Virus record (IMG/VR): IMGVR_UViG_3300020411_000483 | Coordinates: 10,021-74,020 of that record | Strand: one strand, 5' to 3' | Length of the DNA: 64,000 nt | Source of the DNA: a virus | Shown here: positions 1 through 64,000 of the stretch, piece by piece | How the letters are laid out: the number at the start of each line of letters is the position of its first letter | Numbering within the stretch: position 1 is the first letter of the stretch | The notes under the pieces: generated by a model | The model's database searches: none | Told to the model about the DNA's origin: nothing | What the model saw: only the letters and a program-made list of their open reading frames with translations | Translations under genes and position numbers: made by a program

Positions 1-172
1 TTGTTCTTTTCTCTGGCGTATCAACTCCTGCAATTCTAACTCTTTCTTTCTTGTATAGATCAAACCCGAGATCAATAGTAACGTCAATAGTGTCACCATC
101 AAGTACCTTGTTTATCTCCGTCACCCTGAAGTTGTAACAGCTCTTCCTGCTCGGTGGAGTCATCGCACCCAT
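1..172 (-). CDS. Thermonuclease/staphylococcal nuclease (SNase)-like protein, 5' part (runs off window)
   Basis: Not in ORF track. My translation from ATG at 172: MGAMTPPSRKSCYNFRVTEINKVLDGDTIDVTIDLGFDLYKKERVRIAGVDTPEKRT. It carries the SNase motifs DGDT and R-I-x-G-V-D-T-P-E, and a TATAAATA lies upstream. Confidence 0.85.
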   Translation of the reverse strand, partial: MGAMTPPSRKSCYNFRVTEINKVLDGDTIDVTIDLGFDLYKKERVRIAGVDTPEKRT

Positions 173-317
173 GTTCTTCCATCTCCAATTCTAGTATTGA
201 AGTATTTATAGATTCCTCAACAGGGGTTCTATTCTGCTCCGAGTGCCAATCCCTCATCCTCTGAATCCACTCTCCTGGTGTGGGAGTCATCAATATGGGG
301 GTTAGGATACCAATCAT
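99..317 (-). CDS. Hypothetical acidic protein (overlaps neighbours; uncertain)
   Basis: 72-aa ORF in track; overlaps both the nuclease gene and the 229-405 ORF in other frames. Confidence 0.35.
   Translation of the reverse strand: MIGILTPILMTPTPGEWIQRMRDWHSEQNRTPVEESINTSILELEMEEHGCDDSTEQEELLQLQGDGDKQGT
203..210 (-). promoter_or_regulatory. T4-type late promoter TATAAATA
   Basis: Exact TATAAATA on the minus strand, 30 nt upstream of the nuclease ATG. Confidence 0.75.
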
Positions 318-405
318 CGTATTTAAAGATCCAAAATATAGTGTAGCCGACTGCTACTAACAGTATAGCACACATTATATTTATTGACCAGACTACTTCA
401 CTCAA
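229..405 (-). CDS. Small membrane protein (58 aa)
   Basis: Not in track. TTG start overlapping the petE end: MSEVVWSINIMCAILLVAVGYTIFWIFKYDDWYPNPH...; one hydrophobic helix. Confidence 0.55.
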   Translation of the reverse strand: MSEVVWSINIMCAILLVAVGYTIFWIFKYDDWYPNPHIDDSHTRRVDSEDEGLALGAE

Positions 406-760
406 CGTGAATCACCCCCTTCATTCCAGCACCAGCATGTGGATCACATTGAAACTCAAAATCTCCTGCTTCTGTAAAAGTAACTGGAAATTGCTCTCCA
501 CTCATAAATGCTAAGTCGGGATGAGATAACTCATCATGTCCTGCAAATACTACATTGTGAGGAGGTAACTCACCATTCACAAATGTAACTGTATCTCCAA
601 CACTAACTGTTAATTCATTTGGTTCAAAAATTAAATTTCCCCCAGAACCCATTTGTATAGTATCAGCAGCATATGCTTTTGCTGCCAACGTCATTGATAA
701 TGCTAAAGATGTTAGCATGATAGTGATTCTACTCATCCACCACATTATTTGGTGTTTCAT
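398..760 (-). CDS. petE: Plastocyanin (phage auxiliary metabolic gene)
   Basis: Signal peptide ending AYA; motifs MG..G.L.FEP, PHNVVF and C-DP-H-AGAG-M (type-1 copper ligands). Confidence 0.95.
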   Translation of the reverse strand: MKHQIMWWMSRITIMLTSLALSMTLAAKAYAADTIQMGSGGNLIFEPNELTVSVGDTVTFVNGELPPHNVVFAGHDELSHPDLAFMSGEQFPVTFTEAGDFEFQCDPHAGAGMKGVIHVE

Positions 761-763
761 AAT

Positions 764-925
764 TTATTCCTCCTTTAGGATGTAATCAAAAAAATGAGGA
801 TGCTCCCTTAGATATGGGACATCCTCTTTGCTGTGTTGCATTGCTTCGTATGCATCTTGGGCATACTCGCAGATTTCTAAATGTTGTTGGTCGAGGGTAT
901 GATACCCTACAGTGTAATGAGACAC
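764..925 (-). CDS. Small His/acid-rich hypothetical protein (53 aa)
   Basis: Not in track. GTG start: MSHYTVGYHTLDQQHLEICEYAQDAYEAMQHSKEDVPYLREHPHFFDYILKEE; its end supplies the AGGAGG RBS for petE; late promoter upstream. Confidence 0.7.
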   Translation of the reverse strand: MSHYTVGYHTLDQQHLEICEYAQDAYEAMQHSKEDVPYLREHPHFFDYILKEE

Positions 926-958
926 GATTTATAGCCGTGGGCTCGCTTAATACACTTT

Positions 959-966
959 TATTTATA
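959..966 (-). promoter_or_regulatory. T4-type late promoter TATAAATA driving the 925 ORF and petE
   Basis: Exact TATAAATA in the intergenic gap. Confidence 0.8.
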
Positions 967-973
967 AGTAATA

Positions 974-1108
974 TTACTCAATGTCGTTTCGGTTTGAAGA
1001 CGCTGTTCGTATCTCCTTACATTTCTTTTTGAAGTCTACCTGATCAAGTAGTCTCTGAGTTGCAGCCAGTCTTTCTGCCTTTTCTTTTGGACTTTCCTTC
1101 CGTTCCAT
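974..1108 (-). CDS. Hypothetical charged peptide (44 aa)
   Basis: Not in track: MERKESPKEKAERLAATQRLLDQVDFKKKCKEIRTASSNRNDIE; fills the gap up to the late promoter. Confidence 0.4.
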   Translation of the reverse strand: MERKESPKEKAERLAATQRLLDQVDFKKKCKEIRTASSNRNDIE

Positions 1109-1298
1109 AGTTTTCGATGAATTGCTTGTAAGTCAACGGTGGCTTGACCATTTCCTTTTGGGCTAACTTATTAGCCGTAGCATACATCACTTCCTTGTCA
1201 CGTTTACCATAAAGTCTTTTAAAGTCAGAGGAACGACGTTTCATTCCTTTGACTATTTTTTCAGCTTTCTGATTTACAAGAGGCATATCAACCTCCAA
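1044..1298 (-). CDS. Small basic hypothetical protein (likely start MPLVN at 1286)
   Basis: ORF track; K/R-rich, with ...FKRLYGKRDKEVMYATANKLA... Confidence 0.65.
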   Translation of the reverse strand: MEVDMPLVNQKAEKIVKGMKRRSSDFKRLYGKRDKEVMYATANKLAQKEMVKPPLTYKQFIENYGTEGKSKRKGRKTGCNSETT

Positions 1299-1824
1299 CT
1301 ACTTGTACCTCTTCAACTATAATTGCTTGACCACCAGCAGTTATTTTAACTGCTCTCTGTACTATTGCTTGGTTACCAGAGTAAGCATAGGTGTAGTCAG
1401 CACTAGCTGATGAAGAGTCAATATCTGTACTTATTGTAGTATCTGTTGCTGCTGTTACCTTTTTACCAGCAGTTACTGCTGATAAGAAATTACTGTCAAT
1501 AGCAGGAGAAGTGCTGTCATCCACCACAGCGATATAATCTCCTGTTGAAAAAGGATGTGTTGCAGACCTTTCTCCAAGATTAGTTCCTAACTGATAATCT
1601 GCTGTTGAATCATCAACTGCTTTTTGTATCCTTGCTTGTCCAGGCTTAGCATTACCCTTTAAAAGTACTGGGGAGTTTGCAAAAACTTGGATTACTGGTC
1701 CTGCTCCAAATTGTACTGTAGATGCTGCTGTAGCACTTACACGATAGAAACCAGTTTGTACCACTTGATACTCAGATTGAGATGCACTTATAGAATTTGT
1801 GCTTAATACGTTAAGGACTGTCAT
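1288..1824 (-). CDS. Hypothetical protein, probably virion-associated
   Basis: 178 aa with S/T/A/V-rich beta composition; late-promoter core upstream. Confidence 0.75.
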   Translation of the reverse strand: MTVLNVLSTNSISASQSEYQVVQTGFYRVSATAASTVQFGAGPVIQVFANSPVLLKGNAKPGQARIQKAVDDSTADYQLGTNLGERSATHPFSTGDYIAVVDDSTSPAIDSNFLSAVTAGKKVTAATDTTISTDIDSSSASADYTYAYSGNQAIVQRAVKITAGGQAIIVEEVQVVGG

Positions 1825-1831
1825 GTCGGGT

Positions 1832-2257
1832 CTATGTAGATTCGATATTATTTATCTCTTTTTGCTTCTTCAACATCTTTTGTAGGTCAGCAGTGCTTCC
1901 TACAAACATAGTATTATTAATTGTTGATGGTCCTTTCTTATCTTCTTTATCCAATTCTTTCATCTTACCTTGCAAGTCAATCAACTTGTCTGTCGTATCT
2001 GCCACGTGTTTGATGAGTTGACCAGCAACTTCATAAGCACGAGGATGATCAGACGCTCGTGCCACATCAAGTATGCCATCTACTGCCTCCTGTCCTTTCA
2101 TTACTAAGTTATGTAGATTAGCACGACTCATTTCATAGTCTTGCTTAATGTCTTGCGTCTCACTCTTCTTGAGTGATGGCTTGACTGCTTCTACATGCTT
2201 CTGTAATTCAGAAGGTTCTGCTCCAAATACTTTGTCTAGTCCATCGAAAGTTGCCAT
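1832..2257 (-). CDS. g16: Terminase small subunit (T4 gp16-like)
   Basis: DYE.SR.NL..L...GQEA..GIL.VA..SDHPRAYEVAGQLIK and NN.MFVGSTADLQKML; follows g15. Confidence 0.93.
   Translation of the reverse strand: MATFDGLDKVFGAEPSELQKHVEAVKPSLKKSETQDIKQDYEMSRANLHNLVMKGQEAVDGILDVARASDHPRAYEVAGQLIKHVADTTDKLIDLQGKMKELDKEDKKGPSTINNTMFVGSTADLQKMLKKQKEINNIEST
1849..1855 (-). promoter_or_regulatory. Late promoter core ATAAATA (inside g16 3' end)
   Basis: GATAAATA about 25 nt upstream of the ATG at 1824. Confidence 0.55.
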
Positions 2258-2259
2258 AA

Positions 2260-3291
2260 TTAAATTGCCTCATCTGCACCACTTAAAGGATTACGTTTCT
2301 TCATGTCAGTGAAGTCAGAATACAATTCGCCGAATCCGAAATCGTCATCAGCTTCGATGGTTGCATGATCTGCCTCATCGATTTCAAGTATTCCTGATCC
2401 AGCAACGTGACCTGCAATAGTACTACCATTCCATCCACGTTTAACATGTAAGGTGCTACCGACAATCCTATCGATACGCATTACCTCAGTGTCAATTTGA
2501 ATGTTGGTATTCTCTGCAAGACTGGATACATCTCCGACTGTAATAATACCGTCGTTGATATCCATAGCATTGGTAAGTGTAGTAACTGCTGCACCAGTAA
2601 CGTTGGTCAAAGCAACTGGAGTTGCCTGATAACGTACTTGTCTTGGTGCTGCTGTAGTGCTTGTAGAAGTATAGTAATCTGTGATAGCCTTCTTGATAAC
2701 TTTGCTGTCTGTAACAGGACCGTATAGGTAAGTCTTTGCTGTAAACTGTAGAGTCCAAATGATTGCTCTACGTTGAGTAAATTCTCCTTCGTAATCATCC
2801 TCATAGTCTACACTGTTTAGTGTTACTGGAACATCCTTAACTTCATTTACAGTAGTCAAGAGTTTGATAGAAAGATTATAATGTGGTTGGAAGTATGGTA
2901 GTATCTGCTCTATAATCTGCAAACCATCTTCCTGATTCTTTGCAATGATTGCCAATTCAAATCCTACATTGTAGGGTACTGGCATAAATGCATTCTTATT
3001 CTTGGTTGTCGTACTAGCAATTTTAATCTTTTGAGTAGGTGATACCTTCCTTGATGAATCATAGGTAATCCCATTCATTTCAAATGAGATTCTAGGAAGA
3101 GTAATCTGCACTCTTTTATTGGTAGGGTCAGGCATCTGATCCAACCTTGCCAAGAATTTCTGCTTAGGACCATATGCCAAAGGCACTTTCATGACCTCGT
3201 TTGCTCTCCTCAATTCGATGTTATTAAACATCGTACCAAAGGCAACGACAGTCTTCCTAAAAATTTCGTGATAACTATATGTGCCTAACAT
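2260..3291 (-). CDS. g15: Tail sheath stabiliser/tail completion protein (gp15-like)
   Basis: YHEIFRKTVVAFGTMFNNI, KVPLAYGPKQKFLARL, LPRISFE, QIIEQILPYFQP; synteny 13-14-15-16. Confidence 0.93.
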   Translation of the reverse strand: MLGTYSYHEIFRKTVVAFGTMFNNIELRRANEVMKVPLAYGPKQKFLARLDQMPDPTNKRVQITLPRISFEMNGITYDSSRKVSPTQKIKIASTTTKNKNAFMPVPYNVGFELAIIAKNQEDGLQIIEQILPYFQPHYNLSIKLLTTVNEVKDVPVTLNSVDYEDDYEGEFTQRRAIIWTLQFTAKTYLYGPVTDSKVIKKAITDYYTSTSTTAAPRQVRYQATPVALTNVTGAAVTTLTNAMDINDGIITVGDVSSLAENTNIQIDTEVMRIDRIVGSTLHVKRGWNGSTIAGHVAGSGILEIDEADHATIEADDDFGFGELYSDFTDMKKRNPLSGADEAI

Positions 3292-4217
3292 TAGATTGTA
3301 GTGTCAGTAAGTGATCCAACAGAACCAAATGGATTTGTCTCAGAGAAGTCAATGATATCATTATCTCCTATTTCGTAATCAGCGTTTTGGTCATATTCTG
3401 AGTTGGTATTATTTATCGTGTTGTAAGATGCTGTTGTCCAGGAGGCACTTGATGTCCCACCTGTAATAGTTTCTGGAATCTGGAAAGTCCCAGAGCGATT
3501 GATAACAATAAGAGTGCGTGTAGCATTATCCCAAGACTTAACCTCAGCAGTAACATTACTTGTTCCTCCAGTGACAGTCTCACCAACGGTGAAGTCGCCA
3601 CTACCACCTGCTACGAGACCAACAGTAATTGCATTAGCAAACGCAGTCTCGATAGCATCAATCTCAGCGATTCCAGTATCAATTTGCTCATCAGCATACT
3701 GGAAGAGCTCACACTGACATTCCCAAACATATCCTTTTCCTAGTTGGTAGAAAGGTTTCTCTACTTCTACAAACTGTATCTCAAACAAATGCTTTGTTAC
3801 GGGGAAGTAAATTAAATCCCCCTCATTTGGTCGTCCCTCGACATTAAGTGTAACATTGTCGTCCACTTTTTCTTTAAACTTTTTACGGGATAAGATAAAC
3901 GTCGTCTTATCTTCGACTCGTACGCCAAATTTGCTAAGAAGTTCTCCTTGGCCCTCCCATCCTTCGACATTATTGACATATGCTCGGATTGGGTAGTTGG
4001 TCGAAAAAGTGCTGTTATCAACTTCATCTAGTATAGTGTCCCTGTTAATATAAGTCCTAGGTAAATAATACACGTTTTGGCCATAAATTTCAATAGTCTC
4101 AACTATAAGATTTTCTATAAATCCTTGCTCTTGTGATGATCCGTTGATATTAACCCGACATGCACTGGTATAATCGGACTGGACACAAGGGTTTGCTGGA
4201 GAATTACTGTATGCCAT
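3291..4217 (-). CDS. g14: Neck protein (gp14-like)
   Basis: LIVETIEIYGQNVYYLPR, LLSKFG, RPNEGDLIYFP, FEIQFVE..KPFYQLGK, C-terminal DFSETNPFG. Confidence 0.93.
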   Translation of the reverse strand: MAYSNSPANPCVQSDYTSACRVNINGSSQEQGFIENLIVETIEIYGQNVYYLPRTYINRDTILDEVDNSTFSTNYPIRAYVNNVEGWEGQGELLSKFGVRVEDKTTFILSRKKFKEKVDDNVTLNVEGRPNEGDLIYFPVTKHLFEIQFVEVEKPFYQLGKGYVWECQCELFQYADEQIDTGIAEIDAIETAFANAITVGLVAGGSGDFTVGETVTGGTSNVTAEVKSWDNATRTLIVINRSGTFQIPETITGGTSSASWTTASYNTINNTNSEYDQNADYEIGDNDIIDFSETNPFGSVGSLTDTTI

Positions 4218-4218
4218 A

Positions 4219-5025
4219 TTAGCCTACTAAATCCATTGGTGGTATTTCATAACGATCACGAAGTTGTGTTTCTAAATCTGTTTTAAATGTAGAAGCATCT
4301 TCGAGTATTTGACGACCATTGAGTGTCACACCACCCAACATTTGAATACCGTCATATTTACTTAGGTTCCTTCCCCACTGTTGTTGGAATAATGCTTCAA
4401 TATAATCCTTCAACCAGTTATCATTAAACATATCTGTAAAGGTTGTAGGGTCTTGACGCATCTTCATATCGACCATTATATAATCACCTGCTTGTAAGTC
4501 ACCCCAATCGAAGTCAAGATATAATCTATTGCTATGCTCATTCCATCTAACTCTTCTATTTGCTTGAGAGTTAGTAATCCAGTCTAATGTTTCAAGATAC
4601 TGGGATGTCATAAAGTAATGTAATATCTGACCATGAGTCATGGCATAGATATCATTCAAGAAAATCTGGTATTTGATATTAAAAATATTTCCAGGTACAA
4701 CACTAGATGCTCCTATACCTGTGAATACTTGATTAATACCTAAAACTCCTGGTGGAGTTGATATGTAATTCTTTTGGCCATACCATGTGGTAGACCCTTC
4801 TTGATCCCACTCTTGTGCAGCAGTCTTAATTGCATCAGTAACTTCTACTCTCATGAAAGCATCATAACTTCCATTGTAATGATACTCTTGATAGTAATCA
4901 ATTCCTTCTTCGATTAAGTCATCCAGTTGTTCATCACAAACGTTAATATCAATCGCAGGATAACCTAGTCTGCGAAGTGCATACAATTTTAATTCTGCTT
5001 TAGTGGCTGGTCTTGTAGCTGACAT
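4219..5025 (-). CDS. g13: Neck protein (gp13-like)
   Basis: LK.YALRRLG.P.IDINV.DEQLDD, WLKDY..AL..QQWG.NLSKY.G.Q..GGVTLNG. Confidence 0.93.
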   Translation of the reverse strand: MSATRPATKAELKLYALRRLGYPAIDINVCDEQLDDLIEEGIDYYQEYHYNGSYDAFMRVEVTDAIKTAAQEWDQEGSTTWYGQKNYISTPPGVLGINQVFTGIGASSVVPGNIFNIKYQIFLNDIYAMTHGQILHYFMTSQYLETLDWITNSQANRRVRWNEHSNRLYLDFDWGDLQAGDYIMVDMKMRQDPTTFTDMFNDNWLKDYIEALFQQQWGRNLSKYDGIQMLGGVTLNGRQILEDASTFKTDLETQLRDRYEIPPMDLVG

Positions 5026-5030
5026 TTATT

Positions 5031-8000
5031 TTAAGCGAATGAGGAAATAGTCAAGTTAGTTACATCATTAGCACCAACGGTCTCTCCTTTCTTGAAGAAT
5101 CCATCTACATTATCAACGGTAATTGCGTTAGTACCAAGTGCGGTAATAACAGCAGTTGTACCAGAGGTTCCCCCTGTTACTGTTGCACCAACTTCCATCG
5201 TTGTGATATCTGAAAGTGCGAATGTTGCATTAACAAATACGGTAGCAATATCAATCGTTGCACCGTTTCCATGAATTGCAGAAACTGGGATAGTAGCATT
5301 TCCACCACCACCTGAGATAGTGATGACTTCAGATGCAGCGTAACCAGATCCATCATTATTAATTGTGACACCCGTTACTGCACCAGCAGAAGTTGTAATA
5401 TCAACTGTCAATCCTGTACCAGATCCACTAGAAGATGTAGCAACTCCAGTTGCATTAGAGTATCCACTACCACCAGCACTGATGCTTCCAAGTGTCTTAA
5501 CACCAGATGCGTTAGCATTAGCAATAGTTATTGTGTTTCCAGCAGCATATCCTGAGCCAGCAGTGTTAACTGTGACTCCAGTAATACCACCACTAGATGC
5601 TGTAATATCGACTGTTAGACTTGATCCATCACCTCCTGTTGCAGAAATGTTAGTACCTGAAGCGTATCCTGTGCCAGCAGTTAATGTTGCGTTGTTAAAG
5701 GTCTTAACACCACCAGCATTAGGGTTAGCGATTGAAAGTGTATCTCCAATTAGATATCCACTACCAGCAGCATTCAGAGCGATTGCAGTAATCACTCCAC
5801 CTACTGTAGTAGTATCAACTGTTAGTCCACTACCTGTGCCTCCAGTGGTAGCAACTCCAGTGCCATTAGAGAATCCACCAACACCATCGTTGGAAATGGA
5901 TCCGAGAGTTACAACGGATCCAGGTGTTGGGTCTCCAGAGAGATTTAATGTTAATGTTGTTGAGGTCGCAAGGTTATTCAACATTGCTCTTAATTGCTCA
6001 TAAGCATTGTCGAGTTTTGCTTGGACTCTTGCCTCTGTATAGTAGAGGTTAGTTCCTTCTGCAAGACCACCAGTATTGTGGTTGGTTAGGTTTGCTGCCT
6101 GAGTAGCAGTTGCAGGAGTAATGTTAGCACTACCATCGAATGATGTGCCACCGATTGTCCTTGCTGTTGCTAGAGCAGTTGCAGTTGCTGCGTTTCCACT
6201 TGTGTCTTGACTACCAGCAGCATTAACGCCTGGTAGGTTGATATTGGCAGACCCATCAAAGGATACTCCACCAATCGTGCGAGCAGTTGCAAGTTTAGTT
6301 GCAGTTCCAGCATTACCTGTTGCATCACCAGTCACGTTACCAGTGATAGGACCAGCGAATCCTGTTGCAGTCAGAATTCCAGTCGCAGAGTTAAAGGTTA
6401 GGTTTGTACCAGTCTTAGGTGCTAGGTTACCAGTGGCACCTGTTGCGAATAGGACGTTACATGATGTATCTGTAGATTCATCAGCAAGTGTAACGGTTGT
6501 TGCTATAGCAGCAGTACCAGAAGTATCTTGGTTACCAGCAGCGTTAACGCCTGGTAGATTAATGTCAGCAGAGCCATTGAAGGATACACCACCAATATTT
6601 CTTGCTGTTTCTAAAGTCGTAGCAGTGTCAGCGTTTCCAGTAAGGTCACCAGTTACATCTCCTGTTAACGTTCCGACGATGTTTGTTGCCGAAAGAGTGT
6701 TAGTAGAAGGATTGTAAGTGATACCAGCGTCAGTATATACAGTCTCAGCAGTAGCTGAACCGTTGTCACTGTTGACAAAAGTTGGATAGTATGATGCATT
6801 GCCAGATCCTTGGATAGTCTTGACCTGCGTTGCTGTATCAGCATTACCAGTTAGGTCACCAGTTACATTACCTGTTAAGGTTGCAGTAATAGTGCCAGCA
6901 GCAAAGTTGCCTGATCCGTCTCTTAGGACTAAGTTATTCGCAGAGTTGGATGCTGTTGAAGCAACGTTAATTGTTGTGTTACCTGAAACACCATCAGCAT
7001 TTGTAAGAGTAACACCAGAGTTAGCTGTAACAGCTAATGTGCGTTGTGCATATGTATTTGCAGCAGTCCTTACAACGTATCCTGTGCCAGACATTCCTGC
7101 TAAAGCAGTAATATCAGCATCAACAAATGTTGTAGTAATGCTTACGTCTGCACTACCGTTGAATGCAACGGTACCAGAAACAGCTCCAGCAACAGCAATA
7201 TTTCGTGCTGTCTGTAAAGTTGTTGCTGTAGATGCATTACCAGTTAAGGCAGCAGTAATTGTACCTGCTGCGAAGTTACCAGATGCATCACGATTAACAA
7301 CTGTAGATGCAGTATTTGCAGTAGCAGTTGTCATGCCATCTAACAAGTCTGCGTTTAGATTGTTAATCTTATCTGTTGTTGGAATAACAAGTGCAGGACC
7401 AGATGAAACCTGTGAGATGATTTGACCATCTACAGTTAGTGTGCCATCTATATTTGCATTGTTATCAATGTCAACTGATGTACCAGCACCAGTTACATTA
7501 ATAGACCCAACTCTTAAAGCACCATCGGTGCCTGCCATTACCTCAGCAGTATTTGTAACTGTTGTTAGGAATGTGAACTGTTGGGAGGATCTATCGAATC
7601 CGAAGAAACCAATTTTCGCTGAGCCGTCGTAATAACGGAATTCAACACCACGATCCTTAGCGTCGTCAGACGACGGTGCTGTGTCACCACCCAAAGTAAT
7701 AACAGGGTCGTCGAGAGTAGTGACCGTGCTGTTGACAGTAGTGGTTGTGCCATTTACAATTAGGTTACCTCCAACCGTCATGTCGTTGTGTAGAGTAGCA
7801 TCTCCTGTGCTTACATCTACCATAAATGCGTTGCGTGTGTTAGCAGAATCATATACGATAAAGTCTCCACCAACGTAGGTGTTCTTATCGATTGTTGCAC
7901 CACCAGCAACTTGCAATGCAACTGATCCATCTGCTAGAGATGTTGCTTCGTCTGTATTACTTACTACTAAATTACCTGATATATCTGCACTGTTGTTAAG

Positions 8001-11000
8001 GTCTAAAGTACCTGTCAACTCTGTATTGCCGTAGACTCGTGCCCCGCCACCAACTGCTAGGTTTTTAGCTAGTCCTATACCACCAGAGAATCTTGCAGCA
8101 CCATCAGCAGCATATGATCCTGTTAGAGTTTGCTCTGTGTTATTAGTATGTGTGTTGACACCTGATGTGCCAAATGTATCGTTAATCTGTGTCGCATCAC
8201 CAACGGTTAATGTACCAATAATGTTAGTGTTACCGTTGTCAGTATCAACTTCAAACTTAGTAACAGCAGAACCGTTTTGGACCGTAAGAGTTTTATTAGC
8301 ATCGTTAATTAATACACCTGATGTGATTGTAACTGCTTCATCTACGGTAAGTGTGCCGTCAATAACGGTATTACCAGTTGCAGCAGCAATAGTAAACTTG
8401 TTTGTGCCAATATCAAAGTTTCCATCAATTCCTACAGCACTTGTTACATCTAATGTACCAGCTATTACTGTATTACCATTATCTGAATCGACAGTAAACT
8501 TATCTGCTCCAGCATTATTTTCGATGGTAAACATCTTACCATCACCATTGATGTTAACGTTACTTTGGAAAGTAGCATTACCATCTACATTTAAAGTCGT
8601 ATCAAAATCACCTGCACCATTTACAGTGAGGTCACCTGCAACAACTGTATTACCATTGTCTGTATCAATAGTAAACTTGTCAGCAGATGAATTGTTTTGT
8701 ACTTTAAAGAATTTGTTATCTGCGTTGATAGTAACATTGTCTTGGAATGTTGCTCCACCATCAACGTTTAGAGTCGAATCAAAGTCAACTCCATTTGTTA
8801 CATCAAGAGTACCTTGAATTTCTGTATTACCTGTAGCACCTAGGACACTAAACTTAACTGTGTCTCCAGAGTTTTTCTTACCAACGAAAAGACCTTCGCC
8901 AGATCCTGTAGCACCAATATGTAAATTCTGAGCAATACCTCCACCACCATATACTCTTAGGTTAGAAGTATTGTGTGTAGCATAAGTTGGATTGTAAGCA
9001 ACACTACTACCAACCCTAAACTTATATCTTACCTGCAACCAGTTCCGTAAACCCCAACTCTCTGTTCCACTATCTCTCTGGTTGAAGTTACCATTTAGAT
9101 AGATGTCATTATTAAATAACACATCCTTAGCAAAGTAACCACCACCATCACATCTTAATGCACCATAGTCACTACTCTGAATTTCATAAAGGTTTGTGCT
9201 GTTGTTTAGAGCAACGTTAGGCTCATCAGTTGATTCAAAGTAAACTAAAGATGCTACGTTTAGATTAGCATTAGCATCGATATTACCAGTGTTAGTTAAG
9301 ACACCACCAATCTCAGCATTACCTGTTGTAGTATGGAAGGTAGTTTTAGTTGTGCCACTACCATTCTTTAATTCAAATGTCTTAGAAGCACCTTGGAATA
9401 CAATATTATCATCAAATCTACTTGTAGAGTTGGCACGGAATGTCCCATCTACATCTAAAAGTCCACCAATATTAACTGCTTGTCCAATACCAGCACCACC
9501 TGCTACTACCAAATCTCCAGTAGTATTAGATGTTGAGTTAGTATTTGTTGTAAGTTTTAAATTACCAGCGATGATCCCTGCATCTGTTCCAGAGAATACT
9601 TCTGAGGTATTTGTGGCATTGTAGAGGAAGGAGAATGCTCCTGTATGACCTCCAAGATCAGAGGCCGAATCGTCGTAACCAAAGAATCCAATTCTTGCTT
9701 GAGAGTCATAGTATCTGAATTCAACTCCTCGATCCTTATTGTCGTCCGAAGTTGGAGCAGTATCACCGCCAAGAGTAAGAATAACATCATCCACCTGCAT
9801 AGTAGTGGAATTAACTGTTGTAGTCGTGCCATCTACTTGTAAATCTCCATGTATCCTACAGGTACCAGAGACAGCTCTATCATCACCTGGGTCGAGGTGT
9901 AAAGTAGCACCAGTTGATCCTATGTAATCAGCTTGGAATTTTGTCCCTTCAACATGTACCTTACCATTAGTTCCTTCAGTTGCTTTAATATCAACTAAGT
10001 CTTCTGCTGTAATATTAAGTGTGCTTGATCCTGCACCAGAGTTAGTAACACCTAAATTAAATGTTCTAGCATTACTTGAATTCTGTGTAGACTGAATAGT
10101 GAAGTTTCCATCACCAGTCTTGTCTATAGTTTGTGAAGCCCCTCCGTCGAAGGTAACGTCTGGATCACTGAAATAGGATCTGACGTTGACATCAATCTCT
10201 CCAGCACCACCATCACCCGTATTATTTGCGCCAAACAGTAAAGCACCACTTGTGTTATTAACCTTGACATAGTTAAGATAGTTAAAACCTTTGTTTGCTG
10301 TAGCAGCAGTCTTCTCACTGTCTAACGAGAAGTCTTCCTTCGTATTGCTATCAGAGAAGGATATTTTATTGTTTTGAAGTTGAGTATTGTCAACACCAGC
10401 AGCAGAAATGCTAACATGACCTGCTGCTGATACATCAAAATCTTCTTGAGCAAAGGAAGCGAGTCCTTTTTGTTGTGTTGTAACAGCACCCAAGTATCTC
10501 CACGATCCAGCATCGCTAGTATCTGAATGAGTTGGTGCCCCAGCTCCTGCCGAAATACCCGCAATGGCTTGATAAAGCTTCGATGCGTTAGTAATCTTAT
10601 CGTCTCTGGAATAGGTCGTTGCTGCATTATATGCTGCTGCTGTAGTTCCTTCTACTGCTGTTGCAATAGGAAGTGTCGCTGATGCTGTTAGTCTACCATA
10701 TGCATCAACTGTATAGTTTGTAGCGTTAACAGTCTGTGATCCACCAGCAGATGTTAATGATGCTGCGTTATATTCAGCAGCAGTTACAGCAGTTGTAATT
10801 AGGTCAATGGTTGGGTTTGCTGATATACCACCACCATCTGAAATTTGAATTCTTTGTGCAGTACCAGTGATAGTCCTGGTTGCCATAGTACCAGCAGAAG
10901 TCCTAGAAATTAATCCAGTAGTTGTTAATCCTGCAACAGCAATCAGATCATTATCATATGGTTGAGCAGATGATCCCTCAACTGTACCGTCGAGACCATA

Positions 11001-11489
11001 TGCAGCAAGAGTAGTTGGGTTTGAAGCATTTGTAATTCTACCTTTAGCATCAACTACTACTTTAGTATATGTCCCAGTAGGTGTTGCTGTGCCATCATAA
11101 TGAGGCAGAGTAGAAATAAGTGAAAGAGAAGTATTAAGCGTTAGGTTTGCACTACCATCAAAAACACCAGTAGCAGAAACGTCATCAGCTAATTGAAATT
11201 GTCTAGTTGAAGCAAGTCTTGAAGCAGTAGAAGAGTTACCAATAAGCGTTGAAGTAATTGTGCCAGCAGCAAAGTTACCGTCGGCATCTCGTTGTACTAA
11301 AGTATTTGCAGTGTTTGAAGTTGATTCTACTGGTCTCTCATAACGTAATGAGTTCCATGCGGTTACACCATCTCCGATTTTAAACCGACCAGTATCCAAC
11401 TCTATACCTAACTCACCTTGTGCTAGTGTAGGGTTGGCGTTTGCCCATTCTTGGGCACCACCTCGTCTTAATTGAATTCTATTTGCCAT
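5031..11489 (-). CDS. Long fibre protein (Mtd-N/hyaluronidase-like N-terminus; T/A/G-rich repeats) at the wac/fibritin position
   Basis: N-terminus MANRIQLRRG..QEW...NPTLAQGELGIELDTGRFKIGDG.TAWNSL; many fibre-type repeats; directly upstream of g13. Confidence 0.85.
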   Translation of the reverse strand: MANRIQLRRGGAQEWANANPTLAQGELGIELDTGRFKIGDGVTAWNSLRYERPVESTSNTANTLVQRDADGNFAAGTITSTLIGNSSTASRLASTRQFQLADDVSATGVFDGSANLTLNTSLSLISTLPHYDGTATPTGTYTKVVVDAKGRITNASNPTTLAAYGLDGTVEGSSAQPYDNDLIAVAGLTTTGLISRTSAGTMATRTITGTAQRIQISDGGGISANPTIDLITTAVTAAEYNAASLTSAGGSQTVNATNYTVDAYGRLTASATLPIATAVEGTTAAAYNAATTYSRDDKITNASKLYQAIAGISAGAGAPTHSDTSDAGSWRYLGAVTTQQKGLASFAQEDFDVSAAGHVSISAAGVDNTQLQNNKISFSDSNTKEDFSLDSEKTAATANKGFNYLNYVKVNNTSGALLFGANNTGDGGAGEIDVNVRSYFSDPDVTFDGGASQTIDKTGDGNFTIQSTQNSSNARTFNLGVTNSGAGSSTLNITAEDLVDIKATEGTNGKVHVEGTKFQADYIGSTGATLHLDPGDDRAVSGTCRIHGDLQVDGTTTTVNSTTMQVDDVILTLGGDTAPTSDDNKDRGVEFRYYDSQARIGFFGYDDSASDLGGHTGAFSFLYNATNTSEVFSGTDAGIIAGNLKLTTNTNSTSNTTGDLVVAGGAGIGQAVNIGGLLDVDGTFRANSTSRFDDNIVFQGASKTFELKNGSGTTKTTFHTTTGNAEIGGVLTNTGNIDANANLNVASLVYFESTDEPNVALNNSTNLYEIQSSDYGALRCDGGGYFAKDVLFNNDIYLNGNFNQRDSGTESWGLRNWLQVRYKFRVGSSVAYNPTYATHNTSNLRVYGGGGIAQNLHIGATGSGEGLFVGKKNSGDTVKFSVLGATGNTEIQGTLDVTNGVDFDSTLNVDGGATFQDNVTINADNKFFKVQNNSSADKFTIDTDNGNTVVAGDLTVNGAGDFDTTLNVDGNATFQSNVNINGDGKMFTIENNAGADKFTVDSDNGNTVIAGTLDVTSAVGIDGNFDIGTNKFTIAAATGNTVIDGTLTVDEAVTITSGVLINDANKTLTVQNGSAVTKFEVDTDNGNTNIIGTLTVGDATQINDTFGTSGVNTHTNNTEQTLTGSYAADGAARFSGGIGLAKNLAVGGGARVYGNTELTGTLDLNNSADISGNLVVSNTDEATSLADGSVALQVAGGATIDKNTYVGGDFIVYDSANTRNAFMVDVSTGDATLHNDMTVGGNLIVNGTTTTVNSTVTTLDDPVITLGGDTAPSSDDAKDRGVEFRYYDGSAKIGFFGFDRSSQQFTFLTTVTNTAEVMAGTDGALRVGSINVTGAGTSVDIDNNANIDGTLTVDGQIISQVSSGPALVIPTTDKINNLNADLLDGMTTATANTASTVVNRDASGNFAAGTITAALTGNASTATTLQTARNIAVAGAVSGTVAFNGSADVSITTTFVDADITALAGMSGTGYVVRTAANTYAQRTLAVTANSGVTLTNADGVSGNTTINVASTASNSANNLVLRDGSGNFAAGTITATLTGNVTGDLTGNADTATQVKTIQGSGNASYYPTFVNSDNGSATAETVYTDAGITYNPSTNTLSATNIVGTLTGDVTGDLTGNADTATTLETARNIGGVSFNGSADINLPGVNAAGNQDTSGTAAIATTVTLADESTDTSCNVLFATGATGNLAPKTGTNLTFNSATGILTATGFAGPITGNVTGDATGNAGTATKLATARTIGGVSFDGSANINLPGVNAAGSQDTSGNAATATALATARTIGGTSFDGSANITPATATQAANLTNHNTGGLAEGTNLYYTEARVQAKLDNAYEQLRAMLNNLATSTTLTLNLSGDPTPGSVVTLGSISNDGVGGFSNGTGVATTGGTGSGLTVDTTTVGGVITAIALNAAGSGYLIGDTLSIANPNAGGVKTFNNATLTAGTGYASGTNISATGGDGSSLTVDITASSGGITGVTVNTAGSGYAAGNTITIANANASGVKTLGSISAGGSGYSNATGVATSSSGSGTGLTVDITTSAGAVTGVTINNDGSGYAASEVITISGGGGNATIPVSAIHGNGATIDIATVFVNATFALSDITTMEVGATVTGGTSGTTAVITALGTNAITVDNVDGFFKKGETVGANDVTNLTISSFA
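6100..11230 (-). repeat. Intragenic repeats in the fibre protein
   Basis: About 5 copies of TAT.L.TAR.I.G..F.GSA.I; several FT.D.DNGNT.I.G.L.V; two copies of LGGDTAP.SDD.KDRGVEFRYYD...IGFFG.D (about 9680-9790 and 7590-7710); three RD..GNFAAGTIT. Confidence 0.8.
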
Positions 11490-11523
11490 TTTGTTAGGAC
11501 AACGCTAGTACTTGCTTCCAAGT

Positions 11524-11531
11524 TATTTATG
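11524..11531 (-). promoter_or_regulatory. Late promoter CATAAATA for the fibre/neck genes
   Basis: ATAAATA core just downstream of a terminator and about 35 nt upstream of the fibre ATG. Confidence 0.7.
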
Positions 11532-11536
11532 TCATT

Positions 11537-11558
11537 AAAAAGGGGGACTTACTCCCCC
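11537..11558 (-). terminator. Intrinsic terminator
   Basis: GGGGGA-GTAAG-TCCCCC followed by TTTTT on the minus strand; the loop contains the stop codon of the 11549-11779 ORF. Confidence 0.8.
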
Positions 11559-11779
11559 GTGACTATTTCGTCTGTTACGTTAGTGTTTTCAGGTTCTTCT
11601 GGTTTCTCTATAAAGTAATCCAGTGTCTCTAAAGCACCTTGTAATTTCAGGGCAGTAACTTCATTTTCTCTAATTTTTGCAGCCAATTTTTTGTTTTCTT
11701 CTAGCAAGGCAGTGTACCTTGTTTGAAACTGTGACTGCATTTCCTCTTGGGAAACCTTTTCAACTGGTTGGTCTGTCAT
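11549..11779 (-). CDS. Small coiled-coil hypothetical protein
   Basis: Heptad pattern LLEENKKLAAKIRENEVTALKLQGALETL; tightly packed in the operon. Confidence 0.75.
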   Translation of the reverse strand: MTDQPVEKVSQEEMQSQFQTRYTALLEENKKLAAKIRENEVTALKLQGALETLDYFIEKPEEPENTNVTDEIVTGE

Positions 11780-11996
11780 GATCTTTAGCTAACGTTAGTA
11801 ATAAGGATTTAATTTCACCCAATTCAGATTTTAACTCAGAAACATCATTTTGTAAAGTGTTAATCTTCTTTTCTTTAGCCTTCTCAGCATTTACTCCTGC
11901 CATATATTTTAAATATGCTGATTGATTTCCTAAATCAACCCCTCCAGAGTCGGTATCTTTAAACCATCCCTGTAGGTCTTTCACTGGCACTTTCAT
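11760..11996 (-). CDS. Hypothetical protein with C-terminal coiled coil
   Basis: TAATG overlap with the upstream gene; INTLQNDVSELKSELGEIKSLL. Confidence 0.75.
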   Translation of the reverse strand: MKVPVKDLQGWFKDTDSGGVDLGNQSAYLKYMAGVNAEKAKEKKINTLQNDVSELKSELGEIKSLLLTLAKDHDRPTS

Positions 11997-14900
11997 TAGA
12001 TTGCTAAAGCGATTCCTCTAAAGTCTTTAATTACAGGACTGTATGCTTGACTTGGTGAAGCGAATACAATCTTAATCTGGAATTGGTCAAACGACAAACC
12101 AGAAACCTCATATTCATAATCCTTAAACACGTAGTTATCAGTTGTACCAGGTACTATCTGATTAGCGGTAGGGAAGAATTCAAACCCGAATTTTTCAATT
12201 GGGTCAGTGTTTCCAGTTGGACGCACTCTATATAGGACTCTAATAATAGCATTAGTTGGGCGGAAAGCCGCAAACATTGCTTTAATAGCACCAGAAGAGT
12301 TTGTCAATGTAGCAGTTCTTGTTATATAAACTGCTTCATGCTCATCACCAGTAGAAAGTTTAGCAGAATCTATATTACTTGGGTTATTAATTCGGTTAGA
12401 AACTAATACTGCACTCATCCTATCAGTATCAATAATAGGAGAAACGTTAGTTGCTGTTGTCTTTAAGTTTAAATCTAACCTTAAAGACTTCTCACCACTC
12501 AATTCTTCAGATTCATTAATCTGTGAACAAATCAGTTTAGGTGAGGTCAACTGATTGTTGTTTTGTATTAGAAGGTCATAGAAGATTCCATCATTTGCAA
12601 AAGAACCAGATAGTGATGTTGCACCATCGTTAATAGATGTGCCACTAATAAAGTTTGCTCTTGCTGTAATAGAAGTCTTAGGTAGAATCATCCTCTGGAT
12701 TTGAGGAACGATATTCTCAAACTGTAAGTTTTGAGTAGCAGTTGCATTTGCACCACCACCTCTAATACCTACATCACCAAGAGATGTAACTGCAATTTCA
12801 TAAGAATCCAATGTAGGATTCTGAATAGCAGCATGTGTCTTATTCAATTCTGGTAAAGGAATACCATCAAGGTTATAACATGACACTACAGACTCATCTG
12901 CATGAGATGCAGCAGTTGTATTATCTTGTGCTCTTGCTTGAATAGTCATTGTCTTACCATCATTAGAGATAGCAGAGTATGACATTATTTCAGTACCAAT
13001 CTTAATAAATCCTACGTTAGATGCACTAATTGCTTGTCCATTAATTGTCTTATGGAATGCACTAGCATCATTAACTGTTATGGATGTATCTGTTGCTGAA
13101 ATAGCAGCAGTTAGATATGTATCACTAATCTCAGATATCAAACCTGTCAATGTGACATTGTTTGAGATGTCATGCATTGCATGATTAGTATGATACACCT
13201 TAATCTTCCTTTGATCAGTAGTATATGTTGGTGTAACGTCAGGGAATGCATCGGAAATTGCTCCAGTCTCTACAGCGTCACCAGATGGAGTGAAGACATT
13301 AACAGTTGCAGTCTTACCAGATGTGCCACCTGTTATAACTTCAGTTGAGTTGGTAAAGTCATCAGAGACAGATGTCAATGCAAACGTTGCTGCACCACCA
13401 CCATTGTCTGTCCAAGTACCTACAACAGCAGTTGGAGCACCAGAGGAGTTACCAGTAATGGTTTCTCCAACAGTAAATGCACCAGATGCACCTGTTACAG
13501 TCATTGCAGCAGTTGTCTTAGATGATACGATACGGTTAGTTACGGTACCACCAGCAGAAGAACCTTGTGCAAATGTACCTGAGATATTATCTAATGTAAT
13601 AGCAACACCAGCAGTTAAGGTTTCAACTTTAACAATTGTACCTTCTGCAAGAGTTGTCTTCTGATAAACTCTAGCACCAACAGTATATGGTAGTGTTGTA
13701 GAGTTAAGTACTAAACGAATTTGAGGTTGGAAAGTTTCAATAGGATCTCTTCTCAGTGCTAATACACCTTTATTACCAACACCTAGTTTAGCGTTGTTTA
13801 ATGTAACCTGAGTATTACCACTATTATCGAATTCTGCTCTATAGATACTAAACTTCAAATCTTCGTATTGGTCAGCAGTCCATGTAGATGCGTTTTGTGA
13901 TTTGAATAACACACCAGCATATGGCTGCTCAGATATAGTCCTGTCTCCAGTAATATCTAACTCACCCATTCGAGATATCCAAACCTGATATGAGTTGGAG
14001 TCAGAGAGCAATACGAAACAATGCTCTTGAGACTGAGGAATATAAACTGGTGCTCTGAATGTAAACTTAGTAGCAACCGCACCAACTTCAGATAACTGAA
14101 CTTGTGATGGGTTTAAAGTTGTATCAGAGAATGGAAGAATGGTCTTCGTAGGATAACCATTTTCCATAGTCCTTATCTGCATTGAGATAGGGATGTTTGT
14201 ATCTTTTGTATTGAAGTAAACGTCAACAGAAGTTAGATATACACCACCTTCTTCGTCACAAATAAATGATTGTGCAAGAGGGTCATACCAACCAATCTGT
14301 CTTGTCTCTGTCCTAGTGGTATTAATAACTCTTTCTTCTGTTACTGTATCACGGACAACTTCAGCATTTCTTATAGCAAGAATATTTTCTTGGACTGTAT
14401 TTAATGTACCTGTTGCTGAGTATTCAGTTTCAGCAGATGAATCTACTGTACCAGCAAGTCTACTATCTGAATCAGATGTAGTAAAACGTAATGTCCTACT
14501 ACCAGTAGCCCAACGTGGGTTAGTATTTACACCTGGATTTGGAATAAAGAATGACCCAGAGAATTGACCTAATCTATCAGAAAGGACTCTTCTATCTTTA
14601 ACAACTGCTTTAGCACCTGAAGCACCTGTTAGAATCTCACCAACTTGCATATTACCATAGTAATCACCAACTGCTTGCTCTGCAAGAGAGTCAAGGTCGA
14701 TGTTTAGATATGCAGTAGTTGATGCATATGATGTAGCAGTTGCAGTATCATCATATGGACTGTATTCAAACTTATCATTAGGTGCTGCAACTTTAAATCT
14801 TACACCACTTGTCTCACCTACAACGGTTTCTCCAATAACAAATGGAGTTGAGTTTGTCCTAGCATCCACAGCAGGATCCTTAACTAACTCAATAATCTTA

Positions 14901-17900
14901 GGCATTATATAACCATCTATATTTGTGCCATCAAAGAATGTGAAGAATTGAGTCCTAGGCTTCATACGGACAACATTCACAGCAAGGTTTCTTGACCTTA
15001 CCCAAGGTATAGTAGTTGCAGATATAAGTCTATCACCCTGTGATACTCTATCAATCCTTGGTACAACTCTAGTCCTAATACCTTCTCTTGACTGACCTGC
15101 ATTAACTCTAATCGTAGTAACTCTGTTAATACGACGCATACCACGACCATCCCATACATCAGGTCGAGGTGACTTACCAATATCTTCTGCTATCCAATGC
15201 TGGTTATGTACAACCTCAGAGGAAATAACTTCTTCATCACCACCCCAGTTAGTCTGCCATGATCCCCACTCAATAGGTAACATTCCATTCTGGTCAACAC
15301 CTAATTCACCAGATACTTGTTGGAAATCACCCTCAGTTGGGATAACTCTTTCAGGTAGTCTTTCAGTATCAATCCAATCATCAGATGATGGAGTTAAATC
15401 AATACGTCCAATATATGTGAAGACGTTAAATGGGTTAACGTTTTCAACTCTGGAAGCATAAGGTTGGTCAATGATTTTAAATTCTGTATAAGGTAACGAG
15501 ATTAGTGGACCAGTTACCTGATAGTTTGTTGATAATGTAGTATTAAGTATTAAGGCAACGTTAGTTGTATAGTGAGATGCTCTACAAATACCTTCTCTAA
15601 AGTCTAATGAAGCACCAAAATCTTCATGGGATGTATCTGACTTACTATGATCTGCAAAGTCATCAACAATAAATCCATTTTTGAAACGATCCTTACCAGT
15701 AGAATCTACAATAGTAGTATTGAAAGTATCAGTTTCAAGCATGTTGAGTGAAGTATAATACTCAACTTGGTCTAATCTACGCTCAAGAGCACCAATGTCT
15801 CTCATAGTATAGCGTCTATTATCAGACCTCTTAATTACGGTATCGTTATCATCTCCAAATCCATATGGTCTATGCTTAAGGGTAGCAAGATGCATACCAT
15901 CTTTTAGACTATCTGGGTCTTGTGGTTCAGATGATGACTTACCTTTAACAATCTGGAATTCACCATTAGGAAGTAAGAATATCTTATCAGTCCTAGGTAG
16001 ATACCAATCAAAGTCACAACGGAAATCACTATCTAACTTAGGAATATCAAAGATAGTAGAGTTAGTTGTGCCACCAATCGTGAATACTCTTGACTTAAAG
16101 TCAAAAGTAGAGCAGTTTACATATGCAGGAGTATTAATTGTACCTGCATCACTATAAAGATTCTTAGCACCTGGTCTCCAATCTAAGTAATCTGCCAAGA
16201 AGTTGACATTAAAGAATGGAATATCTGTATATGCTGTATTAAGATATGATTGACCAGAGAAGTAATCACCTGTAGAAGAATGCTGATAGAAATCACAAAC
16301 AATCTTCAACTGACGAATTGGTTTTGAAACACCTTTCTTACGAATACATCTTGCTGTATCGTATATAAATCCTGTCTGACCATCTTCTAAGTAGAAGTTG
16401 TCAGTAACAACTTTAGATCCTTTAACAACTGATGCTGCACCGTCATTGATAATACCAGTGATTGCATTTCCTGCACTATCTTGACCAGTAATAGTTTCAC
16501 CTGGTACAAACTGAGTATCACCAACATAAACAAGACTTAGTTTCAAACTTGCAGATGCAAATTCAACAACCTTTGCTCTTGCTGCTGATGTTCTACCTGT
16601 AACGATAGTATTAGTAGCAAAGAATACTGGCTCAACTAGAGTTACACTTGGTACAACTGCTTCATTATCATCATATGATTCGTAGATAGCATGTAATCTA
16701 TATGCATCAACTAAACCTAATGATATATCTTTATCTTCAATTCTTGTGCCATACAGTGTGGAGAATGTCAAACCATACTGAGGCTTATCGAGACTTCTAA
16801 TTGTCTTATTAACTTTCAAGACAAACATCTCTTTCATTGATTTTGTCTTCTTAGTAGTTACGTTCTTAGATACTGTTGCTGTAACTTTAATAGAAGTAAT
16901 GTTTGTTAGGTTAGCAATCGATAGAGTAGTCCTATCAGATGTTGTGAATGTGCAATAACCTACACTACCAGAGTTAGTAGTGTTAATAGCAAGTTGGTCA
17001 CCTACAGGGTGTGTGCTATTACTACCTGCTAATACAGTAATATTATAATGCTCTTGGTCTAATGCAACAAACTGCTCATTCTCAGGTAGAGTTATTGATA
17101 CAGCATTTGAAGCAACAGTTTGTGCATCAAATGTCCTTCTAACAATAGATGATTCGTCAGAAATACTCTTGATGTATTTCTTAGGCATTGGACTGAATAG
17201 GTCAGCATTATCAATACCTTGTAATTTACCACGGTATCTAACCAATACTGTATATTCTCCAGCAGAAGGGGCAGCAGCACCAGCACCAGGAGTTACATTA
17301 GCAGTCTGGTTACCATAATTAAATATGCTAGACATACCAGTAGAACTTAAACTACCTGGAGTTACCTTATCAATATCAACATACTTAGTTGAGCTAAAGT
17401 AAACTCTATCACCAGGACGTAAGTCAATAGCGAAGTTAGAGTTTAAACCAGTAATCTTTTCAGAACCACCAGTAGCATCATAAGTGAATGAGTCACCTTC
17501 TAGTCTAAGAATATCTTCAAGAACCAAGTCAGCAGTAAATTCAACTGCACTTGTGCTCTCATCTCTTGTAAGTAACTGACGAGTGTCAGAGAACTTATAA
17601 CTATGGACATCAGCAATGGTGTCAACATTTTCACCATTGAGTAAAAGCATCTCTCCTTTTACGAATGTACCTTCTACTTGATATAAAATCCAATCATCAT
17701 TGGATGATACTGTGTTAACAATATATCCTCTTGCACCAGATGTACCACCTACAAGTATTGACCCTTGGTCAACTGACTTAGCAGATGATAGAGTAACCAA
17801 AGTAAACATCTGTACATCAAAGATGTTTATCTTATATTTGTCATCAGGGTTACCGAAAGTATTATCAGGGTCTTCAACATGCTCAATAGCAGCAGTACGA

Positions 17901-19222
17901 GCATATCCAATAAGATTACCTTGCTGGTCACCAGGAGTACCTGAATAAGTATCACGCAACTCAATAACTTGATAGTTATTTTGTACAGTAGAACCTGTTA
18001 GATTAGGGAAACCATACATGTTGTTAATTCTTGCCCAGTTACCCAATTCAAATGGAATGATTTTGTTTTGTACTGAGTCTGTATCCCTTGGTTTTTCTAA
18101 GTCAACATAAGTTGGGGATAACGTTTTAATTCTATAACCTCTAACATAAGCAAGACCTGGACCTAACTCTACTGAAAATAGATTCTCAGCAGCAGTTACA
18201 CCACCAGAAGTAGTCTGACCAGTAGTATAAACACCATTATTAAAACCATCAGAGAGGTTTTGTCTCATGGTGATCTGGAAATCAGATACAACATAGTTGC
18301 CAGATTCTTCGTATGTCCTTAATGCTAATGATTTCTCTAACTCATCATAAGCTGAACGGTCAACGAGTTTCTCAATCTTAGACCCATTGATACGAAGTAA
18401 TTCAATGAAATCTTTATCTGCGTCGTCTGTTAAAAGTTTCTTATTTAATTTTGTGGTTATTCGGAACCTATGAGCACCAGGAGCAGCATAATTAGATGTG
18501 CCTGCTGCGTTATCATTGAGTGATAAGTCATCTTCGGGGGTGATGATAGACTCTTGGATGTCAAGTCCGACTCGATAGGATGGGGTGTTTCCATATTGAT
18601 CTAATAAAATATACTGATAAGGTACGTCTACAAAGAAACCACGAATGTAGTAGACACCTGTTTGGACATAAGCAACACTACCAGTTTGTAATGCAGCAGT
18701 AGGAAGTAATTGTGCAAATGGTGAACCAATCTCAATTAGAGTTGTACCAAATGTAATTTCCTTCTCTGTAATTAACTGCTCGTTATTGGAGAATGTTCCT
18801 TGGTCATTTTTTGTACCACCTGATTCGATATACTTAACGTAGATAGTAATATATCCTTTATCTGAATCGGTAGATGAAATACTATATAATACTTTTGCTC
18901 TAACACCAGATGTTAGACCTTCTATAATTAAACCGTCTAATTGAGACCTATAATTTTCAACTTCTGCTCCTAAGAAACTCTCCTGTAGCATGATACAATC
19001 GACATTCAGGTCATAACCAACTTGACCTGGAATAACCATTGCACCATCTTTAAAGAGATGACCACCAATGTTTTCTATCTGGTTTTGTAAGATGGACTGT
19101 GAAGTAGTTAACTCTCTAGCTTGTATCGGGAAGCCAGGGCGATATAACACTCGATAAAAGTTTTTACTTTTATCAAAGTCGTCATAATAGGGAGTGACGT
19201 TTAGGTTGGTATTCTGTGCCAT
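11996..19222 (-). CDS. Large virion structural protein (DUF4815/VrlC-like)
   Basis: N-terminus TNLNVTPYYDDFD..KNFYRVLYRPG.PIQARELT..QSILQNQI; APGAHR; RYTMRDIG.LE.R; DPLAQSF; SQNASTWT.DQYEDLKF. Confidence 0.88.
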   Translation of the reverse strand: MAQNTNLNVTPYYDDFDKSKNFYRVLYRPGFPIQARELTTSQSILQNQIENIGGHLFKDGAMVIPGQVGYDLNVDCIMLQESFLGAEVENYRSQLDGLIIEGLTSGVRAKVLYSISSTDSDKGYITIYVKYIESGGTKNDQGTFSNNEQLITEKEITFGTTLIEIGSPFAQLLPTAALQTGSVAYVQTGVYYIRGFFVDVPYQYILLDQYGNTPSYRVGLDIQESIITPEDDLSLNDNAAGTSNYAAPGAHRFRITTKLNKKLLTDDADKDFIELLRINGSKIEKLVDRSAYDELEKSLALRTYEESGNYVVSDFQITMRQNLSDGFNNGVYTTGQTTSGGVTAAENLFSVELGPGLAYVRGYRIKTLSPTYVDLEKPRDTDSVQNKIIPFELGNWARINNMYGFPNLTGSTVQNNYQVIELRDTYSGTPGDQQGNLIGYARTAAIEHVEDPDNTFGNPDDKYKINIFDVQMFTLVTLSSAKSVDQGSILVGGTSGARGYIVNTVSSNDDWILYQVEGTFVKGEMLLLNGENVDTIADVHSYKFSDTRQLLTRDESTSAVEFTADLVLEDILRLEGDSFTYDATGGSEKITGLNSNFAIDLRPGDRVYFSSTKYVDIDKVTPGSLSSTGMSSIFNYGNQTANVTPGAGAAAPSAGEYTVLVRYRGKLQGIDNADLFSPMPKKYIKSISDESSIVRRTFDAQTVASNAVSITLPENEQFVALDQEHYNITVLAGSNSTHPVGDQLAINTTNSGSVGYCTFTTSDRTTLSIANLTNITSIKVTATVSKNVTTKKTKSMKEMFVLKVNKTIRSLDKPQYGLTFSTLYGTRIEDKDISLGLVDAYRLHAIYESYDDNEAVVPSVTLVEPVFFATNTIVTGRTSAARAKVVEFASASLKLSLVYVGDTQFVPGETITGQDSAGNAITGIINDGAASVVKGSKVVTDNFYLEDGQTGFIYDTARCIRKKGVSKPIRQLKIVCDFYQHSSTGDYFSGQSYLNTAYTDIPFFNVNFLADYLDWRPGAKNLYSDAGTINTPAYVNCSTFDFKSRVFTIGGTTNSTIFDIPKLDSDFRCDFDWYLPRTDKIFLLPNGEFQIVKGKSSSEPQDPDSLKDGMHLATLKHRPYGFGDDNDTVIKRSDNRRYTMRDIGALERRLDQVEYYTSLNMLETDTFNTTIVDSTGKDRFKNGFIVDDFADHSKSDTSHEDFGASLDFREGICRASHYTTNVALILNTTLSTNYQVTGPLISLPYTEFKIIDQPYASRVENVNPFNVFTYIGRIDLTPSSDDWIDTERLPERVIPTEGDFQQVSGELGVDQNGMLPIEWGSWQTNWGGDEEVISSEVVHNQHWIAEDIGKSPRPDVWDGRGMRRINRVTTIRVNAGQSREGIRTRVVPRIDRVSQGDRLISATTIPWVRSRNLAVNVVRMKPRTQFFTFFDGTNIDGYIMPKIIELVKDPAVDARTNSTPFVIGETVVGETSGVRFKVAAPNDKFEYSPYDDTATATSYASTTAYLNIDLDSLAEQAVGDYYGNMQVGEILTGASGAKAVVKDRRVLSDRLGQFSGSFFIPNPGVNTNPRWATGSRTLRFTTSDSDSRLAGTVDSSAETEYSATGTLNTVQENILAIRNAEVVRDTVTEERVINTTRTETRQIGWYDPLAQSFICDEEGGVYLTSVDVYFNTKDTNIPISMQIRTMENGYPTKTILPFSDTTLNPSQVQLSEVGAVATKFTFRAPVYIPQSQEHCFVLLSDSNSYQVWISRMGELDITGDRTISEQPYAGVLFKSQNASTWTADQYEDLKFSIYRAEFDNSGNTQVTLNNAKLGVGNKGVLALRRDPIETFQPQIRLVLNSTTLPYTVGARVYQKTTLAEGTIVKVETLTAGVAITLDNISGTFAQGSSAGGTVTNRIVSSKTTAAMTVTGASGAFTVGETITGNSSGAPTAVVGTWTDNGGGAATFALTSVSDDFTNSTEVITGGTSGKTATVNVFTPSGDAVETGAISDAFPDVTPTYTTDQRKIKVYHTNHAMHDISNNVTLTGLISEISDTYLTAAISATDTSITVNDASAFHKTINGQAISASNVGFIKIGTEIMSYSAISNDGKTMTIQARAQDNTTAASHADESVVSCYNLDGIPLPELNKTHAAIQNPTLDSYEIAVTSLGDVGIRGGGANATATQNLQFENIVPQIQRMILPKTSITARANFISGTSINDGATSLSGSFANDGIFYDLLIQNNNQLTSPKLICSQINESEELSGEKSLRLDLNLKTTATNVSPIIDTDRMSAVLVSNRINNPSNIDSAKLSTGDEHEAVYITRTATLTNSSGAIKAMFAAFRPTNAIIRVLYRVRPTGNTDPIEKFGFEFFPTANQIVPGTTDNYVFKDYEYEVSGLSFDQFQIKIVFASPSQAYSPVIKDFRGIALAI

Positions 19223-19223
19223 C

Positions 19224-20756
19224 TTAGAATTCTATTACGATTTTAATGTCTTCGATTTGGTCGTTTGCACGACTAATGGATCTCCTGTTATCGATGTAAA
19301 TGATTTGACCATCGTTGGATTTAATTTCAGGTTTTGCATAACCATTGTTAAATTTCATACCCAAATCATATTCAGTATTGTTGATGGTACGTGAGGAGGA
19401 ATTAGGGACGGCTGGGAAGTTAACATCAGGAGCACCTGCTGCACCACTCGTCGCACCACTAATTACGTTAGATCCATCAAATTCATTAAGAGTACCAGTT
19501 ACTTCTGGGAATATACCATCAACTGCGTTTTGATAGTATTTCAAAAGCTTTGTAGTTGCATTCCATGAAATGACTCTACCACGAGCCGTAACGTTAGTAC
19601 CTCCGACTACTCTTGTCTGAGTGATGATTTCATCAGGGACGTAGTTACCTTGGAATGTAGGTGAGAAAATAACTGCTTTAGCTGCTGATACAGTTAAGTC
19701 AGCAAGTAATTCAGTTGTGCCGAATTTTAATGGGTTAGTGATAAGACCAATTCGACGATAGTCATTATCTACAGGGAAGTCACCAGCACCCTCATCATAT
19801 GAGAGTTTGGCATTAATCATTACCCTGAACGCTCCCATCTCCACCACTGGATCATATCCATGACCACCAGGAGGAGGAATGATAACGTCCACCTGACCGC
19901 CAGTACCAGTACCAATACCTGTAATATTGTCAATACTAATTTTACCAAAGGTATAGCCAGTACCACCAGAAGTAACAGTAGCAGAAATAATGCGACCACC
20001 ATCGACGACAATTGAGACACGACCACCAGTCCCATCGCCGTTAATAGCAACATTGTCATAGGTTCCATTGTTATATCCTGACCCTGCTGAGTTTATCACA
20101 ACGGTATCAATTTCACCAGCAACAGCATTTGTCTTCACCGCATCATTGGTGAAAACAGGCATATAGTCATTACTAAAGAATTTTAAAACGGAAGCAACAG
20201 GAATAGTATAAAGATACTTCCAACGATAGCTATCGGCGGTAGTGATAATACTTGTTGAAGTACCTGTCGGCTCCACTGTGGAAGGTTTACCATTTGGGTC
20301 GGATGGACTTGTACCGTTATATATGCACTTATAGACTTGATACTGACTGTTTACAACATAAAAGTCAGAATCGTATAGTTTTGTAGCACCAGATGATGCT
20401 GTTTTACTTGGTGAGTAATCGTGACGATACATGTCATAGGTGAAACCTAGACCACCAGTAGTTTGCTCAGGACTTACCCAGTCGATACGACGTACCACTT
20501 GAACCGTGTCGGCAGCTAATACACGCTTCAGTGAAATCATATCGTCATAGGAAGACGAAAATTCCAAAAAGGAGTCTACTGCTTGTGGAGGTGAGTTTTC
20601 ATCATCCCAAGCTTGAGGTCTACCAATAAAGATATAAACCCTGTCTCTAGTTGCTCCAGCATCGGAGTCACTCTGTGTCGATATTGGACCTTCGAGTGCT
20701 TTAATGAATTTTTGAGCAGAAAAGATTCTAAATTGATCTGTTAATAACGCTGCCAT
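19224..20756 (-). CDS. g8: Baseplate wedge subunit (gp8-like)
   Basis: MAALLTDQFRI, Y.FIGRPQ.W, YDMYRHDYS, FYVVNSQYQVYKCIYNG, YRWKYLYTI, IIYIDNR..ISRA.DQ.EDIKIVIEF. Confidence 0.92.
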   Translation of the reverse strand: MAALLTDQFRIFSAQKFIKALEGPISTQSDSDAGATRDRVYIFIGRPQAWDDENSPPQAVDSFLEFSSSYDDMISLKRVLAADTVQVVRRIDWVSPEQTTGGLGFTYDMYRHDYSPSKTASSGATKLYDSDFYVVNSQYQVYKCIYNGTSPSDPNGKPSTVEPTGTSTSIITTADSYRWKYLYTIPVASVLKFFSNDYMPVFTNDAVKTNAVAGEIDTVVINSAGSGYNNGTYDNVAINGDGTGGRVSIVVDGGRIISATVTSGGTGYTFGKISIDNITGIGTGTGGQVDVIIPPPGGHGYDPVVEMGAFRVMINAKLSYDEGAGDFPVDNDYRRIGLITNPLKFGTTELLADLTVSAAKAVIFSPTFQGNYVPDEIITQTRVVGGTNVTARGRVISWNATTKLLKYYQNAVDGIFPEVTGTLNEFDGSNVISGATSGAAGAPDVNFPAVPNSSSRTINNTEYDLGMKFNNGYAKPEIKSNDGQIIYIDNRRSISRANDQIEDIKIVIEF

Positions 20757-20785
20757 TTAACTATAGGTACTTAATGTCCTTTGTC

Positions 20786-20792
20786 TATTTAT
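20786..20792 (-). promoter_or_regulatory. Late promoter core ATAAATA upstream of g8
   Basis: GATAAATAG in the intergenic gap, about 30 nt before the g8 ATG. Confidence 0.65.
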
Positions 20793-20797
20793 CAAGG

Positions 20798-23700
20798 TTA
20801 CTGAGTCCTTGCTATTGTTTGGAACTCGATGCTCTTAATTCGATAAGAAGCACCACCGTTTCCTACCAGTTTTTCACCACCTAAAATCGCTTGTGCAACT
20901 GCGGTTGTGCCACTTGAAGGTGCAGCGATTGTTATTGTTGGGTGAATATTATATGTATTGTCTACAGTCTGTTTATATCCATAACCACCATTAGTTATGG
21001 TTATAGATGCAACTTGGTCTCCAGCAGCAGTTAAGACTGCTGTACCTGTTGCCTGTATATCACCAATAGCTTCAATAGTAACTCCTGGTACTGAGCTATA
21101 GTTAGTACCAGCATTCTGTATATTGAAATCTATTATAGTTCCTGTATCGGAGAATTTATACAAGTAACCAGCAACACCAACGTTAACATTACCTGTATTA
21201 AATGGTATGATATCACCAACTATCAGTTTACCTGTGCTTGGGTTCCAAGACACTACAGTGCCTTTAACACCAGATACATCACCAGTTACCACTTCATTAA
21301 CTGCATAATTATTTCCATTACCATCATTAGCATCAATAGTGATTTCCATTAATGCTGTATGAGGCACACCTTCATTCAATGCACCAGCAGATGTAATTGT
21401 TGCATACTTGAATGGAATGTCTGCATCTTTAATACTGTCTCCAGCTTGGAATAGGGTTGTGTTTGTGCCACCCTGAGTTTCCTCAATACCATAAAGTGAA
21501 CTGAATATACCACCTTCGAGTGATATTTGGTTTTCAAATTCTGTTCCTGTATTTACTAGGTCAGGAATACCGTCTCCAGCACCAGAGTTTTCTGCGATAT
21601 CTTGGAATTTCTTATCTTGTAATGTTGTAATAGGTACTGTTAATGTAGTAATAACATCACCAGGTGAGTTTAATACCACGTGTGGTTGGAATCCTGAGTT
21701 AGCAGAATCAGCAACACCAGCATCAAACTGTACAATTGCATCTTCTGTAGATGGAATACCTGCATCAATGAATGCCAATTCATCAACTTCAAATGCTACA
21801 AGTAATTCTCTTGTCTGAGCATTCCAGTCATATACTTTTGCTATCTTGTTCTGGGCATTTTCAACCCTTCTAATTACTCGGTCACCAACATTAAACTTAT
21901 AGTTTGAAGTGCCATCAGATAGATTCTGTCCACTATCAAGAATAACACGTTGGTCATAGTTGAAATTAAGACCTCTTGTTACATTACTAAACTTCTCTCT
22001 TGATTTGGAAGAATATGAAACTGTCTCATTTCCAATAATTAATTTACCTGAACCTGGATATGCGTCTGTAGAATCAACATATATCTCAGTCTGACTAGCA
22101 GTCATATTTGCTAGTAGTCCAGTTAGATAGAATGCTGTAGAGTTAAGTGACTGTCTAGCAGCAGTCTTCCTCTTAAGATTAACTAACTTAGTAAAGATAA
22201 CATTAGGAGCAGAGGTAAATCCTTGACCTTGCTCTGTTACTGTAATACCAGTAATTTTACCTTGACTTACTTGAGCAGTTGCTCTAGCACCAATACCGCC
22301 ACCACCAGTAATTAAAACATAAGGTGGTTCTTGATAGAATTCACCAGCATTTACAACACTAATAGATGTAACCTTACCTGTAACATCAATCTTTGCAGCA
22401 CCTTTAGCGTTTTGTCCACCACCACCTTCAACAATTAGAGTAGGAGGAGTAGCAAAACTTCTACCTGGGTTTAATAATGCAAGACCTGTAACAGTTTGGA
22501 CGGTAGGAGTTGCAGTAGCACCAGTACCTCCACCACCTAAAATCTTTGCTTCTGCTGTACCAAAGTAACCATCACCAAATTTCTCCATCCTAATGTAAGA
22601 AACTTTACCAGCATCAGCACCTGTTCCCAATACAACTTCACCTTCTGCACCACTAGGGAATTCTGTAGGAACATCTCCTAAAGTATCACCTTCAAATGTA
22701 GGTACTCCTCTAAACTGAGGTCCAATAACATAAGGATAAACAGGATTACCTGAACTATCCTCTGTCATAAAGTAAGCATAAGTGCCGTTTGGATACTCTG
22801 GAGTAGTAGCAAATCTACCATTAAACTTATCTAAAGTTGCACCAGAAACAGCAGAATCCCAGATATAGTCTTGAGTTAGGTCACCCATTAAGTAACCATC
22901 TTGGACTAATCTAAATCCCATATCAGCTGTTGAATATGAGAATGTATAAAGTAGTCTAGGGCAATCTGTTCTGGGAGCAAATGTTAAACGTCTTTGGGTT
23001 GCAGCATTAAATCCTGAAATATATTCTGTATATGTCTTAGCAACTCCATCTAACTCATAGGTAACACCTTCTGTATGTAAGATTGAAGTATCACCATTAG
23101 CAGTACCAGCCGCTTGCCAACCATTTTCTTGTGTGCTTAATAACAGGAAGTTACTATTATTAGTAGCATGATCCTGATTGAAAACGTATGTCTTACCTCT
23201 GAATAAATTTAAGAATTGTACTTCACTACCACCGACATAGAATTTGCCATTAGATACGGTAATAGTCTGTGTTACTGTAGATGCTGTAACAACAGCAGGT
23301 CTAGCACCGTCAATTTCAACACCAGTTTTTAATCTATATCCTGATACTTCTCTAGCAGCAACACCAGAAGAATTGTATCCCCAAGGTCCATAGATTGGAT
23401 ATCCATCATAGGACATACCTAAAATCTTAGAATGTCCATCTGCATGTCTACCGTAGTCAGGACCAGTAGCAAAGAAATCTGTAACGTAATAATTATTAGT
23501 TGGTGTAAAATTCTCTACTGTAGAATCAAGAATCATATATCCTTCATCACCAGTATATCCAGACATATATCTGTGATACTTACAGTAATAATAGATTCTA
23601 TTAGTCTCATCAGCATTCATCAAGAAGAGTGGCATAAACTCATTCTCGTAATCAGTTGCCCAACCAGCATCTGATCCAGTGCTATTTGTGTATAGTGTGC

Positions 23701-24946
23701 CACCATTTAACAGACCATCTTGTGTGGTACTGAATTGCATTGGGTGACCATGTTGATGTGTCTGAGAAGGTTGGTTACTTGTATCAGATTGATTCCACTT
23801 AATTAGATAATTTCTTTGAACCTTAATGTTTTCAGGTGATAGATACCATCCATTAACATCAAAACTACCAAATTCAGCAGCATCAGGTCCAAAATTAATA
23901 TAGAAAAGACCATTAGGGAATGTAGTAGGGTCATTATTAATGGTCATTTGGAAACCATTTGCACCTAACAGATTATCTCCATTAGCAAATGTGCCATTAA
24001 CAAGTCTTACATATACTCTCTGGACAATACCAGAACCATTTCTAACAATTTTTGCAACTTCACATGTTGCATTACCACCAACTTTTTCAATAAGTCTACC
24101 AACTTCAACACTTCCCATCGTCTCAGAGACGTTACCAACAGGAAGCATTAAGTTATCAAATTCTGTTTTAATATTCCAAGTGAATGTTTGTATGAAACCA
24201 TTTTGAAATGGTCCATTCTTTAATGCTAAATGATTGATTAGTTTATTTGAATGATAATAATAAACGTTATTATCAACTGCACCACCATAAACATCACTAT
24301 TTTTAATGAATGATGACTTTACAGTATCTAAACTGAATCCTACAGGGACATCACTATGTCCTTGTCCCCATTCTGGAGTATGGAGTAACACTCCATTTGC
24401 CATAATACCCAAAGCCTTATTCTTCTGGTCAGGTCTTGGTTCAGCAGCAGGTACGTCCTTACCACCTCTATATACGAATGCTTGATTGAAATTTCTATCT
24501 ACTAAAGGTCCACCACCTGGTGCTCTTTCTGTGCCATAGTCAGCAGGTTTTGGATGATTATCTGAAACAATAGTTAGTCTGTCTGTTGCTCCTGAAAATG
24601 ATGCTGTTGTCGTTGACTGCGGATTGCTTTGCCATATTCTATTAATGTCAAATGACGTAACAACGTTTGGCGTATCAGAAGTTGGTAAAATGTTGAGTCT
24701 GAGTGGATCATAACCCCTCCCTTTGTTTAATACTCGTACATGGACAATCCTACCTGACGCATCGTCAATGATAGGATAGAGTATTGCTTCTTCATCTGGT
24801 GTGCCACAACCAGTAACAGTTAGTCTTGGTGGATCCGCAGAAGTATAATCCTTCCCTCCTTCCAAAACTTCGACTGCTCTAACACCAAATACTTCGTTGA
24901 ATAATGGTTTGATAGAAGCACCAGAACCAGGTATCGTCCTCGCCAT
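20798..24946 (-). CDS. Virion structural protein with YHYH-like domain, cupredoxin-like inserts and GGGG.GA repeats
   Basis: LGIMANGV, YYYH, HSKILG.SYDGYPIYGPWGY, LDKFNGRF..TPEYPNGTYAYF; HGHP...YYCKYHRYM. Confidence 0.8.
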   Translation of the reverse strand: MARTIPGSGASIKPLFNEVFGVRAVEVLEGGKDYTSADPPRLTVTGCGTPDEEAILYPIIDDASGRIVHVRVLNKGRGYDPLRLNILPTSDTPNVVTSFDINRIWQSNPQSTTTASFSGATDRLTIVSDNHPKPADYGTERAPGGGPLVDRNFNQAFVYRGGKDVPAAEPRPDQKNKALGIMANGVLLHTPEWGQGHSDVPVGFSLDTVKSSFIKNSDVYGGAVDNNVYYYHSNKLINHLALKNGPFQNGFIQTFTWNIKTEFDNLMLPVGNVSETMGSVEVGRLIEKVGGNATCEVAKIVRNGSGIVQRVYVRLVNGTFANGDNLLGANGFQMTINNDPTTFPNGLFYINFGPDAAEFGSFDVNGWYLSPENIKVQRNYLIKWNQSDTSNQPSQTHQHGHPMQFSTTQDGLLNGGTLYTNSTGSDAGWATDYENEFMPLFLMNADETNRIYYYCKYHRYMSGYTGDEGYMILDSTVENFTPTNNYYVTDFFATGPDYGRHADGHSKILGMSYDGYPIYGPWGYNSSGVAAREVSGYRLKTGVEIDGARPAVVTASTVTQTITVSNGKFYVGGSEVQFLNLFRGKTYVFNQDHATNNSNFLLLSTQENGWQAAGTANGDTSILHTEGVTYELDGVAKTYTEYISGFNAATQRRLTFAPRTDCPRLLYTFSYSTADMGFRLVQDGYLMGDLTQDYIWDSAVSGATLDKFNGRFATTPEYPNGTYAYFMTEDSSGNPVYPYVIGPQFRGVPTFEGDTLGDVPTEFPSGAEGEVVLGTGADAGKVSYIRMEKFGDGYFGTAEAKILGGGGTGATATPTVQTVTGLALLNPGRSFATPPTLIVEGGGGQNAKGAAKIDVTGKVTSISVVNAGEFYQEPPYVLITGGGGIGARATAQVSQGKITGITVTEQGQGFTSAPNVIFTKLVNLKRKTAARQSLNSTAFYLTGLLANMTASQTEIYVDSTDAYPGSGKLIIGNETVSYSSKSREKFSNVTRGLNFNYDQRVILDSGQNLSDGTSNYKFNVGDRVIRRVENAQNKIAKVYDWNAQTRELLVAFEVDELAFIDAGIPSTEDAIVQFDAGVADSANSGFQPHVVLNSPGDVITTLTVPITTLQDKKFQDIAENSGAGDGIPDLVNTGTEFENQISLEGGIFSSLYGIEETQGGTNTTLFQAGDSIKDADIPFKYATITSAGALNEGVPHTALMEITIDANDGNGNNYAVNEVVTGDVSGVKGTVVSWNPSTGKLIVGDIIPFNTGNVNVGVAGYLYKFSDTGTIIDFNIQNAGTNYSSVPGVTIEAIGDIQATGTAVLTAAGDQVASITITNGGYGYKQTVDNTYNIHPTITIAAPSSGTTAVAQAILGGEKLVGNGGASYRIKSIEFQTIARTQ

Positions 24947-24949
24947 TTA

Positions 24950-26176
24950 TTAAGTTACTACGTTGATTGTACCGTTCATCAATGCATGTAATGTGCATTG
25001 GTAATATAGAGTTGTTGGAGCATCCATAGGGACAGTCCAATATAAAACTGTGATTCCACTACCAGTTTGACCAGCAGTATATGGAGTCCCAGCTAATCCA
25101 GTTGTGCTCTGAATTCTGAATGGGTGACCAGCACCTTGGACAGAATTATCAAATGCATAAGTTTGTCCTCTCTGGACATATAACGTTGGGTCATTTGTAG
25201 CAGCAGAGAAACCTGGTCCAGAGAATGTATAATGGTCTGCACCATCAGCATTCACTTCCCACCAAGTAATTGGACTACGGGTTGGTACCCAGTTTGTGCC
25301 ATTGTAGAAGAGTGAATCTCCTTGGACAAGACCACCAATATTTGTATCAGTCAGAGCAGCAAATGTTGTAGTCAGAGTTCCAGAGAAATTAACTGTCAAA
25401 GTATCCCCAGAAACGGCTGTGGTAATGTTTGTACCACCAGCAATCGTTAGAGTATCAGATTGTGTATTAGCAGTAGTGGATCCTGTATCACCAGCAACTG
25501 ATGCCCAAAGGTTAAGTGAGGATATACCTGAGTCATCATCAGCAGGTGCCCACTTACTTGTAGAAGAATTCCACTTTAAAACTTGATTATTTGTAGGTGC
25601 AGCAGTATTTGTATCAACGTCAACCAAATCATTAACACCTGAATATTGTGTCAATAATTTTGCTTGGGTAGCACCAACACCACCAGCAGTAATATTAATG
25701 TTTACATATGGATTATCATCACCGTTAACTGTAAAGAAATATCCCTTATATGATGCAGCAGCAGGAGAAGCAGCAAGTGATGCCCACTCATTCTTATACT
25801 TTACTGTCGTAGGGAAATCAATTCCTCCACCAGAACCCGCAAATGTATTGGTAACACCACCAACGCCAAGTGTTAAGTTACCCGTGCCATTCGGAGCGAT
25901 ATTGATATTTCCATTACTTGAAGAAACAATACTATTACCGTTAACATCCAAACCAGCAGTGAGGTTTGTATAGTCAGATGGAAGAAATGTCGATCCATTA
26001 TATCTAAGTACCTGTCCTACAGCAGCATTGGTAACACTAAGTTGCAACGTAGTGCCATTACCTATACCAGTGTATATTTCGTTAAAATTGTCATTAATCT
26101 TGTCACCACCAACTCTCAGGGTATCACCCGTGTTGTCGTTAGCTGCAGTACCAAGACCTAGCGTTTGTTTAGCCAT
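24950..26176 (-). CDS. Baseplate/tail-fibre connector (gp9/gp10-type N-terminus) with C-terminal cupredoxin-like domain
   Basis: MAKQ.L.LGT.ANDNTGDTLR.GGDKINDNFNEIY is a T4 gp9/gp10-type N-terminus; C-terminus PTLY..RGQTY.F...GHPF...YYQCTLHALM.GTI.V. Confidence 0.78.
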   Translation of the reverse strand: MAKQTLGLGTAANDNTGDTLRVGGDKINDNFNEIYTGIGNGTTLQLSVTNAAVGQVLRYNGSTFLPSDYTNLTAGLDVNGNSIVSSSNGNINIAPNGTGNLTLGVGGVTNTFAGSGGGIDFPTTVKYKNEWASLAASPAAASYKGYFFTVNGDDNPYVNINITAGGVGATQAKLLTQYSGVNDLVDVDTNTAAPTNNQVLKWNSSTSKWAPADDDSGISSLNLWASVAGDTGSTTANTQSDTLTIAGGTNITTAVSGDTLTVNFSGTLTTTFAALTDTNIGGLVQGDSLFYNGTNWVPTRSPITWWEVNADGADHYTFSGPGFSAATNDPTLYVQRGQTYAFDNSVQGAGHPFRIQSTTGLAGTPYTAGQTGSGITVLYWTVPMDAPTTLYYQCTLHALMNGTINVVT

Positions 26177-26195
26177 TTACCTTACAATTTTTAGT

Positions 26196-26202
26196 TATTT
26201 AT
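26196..26202 (-). promoter_or_regulatory. Late promoter core ATAAATA overlapping the g7 stop
   Basis: CATAAATAAC about 20 nt upstream of the ATG at 26176. Confidence 0.6.
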
Positions 26203-29200
26203 GGGATTATCTCAGGGTCAATTACTTCTTCACCATATTGACTTAAGTCTGGAGCAGTCCAATCATCAGGGACTGAAGTATCAACCGATATACCAGGAGC
26301 AGAATATCCACTTCCTTGGTTAGAAATTACACACTCACCAACACCAACCAGTGCCTTAATCTGTGCGTCAAATCCAGAGATGGAGTCAACCCTTACAGAT
26401 GGTCTAGTTGTATATCCAGATCCAACAGAGGTAACTTGGACACTAGCGATAGACCCACTTGTAATCGTTGCAGATCCAACTGCGTCCTTACCAAAGACTG
26501 ATCCGAGATAGTCGAATGTGATTAGAGAGTTAGAAGATTCAATAACAGCAACTTCTCTGTCTGAAGTCTCACCTTGAATGTCAATAAAGTCACCTGGTTC
26601 AATTGGTGGGACAACTTCAGCAGCGTCAACGTCTGCCTCACTACCCACGTAAGAGAATGCAACGAATGTAGACCCAACACGAGGTATTTCAGAGAAGATT
26701 ATTCGAGAACCAACAAGCTCGAAACCTACGCCTGGTTCCTGAATAACACCATTGAGTGAAACGATGATATTATTTTCTGGACGTATAACCGTAGACTGGA
26801 CACCATCGGTAAGTGTTAGTGAGTAGAATACTCCATTACGCTTGAGGTTGAATGACTGTCTCAATGAGTCGAAGTCGAATGAGATGTCATCTAACTGTCT
26901 CAACTTACCAACGTAGAATCCTGTGAATGCAGACCCTATCGTAGGTGCTTCAGTAAACTGAATTGTGTCTGAGAATGCTGTGTATGCGTTAGCTGCACCT
27001 GGAGGTTGTAGAATACCATTAACAAATATGAGCATATGTCCTTCAGAGTCAGGCAAGTATGCTGTACCATTATTCTGTGTAAGTTTGAATTGTGTTTGGA
27101 CACCATCGAATCCCTTGAAGGATCTCTTAACACGTGCCTTAATATCTTGCTTACTCTTAACAACTGCCTTATATCCATTAAGTGACTTGATTGCGTCCTT
27201 AGTATCGAAGGTACCTACGATGTCACTCATGTAGATACGCTTGTTAACACCAACTGTCTCAATGTCTTGGACAAGAGCACCAGCAGCACCTGCTGTTACA
27301 ACAGAAGTTGTAATGGTTGCGTAACCAACTGGGAAGGATTCACCTTGACCGTAGTCACCAACGATATCACCGTTAGTTAGTGATCCCATTACAGGAGCGT
27401 AGTAGATGTAGTTATTGCTTAGGTCAACTGAAGTAATGATACCGTAATTTGCAGTATCTTGGACACCTGATACAACCTTATAAAGTCTGTTACCAACAGT
27501 GAAGTTATTCAAGTTGGTTAGTATGCTAATACCAATTCTTGTGTATCCGTCTGATACAATTCTATTACCGATAGCAACATCTAAACCACCAAACTTAGCA
27601 ACCTCTAAGTATTGTCTTGAGCTTTCTGCGTAAACAACAGCAGTCTTCTCAAATGTTCCTAATAGAGATGCAGTATCAACAACTAACTTACCACCAGTGT
27701 TTGTAAGGACAGCAGCTTCAGCAGTGATATTTGCGTTAACATCAGCAGTAGCACCCGAAGTATATCCTTGGAATCCTACATTAGCATCAAATGTACCAAT
27801 CTTATCGATGATATGCATTCTTGTCTCAATGTTACTAATCTGACAAGTAGTTGAGTTAGCAGCACCGACTATAGTGTCTAGGACTGCGAATGTACCAGCA
27901 GTAATCTTAACATCGACATACTTGAAGTTAGCATCTTCATGGAATCCATAAACAATACCTGTCTTAGTGTTATCACCTTGCTTTTGAATTGCCTCATTCA
28001 TTGTGAATGGACCATCAGTGATAGTGCCATCAATTCTGAATCTGGAGTAGACTTGGACAATCTTACCTTCATTCCTTGTGATTGATTCAACTTCAGCATA
28101 TGCACCTGAAGTACCACCAAAGAAGTTGTCAGCATTATTAATTCCACCACCAAGAGGTATTGGAATATCTCTAGTGCCGTATGTCTTAGCAGGAGTAACA
28201 ATACCAGTTTGATTGGTAATATTTGTATAATGAGCGTTATTAACAAGTTGCTTCTTAACCATACCTAAGAGATATCTCACAACTCTCATAATTGAGAGAG
28301 TGTTATAATCTTTTGCTAAAGTAGCAGAGGTGAATGCGTAGAAGGAAGCACCAGGAGAAGGAGAAGTTAGACTTTGAGAAAGTGCTCCATCAATCTGTGT
28401 TTCTAATGTCTCAAGAATGTAATTCTTAATGTTGAAATCGTTATCAGCATAGAATGTTGTGCCGTATGCAGAAACATATGGGTCAAGTGCAGACTTAGTT
28501 AGTTTTGCACCCCAAACATATACACCACTTACACCATCACCAGCGTAGTTAGTTGAACCACCAGCATTCTTAACGATAACCTTGTTAGTTAAGGTTGTGA
28601 AACCGAAGGAGAATGTAATTTGAATATATGCTCTTATCCATCCACCACCAACAGGGACTGATCCATATGCGTTAGCAGTAATACCTTGCTGAGGTGTGAA
28701 TATGCTACCGAAGGATGCGTTACTTAAATCAAGGTCAAAGAATGCATTCTGCTCTGCTGATGTACCAGTATCCAATGTCATTTGGAATCTAACCTTATCA
28801 AATTCTGCTTTCTTAATGAATGCAGAGAATGTGAATGTCTGAGCAGTAGTAATAGCACCTTCGTCAAACTTCTGACCTGTAGTATCCCACTTGATAGAAG
28901 TATCATCAAATGTATCGTAAGCAGTTAGACTATAATTTCTTGAAATTGTATGCTCACCAGTGCTACTATCAACTACAACCTTCTCAGCAAGTAATTGATC
29001 GTCTGGGTCAGCAGTTACATTACCGTCTATACTAGAACCGCTTGCAGTCCAGTTAGCAGTAAAGTCTTCAGGATTAGTAAAGAGGTTAATACCTGCAACT
29101 TGATCAGCAATACCTGTTGTTATAATTCTTGTAGAAGCAAGTGACTGGACGTTAGCAACAGTTGTGTAGTAATCGTAGGTAGGACCAACAACATTAACTA

Positions 29201-32200
29201 CAGCAGTTGCACCGCTAGTGCCAGTTAAGTCATCTACAGATGCCCAATTTGTACCTGTAACATCACCAATAACCAACATCTGAGTCTCAGTGATATATTC
29301 CTTAACAGATGCATAACCACCACCAGATGAAGTTACAACTTCACCCTCAGAGAATTCTCCAATTACATTGGTAAGAGTGATGTTTCTAGCATTACCAAAC
29401 TTAGATGTATCAGTAATTGCTAAGTCATGAATTACATCATTAACTGTAGTCTCTAGGAATGTATTGATATCTGCTGACCATGCACCAGAACCCCACTGAC
29501 TGTTAACTAGATTTTCTAATTCTTGGTCGTAGTAATTCTTGTTATTAAGAATCATTCTACCAGCAGACCTACCAGCATCATCTGAAGGAGATAGAGTATC
29601 AATTGCGATATCCATCAAGTTCTCAAATGCGTTAACTGCATCAATACAATCATCACTTAAGTATGCAGTATCACCCTTACTATCGGTAATAGTTGCATCA
29701 CGGTATGCAACTTCTGTAGTCCACATAGCAGCATACTGGTCACCAGTTAATCCAGTTATACCTTGGTTATAAAGGTTATTGATTATTGCTAGTTTACCAA
29801 GTTTCTTAACTTGCTGGAAGGCATACATGGTTGAGAGTAATTGATCCTCAACTTGTTTGATACCACCAGAAGTAGCAATATAATTTTCAATTGCTCTAAT
29901 AGTATTACTGTTACCACCAGTTTGTAGGTCACTGATGACACTATCAAGCAATAGTTTAATATCTTTCTTACATGTATCTCTACCAGTAGCACCACCTGGA
30001 TACTGGAAGGATTGATAAAGGATGTTGTTTAGAGTATATGAGAATTCAGCATCTAGTAAACCAACTGCCTCTTCAGCAATGTAATCCTTATTGAAGTGTA
30101 GAAGGTCACCTGCATCTCTATATCTGTCACCATTAGGAGCAAGAGTCTCATTTGCCAATAGGACTAAAGTATCAAGTGCATCCTTAACGTTTGTGCAATC
30201 GCCAGGGGCAGTTACAGAGTTAGCAACAGCAGATACAAATGTATGAGCATAGTTACCACCTGTGACTATAGCATTAGCAGAAGCAGAAACAAATAGGTGT
30301 GCAGTTGTGTTAGTAGATGTACCAACGTTAACTGTGATTGTATTATCATCAACAGCAGTAATTGCTACAGCATCGTTGTATGCAGGGTCATCTGCGGATG
30401 CTCCACCTTGTCCATTAGCACGAGGATATTGGTGATTAGATCCATGACTGTCCTGAGCACAAGTGAATGTTAATGATTGTTGTGCAATCTGAATTGCTGT
30501 GCCAACTGCTAAGTTATGAGCACCGATTGTTAATACCAATACACCTGTAGTAGGATCGTATGTTGCAGCAGTAGGAGTAAAGTATTTGGTAGGTGATGCA
30601 CCAATGTTAACTGTAATAGTTGTTGCAGTAACTGCCTTAATTAAAATATTCTTGTTATACCAAGGGTCAGATGCTCTTGGATAATCCTTAGCAGAACTGT
30701 TACCATCCATTGCACAAGTGAATTTCAATCCACCAGCAGCAATGTTAATCTTTCTACCAACTGTCAAACTGTGTGTTCCAATGGTTAATACCATGTCACC
30801 AGTTACAGGATCGTATGTTGCAGCAGTAGGACTAAAGTTAGTAGCAGTATCTTGGGTAATACCCCAATCACCAATGATAACAGAATCAGTATTAGCGTCA
30901 GTTAAATCACCTGTTACTGATTGCTTGGCATAGAATCCAAGTCTGTTATGAGCATATAGAGATTGAAGTAGTTGGAGTCTAACGTGTTGAATCTCATCGT
31001 TAGTTCCAAGGTAATTCTTAACTGCAATTAGAGTATTGAAGTTACCACCATCTTCGATGTCATTTGCAATAGCATCTAAGATAATTCCTAAGTCAGTCTT
31101 ACAACGTAGAGTACCAGCACCACTACCATCAGCATTTCTAGGCATTCCTAGAGTCAACTCAGGATAACGAGCAATCATATCAGCAGCAGTCTTATCTACG
31201 ATAGGACCACGATTGAGTCTGATTAGATTTGCAGCATCACGGAATCTGTCTCTAGTTGCTAGGTCAACTCTTTGTGTATAAGCAAGACCAGTAGCAACGT
31301 CATCGATGTTAAATGGTATTTCTAAGAATGCATCAGCAGTTGCACCAACATACTCATGTTGTGGAGTTAGTTTTGTAATAGTTGCTAGATGGTCTACAGC
31401 AACTGCCTGATTTGCTTCAATCAATGTATCAATAACAACTGATAATAGGTTATCAACAGTAGATTGTACGTCTGAGCAATCACCGTTACTGTATCCAAGG
31501 ACCTTAACGCAATCAGCGACTGCCTTAACCCACTTATGAGTATGCAACCATTTCTTAATAGCACCACCCTTAGCACTTACAAATAAGTGTGAAGAGTTTG
31601 GAGTGTAAGAAACAGCGTTAGAAGCAGCAGTTACAAATGTATGAGCATAGTCACCACCTGCGTGGATTACTGCTCTCTTAATTCCATTTGCAGTAGCAGA
31701 AACGAATGTATGTGCAGAAACGTTTGTGGAAGGTAGAGAATCTAATACTTGTACTTGGAATGTGTTTGTAGTAACTCCAGAAATAGTTAACCACTTACCA
31801 GATACAGGATCACTTGGTCTTGGATATGTGTGGTTAGTAGCATTACTATCCTTAGCACAACTGAAAGTTAAAGAGTTATCTGCAATCTTAATTCTTTCTC
31901 CATTAACGAAACCATGACCATTAACAGTCAATGTCAATAGACCTGTAGTTGGACTATAAGTTGCACCAGTTGCAGTATAGTTACTATTTGCACTTACAAA
32001 TGTATGTGCAGTTGTGTTAGAAGAAGTTCCAACGTTTAGAGTAATTGTTGTTGCTGTTACAGCAGTAATTGTTACAGCATCGTTGTATGCTGGATCGTCA
32101 GCAGATGCACCACCTTGACCGTTTGCACGAGGATAAGTGTGGTTGGATCCATGACTATCTTGAGCACATGTAAAGGTTAGAGAATTATTTGCAATTCTAA

Positions 32201-35200
32201 CCTTATGATTTGTAGTGAGGTCATGCTCACCGATTGTTACTGTTAGAAGTCCAGTAGCAGGTACGAATGATGCAGCAGATACATCGTAACCGATAGCAGG
32301 AGACTTACCAACATTAACTGTAATTACACCTGACTGCTTTCTAATACCGTTTGTAGCAGCAGAGACGAATGAATGAGTTGTAGTATCAGATGATATACCA
32401 ACATTAACTTGGAAAGTATCTGTAGCAACGTTAGAAATCTTTAACCACTTACCGTAATATGGGTCTGTCTTTCTAGGATATGCATGGTCTGTCTGATTTC
32501 CATCAAGAGCACATCTCATTACTAGAGACCCTTCAACGATTTGAATGTAATCGTTATTGGAGTATCCATGAGAAGGAACTGTAATTACCATTACACCTGT
32601 AGAAGGTGTATAAGCAACGTTAGTAGCAGTAGTAGAAACATATCCTACTTCATCAACACGAATAGACTTGCTTTGACCATATGGGTCTGTAGCACGAGGA
32701 TAAGTCTTATTAGAAGACCCTCCGTCCATTGTGCAGTTGAATGTTAATGAATCATTAGCAAGGACAATGTTAGATCCAACCTGAATGCCATGCTGACCAA
32801 TAGTCAGTGTCATGTCACCAGTTACAGCATTGTAAGTAGCAGCAGATGGAGTAAACTGTGCGTTTGTACCAGCAGCACCAACATTAACTGTAATCTGACC
32901 ATTCTGCCTCTTCATTCCGTTATTTAAAGCAGAAGCAAAGTTATGAGCAGTAGTATTAGTTGAAGTACCAACTTGAATATCAAATTGAGTTGTAGTTACA
33001 TTAGTAATCTTTAACCACTTACCGAATGTTGGGTCAGTAGTCCTTGGATATGCATGGTTAGTAGCATTACTGTCTTGTGCACAAGTAAAGGTTACAGCAC
33101 CAGCATCAAACTTAACTCTATCACCAGCAGAGAATCCATGAGCATCTAGGGTAATTGTCATTACACCTGTAGTTGGATTATATGCTGCAAAACTTGGAGT
33201 ATGACTTGTTGAACCAATAGCAGTTACAGCCTTCAACTTACCTGAAGTCCTAGTATCATGTCCAGGACGAGGATATGTCTTCTGAGACTGGTTATTGTCC
33301 ATTGCACAAGTGAATGTCAATGAATTATCATCAATCTCAACGAAGTCATCTGTAGTAATATCATGTGTACCAATGGTTAATACCATATCACCAGTTGCAG
33401 GATCATAAGTTGCAGCAGATGGAGTATATGGAATATAATCATCAGGTTGAGTTGACTTACCTACATTAACTGTAAATGTGTTGGTAGTTGCTTTAACAAT
33501 TGGTAATACCTTATTGTAGAAAGGATCAGATGTCCTTGGATATGTGTGCTCTGAACCAAACTCATCTAAAGCACATTCAAATGTAAGTGATTCTTTATCG
33601 ATAGTGATAGAAGAACCTTCCTTATGGAATGCATTAGTCTTACCAGATACAAATGTATGAGCATGGTCTCCACCAGACATTATGACTGCTCTGCTAACAC
33701 ATCCAGAAATTGCAGAAACGAATGTATGAGTTGAAGTATTAGAAGAAGCACTCACATTTACATTAAATGTATTTGTAGTTACACCAGAAATCTTCAACCA
33801 CTTACCAGAAGCAGGGTCTCTAGTTTGAATACCATTTGCACTAGCAGAAACAAATGTATGAGTTGAGGTATTAGAAGATGGAGTGATGTCTAATACTTGG
33901 ACATCGAATGATGTAGATGCTACGTTAGAAACTTTTAACCACCTAGCACTTACAGGGTCAGAAGCACGAGGATAGGTTTTATTAACTGTATTGCCATCCA
34001 TTGCACATGTAAATGTCAATGAATCATTAGCAATCTTAATCTCATCACCATTTGCTAGGTTATGAGCAGCAGTTGTAGTAATGCTTAAGATACCTGTTGT
34101 TGGGTTATAAGCAGTACCAGTTGTTGCTGTAAATTGAGCACCAGCAGCACGAGGATAGGTATGGTTTGTTGCGTTGCTATCCTGAGCACAGGTAAAGGTT
34201 AATCCATTATCAGCAATCTTAACCCACTCACCATTCTGGAATCCATGACCATTAATGGTTAGTGTTAAAACACCTGTTGCAGGGGTGTAAGACGCTGTAG
34301 ATGGTGTATATGTGTTATTTGCATTCTTGAATGTATGAGCATAAACTCCACCTGCCTTAACTGCACCAGCAGTAGCAGATACGAATGCGTGAGTTGTAGT
34401 ATTAGAAGAAATACCAACGTTAACTGAGATAACACCAGTTTGCTTCTTAATTCCGTTAGAAGTTGCAGAAACGAATGTGTGAGCAGAAGTGTTAGTAGAT
34501 GGTCCTGTGTTAACATCAAATGTGTTAGTTGTTACTCCAGTAACAGGCACCCATTGTGATGCAAGAGGATCAGTTACACGAGGATATGTGTGGTTAGTAG
34601 CATTACTATCCTTAGCACATGTAAATGTTAATGAATCTGCATCAAACTTAACCATATCTCTTGCTCTGAGCAATCCATTAGATGCCCAAGAGATGAAGGT
34701 ATGTGCAGAAAGGTCTTGTGACTTATGAACGTCAACTGTAAATGAATTAGTATCAATCTTAGTAATTGGTAACCACTTACCAGATACAGGATCAGATGAG
34801 CGAGGATATGTATGGAATGTAGCATCACTATCCTTAGCACAAGTCATAGTCAATGAATTGTCTACGATTTGTATTCTGTCACCGTTAGAGAATCCATGAC
34901 TTGATAAAGTAATGGTTAATATACCAGTAGCAGGAGCATAAGATGCAGCAGTTGGAGTATGTTGTGTAGCTCCAGTCAATCCATGACTGTTGCTGGTAAT
35001 TGTTAACTTACCAGTAGTAGGTGTATATGCAGCAGTAGATGCAGTTAGGTTTGTAGTACCAACTCCAGTAACCTCTATTGCAGTATCATATGCTCTATCT
35101 TTCTTCTGCTTAACTCCATTAGAAACAGCAGATACAAATGTATGAGCAGAAGTGTTAGTAGAAGGTGCAGAATCTAATACCTGAATATCAAAGCCATTTG

Positions 35201-38200
35201 TAGATACGTTAGAAACTTGAATCCACTTATTAGCAATTGGGTCAGTTGACCTTGGATATGTGTGGTTAGTTTGGTTAGAGTCAGCAGCACAAGTGAATGT
35301 TAAGCAATTAGCATCTAACTTAACCCAATCACCATCCAACATGCCATGACCACCAACAGTAAGACTTAAAATACCTGTTGTAGGGTTATATGTAGCATTG
35401 GTTGGTGTATGATTTAAAATATCTGTTCTTGGATAGGTATGGTTTGTAGCATTACTATCCTGTGCACAAGTAAATGTTAGAGAGTTATCTGCAAACTTGA
35501 TGCTATCACCAACTAATAGGTTATGAGATCCAATAGTGATGTCCAAAGCACCTGAAGCAGGTGTAAATGAAGCAGCAGAAACGTCATGCTGAATTATTGG
35601 AGACTTACCAACATCTAATTGTATAGTATTATCTTTCTTAACTACGCTGTTATGATCCCATCTTAGATAAGTATGTGCAGAAATATCAGGAGACTTACCA
35701 ACGTTAATTGTAAATGTATTAGTAGTTACAGCAGAAATTGTTATCCAACTATTAGCAACTGGGTCTGTTGCTCTAGGATATGAATGATCAGACTGGTTAT
35801 TATCCTTAGCACAACTGAAAGTTACAGCACCATCAGAAAGTTTAACTTGGTCATTAACTGCAAATCCATGTCCTATTAAGGTAACAATCATTTCACCTGT
35901 TGTAGGTGTATAAACTGCATTAGTAGGAGTATATGGAGTACCTTCATACTTGATAGGAATTGCTTCTTCATATACTGGGTCAGTTGACCTTGGATAAGAC
36001 TTAATTGCATTATTGTCATCCATCGCACAAGTAAAGTTGAGCGAATTATTTGCCAACTTAATTGTTTGACCAGCAGCGAAGTTATGATCACCAATGGTTA
36101 ATGACATCAAACCAGTTGCAGCATCGTAAGTAGAAGCAGTTGGTTTGTAAGCAACTAAAGGTTTCTTACCAACGAATATTTCAAAAGTATTTGTTGATAC
36201 TACACCAACTTCAATCCATTTCTCTGATGCAGGATCCTCTGGTCTAGGATATGCGTGCTCGGACTTATTACCGTCCATATCACAAGTCATTGTGACTGCA
36301 CCATCTTCCATCTTGACCTTATCGCCAGGATTTAAACCATGACCGTTAGAAGTAACGACCATAATACCTGTGTTGGCATCATAAGTTGCACCTGTTGCTG
36401 TGATAGCAGCACCAGCAGTCAAACCATGAGCTGCCTTGGTTAGAGTCAATTCTCCAGTTGAGGTATCATAAGATCCTGTGGTAGGAGTAATTGTTGATGG
36501 AGAAGCGTTAGTAGAATCAGTAATAGTTGTATCAGTGACCTGAGTTAATCCATGATCACCTAATATTTGAATATGTTGGTTAGTAATAATTTGCTGTGCT
36601 AACCTAGATAACTCTTCATGTACCCAGATTGTCTCTTCTACTTCAGTTTCAATGTGGTTAACAGTGATAGGAGATACATTTCTATTAACATAAAGTGCAG
36701 CAGCATCCCAAAGATAACTGTTACCACCGTTTCTTACATCTTTTATTAGAGCATCGATGATATCTTGTACGTCATCAGTGCAATTTACAGTGCCAGTAAG
36801 GACATTGAATGGTGAATAAGGTGACTGATGCTCCAATCTCCATACAACTTCCTTAGCAAGGAATTCCTTATTACTATTAAGTAAATCAGCAGCATTAAGA
36901 TATCTGTGAGTATTCAGACTATGAGCAGATAGGTTACCACCTGTCTTTCTCTTAGTAGCAAGAATAGCATCATTATTAAAGTAATCTCCATCTACCCAAG
37001 TTCCAGTACCAGACCAATCATCAACATAAGTTGCTGCGTCAGGACCATCAAAGTGATATAGTAATTTTGTATTACTATCTCCTTGGAAAATACCAGTTGG
37101 AAGAGTATAAGCACCTGTATATCTTGCAGTTGTTGAAACTCTTACTTCATCAATATGACCATTAAATCCTGTAGCACCTGCATAGTCAGCACCGATATAA
37201 ACTGGTTTAGAAGCACCGTAGTTGTTATTATCAGTATAGGTACTACCAACCTGTGCTCCATTTACAAATATCTTAGTTGAAGTGCCAGTCTTAGTAACAG
37301 CAACATGATACCATGTGTTTATTGCAAGAGTGCCACCATTAGCAGCAGCTGTATTTCCTACAGCAACTTTAAGTGCAGTGCCATCAGTATAAAGTCTAAG
37401 AGCAGTATCTGTAGCAGATGCACTTCTAGTATCAATAATTGTATGCTCTCCAGTTACATTAGCAGGACGAATCCATGCTTCAAGAGTAAGAGCACCAGTG
37501 CCGAATCCAAATTCTTGGTTTGCAGCAACAAGTAAGTAGTCACCAGTACCATCAAGTAATAGAGATGCAGTGCCCCACTTCTTCTGAGCAGTGTCTAATT
37601 GTGCTCCACCATTGAATGTAACAGTATGGAAGTCAGAACCAGAAGCAGTTGACCTACCCATCTTACCTAGGTAAACAGTGCTTCTTGCTTGGTTATAACC
37701 AATAACTTCTGCCTTAGAATTCCTAGACCTAATTACATTACCTTGGTTAAAGAATCCAGCACCTTGCTTATCAGTAAAGGTTAGTTTTCTTACAAAACCT
37801 TCTTCATTTTCTAGGAAAGTACCAGAGTTATTTCCATAATCAATTTTATAATTTCTAATAAACTCATTTTCTTGGAATGTTCCAGTAATATTTGTTGTCT
37901 TAATAACGTAGTTGTTAATCAACTCGTTAGCAGGGAATTTAGAATCAAATGCTGTTAGATTATCAGTAAAGTCAACAATAGAAATCTGAGACTGTGAAAT
38001 ATCATCCAATACAACGTTTGGATAAGTCTGAGATGCAATTCTGTTGAATAGTAGACCGAAGAATGAGGATCCTTCAGATATATTGACCTGACTAATAAAT
38101 TCGTTAGTTACAGGGTCTTGATAAGGACTTGTAGATGCAATTGTTGCAACAACACCAGACTTAGCAGCAATGATAACATCATTTAACTGAATATCAAATA

Positions 38201-41200
38201 GACCTGGAGTAGACTGATAAGTACCAGTTGTCTTACTCAAGACCAAAGCATTGGTAATAGTAATGTCTGTGCCGTATAATGGAGTATTCTCTAACTGTGC
38301 AGTAGCAGCAGTACCAAGTTGTGCTCTTGTTACTCCAAGAGTTGTAGACTCTGCACCATCAGTAATAGTATCAACTCTGAATATTTCAGAACCAAACTGG
38401 TAATTCTTAGTAGCAACGAATGTGCCAGCAGGTAAAGCAGCAGCAGCACCAGTTACAGGTACTACTTCAAATGATGTTGTGGATTGACCGATTGTATAAC
38501 GTAGTTTTGCAAGAGGAGTTTCTTGACCTTTTGCTAGGTTAATTTCTTCAATCTTAGCAGTATTACCCTCAAAGTTAGTAATAGTCTCACCAAACATGAA
38601 TAGACCATTATTAACAACGTCTGTTTGACTATTCAGTGTTGCTGAGAAACCAGTTGCACTAACGTTAACTAATTCACCAATAGTGAATGTACCTTCAGTG
38701 ATATAACCAAAGATATCGTTACCAACAACAGAAGTTACTCTAAACTTAGCAGCAGAAGAAGATCCAACTACATATTGACCTGCTATTGGGAAGATACCAC
38801 TAATATTACTAAAGACGAATTTCTTAGTTGCAATCTGTGTAATAGTTACAGATGCATACTTAATACTTGCAGGTGGTTGAGGTGGCTCACTAAAGACGAT
38901 GTTGTCACTCTGGACTTGGAAAGAAATACCAGGAGTCTGTGCAATACCGTTAAGAATAATCATCAACTGGTTTGCGTTTGCAACAACGTTGTCTCCAGAA
39001 ACTGTTAGAGGGAATGCAATTCTTTCACCGTCAAATAGGTTAGAAATATCATCAATTCTCTGGACAACAGAAGTCAAGATATTCTCAGAAGATGTTAATC
39101 TCTTCTGTCTGAATAATACCTCAGTGTTATTAAATTCTTGATAGACTGGCTCAACTAGAGCAAAGTTTTGAATATTTGGAACAATTGCTGATTGTGCCAA
39201 TTCAACTGACTTAGTTAACTGGAATGCAGTTTCTTTGTTTGGAATTGACCCATATTCTTGTAGATTTAATTCTCCAAATACCTTAAATGATGCAGGGTGG
39301 ACATTTCTAAGTAGAATATCTTTCCACTCACTAATAGAAGTAGCAGAGTTAACTGCATAAGAGAAGTCCTGATAATAGTAGGAGTCTTGAATCTTCTGAA
39401 TGATTTCTGAAGGTTTACCTACGTCATCGATAAATTGACCTGTAGTTTGAGTGATAGACCCGATTTCTAGGACACCCTTAGCAATATTGAGGTCAGAGAT
39501 AACACCAGAAGACTTAGAGATAACACCAGTTATCTTTTGTCCTTCAATGAAATCACCAGTGTAGTCAACAATCTTAAGGATTCTAGGTCCAATCTGCCAA
39601 CCATTGTTTTCAGAAACATATCCAGTAGCAGTTGCAGTAGCAAATGTATCACCTTGATATACTAATTCACCTTCGTCAAAGACTGAAGTTGCAACGTTAG
39701 CAGTAGCAGCACCACCGAAGGATTCGGTCAATACTTGCTGTCTTCCAGTACCTGCGTTAACGAAGCTAATAGCATCTCCTAAAGCTGCGTTACTAGCAGT
39801 AATTGCCAGTTTCAACTGGTCAGTTTCTAATGAGTTTGCTGCTCCAGCAATAGCATAGTAAGTAGTAGAAGAGTTTAATCTACCAATAGCACCAGCAGCA
39901 AGAGGATACTCAGCACCATCACCAGTATCAACTACATTAAGTGTTACAGCAGATCCATTCGCAATACCATGTGGGAAAGCAAACTGTAGTAATCCCAAGT
40001 CAAGGTTTACAACATAGTTAAATGCAGACCTTAAAGCAATTGTAGGTGTAGATGAATATCCAGCACCTGGATCCTTAACGATTATATTATCTAATCTACC
40101 ATTCTTAATAGATGCTTCAGCAACAGCACCAGATCCACCACCACCTGTAATTACAACAGCAGGTGCTTGTGAATACCCAGAACCTGGGTCAGTAACTGTA
40201 ATACTAGCAAGTATAGATGTGCTAGTTAATTGACAGTTTAGAGGGAAAGTAATCTCAGGACGTAAAGTATAGTCATGAGGATAATCATAACCAAAGTTAT
40301 TATTCTTAAGTTTCTTAATTTTACCAACTTTATCTCCTTTAGTGAAAATAGATGCACCACTACCAGAGGAAGGAATGACAACAGTCAATTCTGCTCCAGA
40401 ACCAGTTAGTCCACTACCAAGTATGCCAGGAATTGAGTCAATGTCAATAGATGCAGTAGTATAATTCTTACCTGGAGAAGTAACAGCAACACTGTTAATC
40501 TGACCTGGAATTGTTACACCTTCAGCATCAGTGCCATCTGCAACTGTAATTGATACTAAACCACCTTCACCATCACCAGCAATAGGTACTCCAGTGTATT
40601 CTCCTACAGCATATTCAGTACCTGGAGTCTTAATATCAACTCTCTCAATCTTTCTTGTTGATTCAATATTAGAAATAATAGGTAATTTAGTATAGAAACC
40701 ACCTGAGTTAACAATACGAATAGAAGCAATTGAACCAACTGCCTTAACAGAACTGGTAGAGTAACTAGAAGGAGATACTTCAGCAGCACCTTCTGGCTCA
40801 TTTGCCAATATGAATCGCATAGCATCATCACCTCTAGTAATTGTCGCACCAGAAGTAGATGAAATTTCAAATGTACCCTTATAAGGAGAATCTACAACAT
40901 CAAGATAACTTCCTGGAATTACAGGAGATGTATCAGATGTAGTCCTAGATGGGTCGAAATAGTAAGAAATATTAGTAACAACATCACCATCAACTTTAAA
41001 CTTAACAGATGGAGTAGGTACACCTTGACCAGTTACTCCAGGTGTTCCAATTCTTTCAATGCTGTTAAAGGAATATTCGAGTTTATAGAGACTATCTTTA
41101 GCAAAGGATAGGTTACCACCAACCAAAGATGAATGGCTGAGGTCAAAGATATATTGGTGTCCATAGAACATCTTCAGAGTTGGGGACTTCACAAAGATGC

Positions 41201-44200
41201 TAACATTACCAGGAGTTGTAGCAGGATCAGTTACTGCTGCCTGTGGCAGTTTGTAAGTGAATTCCTTAACACTAATAACATCTTTTACAAAGAATGCACC
41301 ATCATATTCATCATAAACTACAGAGTTATATGTCTGTGATGGGTTACCATCAACATAAACCATTTCACCAGGTGTGAGATAATGACTTGTAGATGTAATT
41401 ACATAAACTTGGTCACTATTAGCAACTGAAGAAACTTGAAGAATCTTAGTTAAATTTGCAACAAGAGTAATCTTAGTAACAGCAGTCAATCCAGTGATTT
41501 GAAGAGTGCTGTATGCAGCATTAAATGAAGTCTGGTTAGCAGGGACATCTACAACAGATCCAACAATATATGCTGACCCTCCTGCAACTTCATCGATTCT
41601 TACAGTATAGTCACTACCAGACCATGCTTTAAACTTAGCAAAACTATCAAGGTTTTGACTACCACCAGCATTATAAGTGCCGTCTAAATTATAATCGTCT
41701 AGGTCAATATCAAATGTACCAGGAGTTGTGTTATTAACTTCTGCAAATGTATATGCAGCAATTTCATTGGTATCATTTGGTATAGGACCACGAATACCAT
41801 AAGTGGATTGCTCATCAAATCTTTCTGTAGAAAGTTGACCTGTATTGGTATCGTTAGTCCAAACATTATTATTAACAGCAACGTAAACCTTATTATTATC
41901 CTTATCAACACTGGTAATATAACCACTATTAATAAAGGTGTTGCCATTCTTGAGCATCAACTTAGCACCAACAGTAAAGTTGAATGCTTGGTTGATAGTT
42001 AATTCTTGTATATTATCAATCTTAGAAGTATCTGTTACCTTAAAGAAGTAACGGTCTTTAACCTTAGCAGTTGCATTAACCTTAGTAGAACCAGGAGAAG
42101 GAACTGTACCTGTCCTAGATGACCAAATATCTTGGACATAAGTCATTGATTCAGTTGCTTCAGTATATGCTACGTTAGCATCGTCAAAGTCTAGTGACTG
42201 GAATCCAGCATCACCTAATGATAGACCAACATTACCGATAGTCAAAGTTGACCCTGTAACAGGAGTAATAGCAGTCCTTGTTAGAGAAAGTTGTGTATTT
42301 GTAAATGCAGTTTTAACACCTAATCTTGCAGCATCAGCATTCTTATCAACTTTCAGTCCAACAGCATTAAAGTCAATGTAATCATACTTATTAAGATGAT
42401 TAGTAAACCATGCATCATCTACCCAGTCAAATGTTAAACCATAACTTGCTACTGGAGGTAGAGTTGTAATATCAGAAGGAACTGTAGGAACAAGTGCCCT
42501 ATTTCTCAATCTAATGTTATCAATATAGAATTGTCCTTGCTTACCAGCAGAGAAATCTGTTGCACCACTACCGAAACCAATCTGGTTACCAAAGTAGAGT
42601 GTCTTATTACCGAGTGAAGTATTTGATTGTGTGCCACTTAATACTTCAATACCATTAACATATGCTTTAAATGTATCACCATTCTTACTTACTCCAATTG
42701 TCTGCCAACTGTTATTAGCATACATTGTTGTCTGAGTAGACTCAATAGCACTACCAGCAGCAATTGTAGTAGAATTATTAGTTACAACGAAAGTTAACTT
42801 ACCGTTAGAAGTATTATATCCTAACCATAGTCCACCAGTTGCATCTTGAGCACCACCAATACCTACAAGAGTTTGGAAACCTTGAGATAAAGTCTGTGAT
42901 TCACTAGCATTCTTATAGATGAAGAATTCAAGAGTCCAGTTATCACCTAGTTTTGTACCTAATTGAGTATTAGTTACAGAAAGATATGAATTGACCCATG
43001 TAGAGTTAGATCCAGCAGGGTTATATCCATATATCTTCGCCATATTATCGGCGACTGTAACTGAGTTAGTAGTTTGTCCAATTCCAAGTGTATAATGACC
43101 TGTTATATCAGTTGTTTGGTTACTTGCAAAGTCGTATATAAATTCGTTTCTATTATGAGATGCCTGACCAAATACATGAAGGTCACCTGAATTATCAATA
43201 TCAAGTGAATGTGCAGTCCATCCCTCAGTAGTATTTGCGGTAGCAGTATCAACACGGAATTCATTACTTGTATGATTTAACATCGTGCCATCATACTTAA
43301 TCTTAGCAGTGTTAACTATCTTCTTACCATCTACCTGAGAGGCAGAATGAGTATAAGCAACGTTAACATCACCAAAGATATCAACTCTAGTCTTACCAAC
43401 TACTTCAATATCTCTTGCTTCTGCAACATATCTCTTATTCCAAAGTACTGCACCAGCAGCATCAAACTTACAAATCCAGAAACTATCCTTAGTTACATCA
43501 TCAGACTTAAGTCTACAAGTAGCAGTAACATAGAATTCGTTAAATTCATCAAAACATACACTAGCATTCTGGAAGGAATATAGAGTATTGCTTATTTCTT
43601 TAATCCATTCAATCGTAATTACATTAATACCTACAGTTGCTTTACCAAAGGATACGTTAATATCATTTGAAGCAGCAGATGTAGATGTCTCCATAGTAAA
43701 GTAAACTGAACCATCACTAGCAACTGTAATGTCAGTAATCTTCTCATTTCCAGCAGCAGTTGCTAATTTTCTCTTAACAACGAAAGAACCAGCAGTATCA
43801 GTAACTGCTAAGAATGCATCATAAGGATTAGCAGAGTTAGTATTAGTATAACCACCCATTATGAAACGAGTAGGATTGCTAGACAACTTAGTCAGAGCAG
43901 TTACATAATCTTCTCTAGTAGAACCTGAAATACCAGCATATGCCTTCTGAATTGCTAATCCAGCACTCAAACCATTTGATGCTTCAAGATACTTACATAG
44001 GATTACATCAGGGTTATATGCATCCAATACAGTAATATTTGGTCTATTAGTACCAGCAACCCAAATATCATTACCATCAACGTAAATCTTATTAAATTCT
44101 AGGTAAGTTGTGCCTGTGTTAGGAGCAGTAGATTCTAATGTCTTCTCCCATTCCTTAACACCAGTAGCAGACAGTTTTGCAACTATACCTACAGTATTAC

Positions 44201-47200
44201 CAGAAGTATCCTTTGTCTTACCACAAACATATACTTCTTTAGTAGTATTGACGAAAATATCGTTAATCTTAACGAAATCGTTATTACTAATCAATGAAGC
44301 ATAATAATCACACTTCTTGAATACCTGTGGGTGAGATAGAATAACACGAGGGTTACTTGTATATCCAGACCCTGAATTTAGAATCTTGAATGATTCAATA
44401 GATCCAACAGAAGAAACAACTGCTTCTATAGATCCACCAGTACCGCTATCACTATCAATAGTAACAGTAGGAGGAATGTCTGTGTTATATCCACTTCCGA
44501 TTGTATTAACAATAACTTCTTCTATACCTTTGTATTGACGGACTACAAATGTCTTATTTGTATTGTCCATTGTAGGAGCATAGTCTACAAAGACTGTATC
44601 TCCAGCAACTAGGTTATGAGGATTAACTGAGGTTAAAATACCATAGTTAACTCCATCAAGGGTTTCATAAGTATATGACTCAACTGCTTCACCTTTAATT
44701 CTTGCAACACGAGCAGAAACACCACTACCATCAGTATCAGTGTTATCAAATATTAGACGGTCATTAACCTGATAAGATATACCTGGGTTTTCAACAGTAA
44801 ATCCAGTTACAGATGCATCTTCAAACTTGGTAATAGTATCAACTTCAATATCAACCTTAGAATCAAATCTTACTTTAGGGAAGTAATCAAACAGTTGTAG
44901 AGGTGCTTCCTCAAACATCTGTTCTGGATCTGCGGTCTCATCAGCAGTAATAACACCATCTCTATTTTCGTCTTCTGGGTCAAATAGGAGTATATCACCT
45001 GCTTCAGTAGTTAAAGCGTTTGTAGAGGCATTTGGAGTCCTCTCAACGTCAATATCTACATTCTCGTATGGGTCTCTATAACGGACAACACCAGTAGGAA
45101 TATTCTGTTGGACAGCATCATCTACTAGGTTCCATGTATCAACTACAGAGTTATAACTTGGTCCTAAAATATAAGGGAATTTTGGATTACCTGCTTCAGC
45201 AGCATCAATAGTAACGAAATAGCAGTATCTACCAGCAGAGAATTCAGGAGTCTTACAGAAACGTCCATTATACTGGTCTAAGTCACCACTACCAAATACA
45301 TATTCGTAGTCTTCAACAAACTTACCAGCAGCTTCGTCTGTTAGTAAAGGACCATCAGTTCTTACAGGATATGGGTTTGAAACAGCATCATAGACTAGAT
45401 TTGTCTTAAGACTATAAGATGTGTTTAATCTTTGTACCTGTGAAGTCTGATTAGTTGGGTCAGAGTAACCATAAGGTCCATAAATTGGGTTACCATCAAA
45501 TGCCCACCCAATAATAGGTGAGTGTGTTAACTGGACATCCTGCTCAAGGATTGTACCAGATTCTGATTCATATAGATTATCACCTAAAATATATCTTAAT
45601 TTCTGTGGGTTAGAGAGGTGAGCATATTCTCCACCATATTGTACGTTAAATCCTTCAAATACAGATCCTTTCGCAGTATCGAAGGTAGAAGTCTCTTGTA
45701 AATTATAAGTCCACTCAAATACGTTTGCTGTAAAGGTAGCATTAATACCAATAGAAGTGAGGTTAATTAATGTTGTACCTTGAATATATCCAATACCTTT
45801 GTTGGTAATAGTGATACCAGTAACTTTACCAGCATTCTCACCGTCAACATCGATAGTTGCTTTTGCTACAGCACCAAATCCTTGACCCTGTATGCTAACT
45901 TCAGGAGCAGTAGTGTATCCGCTACCAGCAGAAATAATAGCAATCGATATAATTCTACCATTGTTAACAATTGCCTGAGCAACAGCACCACTACCAGATG
46001 ATAGTTTTACATTTGGTTTTGAAGTATAAGATGCACCACCATTGGTGATATTAACAGTCTTAATTGGACCTCTGACAGATGCAGTAGCAGTTGCCCCAGA
46101 TCCACCTCCACCGACTATAGTTATCTCAGGTTGAGAAGTATATCCACTTCCTCCAGCATTTATTAGTACTCTTGAAACGACTCCTTTCGTTATAATCGCA
46201 GTTGCAGCAGCACCTGAGCCACCTCCACCAACGATAGAAACAAGAGGTGAAGAAGTGTAACCACTACCACCTGCTGTTACATCAATAGAAGAAATTGCAC
46301 CGTCAACTGTAACAGTTGCAGTTGCTCCAGATCCACCACCCCCAGTAAGGGTCATTGCAGGAGGAGAAGCAGCATCGTAACCTTCACCAGCAGCAGAAAT
46401 GCTAATAGAGGTTACAGCACCAAAGGTTTTAGTTTGTTTAGACTTATAAGACCAAATTGATACACCATTAACCCATGTTCCAATTGGACCAGGGACAATA
46501 GCAGTCTTAGTTGAAATAGTAGTAGGAAGTAAGGCAAACCTGTTTAATTTACGTTGGTTGCCTGGTAATAAAGCAGATCCAGGGAATGGACCAATTTCAT
46601 AGTTTGGAATACCAGTAGATGCAACATAAACGTAACTGGTATTGAAAAATGTATTCTGAACGTTAGTAGTGTAAGGTCCAATAGCATTACTAATTGCAGT
46701 ATTAACTGACTTACCTTTGTTAAGGTCAACTGAAATTAGAATATTACCCTGTGGCACAACTTGTGCTGGTTGAGGTAATTGATATTGGAATACAGTCGTG
46801 GAATCCCTTGATGTTACTAGGAAACTTCCGTTATAAAGAATTGGGTTTGCACCATAAATTGTAACTTGGTCTCCAACCAATAAACCATGAGGGTTAGCAC
46901 AAGTAACTGTAGCAGACTGATTATTAACACCACCATAAGCAATGCTAGTTACATTAATGAGTTTCTTAACGTTATACAACCAAGTTGTTAGTTGAGGTTG
47001 TGTAGATGTGCCTCCCAACTTAGAAACAGTTAATTTATCTCCTGGTAGGTAGTAAGAACCTGTATCAGTTAATGTAGTTTGGTTAGCATCAACGATACCA
47101 ACCACATTCATCACAACTTCTTGTAATGTGCCTTTATTGAGGTAAACTACGAAATTAGACTTAACTACTGTAGCAGAGTCCCAAATTTGTGCATTTGATG

Positions 47201-49775
47201 CTCTAGTACACTCAATAAACTGGTTTAATGACTTTTCTTTATATCTAACCGTCTCTTTGTCACCAATGACTATTTCACCGTTCCTTTCTGGCCAACCGAT
47301 GGTGGAGTCAACCGTAATAATGTCACTGGTGGCTGTGAGAGGCTCAGCGAGTTTTGTTTTGTAAGGTACAATAAATGTGCCTTGAATAGTTTCTTCTGAT
47401 AGGACTAATTCAAATATCTCTAGGTCAGAAGTCTTAATTGAAATATAGTTTTCAACCAATGCAGATGCTGCTTTAATATTAGGGTCAGCAATATCAGCAA
47501 CCTGTTGAATTAAAGCATCTTGAATGTTGCGAGGGTCACCTGAAACCAGTGTAGCACGCAAAATTGTGTTAATAGACCAAGTAGCAGCAGATGGCTTAGT
47601 AATTTGGTCTTTTGGATATGAAATACTTACACTTTCACCATATAGTAACTTAAAGAGATAAGCAATACTAAATGATGTGCCTTTTGTTGAATAGAAGGTC
47701 TTAATGTGCTTAATAGCACTTCTTACATCAATACTATCATAATCTAACTGAGGAACATCAGGAAGGAATTGCTCTGTGTACTTATCAAGCAATCTCTTAA
47801 CAAATAGTGCATCAAGACACTTAACTTCAGAATCAACAGCATGTGCAGCAGCAGAAGTGTCTCCAGAGAATACTGCGTTACCTTCTTCAGTATATTCCTT
47901 AATACCACTAGCAGCTCTAGCACAACCAGTTAGTTTACATTTGGTGTAATTGGCACCAGCATTGATAACTTGGAAACCAGTTACTTCACCCAAACCAATA
48001 TCTACAGATGCAGAAGCATGTGGAGGTGGTTGAATAAAGACTTTTGGAGGATTAGCAGCACTATAACCACTACCAAAGGCAGTTATGTTAATATCAGTAA
48101 TAGCACCGTTAAAAATGGATGCAGCAGCAGTTGCTCCTGATCCTGGATTTGTAGTCCTTTCATCAACGATATAAACAGATGGAATATCCTCATATCCACT
48201 GCCACCAGATAATAATTCGATGTCAGTGATTCTTCCATCACCATCAACCTTAGTTTCTAGTATTTGAGCACCAACTGGGTCAATAACTGCAACCCTTGGT
48301 GTTGTTTCATAACCTTGACCAGCATTCAATACAGTTATACTTGCAAGTTCTCCAGTAGGAGTTAATACAGTCTGGAATGATGCTTTAATACCATTTAACC
48401 CAGTAGGCTCATCAACATAGATTGCTGGAGGTGTAGTATATCCAAATCCATTCTTAGTAATAGGAGGAGCAGCAGCAAAACTACCAGCAGTGATAGTTGG
48501 GGTGCCTAATTCAGCTCCACCAGGTTGCACAAAGGTTAATCTTGGTGTAAAGGTGTATCCTGACCCACTACTGGTGACAGTAAGAGCAGTAACAGCACCA
48601 TCTACAACTGTTGCATTAACAGTAGCAGCAGTTGAACCTTCTTTGGTTGGAGTTTGAATTTGGACGACTGGAGGGTTGGATGTAGAATATCCAGCACCAC
48701 CTGTTAGTAGTGATACAGATTTAACACCATTAATTAATGGTTTTACAGAAGCATCTCTACCAGTCGTTGATTTGACTGAAATCTTAGGTGGAAACTCAAA
48801 TCTATAATTTTTACCAGTATTATTAACTTCAACTGAACTTAGTGCTCCTAATGCATCAACACGAGAGAATCCAACAGCACCAGTACCAAAAGAAGGAATT
48901 GGTGCTTCAATTGAGAATACATCTAGTCTTCTACCTGCAATAGGAGTAAATCCTAGGGTAATATATGTCTCGTCAAACGTAAAATCAACTTTTGGTGTTA
49001 AAAGTCTGTTATCATAAATCGCAATACAATATTCGTCTACAATCGGTGCATAAGGTAAATTTGCAACCGTCATTTGGAAAGTTTTCTTACCATCTCCAAA
49101 TGAACCTGAAATATTATCTAATGCTACAATACTATTCTCAATAAAACCATTGAGATATGTGATATTAGTTGCTGTTGTATCATCTGATGCAAGTCTAGTC
49201 CTTGGTGCAACACTGAATACAATACTTGTGCCATCTATAGTATAATCAACGCCTGGTACCTGTATTTCACCATATACCTTTACTATTAGGTGTTGAGCAC
49301 TTGGAGGTGCTACAGGAGCGTCCTGAGAGGTTAATGAAAACCTTTGTGTGTTACCATCAAACTGATTAATAATATTAGCAAGAGTAATCCACTTAAGTTT
49401 TACCTGCTCATATGAAATACCTGGTGAAAGTGCAATACTTGGAGAAGCAACTGCTTTTTCATAGAAGATGATCTCATCTCCTATCATCACACTACCATTA
49501 TCAGTTAAAAATTTATCTACGTTCTCAACAACAATCTCTGTATCATCTATTAATGAAGCTTCAACAATCTTTGTAGCACCACCTAATATCCCAACATCTA
49601 GTTTATCAATATCGAGATAATTTAGAAAATTATTAAGTATATTTTGTCCAAACCCTGTCTTCTCTTGTGACTTATAATAATACTCCAGAAACTTGTCAAA
49701 CAGGGGATACCCGTCCGAAATGAACTGAGGGGTCTGTCTTGCTATCGCTTGCGATACCTTACTACTTGTCGTCAT
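26199..49775 (-). CDS. g7: Giant baseplate wedge initiator (gp7-like, 7858 aa), multi-domain
   Basis: Follows g6. N-terminal Q.PQFI...YP.F..FLEYYYKSQE; gp7-type IK.FY.TKGT..S..YLFKLLY and IQDSYYYQDFSY..HPA.FKVFG; also YHYH, beta-propeller-like, two LamG-like, helical and nested beta repeats. Confidence 0.85.
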   Translation of the reverse strand: MTTSSKVSQAIARQTPQFISDGYPLFDKFLEYYYKSQEKTGFGQNILNNFLNYLDIDKLDVGILGGATKIVEASLIDDTEIVVENVDKFLTDNGSVMIGDEIIFYEKAVASPSIALSPGISYEQVKLKWITLANIINQFDGNTQRFSLTSQDAPVAPPSAQHLIVKVYGEIQVPGVDYTIDGTSIVFSVAPRTRLASDDTTATNITYLNGFIENSIVALDNISGSFGDGKKTFQMTVANLPYAPIVDEYCIAIYDNRLLTPKVDFTFDETYITLGFTPIAGRRLDVFSIEAPIPSFGTGAVGFSRVDALGALSSVEVNNTGKNYRFEFPPKISVKSTTGRDASVKPLINGVKSVSLLTGGAGYSTSNPPVVQIQTPTKEGSTAATVNATVVDGAVTALTVTSSGSGYTFTPRLTFVQPGGAELGTPTITAGSFAAAPPITKNGFGYTTPPAIYVDEPTGLNGIKASFQTVLTPTGELASITVLNAGQGYETTPRVAVIDPVGAQILETKVDGDGRITDIELLSGGSGYEDIPSVYIVDERTTNPGSGATAAASIFNGAITDINITAFGSGYSAANPPKVFIQPPPHASASVDIGLGEVTGFQVINAGANYTKCKLTGCARAASGIKEYTEEGNAVFSGDTSAAAHAVDSEVKCLDALFVKRLLDKYTEQFLPDVPQLDYDSIDVRSAIKHIKTFYSTKGTSFSIAYLFKLLYGESVSISYPKDQITKPSAATWSINTILRATLVSGDPRNIQDALIQQVADIADPNIKAASALVENYISIKTSDLEIFELVLSEETIQGTFIVPYKTKLAEPLTATSDIITVDSTIGWPERNGEIVIGDKETVRYKEKSLNQFIECTRASNAQIWDSATVVKSNFVVYLNKGTLQEVVMNVVGIVDANQTTLTDTGSYYLPGDKLTVSKLGGTSTQPQLTTWLYNVKKLINVTSIAYGGVNNQSATVTCANPHGLLVGDQVTIYGANPILYNGSFLVTSRDSTTVFQYQLPQPAQVVPQGNILISVDLNKGKSVNTAISNAIGPYTTNVQNTFFNTSYVYVASTGIPNYEIGPFPGSALLPGNQRKLNRFALLPTTISTKTAIVPGPIGTWVNGVSIWSYKSKQTKTFGAVTSISISAAGEGYDAASPPAMTLTGGGGSGATATVTVDGAISSIDVTAGGSGYTSSPLVSIVGGGGSGAAATAIITKGVVSRVLINAGGSGYTSQPEITIVGGGGSGATATASVRGPIKTVNITNGGASYTSKPNVKLSSGSGAVAQAIVNNGRIISIAIISAGSGYTTAPEVSIQGQGFGAVAKATIDVDGENAGKVTGITITNKGIGYIQGTTLINLTSIGINATFTANVFEWTYNLQETSTFDTAKGSVFEGFNVQYGGEYAHLSNPQKLRYILGDNLYESESGTILEQDVQLTHSPIIGWAFDGNPIYGPYGYSDPTNQTSQVQRLNTSYSLKTNLVYDAVSNPYPVRTDGPLLTDEAAGKFVEDYEYVFGSGDLDQYNGRFCKTPEFSAGRYCYFVTIDAAEAGNPKFPYILGPSYNSVVDTWNLVDDAVQQNIPTGVVRYRDPYENVDIDVERTPNASTNALTTEAGDILLFDPEDENRDGVITADETADPEQMFEEAPLQLFDYFPKVRFDSKVDIEVDTITKFEDASVTGFTVENPGISYQVNDRLIFDNTDTDGSGVSARVARIKGEAVESYTYETLDGVNYGILTSVNPHNLVAGDTVFVDYAPTMDNTNKTFVVRQYKGIEEVIVNTIGSGYNTDIPPTVTIDSDSGTGGSIEAVVSSVGSIESFKILNSGSGYTSNPRVILSHPQVFKKCDYYASLISNNDFVKINDIFVNTTKEVYVCGKTKDTSGNTVGIVAKLSATGVKEWEKTLESTAPNTGTTYLEFNKIYVDGNDIWVAGTNRPNITVLDAYNPDVILCKYLEASNGLSAGLAIQKAYAGISGSTREDYVTALTKLSSNPTRFIMGGYTNTNSANPYDAFLAVTDTAGSFVVKRKLATAAGNEKITDITVASDGSVYFTMETSTSAASNDINVSFGKATVGINVITIEWIKEISNTLYSFQNASVCFDEFNEFYVTATCRLKSDDVTKDSFWICKFDAAGAVLWNKRYVAEARDIEVVGKTRVDIFGDVNVAYTHSASQVDGKKIVNTAKIKYDGTMLNHTSNEFRVDTATANTTEGWTAHSLDIDNSGDLHVFGQASHNRNEFIYDFASNQTTDITGHYTLGIGQTTNSVTVADNMAKIYGYNPAGSNSTWVNSYLSVTNTQLGTKLGDNWTLEFFIYKNASESQTLSQGFQTLVGIGGAQDATGGLWLGYNTSNGKLTFVVTNNSTTIAAGSAIESTQTTMYANNSWQTIGVSKNGDTFKAYVNGIEVLSGTQSNTSLGNKTLYFGNQIGFGSGATDFSAGKQGQFYIDNIRLRNRALVPTVPSDITTLPPVASYGLTFDWVDDAWFTNHLNKYDYIDFNAVGLKVDKNADAARLGVKTAFTNTQLSLTRTAITPVTGSTLTIGNVGLSLGDAGFQSLDFDDANVAYTEATESMTYVQDIWSSRTGTVPSPGSTKVNATAKVKDRYFFKVTDTSKIDNIQELTINQAFNFTVGAKLMLKNGNTFINSGYITSVDKDNNKVYVAVNNNVWTNDTNTGQLSTERFDEQSTYGIRGPIPNDTNEIAAYTFAEVNNTTPGTFDIDLDDYNLDGTYNAGGSQNLDSFAKFKAWSGSDYTVRIDEVAGGSAYIVGSVVDVPANQTSFNAAYSTLQITGLTAVTKITLVANLTKILQVSSVANSDQVYVITSTSHYLTPGEMVYVDGNPSQTYNSVVYDEYDGAFFVKDVISVKEFTYKLPQAAVTDPATTPGNVSIFVKSPTLKMFYGHQYIFDLSHSSLVGGNLSFAKDSLYKLEYSFNSIERIGTPGVTGQGVPTPSVKFKVDGDVVTNISYYFDPSRTTSDTSPVIPGSYLDVVDSPYKGTFEISSTSGATITRGDDAMRFILANEPEGAAEVSPSSYSTSSVKAVGSIASIRIVNSGGFYTKLPIISNIESTRKIERVDIKTPGTEYAVGEYTGVPIAGDGEGGLVSITVADGTDAEGVTIPGQINSVAVTSPGKNYTTASIDIDSIPGILGSGLTGSGAELTVVIPSSGSGASIFTKGDKVGKIKKLKNNNFGYDYPHDYTLRPEITFPLNCQLTSTSILASITVTDPGSGYSQAPAVVITGGGGSGAVAEASIKNGRLDNIIVKDPGAGYSSTPTIALRSAFNYVVNLDLGLLQFAFPHGIANGSAVTLNVVDTGDGAEYPLAAGAIGRLNSSTTYYAIAGAANSLETDQLKLAITASNAALGDAISFVNAGTGRQQVLTESFGGAATANVATSVFDEGELVYQGDTFATATATGYVSENNGWQIGPRILKIVDYTGDFIEGQKITGVISKSSGVISDLNIAKGVLEIGSITQTTGQFIDDVGKPSEIIQKIQDSYYYQDFSYAVNSATSISEWKDILLRNVHPASFKVFGELNLQEYGSIPNKETAFQLTKSVELAQSAIVPNIQNFALVEPVYQEFNNTEVLFRQKRLTSSENILTSVVQRIDDISNLFDGERIAFPLTVSGDNVVANANQLMIILNGIAQTPGISFQVQSDNIVFSEPPQPPASIKYASVTITQIATKKFVFSNISGIFPIAGQYVVGSSSAAKFRVTSVVGNDIFGYITEGTFTIGELVNVSATGFSATLNSQTDVVNNGLFMFGETITNFEGNTAKIEEINLAKGQETPLAKLRYTIGQSTTSFEVVPVTGAAAALPAGTFVATKNYQFGSEIFRVDTITDGAESTTLGVTRAQLGTAATAQLENTPLYGTDITITNALVLSKTTGTYQSTPGLFDIQLNDVIIAAKSGVVATIASTSPYQDPVTNEFISQVNISEGSSFFGLLFNRIASQTYPNVVLDDISQSQISIVDFTDNLTAFDSKFPANELINNYVIKTTNITGTFQENEFIRNYKIDYGNNSGTFLENEEGFVRKLTFTDKQGAGFFNQGNVIRSRNSKAEVIGYNQARSTVYLGKMGRSTASGSDFHTVTFNGGAQLDTAQKKWGTASLLLDGTGDYLLVAANQEFGFGTGALTLEAWIRPANVTGEHTIIDTRSASATDTALRLYTDGTALKVAVGNTAAANGGTLAINTWYHVAVTKTGTSTKIFVNGAQVGSTYTDNNNYGASKPVYIGADYAGATGFNGHIDEVRVSTTARYTGAYTLPTGIFQGDSNTKLLYHFDGPDAATYVDDWSGTGTWVDGDYFNNDAILATKRKTGGNLSAHSLNTHRYLNAADLLNSNKEFLAKEVVWRLEHQSPYSPFNVLTGTVNCTDDVQDIIDALIKDVRNGGNSYLWDAAALYVNRNVSPITVNHIETEVEETIWVHEELSRLAQQIITNQHIQILGDHGLTQVTDTTITDSTNASPSTITPTTGSYDTSTGELTLTKAAHGLTAGAAITATGATYDANTGIMVVTSNGHGLNPGDKVKMEDGAVTMTCDMDGNKSEHAYPRPEDPASEKWIEVGVVSTNTFEIFVGKKPLVAYKPTASTYDAATGLMSLTIGDHNFAAGQTIKLANNSLNFTCAMDDNNAIKSYPRSTDPVYEEAIPIKYEGTPYTPTNAVYTPTTGEMIVTLIGHGFAVNDQVKLSDGAVTFSCAKDNNQSDHSYPRATDPVANSWITISAVTTNTFTINVGKSPDISAHTYLRWDHNSVVKKDNTIQLDVGKSPIIQHDVSAASFTPASGALDITIGSHNLLVGDSIKFADNSLTFTCAQDSNATNHTYPRTDILNHTPTNATYNPTTGILSLTVGGHGMLDGDWVKLDANCLTFTCAADSNQTNHTYPRSTDPIANKWIQVSNVSTNGFDIQVLDSAPSTNTSAHTFVSAVSNGVKQKKDRAYDTAIEVTGVGTTNLTASTAAYTPTTGKLTITSNSHGLTGATQHTPTAASYAPATGILTITLSSHGFSNGDRIQIVDNSLTMTCAKDSDATFHTYPRSSDPVSGKWLPITKIDTNSFTVDVHKSQDLSAHTFISWASNGLLRARDMVKFDADSLTFTCAKDSNATNHTYPRVTDPLASQWVPVTGVTTNTFDVNTGPSTNTSAHTFVSATSNGIKKQTGVISVNVGISSNTTTHAFVSATAGAVKAGGVYAHTFKNANNTYTPSTASYTPATGVLTLTINGHGFQNGEWVKIADNGLTFTCAQDSNATNHTYPRAAGAQFTATTGTAYNPTTGILSITTTAAHNLANGDEIKIANDSLTFTCAMDGNTVNKTYPRASDPVSARWLKVSNVASTSFDVQVLDITPSSNTSTHTFVSASANGIQTRDPASGKWLKISGVTTNTFNVNVSASSNTSTHTFVSAISGCVSRAVIMSGGDHAHTFVSGKTNAFHKEGSSITIDKESLTFECALDEFGSEHTYPRTSDPFYNKVLPIVKATTNTFTVNVGKSTQPDDYIPYTPSAATYDPATGDMVLTIGTHDITTDDFVEIDDNSLTFTCAMDNNQSQKTYPRPGHDTRTSGKLKAVTAIGSTSHTPSFAAYNPTTGVMTITLDAHGFSAGDRVKFDAGAVTFTCAQDSNATNHAYPRTTDPTFGKWLKITNVTTTQFDIQVGTSTNTTAHNFASALNNGMKRQNGQITVNVGAAGTNAQFTPSAATYNAVTGDMTLTIGQHGIQVGSNIVLANDSLTFNCTMDGGSSNKTYPRATDPYGQSKSIRVDEVGYVSTTATNVAYTPSTGVMVITVPSHGYSNNDYIQIVEGSLVMRCALDGNQTDHAYPRKTDPYYGKWLKISNVATDTFQVNVGISSDTTTHSFVSAATNGIRKQSGVITVNVGKSPAIGYDVSAASFVPATGLLTVTIGEHDLTTNHKVRIANNSLTFTCAQDSHGSNHTYPRANGQGGASADDPAYNDAVTITAVTATTITLNVGTSSNTTAHTFVSANSNYTATGATYSPTTGLLTLTVNGHGFVNGERIKIADNSLTFSCAKDSNATNHTYPRPSDPVSGKWLTISGVTTNTFQVQVLDSLPSTNVSAHTFVSATANGIKRAVIHAGGDYAHTFVTAASNAVSYTPNSSHLFVSAKGGAIKKWLHTHKWVKAVADCVKVLGYSNGDCSDVQSTVDNLLSVVIDTLIEANQAVAVDHLATITKLTPQHEYVGATADAFLEIPFNIDDVATGLAYTQRVDLATRDRFRDAANLIRLNRGPIVDKTAADMIARYPELTLGMPRNADGSGAGTLRCKTDLGIILDAIANDIEDGGNFNTLIAVKNYLGTNDEIQHVRLQLLQSLYAHNRLGFYAKQSVTGDLTDANTDSVIIGDWGITQDTATNFSPTAATYDPVTGDMVLTIGTHSLTVGRKINIAAGGLKFTCAMDGNSSAKDYPRASDPWYNKNILIKAVTATTITVNIGASPTKYFTPTAATYDPTTGVLVLTIGAHNLAVGTAIQIAQQSLTFTCAQDSHGSNHQYPRANGQGGASADDPAYNDAVAITAVDDNTITVNVGTSTNTTAHLFVSASANAIVTGGNYAHTFVSAVANSVTAPGDCTNVKDALDTLVLLANETLAPNGDRYRDAGDLLHFNKDYIAEEAVGLLDAEFSYTLNNILYQSFQYPGGATGRDTCKKDIKLLLDSVISDLQTGGNSNTIRAIENYIATSGGIKQVEDQLLSTMYAFQQVKKLGKLAIINNLYNQGITGLTGDQYAAMWTTEVAYRDATITDSKGDTAYLSDDCIDAVNAFENLMDIAIDTLSPSDDAGRSAGRMILNNKNYYDQELENLVNSQWGSGAWSADINTFLETTVNDVIHDLAITDTSKFGNARNITLTNVIGEFSEGEVVTSSGGGYASVKEYITETQMLVIGDVTGTNWASVDDLTGTSGATAVVNVVGPTYDYYTTVANVQSLASTRIITTGIADQVAGINLFTNPEDFTANWTASGSSIDGNVTADPDDQLLAEKVVVDSSTGEHTISRNYSLTAYDTFDDTSIKWDTTGQKFDEGAITTAQTFTFSAFIKKAEFDKVRFQMTLDTGTSAEQNAFFDLDLSNASFGSIFTPQQGITANAYGSVPVGGGWIRAYIQITFSFGFTTLTNKVIVKNAGGSTNYAGDGVSGVYVWGAKLTKSALDPYVSAYGTTFYADNDFNIKNYILETLETQIDGALSQSLTSPSPGASFYAFTSATLAKDYNTLSIMRVVRYLLGMVKKQLVNNAHYTNITNQTGIVTPAKTYGTRDIPIPLGGGINNADNFFGGTSGAYAEVESITRNEGKIVQVYSRFRIDGTITDGPFTMNEAIQKQGDNTKTGIVYGFHEDANFKYVDVKITAGTFAVLDTIVGAANSTTCQISNIETRMHIIDKIGTFDANVGFQGYTSGATADVNANITAEAAVLTNTGGKLVVDTASLLGTFEKTAVVYAESSRQYLEVAKFGGLDVAIGNRIVSDGYTRIGISILTNLNNFTVGNRLYKVVSGVQDTANYGIITSVDLSNNYIYYAPVMGSLTNGDIVGDYGQGESFPVGYATITTSVVTAGAAGALVQDIETVGVNKRIYMSDIVGTFDTKDAIKSLNGYKAVVKSKQDIKARVKRSFKGFDGVQTQFKLTQNNGTAYLPDSEGHMLIFVNGILQPPGAANAYTAFSDTIQFTEAPTIGSAFTGFYVGKLRQLDDISFDFDSLRQSFNLKRNGVFYSLTLTDGVQSTVIRPENNIIVSLNGVIQEPGVGFELVGSRIIFSEIPRVGSTFVAFSYVGSEADVDAAEVVPPIEPGDFIDIQGETSDREVAVIESSNSLITFDYLGSVFGKDAVGSATITSGSIASVQVTSVGSGYTTRPSVRVDSISGFDAQIKALVGVGECVISNQGSGYSAPGISVDTSVPDDWTAPDLSQYGEEVIDPEIIP
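30225..36490 (-). repeat. 18 nested ~100-aa repeat units within g7
   Basis: I count 18 copies of LTF.CA.D......H.YPR..DP, with associated A.Y.P.TG.L..TI..H and HTFVSA motifs. Confidence 0.88.
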
Positions 49776-49781
49776 TATACC

Positions 49782-51842
49782 TTAGAAACAAGATTGTGTT
49801 GTAGTGCTGCCAACGTTGGTAACAGTAATAGGATCGAGTGTAGTTGGTGTGCTCGAAGTCTCAAAAATGGTTGGCGTAAGACTATTTAGTGGGATACTGG
49901 TAGGTGGAGTAGTACCAATCGCACCAATGTCAATCGTTGGGTTTATTACACCGATAATAGTATCTGGACTTGGAGTAGGTATTTGAGATGCGTTTGCAGG
50001 AATAATCTGTACAGGAATGTTTAAATCTCCTAATGCAGCAAGGTTTGCAGCAGAAGAATCTACTGTGCCACCTTCAAATACACCGTCTGCATCAGTATCA
50101 ACTGCTGTACCTGCTAATACTCCCAAATTATTACCTGCTGCACCTGTTACATTTGCAGGACCAAAACAGATATCACCAGTTGTATAGTTAACTGTACCAG
50201 CAGAAGAATTAGTAATAACTTTTCTATTACCACTGTTGTAATAAGTTCTTAAGTTTCCAAACCCATCATCCTCGAAATACTGGTCTACAGTAGGACGATC
50301 AGCGAGTCTAAACCTACCAGAAACGATTACAGGCTCTTTGACACAACCATCTGCATTAGAAGTCTTACCTGGAGCACTATCGTAGATAGGAGCACCAGTT
50401 GATATACAGTATGTGTTTGTTTCTGCTGGTTTTGGATTAATATATTTTAGTAGTGAGACTTGAGTCGAAACATCAGAAATACACTTATCTGCAAGTGTTA
50501 TTGCCTTCTGGAATTTCGCAAGACTGAATGAAGAATTGAAGTTGTTAACTTTAGAAGCAACTGCCCACTCATTAATAGCATTTTGAGCATTTGATTCGAT
50601 AGCAGAGACGCTTCTAGCAGAGCAAGCAGGGTCATAAGTGATAAACACTTTAGGATAGACGTAAATGCTCTCAGCATCGGTTACAACGGGTTCAATCGAT
50701 GCCATAGCGTATGCTCTCAACTGTTTAGAGAGGTTTATCTTTGTTGCATCGTTTAATTTAGATCCTGTCTTAGTTTTGACTGCGATGTAGACTTTTCCAT
50801 ATACAGGAGGATATAATTCATCTCCACCATAAGCGACAACGCTTGCCACGTTATCATATATCTTTTGCATGATAACTTCGTAATCCTTTGAAGTAACTGC
50901 ACGATATTGGGCAGAATAGTATCTTGGAGCATTATATTTGATGGATTCAACGCTTTCTTCATCAGAACCTCCGTAGGATGTATTCTTAACTATTACGTCT
51001 ACATCAGATGCAGAATAGTTAACACCATTACTATCAGAGATTAAACCGATAAATGCAAAGCTTGTTACATCATTTGCACCTTTTCCAGCAGTTACAAGGT
51101 ATTCAAGGTCAATAACCTCACCATCAGTTAATTTTCTACCAATTACATCATCACCAAAAGTCAATTCATATCTCATATCCTCTGTTTCGGATAAGAAATA
51201 AACCCTGTCAGTTGCTGTTACATTAGTAACATTTTCTACTTTATTATAAACGTCTGAGCTAGTGCTACTTTCGTTTGCTCTAACACTAACTTTTAGAGTG
51301 GCAATATCTGCATCAGATGTTGGTACCACATAATTCTGTTTAGCAAATGTGTTAACAAGATACGAGAAGTTGATAACGCTACCTTCTTGTATCAATACAC
51401 ATTTTAATGTTGCAATTCCTGTTGTTTGATCAACCTCAGCAGTGAATGGCTCTAGTCTATTCCAAGTGTAATTACCACCAGTAGCAACGGATCCCTTCGC
51501 TAAAGTGACTGAAGCAGGCCAAGCACCAGCAGTTTGATTAGTTTGTATCGCTAATTCCAAATACGCCTTAGAAGCAGTAACAGAATTAGGTGTATAGTTT
51601 AAAAGCTTCGCAATATTGACAATATTATCTCTTACAGTAGATGATGCTATAAATGCCTCATTCATTGACATATTTGCCATGAATGCACTATAATAAGTGT
51701 TATAAGCAAGAGTATCAATTAAATACGACAGACCTGACCCTTCAAAGTCATAATCTGAAAATTCACTACGAGTTCGCAGATATGCCTTGATAGAAGACTT
51801 AATATCTGTAAAATCTAATGCTGTTAAATTATTCGGTTGCAT
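49782..51842 (-). CDS. g6: Baseplate wedge subunit (gp6-like)
   Basis: LDF.DIK.SIK.YLR...EFSDYDFEGSGLS.LID.LAYNTYY; ES.ESIKYNAPRYYSAQYRAVT..DY; YGKVYI. Confidence 0.94.
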   Translation of the reverse strand: MQPNNLTALDFTDIKSSIKAYLRTRSEFSDYDFEGSGLSYLIDTLAYNTYYSAFMANMSMNEAFIASSTVRDNIVNIAKLLNYTPNSVTASKAYLELAIQTNQTAGAWPASVTLAKGSVATGGNYTWNRLEPFTAEVDQTTGIATLKCVLIQEGSVINFSYLVNTFAKQNYVVPTSDADIATLKVSVRANESSTSSDVYNKVENVTNVTATDRVYFLSETEDMRYELTFGDDVIGRKLTDGEVIDLEYLVTAGKGANDVTSFAFIGLISDSNGVNYSASDVDVIVKNTSYGGSDEESVESIKYNAPRYYSAQYRAVTSKDYEVIMQKIYDNVASVVAYGGDELYPPVYGKVYIAVKTKTGSKLNDATKINLSKQLRAYAMASIEPVVTDAESIYVYPKVFITYDPACSARSVSAIESNAQNAINEWAVASKVNNFNSSFSLAKFQKAITLADKCISDVSTQVSLLKYINPKPAETNTYCISTGAPIYDSAPGKTSNADGCVKEPVIVSGRFRLADRPTVDQYFEDDGFGNLRTYYNSGNRKVITNSSAGTVNYTTGDICFGPANVTGAAGNNLGVLAGTAVDTDADGVFEGGTVDSSAANLAALGDLNIPVQIIPANASQIPTPSPDTIIGVINPTIDIGAIGTTPPTSIPLNSLTPTIFETSSTPTTLDPITVTNVGSTTTQSCF

Positions 51843-52258
51843 TATGGTCTCTGTAAGACGAAGGTGATATTCTCAATTACTGGAAGACCAACTATTTGGT
51901 ATTCTAGGTCAACGGTTATAGCGTTGTCATCATAATCAGGTACGCACTCTAGGCTAGTAATCTTTATACGTGGCTCGTGTTGCTGTAATGTATTTAGTAT
52001 CTCACTATGGATCGAGTCAATTAAAAATGGGTCTAACGGCTCAAATAGCATTTGAGATACATTAGAACCAAAATTAGGTTGAAATGGTTTTTCTCCAGGA
52101 GTTGTTAATATAATATTTTTGACCGCTTGTTTTATTGCTTGGTCATTTTTAGTAGGTTGTACGTCTTTCGTAAATGGGTTCTTGGTAAAACCGACGGGAA
52201 TGTCCTTAAACGCTCTCGACTTATTAAATTCCTTACCTGTTATCGGTTTTAATGCCAT
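51842..52258 (-). CDS. g25: Baseplate wedge subunit (gp25-like)
   Basis: AIKQAVKNIILT.PGEKPFQPNFGS...MLFE...EPRI. Confidence 0.93.
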   Translation of the reverse strand: MALKPITGKEFNKSRAFKDIPVGFTKNPFTKDVQPTKNDQAIKQAVKNIILTTPGEKPFQPNFGSNVSQMLFEPLDPFLIDSIHSEILNTLQQHEPRIKITSLECVPDYDDNAITVDLEYQIVGLPVIENITFVLQRP

Positions 52259-52542
52259 TAGACTTCATAGAAAGTATATCTCAAGAATAGTTCCTCCATA
52301 GGACCTATAGACCTAATGGTCTTAACATAATATTTGTTTCCGACTTGATACTTAACACAATTAGGGTTTATGCTATGATTTAGAAATCCACCTAGGGGTG
52401 TTCTGTATATTTCGCCGTTTTCAAGGTAATGTGACATACCAAGCTCTTTGCCTTCGGTTAATTCATATCGTGTGAATATACCTTGTCCTGCTACTGGACT
52501 ATTTTGCACAAAAAGTCCTTCAGGAAGTGCTCTGTAGGTCAC
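52258..52542 (-). CDS. Minimal SET-domain protein (putative SAM-dependent protein-lysine methyltransferase)
   Basis: SET signatures: S.VAGQGIF (GxG), GFLNHSINPNC (RF-NHSxxPN) and I.P.EELFLRY (EL..Y). Confidence 0.82.
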   Translation of the reverse strand: MTYRALPEGLFVQNSPVAGQGIFTRYELTEGKELGMSHYLENGEIYRTPLGGFLNHSINPNCVKYQVGNKYYVKTIRSIGPMEELFLRYTFYEV

Positions 52543-52563
52543 TATTCATAATGTAACTAATTA

Positions 52564-52758
52564 TTATTTATCAGAGAAACGGACACCTTTGCATCCCTCT
52601 TTAGAACAGTAGTATCTTCCTTCACCTTGATTAGGTGTCAAATAGTCAACACCTTCTGCCCATTCATCCATTGCTTCTCTCACAATAGACTTTATTTCAT
52701 TACGAATATACTCTTTCTGCTTTTCTCTACGCTCTTTAATCTTTTTGAAGTTAAACAT
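52564..52758 (-). CDS. Hypothetical protein (64 aa, CxxxxC near C-terminus)
   Basis: TAATG overlap with ho1. Confidence 0.65.
   Translation of the reverse strand: MFNFKKIKERREKQKEYIRNEIKSIVREAMDEWAEGVDYLTPNQGEGRYYCSKEGCKGVRFSDK
52565..52571 (-). promoter_or_regulatory. Late promoter core ATAAATA upstream of SET-g25-g6-g7
   Basis: GATAAATAAT overlapping the upstream stop codon, about 23 nt before the SET start. Confidence 0.6.
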
Positions 52759-53435
52759 TAGTTTCCCCGTAAAAAACCTAATAACACTTTCCAGAATCCT
52801 TTAGTAGCAGATCCTTGAATTTCATCAAATAGGTACATATTTAACCTAAATGCATAATTTGCCTCTGTAATTAGTGCATTTGTTTGAGATTCATCTAAAC
52901 CAAGATTATCTAAAACGTTCCTATAGTTATTCTTAAACTCTTTAGCATCAGGTATCTTACTAAAATCGTAAAACCATAATCCTTCACCTTTAGGTGGATT
53001 AAGTGCTTTTTGAGCAATATTGCATAAAATCTGTCCTCCAGACAAATCACCGATATATCTCGTGTAATGATGTCCTATTAATAGGTAAGGTTCATCATTA
53101 GCAACTTGATTAATTCTATAACAATATGTGTTACATGCCTCAGTAGGTATCTGTAATGCTCTCCAATTAGGACCATAGAAGTATCTAAGGTCTCTTTCTA
53201 AGTTATTAACACGCTCTAACTCACCTTGGAATCCACTTATTATTTTCACCCAAGGATCCTCGGATTTCCTAATTTGCTCCTCCATCGTCTGATAGACGTA
53301 ATAGAAATTAGTCAATAATTGACGATATTGCTCAGGGTCTAACACCCCTTTAAGGAATCCAGAAACAAATTTAGTGTTTTCTGCTGCTGAATGGGACTTT
53401 TTAGTCCCTTCCTTCAATGCTAGTGCTAATCCCAT
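52758..53435 (-). CDS. ho1: Heme oxygenase (ferredoxin-dependent, cyanobacterial type)
   Basis: LKEGTKKSHSAAENT.F (proximal His), HHYTRYIGDLSGGQIL, EANYAFRLNM.LF. Confidence 0.95.
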   Translation of the reverse strand: MGLALALKEGTKKSHSAAENTKFVSGFLKGVLDPEQYRQLLTNFYYVYQTMEEQIRKSEDPWVKIISGFQGELERVNNLERDLRYFYGPNWRALQIPTEACNTYCYRINQVANDEPYLLIGHHYTRYIGDLSGGQILCNIAQKALNPPKGEGLWFYDFSKIPDAKEFKNNYRNVLDNLGLDESQTNALITEANYAFRLNMYLFDEIQGSATKGFWKVLLGFLRGN

Positions 53436-53617
53436 TATTCTGTCTCCGCAGTTTCAAATTCTTCAATTTGGTCAACATACACCTCATTTCCAGCAATGCG
53501 GTATTTGTGACCTCTTTCATCCTCACCAAGATATTCAAGACTATTCTCACCAGAGAAACTATGCTCTCTTAGAACAGCTTGAAGTCTATAGTGGAGCAAA
53601 TCAACGTGTGATATCAT
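53435..53617 (-). CDS. Hypothetical protein (60 aa)
   Basis: Translationally coupled on both sides; LQAVLREH...LEYLG...GHKYRIAG. Confidence 0.7.
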   Translation of the reverse strand: MISHVDLLHYRLQAVLREHSFSGENSLEYLGEDERGHKYRIAGNEVYVDQIEEFETAETE

Positions 53618-53763
53618 CTACCCTGTCCTCTATAACGCTTCTTTGCGTTATTGCGGGAAGTAGCAGACAACTTAGTGTGCATACTTGAGCCTTGTCTAGT
53701 CTTTTTAGGGTTTGGTTGCACATAGTTAGTGGTAATCCATGCACCACCTTTTGCTTTTGCCAT
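53614..53763 (-). CDS. Small, highly basic peptide (49 aa)
   Basis: Not in track: MAKAKGGAWITTNYVQPNPKKTRQGSSMHTKLSATSRNNAKKRYRGQGR. It fills the gap exactly, with an ATGA overlap to the next gene. Confidence 0.75.
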   Translation of the reverse strand: MAKAKGGAWITTNYVQPNPKKTRQGSSMHTKLSATSRNNAKKRYRGQGR

Positions 53764-53765
53764 AG

Positions 53766-54275
53766 TTAATCACCTACGAATACATTATTAGAAGCACCTG
53801 CAATGGTAGAGTAACACTCACCTTCAATACCTCCGTTTAGAGGATCACCGAATCTATTTGCCAATTTTCCCATTATATACACTGTTTTAGTGGTTGCGTG
53901 GGAAACTCGCTTATGTTTACCGCCATCACGGACATCTTCAGAGGTAAGGTACTTACCATTACAGATATCTGGTGGAGGTGGACTCTTACATCCTCCATGA
54001 GCGTGCTTGTTGGTAGTAGAGCAAGGATGGTTAGTTAAAACGTCCTTGTCGATAATCGGACATATGTTGTTTATCAACACAGTCGGATTCTTCGGTGTTT
54101 TAGGTCTCTGTGCTAAGGGATTCCATTTAAGGACGCTATTCTTAGACGACAGAGGTTTCGGACTCGCTTGAGGGCAATTCATAGGACATCCATACGTGGC
54201 ATGTACATGTCCTGTAACTGCTCTTCCGTGTCCTGAGCATTTACCTTTGTAGTAAGCTGCTTTCTGTGCTCCCAT
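53766..54275 (-). CDS. PAAR-like spike tip protein (gp5.4-like), Cys/His-rich
   Basis: CSGHG, TVLINN..P....D.L..H.C, TVYI.GK...R.GDP, C...IAGAS.NVFVG. Confidence 0.8.
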   Translation of the reverse strand: MGAQKAAYYKGKCSGHGRAVTGHVHATYGCPMNCPQASPKPLSSKNSVLKWNPLAQRPKTPKNPTVLINNICPIIDKDVLTNHPCSTTNKHAHGGCKSPPPPDICNGKYLTSEDVRDGGKHKRVSHATTKTVYIMGKLANRFGDPLNGGIEGECYSTIAGASNNVFVGD

Positions 54276-54290
54276 TATACTCCTTTCAGT

Positions 54291-57032
54291 TTAAATGTCA
54301 AATGGATTGCCGTAGGCTTCCACACACTTACTCATATTTAGGGTTGAAGCAGTCAAGTCATTCAATATTTGTAGTTGACCATATGCAGTCCAGTCTTGAG
54401 CACCAGGACCACGTATGCCAGACATACTATAAGATGTGGTAGTTGTGCCACCATTTGCGTTATTCGTTGTTCCACCTGCTCCTGGAGTGGGTGGAGGACA
54501 TGCATTTGAACCAGTACAACCACTTTCCTCAACCTTACAACCTATGGTTACCTTAATCAACATGTCCGTAGTGCTAGATGCACGATACTGACGCATGTGG
54601 TATTTGGTTAATTTGGATGCGTGCGGTAAATCTGCAAACCTACGTTGCACTGTGCTAACCAATGTTCCTGCATAATTGAGGTATTCTGGGACACTTTCCT
54701 GTGCTAATGCCTTACATTGCTGTTCAATACTCGCTAATCGTGTCTCTTCCGCTTCTTTTGTCTTCTTTTTCCAGTTAGCCATCTCTTTTTTATAGTCTTC
54801 ACCAACTACAGATTCATCAGTAATCGCATCTTTTACATCATTTACACCTTCAATACCGTATTTTGTGACAATTTCCCTGTATCTGTCTACCTTATCCTTA
54901 GAATAACGTCTTTGAGCTAGCATATAGATGTCATTTTTCGCTAAATCCATCAAAGATTCGGAATTTGGTTGTGGTGCAGTGGTAGATTTGCTCTCATATG
55001 ACCTTTGACGCATCTCATCAACCTGTTTATCCTCAGCACGATCTAGTGCGTTAATCATTTCAGGGAAACCACGACTTGCACGTAACTTCTCATAGAAACT
55101 TTCTATGCCAGTTTCTGATGCATCTATGCCATCTGTAATCTTTAACGTGTCTATTCTGTGCACATTCTGTACAACTGCCCTAGGCTCGTCTGTAGCAACC
55201 GAATATCCACTTCCTGCATTCTTTACTGTTATGTTAGTAACGACTCCATCTGCCCATTTACCGACTGCTGTAGCACCACTTCCACCTCCTCCACTGAATG
55301 TAACAGTAGCATCAGCAGAATATCCACTACCGTGGTTAGTAATTCTGACACGATTAACGTAACCACCTTGTCCACTTACCTGTGGAGTGACTTCCGCTAC
55401 TGCTGTTGCATTACCAGAAACAGTTACGGTAGGTGCAGAAGTGTATCCTATACCTGGATTTGTGACATCAATGTAAGAAATTGCTCCATTTGTTACCGTA
55501 GGCTCTAATTCTGCCTCTTTTCCTATGCTCGCCATAGGTGTAGTGCAGTTAAGTTCAGGTGGTGCACCTAGTAAATGCCATCCTGCTCCACCCGAATATA
55601 CATTAAATCCAGTAATAGTGCCATTAGTGATAATTCCTTCCGCAATTGGCTGTTTTAAGGTATTATATACGTCTGGAGACCCTCCATCTATGCTTTCTGT
55701 GGTATATTGGACGCTTTTATCGTAAAATTCGTATAATCCCATCAAACATGAGTGTGTTTTGACCCCTTTTCCAGCAAAAACAGTGATTTGGTGTGCCCTA
55801 TTGCTCGTATATTGCGTATTATAGGCAAAATCGTTGCCATTTCCGTCCAAATAGACCAAATGACGCTGAAAATTGTCAAATTCGGTGTGAAAAACCTTAG
55901 TTATGGTATGTCCGTTAATAGTATCACCCTCACGCATGGCATCAAACCCTGCTTGCGGTGCTGTTCCTTCTATAGGACCAACTGCTGATACTTTTAAGTC
56001 TATAGTTAATACAGAAGTAGTAAGGTCATCATGTGTATGAGTATAGTTTAATGTATAGGTATCATTGACTGCATAATTCTGTCCAGGATCCATTAATTCT
56101 AAAAATGTCCATTTAGTACCAGTGAATACACTGTTATCATAGTCATAGACAGCTTCTAGTCTTACTTTAACTCTCAGTCCTTGTTTTATACCACTTTCTA
56201 GTGCTGCACCTTCAAATATTATAATAGTATTCAGATCATCATCTCCTGTCTTCCAAGGATTCTGAGAAGTTACTACAGGAAGTCCTGAATAGGTCGATGC
56301 ATCCCATACGTCTACATCTATACTATCAGGAGTGTAAACAAAGTTAACATCAGTAACGCCATTAGGCAAGACTGTGGAAAAGGCATCATACTTGAATACA
56401 ATTTTATTAGAAAGGGTGCCAATACCAAATACAGTAGGGTAAGGACAATCGGGGTCACCAGTTTCGTCTCCTTCGGGGTTTTCGTATCTACAAATCGCTT
56501 CTTTGGGTGTAGCACTGAATCCTGTGCAAGGATGACACTGAGAAGTTGTTACAGTCTCATCTGCATCACCATTAGTTGCACCAGAGGATGCTGCTGTTTG
56601 GGTTTCAATGTAAAAACAAGGATATCCTATATTACCACCATTGGTACCCATGTCAAATAGGTAACAAAACCATGTGTCCGAATTCATTGCTTGAAATGAT
56701 AGTCGTGACGGCACGTGGTCATAGATAACAGTCCTTGGTGGACTACAAGCTATATCTCTGGTTATTCTTCCACAATAAGAACTAGCACTACCTGAGAAAC
56801 CACCTCCTGCTGGAGTAGCAACTATTGTAGAACCATACATTACAGCATCTATTGCCCAACCTGGTACATTAACACCAGCATTAAAATCTGATGGATATGC
56901 TCTTAATGTAAAGTCTGCTTTCGTTGCTGTTTCAGGTACATAAGCATGGTTATGCAAACCACTGCCTATAACATCACCAGCAGTTTGTCTACACAAGTCA
57001 TTAGAGTCATTATGACAACCTAAAACACCCAT
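54291..57032 (-). CDS. Putative virion structural protein (913 aa)
   Basis: Cys-rich termini; repeats of the I.V.N.G.GY...PTVT / GGGGSGATA type shared with g7; adjacent to the PAAR gene. Confidence 0.7.
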   Translation of the reverse strand: MGVLGCHNDSNDLCRQTAGDVIGSGLHNHAYVPETATKADFTLRAYPSDFNAGVNVPGWAIDAVMYGSTIVATPAGGGFSGSASSYCGRITRDIACSPPRTVIYDHVPSRLSFQAMNSDTWFCYLFDMGTNGGNIGYPCFYIETQTAASSGATNGDADETVTTSQCHPCTGFSATPKEAICRYENPEGDETGDPDCPYPTVFGIGTLSNKIVFKYDAFSTVLPNGVTDVNFVYTPDSIDVDVWDASTYSGLPVVTSQNPWKTGDDDLNTIIIFEGAALESGIKQGLRVKVRLEAVYDYDNSVFTGTKWTFLELMDPGQNYAVNDTYTLNYTHTHDDLTTSVLTIDLKVSAVGPIEGTAPQAGFDAMREGDTINGHTITKVFHTEFDNFQRHLVYLDGNGNDFAYNTQYTSNRAHQITVFAGKGVKTHSCLMGLYEFYDKSVQYTTESIDGGSPDVYNTLKQPIAEGIITNGTITGFNVYSGGAGWHLLGAPPELNCTTPMASIGKEAELEPTVTNGAISYIDVTNPGIGYTSAPTVTVSGNATAVAEVTPQVSGQGGYVNRVRITNHGSGYSADATVTFSGGGGSGATAVGKWADGVVTNITVKNAGSGYSVATDEPRAVVQNVHRIDTLKITDGIDASETGIESFYEKLRASRGFPEMINALDRAEDKQVDEMRQRSYESKSTTAPQPNSESLMDLAKNDIYMLAQRRYSKDKVDRYREIVTKYGIEGVNDVKDAITDESVVGEDYKKEMANWKKKTKEAEETRLASIEQQCKALAQESVPEYLNYAGTLVSTVQRRFADLPHASKLTKYHMRQYRASSTTDMLIKVTIGCKVEESGCTGSNACPPPTPGAGGTTNNANGGTTTTSYSMSGIRGPGAQDWTAYGQLQILNDLTASTLNMSKCVEAYGNPFDI

Positions 57033-57412
57033 TATTGCTTTTGTTTATCTTCAATACTATTTAACCGTTGATATATCAAATCGAGGTTTTCCTTGTAATT
57101 CAAATACTTCTCGTCGGCGTGGGGACGGTAGAGTATAAGGTTTGTAAAAGTCTGTGGTAACGCTTGTACATACTCTTCTATAGACGTTAATCTTTGACCT
57201 ATCGTCTCTAAACACTTATTAACTACCTCGTGTGCAATCTCGTTATCCTTAAACCTAGGATCATCTTCGAGTTGCCGTTTAATTTCTTTTTCAATGTCCA
57301 GATGTATCTCTGAAGCTGTCAACGCGGTTGAAACGTGGTTTCGCGGGTCTGACATTTCTGTTTCTTCCATAGTACCTACTTCTTCATTCCAAGGGATTAA
57401 AAACCAAGTCAT
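57032..57412 (-). CDS. Hypothetical protein
   Basis: ORF track; coupled to both neighbours; HEVVN.CL..I..RL..IEEYV...YRP....YL..KE.LD.IY.RL. Confidence 0.7.
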   Translation of the reverse strand: MTWFLIPWNEEVGTMEETEMSDPRNHVSTALTASEIHLDIEKEIKRQLEDDPRFKDNEIAHEVVNKCLETIGQRLTSIEEYVQALPQTFTNLILYRPHADEKYLNYKENLDLIYQRLNSIEDKQKQ

Positions 57413-57579
57413 TCATCAGTGACCTTTTTGAGAGTGAATGATAGATTTACTTCATCTATCTCGTATTCTAACTCATCTCCGACAGCCCATCCAAGGTCTT
57501 CACATATATTATCATCGATATAAAGTAGACTATCGCCGTATTCATCCTCGTTGATAGTGATTGTGAATCTCTTGGACAT
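57409..57579 (-). CDS. AbrB/MazE-like (swapped-hairpin) small DNA-binding protein (56 aa)
   Basis: Not in track: MSKRFTITINEDEYGDSLLYIDDNICEDLGWAVGDELEYEIDEVNLSFTLKKVTDE; G...L.I...I...LGW..GD.L pattern; AGGAG RBS; ATGA overlap downstream. Confidence 0.65.
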   Translation of the reverse strand: MSKRFTITINEDEYGDSLLYIDDNICEDLGWAVGDELEYEIDEVNLSFTLKKVTDE

Positions 57580-57590
57580 ATGCCATCTCC

Positions 57591-57803
57591 TTATAGTTTA
57601 TTCAGTTGTGAGTATGTATCTCGTTTGTGAGTCTTCTTCCATTTATTCCATTCAGCAATGACTACTTCTCTATCAGTGCATTTCTTTGCATCTGCTAACC
57701 AACTTGCACAATCGTAGATTCGTGGGTCGAGCATTCCTTCGTGCCTCAGCATTACTTCAAGTGCCCACACTCTGTCATCCTGTGAGTCTTGTCTGAAATT
57801 CAT
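57591..57803 (-). CDS. Hypothetical protein (70 aa)
   Basis: ORF track; consistent with the minus-strand gene string. Confidence 0.65.
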   Translation of the reverse strand: MNFRQDSQDDRVWALEVMLRHEGMLDPRIYDCASWLADAKKCTDREVVIAEWNKWKKTHKRDTYSQLNKL

Positions 57804-57852
57804 AATCGTCTCTGGGGGAATTTTATACTGGAAAAAAATTTTTGATTTCCAT

Positions 57853-58044
57853 AGAAAAAGATACCCATTGAGTATATAGACCTCTTTCGGGTACCTTTGT
57901 AGGTTAGGGTAGTTTACTTTTTTAATATAGCGGCCCCCGAAGGGGCAACATCCAAGGCCACCACTGCGATTTGGGTGCCATTTCTTTATTGTTTCACTTT
58001 AAACATTTTCTAAGTAGTCATCACTTTTACCTTGAATGTGTATG
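57853..58044 (-). ncRNA. Candidate structured non-coding RNA or long leader downstream of a strong sigma70 promoter
   Basis: No ORF longer than 19 aa; GCCCC-UUCG-GGGGC tetraloop (57933-57946); 10-bp stem AAAGGUACCC/GGGUAUCUUU (57889-57898 / 57857-57866). Confidence 0.45.
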
Positions 58045-58049
58045 CACTA

Positions 58050-58078
58050 AGTATAACATAGTGAGAGAATTGTGTCAA
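58050..58078 (-). promoter_or_regulatory. sigma70-type promoter
   Basis: TTGACA-17 nt-TATACT, with extended -10 TG. Confidence 0.85.
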
Positions 58079-58085
58079 GTAGTTG

Positions 58086-58289
58086 TTAAGAACTGTTTGG
58101 GGAATTGTTATCAACTACTTCCCAAAACCATCCGATACTTTTTATATAATCAAAGCAGGAATGTCTGGGCAATTGTTGATATCTTTCTCCCCTACAGTTT
58201 CTAACACTATCCATGTGCAATTCCATCTCACTAATTGAACTAAACTCCCCTTGAAGTTCCTGTGAATTGTTATAAACTTTGTAGAGCAT
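58086..58289 (-). CDS. Hypothetical protein (67 aa)
   Basis: Lies directly downstream of the consensus promoter at 58325-58353. Confidence 0.7.
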   Translation of the reverse strand: MLYKVYNNSQELQGEFSSISEMELHMDSVRNCRGERYQQLPRHSCFDYIKSIGWFWEVVDNNSPNSS

Positions 58290-58324
58290 GATTGTGAGAG
58301 GTTCTTGTTAACCCTGACAGTGTT

Positions 58325-58353
58325 ATTGTAGCAGGTTTGTGATAATTTGTCAA
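58325..58353 (-). promoter_or_regulatory. sigma70-type promoter
   Basis: TTGACA-17 nt-TACAAT, with extended -10 TG. Confidence 0.85.
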
Positions 58354-58419
58354 GAATGTGTGAGTTTATTGTTAATACTTGACAGTCGGTAGATTACGTG
58401 CTAAGGGTGTTACATAGGG

Positions 58420-58693
58420 AGACAATTAATCGAGATAATTAACACAAATACATTTAAAATAACATTTAATTGTTTTCCACAATTATGCGTAATCCTGTGG
58501 AAAAGTGTTAATTAGTTGTTGAAATCGTCCTTTGAATTGTTTACATTTAGTTGATGTAATCGTTTCTTTCTAATGTTATCATAGATGATAATTGTAATCT
58601 CCTTAAGTGTTATCCAGACATAGTGAATTTGTTTAAGGTTTGAGATACTTCCATTCTTGTAATTCTTCGTCATAGTACTTACATTGTGGAAAA
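58420..58693. other. AT-rich tract with three TTTTCCACA (cyanobacterial DnaA-box-like) sites; candidate origin
   Basis: TTTTCCACA at 58473-58481; TGTGGAAAA at 58496-58504 and 58685-58693. Confidence 0.4.
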
Positions 58694-58878
58694 CTGTTTG
58701 TATAACATAGGACATTAACTTCATTGTATTTGTTCATACTATGCTCTGCTAATTCTTTTGATTTTAACCATCTATTAGTCGTTACAGTTATGTATTCATT
58801 AGAGATGAAATTAACCTCTCCTTGTTCTCCATCAGGGAGCATAATCTTTAGACCCTTTTTTAACACTTTTGGGAGCAT
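58633..58878 (-). CDS. Hypothetical protein (likely start MLPKV at 58878)
   Basis: Part of track ORF 58633-58968; G.V.FIS.EYITV...EVNVLCY. Confidence 0.6.
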   Translation of the reverse strand: MLPKVLKKGLKIMLPDGEQGEVNFISNEYITVTTNRWLKSKELAEHSMNKYNEVNVLCYTNSFPQCKYYDEELQEWKYLKP

Positions 58879-59152
58879 AATTTGGATGTAGTTAGTGTTA
58901 TATAGTGAAAAAAATCCGTGCCGTCCACATACTAATAGTTGTGTAAAGTACGGTAAGGTTTGTAACAATATTTCTGGTCATATTGCTGTTGAGTTTGTAT
59001 TACTTTAGATGGGGTAGATTTGATGTGGTTTGTGTTACTTTTTGGTTGGATGATTTGCATAGAATTGTGTTAAGAAGTAGTAACGGATTGTAGGTGTGGG
59101 GTTAACAAGTTGTTCGTAAACATCTTGTGGTAATTCGTGATACTTAGAAGAG

Positions 59153-59344
59153 TTAATCTTCCTGGAATTGTTCTTCATCTTCTGGGGGAAATTGCTTGAG
59201 TTTAACATCACTTAGTGCTGAAATCATCGTCCATACTTTCTCACCTGAAAGTTGAAATTCTCGGCATAAGTATTCAACAGAGTCCTCAATCGTGTTGAGA
59301 ACTTCTATTGCTTCTGCCTGTAATTGTGCGTCTTCGTTATTCAT
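59153..59344 (-). CDS. Hypothetical early protein
   Basis: EVLNTIEDSVEYLCRE..LSGEKVWT; overlaps the upstream gene. Confidence 0.7.
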   Translation of the reverse strand: MNNEDAQLQAEAIEVLNTIEDSVEYLCREFQLSGEKVWTMISALSDVKLKQFPPEDEEQFQED

Positions 59345-59546
59345 TAGTAGAAAAAGTTTGTTGGACTAAATGATCTTTAAAAAGGGTTAATTGCACCAAG
59401 GGGGGAAAGTTAGGGTCGATATTGTGAATTTCGATGTTACTAACTTCGTGATATCTTCCTGTAATATCATCATAAATTGTGACGTTAGTTTGCAATTCAT
59501 CTTTACTTAGTGAGCGAAGTTTACAGAGAAGTTCTTCATAAGTCAT
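59337..59546 (-). CDS. Hypothetical early protein, paralog of 63845-64000
   Basis: MTY..LL..L......L...V.IYD...G....V...DPNFPP. Confidence 0.72.
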   Translation of the reverse strand: MTYEELLCKLRSLSKDELQTNVTIYDDITGRYHEVSNIEIHNIDPNFPPLVQLTLFKDHLVQQTFSTNE

Positions 59547-59572
59547 GGAAATATGCCTTTAGTTAATACTAT

Positions 59573-59701
59573 TTACTGGCATAAATCTTCAAACCTTTGT
59601 TTAGCAATAGTCTCGCATTGTTCCTCATCAAATTGAGGATATTCTTCTAAAACTTCTTCATATAAAGTTTCAAGAATTGACTCGTGATGTAATACTGACA
59701 T
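59573..59701 (-). CDS. Small acidic hypothetical protein (42 aa)
   Basis: Not in track: MSVLHHESILETLYEEVLEEYPQFDEEQCETIAKQRFEDLCQ; AGGAG RBS. Confidence 0.65.
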   Translation of the reverse strand: MSVLHHESILETLYEEVLEEYPQFDEEQCETIAKQRFEDLCQ

Positions 59702-59703
59702 GA

Positions 59704-59841
59704 TTAATAACTCCTGTGAGGGTGAACAACTGTGCTGATACTATCTAATACATTAGAGGTTAAAATGCGTGCATTAGTTCTCAAGTTAAATGCGTTAGTT
59801 AGTAATACAAATAAAAGGAAAAATGTGCCTAGATGTTTCAT
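59704..59841 (-). CDS. Small hypothetical protein with hydrophobic N-terminus (45 aa)
   Basis: Not in track: MKHLGTFFLLFVLLTNAFNLR...; fills the gap between neighbours. Confidence 0.5.
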   Translation of the reverse strand: MKHLGTFFLLFVLLTNAFNLRTNARILTSNVLDSISTVVHPHRSY

Positions 59842-59843
59842 AA

Positions 59844-60107
59844 TTAAAAAGATAATTGTGGGTTAGTTTCTAATATTATGTCTCTGCATCTTTCTCTGTC
59901 TAAACTATCACCACCACCCCAAGAATAGTGGACATATTCTAGATCTCCCTTTTCAATTCTTTCAATGTAAATATTAAATGCTTGGACAATATCCAACTTA
60001 GTTAAACCTTTAATTGGATAAAGATCGCTGTCTGGTGAATAGAAAGACCAAACATAATTTACAAATTCTGTTAAGTTAGTCATGATAATTAGGTGGCGAA
60101 AGTACAA
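59844..60107 (-). CDS. Hypothetical early protein (likely start MTNLTEF)
   Basis: EFVNYVWSFY....LYP...WGGGDSLDRE.CRDI. Confidence 0.72.
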   Translation of the reverse strand: MYFRHLIIMTNLTEFVNYVWSFYSPDSDLYPIKGLTKLDIVQAFNIYIERIEKGDLEYVHYSWGGGDSLDRERCRDIILETNPQLSF

Positions 60108-60136
60108 AGAAATAGAGAGGGGTGACCCTCTCTATT
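60105..60136 (-). terminator. Strong hairpin / intrinsic terminator
   Basis: 11-bp perfect stem AATAGAGAGGG-TCAC-CCCTCTCTATT followed by TCTTT. Confidence 0.7.
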
Positions 60137-60278
60137 CGGCATCGTTGACCTTATCCCATAGGGTGTCAAACTCGTCTGACTCTGTGAAAGGGAATTCAAG
60201 ACTGGCAACTGTGGAAAACATCTCTTGAAGTGTTGCGAATTCTTCAGAGGAAAGATTTTGAATGGAAATTGTTTTCAT
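60132..60278 (-). CDS. Small acidic hypothetical protein (48 aa), apparently leaderless
   Basis: Not in track: MKTISIQNLSSEEFATLQEMFSTVASLEFPFTESDEFDTLWDKVNDAE; ATG lies 6 nt after TATAAT. Confidence 0.65.
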   Translation of the reverse strand: MKTISIQNLSSEEFATLQEMFSTVASLEFPFTESDEFDTLWDKVNDAE

Positions 60279-60284
60279 ACCTTT

Positions 60285-60342
60285 ATTATAGTGAGTGATG
60301 GGGTGGAATGGGAGAAATGTGTGACAGTTTCTTTACTGTCCA
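60285..60342 (-). promoter_or_regulatory. Early promoter element A (palindrome + -10)
   Basis: GACAGT-N6-ACTGTC (60323-60340), then TATAAT (60285-60290). Confidence 0.72.
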
Positions 60343-60524
60343 TTTCTGTATTCACCCATTAGGCACTTGCCGTAATATACAGCAGCATATCCATATTCTT
60401 CGGATAGGTCGAGGCATAGACCCCAACACTCGTCTAAAGTCCTTTTGACACTATTCTCAAAAGGTGCGGATGGGCAAACTACTGTGTAAGGTAGTGATGG
60501 ATTGAAAGCGATTGAATTATTCAT
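60333..60524 (-). CDS. Hypothetical early protein (start revised to MNNSIAF)
   Basis: ATG lies 6 nt after CATACT; motif CWGLCLDLSEEYGYA.V.YG...MGEY.NG. Confidence 0.72.
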   Translation of the reverse strand: MNNSIAFNPSLPYTVVCPSAPFENSVKRTLDECWGLCLDLSEEYGYAAVYYGKCLMGEYRNGQ

Positions 60525-60530
60525 ACTATA

Positions 60531-60590
60531 AGTATGACACACTTTGGGGCAAAAATCAAGCGACCTTGTGACACTTTGTAGGATGGCACA
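60531..60590 (-). promoter_or_regulatory. Early promoter element B
   Basis: TGTGCCATC-N6-AGTGTCACA, then TTGATT-17 nt-CATACT. Confidence 0.68.
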
Positions 60591-60767
60591 TCAATTCTCT
60601 TCTACTTCTCTGATAGAATTGACATCCCATTCTGATACATACTCATCTAATACTTCAAATGAGTTTATATCTTTTCTTGCTAATTCGATTGCTTGTTCTT
60701 CACTTTGTGCATCAACTTCGATAGTAAAATAGTTAATTTCTGCACACTCAATTAGATATGATTTCAT
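60591..60767 (-). CDS. Small acidic hypothetical protein (58 aa)
   Basis: Not in track: MKSYLIECAEINYFTIEVDAQSEEQAIELARKDINSFEVLDEYVSEWDVNSIREVEEN; TAATG overlap upstream. Confidence 0.7.
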   Translation of the reverse strand: MKSYLIECAEINYFTIEVDAQSEEQAIELARKDINSFEVLDEYVSEWDVNSIREVEEN

Positions 60768-60985
60768 TATACTAACTCCCTATCTAATTTGTGGACTCTT
60801 TGTATTACTAACTCACGATGGATTGCAAATAGTTTGGTGAAGTTAACACCCTCAAAATCAGTCCATTCTGATACATAACCCCAGTTATGTAAGTCAGGTG
60901 TGTTGTTAGTAAATGTGGGACAATAACAAAACTCGTTATCATCATCTAACCAGAATGTCATGCCGAATGTGTCAGAATTAAACAT
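60767..60985 (-). CDS. Hypothetical early protein
   Basis: ORF track; F.S..FG..FW.DD...F...PT....TPD. Confidence 0.7.
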   Translation of the reverse strand: MFNSDTFGMTFWLDDDNEFCYCPTFTNNTPDLHNWGYVSEWTDFEGVNFTKLFAIHRELVIQRVHKLDRELV

Positions 60986-60990
60986 AATAA

Positions 60991-61200
60991 TTAATACTCC
61001 TCCTGTGCAATAAATGGGATAATGTTATCAACTTGAACTTTATATCCTACTACCTTAGCATTAAAATGCTCGTCTAATTCATCATCATAATATGATAGAT
61101 TAGAGTTTAAATATGCTTGGATTTCTTCACATAAATGTAAAGGATTTGGTTCGTCTCCATCCTCACAAACTATGCGAAATGAGTAGTTGTAAGTTTTCAT
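60991..61200 (-). CDS. Hypothetical acidic early protein
   Basis: ORF track; tightly packed with neighbours. Confidence 0.68.
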   Translation of the reverse strand: MKTYNYSFRIVCEDGDEPNPLHLCEEIQAYLNSNLSYYDDELDEHFNAKVVGYKVQVDNIIPFIAQEEY

Positions 61201-61320
61201 TTAGTCCTCTGAATCCATGTAAGCAAATAATTCACAACCGATGTTAAAATCATCGTGTTCGGTGTTACCTACCCAAACTTGTAGGATTTCTTCGTAACAT
61301 TCAAATGGAAGTGATTTCAT
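61201..61320 (-). CDS. Small hypothetical protein (39 aa)
   Basis: Not in track: MKSLPFECYEEILQVWVGNTEHDDFNIGCELFAYMDSED; its stop abuts the next ATG. Confidence 0.5.
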   Translation of the reverse strand: MKSLPFECYEEILQVWVGNTEHDDFNIGCELFAYMDSED

Positions 61321-61361
61321 GATAAAGAGAATAATAAAGGACAGTAAAAAGAGATAGTAGT

Positions 61362-61709
61362 TTATACTATCTCTAGGGCAAATTCGTCAAGTAGAATGAG
61401 ACCGTCAAAGAAAGATTTGGTTGCTTGATTGTTACCAATAAACCAATCCCAGTTCTTTTGAAATACTCTGACACCTGTCTTACACTCTGTTAGGATAGCA
61501 TTTAGTCTTGATTTTGTGGTGTTTGTCTCATATCCACAAGATGAGAGTTTCAATGCCTGAGTGTTATGGTCTAGTGTTGCGATGTTGTGACCATGTAGAA
61601 AGACTTGACTGCAATTTGTAGAATCGTTGAAAACAACTGTTGTATTTGACCCAGACCAGTTTGCTTTGTTGGAAAGAGCGAAATTCATTTGCTTTTCAAG
61701 TTTTCTCAT
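61362..61709 (-). CDS. Hypothetical phage early protein (115 aa)
   Basis: MRK.E.QMN.A......W...NT.V...V.LHGH.IA...G..TNTTKSRLNA...VFQKNW.WF; downstream of promoter C. Confidence 0.8.
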   Translation of the reverse strand: MRKLEKQMNFALSNKANWSGSNTTVVFNDSTNCSQVFLHGHNIATLDHNTQALKLSSCGYETNTTKSRLNAILTECKTGVRVFQKNWDWFIGNNQATKSFFDGLILLDEFALEIV

Positions 61710-61734
61710 AAGTGCTTTGGTTGACTACTCTTAT

Positions 61735-61790
61735 ATAATAACCCATTCTAGGGTCAATGGGGGAAATAGTGGACACTTCCTCAACTGGCA
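61735..61790 (-). promoter_or_regulatory. Early promoter element C
   Basis: GCCAGT-N6-AGTGTC, hairpin CCCATT-N8-AATGGG, -10 TATTAT. Confidence 0.7.
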
Positions 61791-63025
61791 TACGATATAG
61801 GCACAACTCCCTCGTTGAATATAGTATTAACAATGGACTGCACTCTTTTATGTGTTTTAGTGCCTATACCTTTTGTTAAAGGTATTCTAACGTAACCGCA
61901 TTTCTTACGATAAAAGTTAATCATACCAGCAGGTATTTTACCTGATTGAATGTTACTTCTGTCTTCATTATGCAGTCTAATTACTCTACCAATAGTTTGT
62001 GCCATTTCAATACTAGGTAGATTTCTTAATAAAATAGTATCACTTAAACCTGGTACATTAATGCCTTCTGATAATATCGAATAATGAAAGATTACAAATC
62101 TTTTGTTATCATCAGCACCCCAATTTGTGAGAGTATTAAAGAACTTATCTCTCCTAACTTTCTGCTGATTGATATATGCACCATGCTTACTTGTGATGTG
62201 CATAATATCATAACCCATCAATTTAAGGTCATTAATTATACTTGTTTGAGACAACATTCTCCACAATACTTTAGTATTAGGTGCAGCAATTAGCACCTTA
62301 TGGTTCTTACCTTCCTCTAAAGATTCTAAGATGTTGATAACATTTTCTCTGTCAACATCGTGGGCATTAATTCTCTCTCTTACTAAATCTGTGTCAAAAG
62401 GTACTACTAAAGGTGGCACAATCTTACCTGATTGTATTAACTCAGCAGCAGCAGTTTGCTCTAGTATGTTACCATAAACTCTGTTATTATCCATCCCTCT
62501 TTCTTTACTTTGTCCTCTACCTATACGTGGTGTAGCAGTAAAATAGTATCTGCGATTAGCATACTTAGATGTTGCTAATACTGCCTCAAAAAAGTGCTTA
62601 CTTGTGCCATTATGTGCTTCATCAAAGTAAATATTATGGATAGGTATGTCAGCATCAACAATACGATGCAAACTATGGTAAGTTGTGTATATTATATGGT
62701 GTGAATCATTGTTGTTAACGTAGTCTGCAATCTCTTCCGCATTAGTAGAACTAAACTCCTTAACTTCTCCACTATGCACGTGCGAAATGCGGACATCTTC
62801 ATCAACTAAATGCTCGCTAAACTCAGAATGTAGTTGATTAGATAACAAAATCCGTGGTGCAACAACTACACTAATTAAACCAGAATATGCAGTCCTTAAT
62901 TGTTCTTTTAAGTCTGCTATCATAATATACGTTTTACCTCCACCTGTAGGTATAAGTATTTGTCCGCAATCTTCAGATTGCATGTTATCAAATGCCCTCT
63001 GTTGGTGTGGTTGTAATTGAATCAA
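61781..63025 (-). CDS. Superfamily 2 DEAH-box helicase (type III restriction Res-like fold)
   Basis: PTGGGKT (motif I), DEAH (II), TAT (III), SEGINVP (V), QTIGRVIR (VI); TTG start with GGAGG RBS. Confidence 0.9.
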   Translation of the reverse strand: MIQLQPHQQRAFDNMQSEDCGQILIPTGGGKTYIMIADLKEQLRTAYSGLISVVVAPRILLSNQLHSEFSEHLVDEDVRISHVHSGEVKEFSSTNAEEIADYVNNNDSHHIIYTTYHSLHRIVDADIPIHNIYFDEAHNGTSKHFFEAVLATSKYANRRYYFTATPRIGRGQSKERGMDNNRVYGNILEQTAAAELIQSGKIVPPLVVPFDTDLVRERINAHDVDRENVINILESLEEGKNHKVLIAAPNTKVLWRMLSQTSIINDLKLMGYDIMHITSKHGAYINQQKVRRDKFFNTLTNWGADDNKRFVIFHYSILSEGINVPGLSDTILLRNLPSIEMAQTIGRVIRLHNEDRSNIQSGKIPAGMINFYRKKCGYVRIPLTKGIGTKTHKRVQSIVNTIFNEGVVPISYAS

Positions 63026-63048
63026 TAGGGTTTCCTCCGAATGAATAC

Positions 63049-63106
63049 ATTATAAAAGAAAAATGCCCCTAGATGGGGCATTAGTGTGTCACTTAGTCAA
63101 CTGGTC
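63049..63106 (-). promoter_or_regulatory. Early promoter element D
   Basis: ACCAGT-N6-AGTGAC, embedded hairpin, -10 TATAAT (63049-63054). Confidence 0.72.
63054..63082 (-). terminator. Intrinsic terminator embedded in promoter D
   Basis: AATGCCCC-ATCTA-GGGGCATT followed by TTTCTTTT. Confidence 0.7.
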
Positions 63107-63356
63107 TATTCGGGTTGCCCAGTTGTGGGATGACATGGAAATCAACAACATTAAACAGTTTATCGAAGATACATTCATTGACTTGTGCAATCATGTTTCT
63201 TTTAGTCACAAACTGTTTTTTCTTAGTTGTATAATAACCCTCAGAGTCTAGGATAGTTTGTATTTTTAAAAACCATCTTTCTGAGGTGTCACCATTAACA
63301 TTCTTGACTGGATACCAATCATAAATGGTTTCTTTATTGGATGAGATTAATTGCAT
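63093..63356 (-). CDS. Hypothetical early protein (87 aa)
   Basis: ORF track; its stop lies in element D. Confidence 0.68.
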   Translation of the reverse strand: MQLISSNKETIYDWYPVKNVNGDTSERWFLKIQTILDSEGYYTTKKKQFVTKRNMIAQVNECIFDKLFNVVDFHVIPQLGNPNRPVD

Positions 63357-63466
63357 TAAACCTCATCATCTGTTGCTAGATAGTCATCAATAACTGCCAA
63401 CAGTTCTTCAGAGGTTTGTGCATCCTCAAGAAGATTAAACAATGCAACTTCAGAATTAAATGCCAT
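63356..63466 (-). CDS. Small acidic hypothetical protein (36 aa)
   Basis: Not in track: MAFNSEVALFNLLEDAQTSEELLAVIDDYLATDDEV; TAATG overlap downstream. Confidence 0.6.
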   Translation of the reverse strand: MAFNSEVALFNLLEDAQTSEELLAVIDDYLATDDEV

Positions 63467-63496
63467 CGGATTGATAGGATAGAGTGGATAAGGTGA

Positions 63497-63583
63497 GAGA
63501 AACAAAAACTGGACTTACGAGTCAGTTACTGTGAGAGGCATAACCCATGACTCCAGATGAGCAATGCCAGTTTTGTTTCCCAT
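63497..63583 (-). ncRNA. Structured 5' leader RNA of unknown class
   Basis: Closing stem GGGAAACAAAACUGG/CCAGUUUUUGUUUCUC enclosing GAGUCA/UGACUC and GUUA/UAAC stems; begins at the predicted TSS of promoter E. Confidence 0.55.
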
Positions 63584-63589
63584 GATGTT

Positions 63590-63645
63590 AATATAACATG
63601 GATTCTACCGAATGGGTAGAATAGTGGACACTTTAGAAATCGTCC
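63590..63645 (-). promoter_or_regulatory. Early promoter element E
   Basis: GACGAT-N6-AGTGTC, hairpin ATTCTACC-N5-GGTAGAAT, -10 TATATT. Confidence 0.7.
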
Positions 63646-63842
63646 TCATCTGGTGCCTCGTGTGCATCTAAATCAAACTCATGTAGATAGTAGTCTAATT
63701 CAATGCCTAGATTCTCACAATAAGTAAGAACTTGTTTAGCAACTAATTCATTAGGATATGAAACTTGATGATACTCAGTTTCTAATACACATGCACCAGA
63801 TTCATCATCTGGGAATACACTTTCATCATGAATGTAGGTCAT
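63633..63842 (-). CDS. Hypothetical acidic early protein
   Basis: ORF track; GGAG RBS; its stop lies in element E. Confidence 0.68.
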   Translation of the reverse strand: MTYIHDESVFPDDESGACVLETEYHQVSYPNELVAKQVLTYCENLGIELDYYLHEFDLDAHEAPDEDDF

Positions 63843-63844
63843 GT

Positions 63845-64000
63845 TTAAATCTCCAAAAAAGGTGGGAAGTTTTGAGGGTCATTAACTAATACTCCAACAG
63901 GTGAAAATTCACCGTTGAATGTATCATAAACTGATACTTCTTTAAGAAGTAAATCATCATCAAAAGACTGTAATTCAGTCAATAAGTCAAGATAAGTCAT
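63845..64000 (-). CDS. Hypothetical early protein (51 aa), paralog of 59337-59546
   Basis: Not in track; ATG at the window edge: MTYLDLLTELQSFDDDLLLKEVSVYDTFNGEFSPVGVLVNDPQNFPPFLEI. Confidence 0.65.
   Translation of the reverse strand: MTYLDLLTELQSFDDDLLLKEVSVYDTFNGEFSPVGVLVNDPQNFPPFLEI

Follow-up and report, generated by a model that had tools for sequence, protein, structure and literature searches.

SET-domain lysine methyltransferases have been described in eukaryotes, a few bacterial pathogens, one archaeon, and the chloroviruses. A search of 8.4 million full-text papers found no characterized bacteriophage example and nothing relevant to a phage or cyanophage SET domain; the single paper containing both 'SET domain' and 'cyanophage' uses the two terms in passages that have no connection. 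Among the described systems, vSET (A612L) of Paramecium bursaria chlorella virus 1 (PBCV-1; structures 1n3j and 3kma) is a viral protein consisting of a single SET domain. It is both encoded and packaged by PBCV-1, has been termed the smallest histone methyltransferase, and is known to dimerize (PMC7019647). Small, free-standing SET proteins also occur in prokaryotes, as illustrated by Methanosarcina Go1-SET, which methylates the DNA-associated protein MC1-alpha according to a citation in PMC10117894.

The sequence analyzed here, referred to as the window, is a 64,000-nucleotide stretch of the genome of an uncultured marine cyanophage (IMG/VR record IMGVR_UViG_3300020411_000483, positions 10,021 to 74,020). 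It contains a 94-residue SET-domain gene, hereafter mini-SET, located immediately ahead of baseplate genes. The features of this region are as follows, in order along the minus strand:

54291..57032, minus strand: 913-aa baseplate protein (phrog_719, 5e-249); a TAAATA motif of its own lies 25 nt before the start
53766..54275, minus strand: PAAR-like spike-tip protein, 169 aa (phrog_281 'PAAR motif', 1.9e-21)
53614..53763, minus strand: orf49, a 49-aa Lys/Arg-rich core cyanomyovirus protein (phrog_516, 2.2e-21)
52564..53617, minus strand: variable cargo block (60-aa ORF, heme oxygenase, 64-aa ORF), absent from phage S-MbCM6
53435..53617, minus strand: 60-aa ORF, variable cargo between orf49 and SET
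52758..53435, minus strand: heme oxygenase, variable cargo (Pfam Heme_oxygenase, 1.3e-67)
52564..52758, minus strand: 64-aa ORF, variable cargo between orf49 and SET
52565..52572, minus strand: late-promoter-like core GATAAATA, 22 nt upstream of the SET GTG and overlapping the stop of the 64-aa ORF
52258..52542, minus strand: mini-SET, a 94-aa SET-domain protein read from a GTG start; probably a SAM-dependent protein methyltransferase
52256..52260, minus strand: TAATG, overlap of the SET stop (TAA, 52260-52258) and the gp25 start (ATG, 52258-52256), one base shared
51842..52258, minus strand: gp25 baseplate wedge/sheath initiator, 138 aa (Pfam GPW_gp25, 1.1e-15; phrog_261, 2.9e-66)
49782..51842, minus strand: gp6 baseplate wedge, 686 aa (Pfam Gp6-like_1st, 2.4e-16)
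26199..49775, minus strand: giant virion structural protein of 7858 aa, a candidate gp7 by its position (phrog matches)

The mini-SET gene encodes a real, strongly conserved, stripped-down SET-domain protein. Its GTG is the earliest possible start, since the in-frame codons immediately upstream are TGA ATA, and homologs begin at the same residue (M/V-T-Y-R-A-L-P). An ATG located 8 nt upstream was considered as an alternative start and rejected as out of frame. Pfam SET (PF00856) matches residues 41-89 with an E-value of 1.2e-8 and 35.7 bits, above the gathering cut-off of 22.4 bits, and the same domain is present in all 42 full-length homolog clusters. The protein also matches phrog_28741 (E 1.3e-33). 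The initial annotation, made from the sequence alone, recognized a 94-residue protein with GxG, NHSxxPN, and EEL..Y motifs, and each of these is present: G19-Q20-G21, N55-H56-S57-I-N-P60-N61, and E83-E84-L85...Y89. Across 29 relatives, G19, Q20, G21, N55, H56, P60, and N61 are invariant, as are G51, G52, and F53 of the motif III region, while S57, E84, L85, and Y89 are at least 90% conserved. Mini-SET is probably a protein-lysine methyltransferase.

Structure prediction agrees with the SET-domain assignment. The AlphaFold2 model shows an all-beta SET fold (pLDDT 90.9, pTM 0.79), and Foldseek finds 209 PDB matches to it at E<=1e-3; among the matches listed, all are SET- or PR-domain structures. 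The best VIA-align matches are likewise all SET domains (Z about 11.8, rmsd 2.0-2.2 Å over 85-88 residues). The resemblance to vSET suggested at the outset is borne out: Foldseek gives TM scores of 0.75/0.68 against 3kma, VIA-align superposes the model on vSET and PFL0690c with Z 11.7-11.8 and an rmsd of 2.0 Å over 85 residues, and vSET is the best sequence match of the family profile in the PDB (E 3.5e-6, residues 8-89 on vSET 4-105). In this profile alignment, G19-Q20-G21 pairs with vSET G15-Y16-G17, and Tyr89 pairs with vSET Tyr105. The 2.0 Å superposition, which extends through residue 89, is consistent with the SET pseudoknot, although it is not a topological test. The eukaryotic SET domains of MLL1/KMT2A, EZH2, SETD8, and SET7/9 score similarly, with Foldseek E-values of about 2e-6, query-normalized TM scores of 0.70-0.73, and VIA-align Z scores of 11.5-11.8, and phmmer aligns the NHSxxPN...EELxxxY stretch with them.

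Several features of the mini-SET core depart from the canonical domain. The motif II tyrosine (YxG) is not recognizable in the alignment of the 29 relatives, and an invariant Ser37-His38 pair occupies the corresponding strand. About 16 residues of the SET-I insert are missing relative to vSET in the profile alignment, and only five residues, modeled with low confidence, follow Tyr89. Because of these two truncations, the substrate groove may be incomplete unless a partner or a second subunit contributes to it. A predicted complex of mini-SET with SAM and orf49 scored 0.00 in a run without controls and carries no weight for or against binding.

Relatives of mini-SET are abundant in marine viral sequences. 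More than 590 IMG/VR contigs encode one, 1997 related clusters are obtained at 50% identity (E<=1e-3), and the Atlas clusters of the phage family are 100% Viruses. DNA nearly identical to that of the window's phage is present in marine metagenomes from five studies dated 2014-2024. In 92 of 120 distinct IMG/VR loci (77%), gp25-gp6 follow the gene directly, even where gp25 identity falls to 34%, so the position beside gp25 reported in the initial annotation is conserved. The gene is not an integral member of the baseplate operon. In a set of 50,697 phage records, it occurs in just three other phages, the cyanomyoviruses P-RSM6 (protein YP_007675168) and P-SSM7 (protein YP_004325031) and the pelagiphage Kolga, and in S-MbCM6, the nearest cultured phage, it is absent and orf49 is followed directly by gp25. 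Mini-SET belongs to the accessory genes of marine T4-like cyanophages and is located at the junction between the spike/PAAR/orf49 genes and gp25-gp6.

The gene has other, unrelated genomic contexts in about 20% of loci and also in P-SSM7 and the siphovirus Kolga, and it occurs in phages without orf49 or gp25. At three non-gp25 loci, the gene lies beside 2OG-Fe(II) oxygenases. A functional link between the two was considered and dropped, as these oxygenases are so common in cyanophage variable regions. Fusions to thioredoxin, or to an amidoligase predicted to modify peptides, occur among the relatives. Related SET proteins of 100-121 residues are chromosomally encoded in marine bacteria; examples come from metagenome-assembled genomes (MAGs) of Porticoccaceae, Flavobacteriaceae, and Saccharibacteria. 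The chromosomal MAG proteins share 31-38% identity with the phage family, pass the Pfam SET threshold, and have conserved contexts. Their neighbors are fabA-fabB/redoxin-ssb in Porticoccaceae, a PQQ dehydrogenase in Flavobacteriaceae, and mixed housekeeping genes in Saccharibacteria; none of these three neighborhoods hints at a substrate.

Mini-SET is under strong purifying selection, with a median pairwise dN/dS of 0.17 (375 pairs), and it is more conserved than either gp25 or gp6. Median identity to the window is 57% for SET, 43% for gp25, and 36% for gp6, and the identities of SET and gp25 are correlated (rho 0.58, p 8e-7).

The late-promoter core that had been noted upstream of the gene is present. 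GATAAATA matches T4's TATAAATA at seven of eight positions and contains ATAAATA. TAAATA is depleted in the window (30 observed vs 77.5 expected), yet 7 of its 22 coding-strand copies lie 19-34 nt upstream of an ORF start; because it is rare overall and concentrated at this distance, the motif exceeds chance. The copy upstream of SET is kept in 15 of the 16 loci that share the window's architecture. These motif statistics suggest that GATAAATA may act as a late promoter ahead of SET. A hairpin ahead of the motif (52596-52581) was considered as a terminator and rejected as too weak.

The reported overlap of the SET stop and the gp25 start is likewise exact, and of the genes said to follow, gp25 and gp6 are supported by Pfam. 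The next gene, a candidate gp7 by its position, encodes a product whose first 1200 residues match phrog_701 and phrog_19630 (E 0) as well as phrog_2885, annotated as a baseplate wedge subunit. Coupling to the baseplate genes has to be narrowed. An overlap or a gap of at most 2 nt between SET and gp25 occurs in 17 of 81 gp25-adjacent loci; in the other 64, where SET abuts the upstream orf49, a TAAATA motif lies between the two genes, and the coupling is therefore a trait of the window's clade only. The SET gene is also covered, at 99-100% identity, by metatranscriptome contigs from two studies, which is weak evidence of transcription given possible DNA carry-over; as contigs, they give no reading of transcript ends, strand, or level, and the parts they leave uncovered carry no meaning.

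Mini-SET is most likely an active, late-expressed, SAM-dependent protein methyltransferase. In the window's phage, it would be the first gene of a late gp25-gp6 transcription unit, and the TAATG overlap would allow its translation to be coupled to that of gp25. By homology to vSET, MLL, and EZH2, S-adenosylmethionine would be bound through GxG and NHSxxPN. As in other members of the family, the methyl group would then pass to a protein lysine entering the channel closed by Tyr89 of EELxxxY. Methylation of virion or host proteins, as proposed in the initial annotation, is still an inference. The first choice of substrate would be a conserved host protein, nucleoid-associated, translational, or similar; the second would be a phage protein made at the same time, with the basic orf49 peptide and virion proteins as candidates. 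A host target appears somewhat more likely than a baseplate protein, with the variety of genomic contexts as the sole guide: close relatives of the gene are found in myoviruses, siphoviruses, and other phage settings, and related genes in bacterial chromosomes. Overall, the best explanation is a functional, minimal single-domain SET protein, expressed late and predicted to methylate protein lysine, which we consider likely though well short of assured.

A possible but unlikely alternative is that mini-SET modifies phage proteins made alongside it, such as the orf49 peptide or baseplate and virion proteins, and thereby tunes assembly, stability, or resistance to host proteases. The end of orf49 lies at most 60 nt from the SET start in 40 of 116 loci, often as a GTGA or ATGA start/stop overlap, and two orf49 lysines, K20 and K42, are invariant. 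The gene arrangement of the window's clade also points to co-expression with the wedge genes. However, orf49 is present in 446 phage records and SET in only three other cultured phages, so orf49 can evidently do without SET, and SET is found in phages that lack orf49 or gp25 and in bacterial chromosomes. Pfam and PHROGs assign no function to orf49, nor to the 60-aa and 64-aa ORFs.

Mini-SET might instead be a packaged effector resembling vSET or T4 Alt, made late, loaded into the tail lumen or spike of the virion, and methylating a host protein early in the next infection. This is a doubtful reading, in our judgment quite unlikely. The packaging of vSET by PBCV-1 offers a precedent, late-type promoter motifs precede SET or the unit containing it, and in 77% of loci SET keeps its place with the PAAR/orf49 genes on one side and gp25 on the other. 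Gene position by itself is weak support for packaging, however, and about 20% of loci, along with P-SSM7 and Kolga, carry SET away from structural genes. A more elaborate form holds that no natural SET methyltransferase is smaller than mini-SET and that the protein, produced late, would enter the particle at the spike or baseplate and methylate an orf49 lysine or, after injection, a host nucleoid or translation protein; we regard this as speculative and distinctly improbable.

Some SET folds can methylate histidine, as SETD3 does. The invariant Ser-His in place of the motif II tyrosine and the truncated substrate groove could accordingly point to a non-lysine or non-protein acceptor, or to a SAM-binding protein that depletes free SAM to counter SAM-dependent host defenses. 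This is very unlikely, as mini-SET keeps Tyr89 and, in NHSxxPN and ELxxxY, the geometry usual for lysine methyltransferases, and a late protein that sequestered SAM stoichiometrically would arrive too late for anti-restriction. Least probable of all is a catalytically inert SET fold with a structural role, or a role in assembly, for gp25 and the baseplate. Coupling to gp25 in the window's clade, very small size, and the truncated SET-I insert and C-terminus might speak for it. A purely structural role leaves unexplained the near-invariance of cofactor and catalytic motifs over more than 50% divergence; further points against it are the promoter motif separating SET from gp25 in 64 of 81 loci, the lack of SET in most cyanomyoviruses with the same baseplate, and its occurrence in non-baseplate contexts.

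The preferred reading, a late-expressed protein-lysine methyltransferase, concerns a family that is plentiful in ocean viromes, evolves under strong purifying selection, and is smaller than vSET. If active, mini-SET defines a minimal catalytic SET core, and methylation of protein lysines is part of infection by phages of Prochlorococcus, Synechococcus, and SAR11, with the cultured carriers P-RSM6 and P-SSM7 as a tractable entry point. If inactive, the gene remains of use for marking a stable insertion site at the gp25 late promoter. Should the particle-loaded reading prove true, a protein-lysine methylation system encoded by a phage would be on record for the first time, and bacterial viruses would have a counterpart of viral 'epigenetic' host takeover.

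Compared with known systems, mini-SET shares with cyanophage auxiliary genes, such as the heme oxygenase in the window, a presence that varies among close relatives. The two genes occupy the same gap between orf49 and gp25, and both borrow neighboring promoters. SET is far more stable in position than other cargo of this gap, always lying nearest to gp25 and co-varying with it in identity, and it is predicted to act on proteins rather than in metabolism. The SET domains of MLL1/KMT2A, EZH2, SETD8, and SET7/9 have the same fold and C-terminal motifs as mini-SET. These are the catalytic parts of large histone methyltransferases that have several domains, depend on complexes, and carry SET-I and post-SET elements, whereas mini-SET is free-standing. 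In this respect it resembles small prokaryotic SET proteins (Go1-SET and the MAG proteins), which are also free-standing and found in organisms without histones. The phage proteins are shorter (typically 93-98 residues) than the 100-121-residue bacterial ones, are viral, and are fixed at a baseplate-gene junction. As for vSET, both proteins are viral single-domain SETs without pre-SET or Cys-rich post-SET modules, and their GxG, NHSxxPN, and catalytic tyrosine align. They are about 18-24% identical, and mini-SET has 94 residues to the 119 of vSET, lacking about 16 SET-I and about 14 C-terminal residues. Unlike vSET, mini-SET would act in a setting of bacterial hosts without histones, which makes H3K27 impossible as its target.

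The 94-aa protein of the window is a SET-domain protein. As the initial annotation had held, it carries the GxG, NHSxxPN and EEL..Y motifs, and its Pfam SET score of 35.7 bits exceeds the cut-off of 22.4. In a 29-sequence alignment of homologues, G19, Q20, G21, N55, H56, P60 and N61 are invariant, while S57, E84, L85 and Y89 are conserved in at least 90%. The tyrosine of the canonical motif II YxG is not recognisable in these 29 homologues; an invariant Ser37-His38 stands at its position. AlphaFold2 modeling from this alignment predicts an all-beta fold with one short helix (pLDDT 90.9, pTM 0.79). Foldseek returns 209 PDB matches at E<=1e-3, and those listed are all SET or PR domains, including MLL1, EZH2, SETD8, SET7/9 and vSET, the SET protein of chlorovirus PBCV-1. 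The model superposes on PFL0690c, MLL1 and vSET over 85-88 residues at 2.0-2.2 Å (VIA-align, Z 11.7-11.8). The best PDB match of the family profile is vSET (E 3.5e-6, aligned residues 8 to 89), which places Tyr89 on vSET Tyr105.

The gene, here called mini-SET, lies at a baseplate-gene junction with the following features:

49782..51842, gp6 (baseplate wedge), follows gp25; Pfam Gp6-like, 2.4e-16
51842..52258, gp25 (baseplate wedge), next gene after mini-SET; Pfam GPW_gp25, 1.1e-15
52258..52542, minus strand, mini-SET, 94 codons, GTG start
52758-53435, minus strand, heme oxygenase, an ho1-type auxiliary gene; Pfam 1.3e-67
53614-53763, minus strand, orf49, a 49-aa basic protein; phrog_516
3' of gp6, in the gp7 position, a virion structural protein of 7858 aa

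Immediately 5' of the GTG the frame reads TGA ATA, which leaves no room for an earlier start; an ATG 8 nt upstream was rejected as out of frame. The proposed TAATG overlap is present at 52260-52256, where the mini-SET stop TAA (52260-52258) and the gp25 ATG (52258-52256) have one base in common. The expected succession of g6 and g7 is borne out for gp6 by Pfam, with the 7858-aa protein occupying the place assigned to g7. On the 5' side lie a 64-aa ORF, the heme oxygenase, a 60-aa ORF, orf49, a PAAR-like protein and a 913-aa baseplate protein.

The window belongs to a 74-kb IMG/VR cyanomyovirus fragment, estimated to be 42% complete. Its nearest cultured relative by DNA, Synechococcus phage S-MbCM6 (~74% across gp25/gp6), has the same backbone of baseplate protein, PAAR, orf49, gp25 and gp6, with an empty orf49-gp25 gap. 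The SET and heme oxygenase block is therefore cargo of this gap, which both genes share in the window. The heme oxygenase is common to five related loci at 66-76% identity (L005, L013, L014, L020, L022), with weaker matches of 31% in L006 and L008. DNA near-identical to window 51000-53500 (at least 81% of sampled words) occurs in marine metagenomes of five studies from 2014-2024; the phage therefore represents a persistent, widespread lineage.

The position beside gp25 is common. Among 120 distinct IMG/VR loci, gp25 is directly downstream of SET in 92, within 1.2 kb in 4 and absent in 24. Each has enough downstream sequence, and the set comprises the closest relatives of two queries; the fraction applies to that family neighbourhood rather than to all 590 contigs. 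Identity to the window rises and falls together for SET and gp25 (rho 0.58), as expected under mainly vertical inheritance at this junction. One relative, IMG/VR contig L004, matches the window at 100% in gp25 and 99% in gp6 but only 92% in SET; its SET begins with ATG and its upstream region is wholly unlike the window's, so a recent recombination boundary lies in or next to the SET 5' end.

A late-promoter core upstream of SET had also been proposed. TAAATA is 2.6-fold under-represented in the window (30 observed, 77.5 expected), and the surviving copies are strongly skewed to the coding strand (22/30), where 7 of 22 lie 19-34 nt 5' of an ORF start. The distance is 22 nt for SET and 25 nt for the 913-aa baseplate gene. 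Given this depletion and placement, the core before SET is a real, non-random signal in the genome, and TAAATA positions provide a usable map of putative late promoters in this uncultured phage.

Translational coupling to gp25 would apply to part of the family. Two architectures occur among 81 gp25-adjacent loci: in 17, the window included, SET and gp25 overlap or lie <=2 nt apart, and TAAATA is found <=50 nt 5' of SET in 15/16. The other 64 are separated, by 21-41 nt in nearly all; every one has TAAATA inside the gap, one has it 5' of SET, and in many the SET start overlaps the orf49 stop. What stays constant is therefore the putative late promoter of gp25, SET lying directly to one side of it or the other, and the predicted coupling is clade-specific. 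Two perfect 12/12 sigma70-type matches lie within 5.8 kb. TTGACA-18-TATAAT at 51665-51694 (+) is antisense in the 5' part of gp6, directed across gp25 and SET; TTGACA-16-TATAAT at 54301-54274 (-) has a -10 box that overlaps the ATG start of the PAAR-like gene. These could represent antisense or early promoters, or chance.

Mini-SET is under purifying selection (median pairwise dN/dS 0.17, 83 coding sequences). Median identity to the window across 62 loci is 57% for SET, 43% for gp25 and 36% for gp6. Contigs of two metatranscriptome studies match it at 99-100% identity, among them a mismatch-free one covering 52346-52558; such contigs may reflect DNA carry-over and do not mark transcript ends.

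A search of 5.8 billion proteins gave 44 related clusters, nearly all of 93-109 aa, with PF00856 in all 42 full-length ones. An exhaustive profile search gave 1997 clusters (50% identity level) at E<=1e-3 and 603 at E<=1e-10. Relatives are encoded on >590 IMG/VR contigs, and the clusters in Atlas are viral throughout (100%). A screen of 50,697 deposited phage genomes recovers the gene from P-RSM6, P-SSM7, pelagiphage Kolga and one single-virus assembly only, each annotating it as hypothetical; automatic pipelines already name such proteins 'SET domain-containing'. SET follows nrdB in P-SSM7 and is also carried by the siphovirus Kolga. Its other settings include a boundary between primase and tail-fibre genes, places next to 2OG-Fe(II) oxygenases and transaldolase or adjoining sugar-modifying enzymes, and the vicinity of a terminase. 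In three non-baseplate loci (L059, L072, L077), a 2OG-Fe(II) oxygenase gene flanks SET or overlaps it with its stop, which may be chance, as such oxygenases are common in cyanophage variable regions. Fusions to other domains occur in a few relatives: P0152 (363 aa; 7-member cluster, contigs <=106 kb) has an N-terminal Amidoligase_2 domain, and P0109 (213 aa) a thioredoxin/glutaredoxin domain.

SET genes of 100-121 aa with 31-38% identity reside on the chromosomes of Porticoccaceae, Flavobacteriaceae and Saccharibacteria MAGs, where their gene contexts are conserved, and the phage family is therefore part of a wider bacterial mini-SET group. In Porticoccaceae/Cellvibrionales MAGs (L191, L194, L197, L200, L201; SET of 106-110 aa), fabA, fabB and SET share one strand, and the opposite strand then carries redoxin, ssb and an MFS transporter.

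By analogy with the SET family, mini-SET would bind SAM via GxG and NHSxxPN and transfer methyl to a lysine held by Tyr89. A conserved host protein is slightly favoured over a phage protein as the target, because SET occurs in several phage kinds and has bacterial chromosomal cousins. Carriage in the virion as a packaged effector would have a precedent in PBCV-1, which packages vSET (PMC7019647). Methylation of the adjacent basic orf49 would be an attractive sub-model, although orf49 is a core gene, found in 446 cyanophage records, and does not require SET. This 44-49-aa, Lys/Arg-rich protein is better conserved than gp25, its core being nearly invariant (PKKTRQG...TK.SATSRN.AKKRYRGQG), and its place is in every case between the PAAR-like gene and the gp25 junction.

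A full-text search for phage or cyanophage SET domains found no description of mini-SET, which would be of high interest were activity and a target demonstrated. Its closest characterised relative is vSET, with which it shares the fold, GxG, NHSxxPN and the catalytic tyrosine. Mini-SET is 25 residues shorter than vSET (119 aa): its SET-I insert is reduced by ~16 residues and the C-terminal 14 are missing. Unlike vSET, it is carried by phages of histone-less bacteria, at a baseplate-gene junction.
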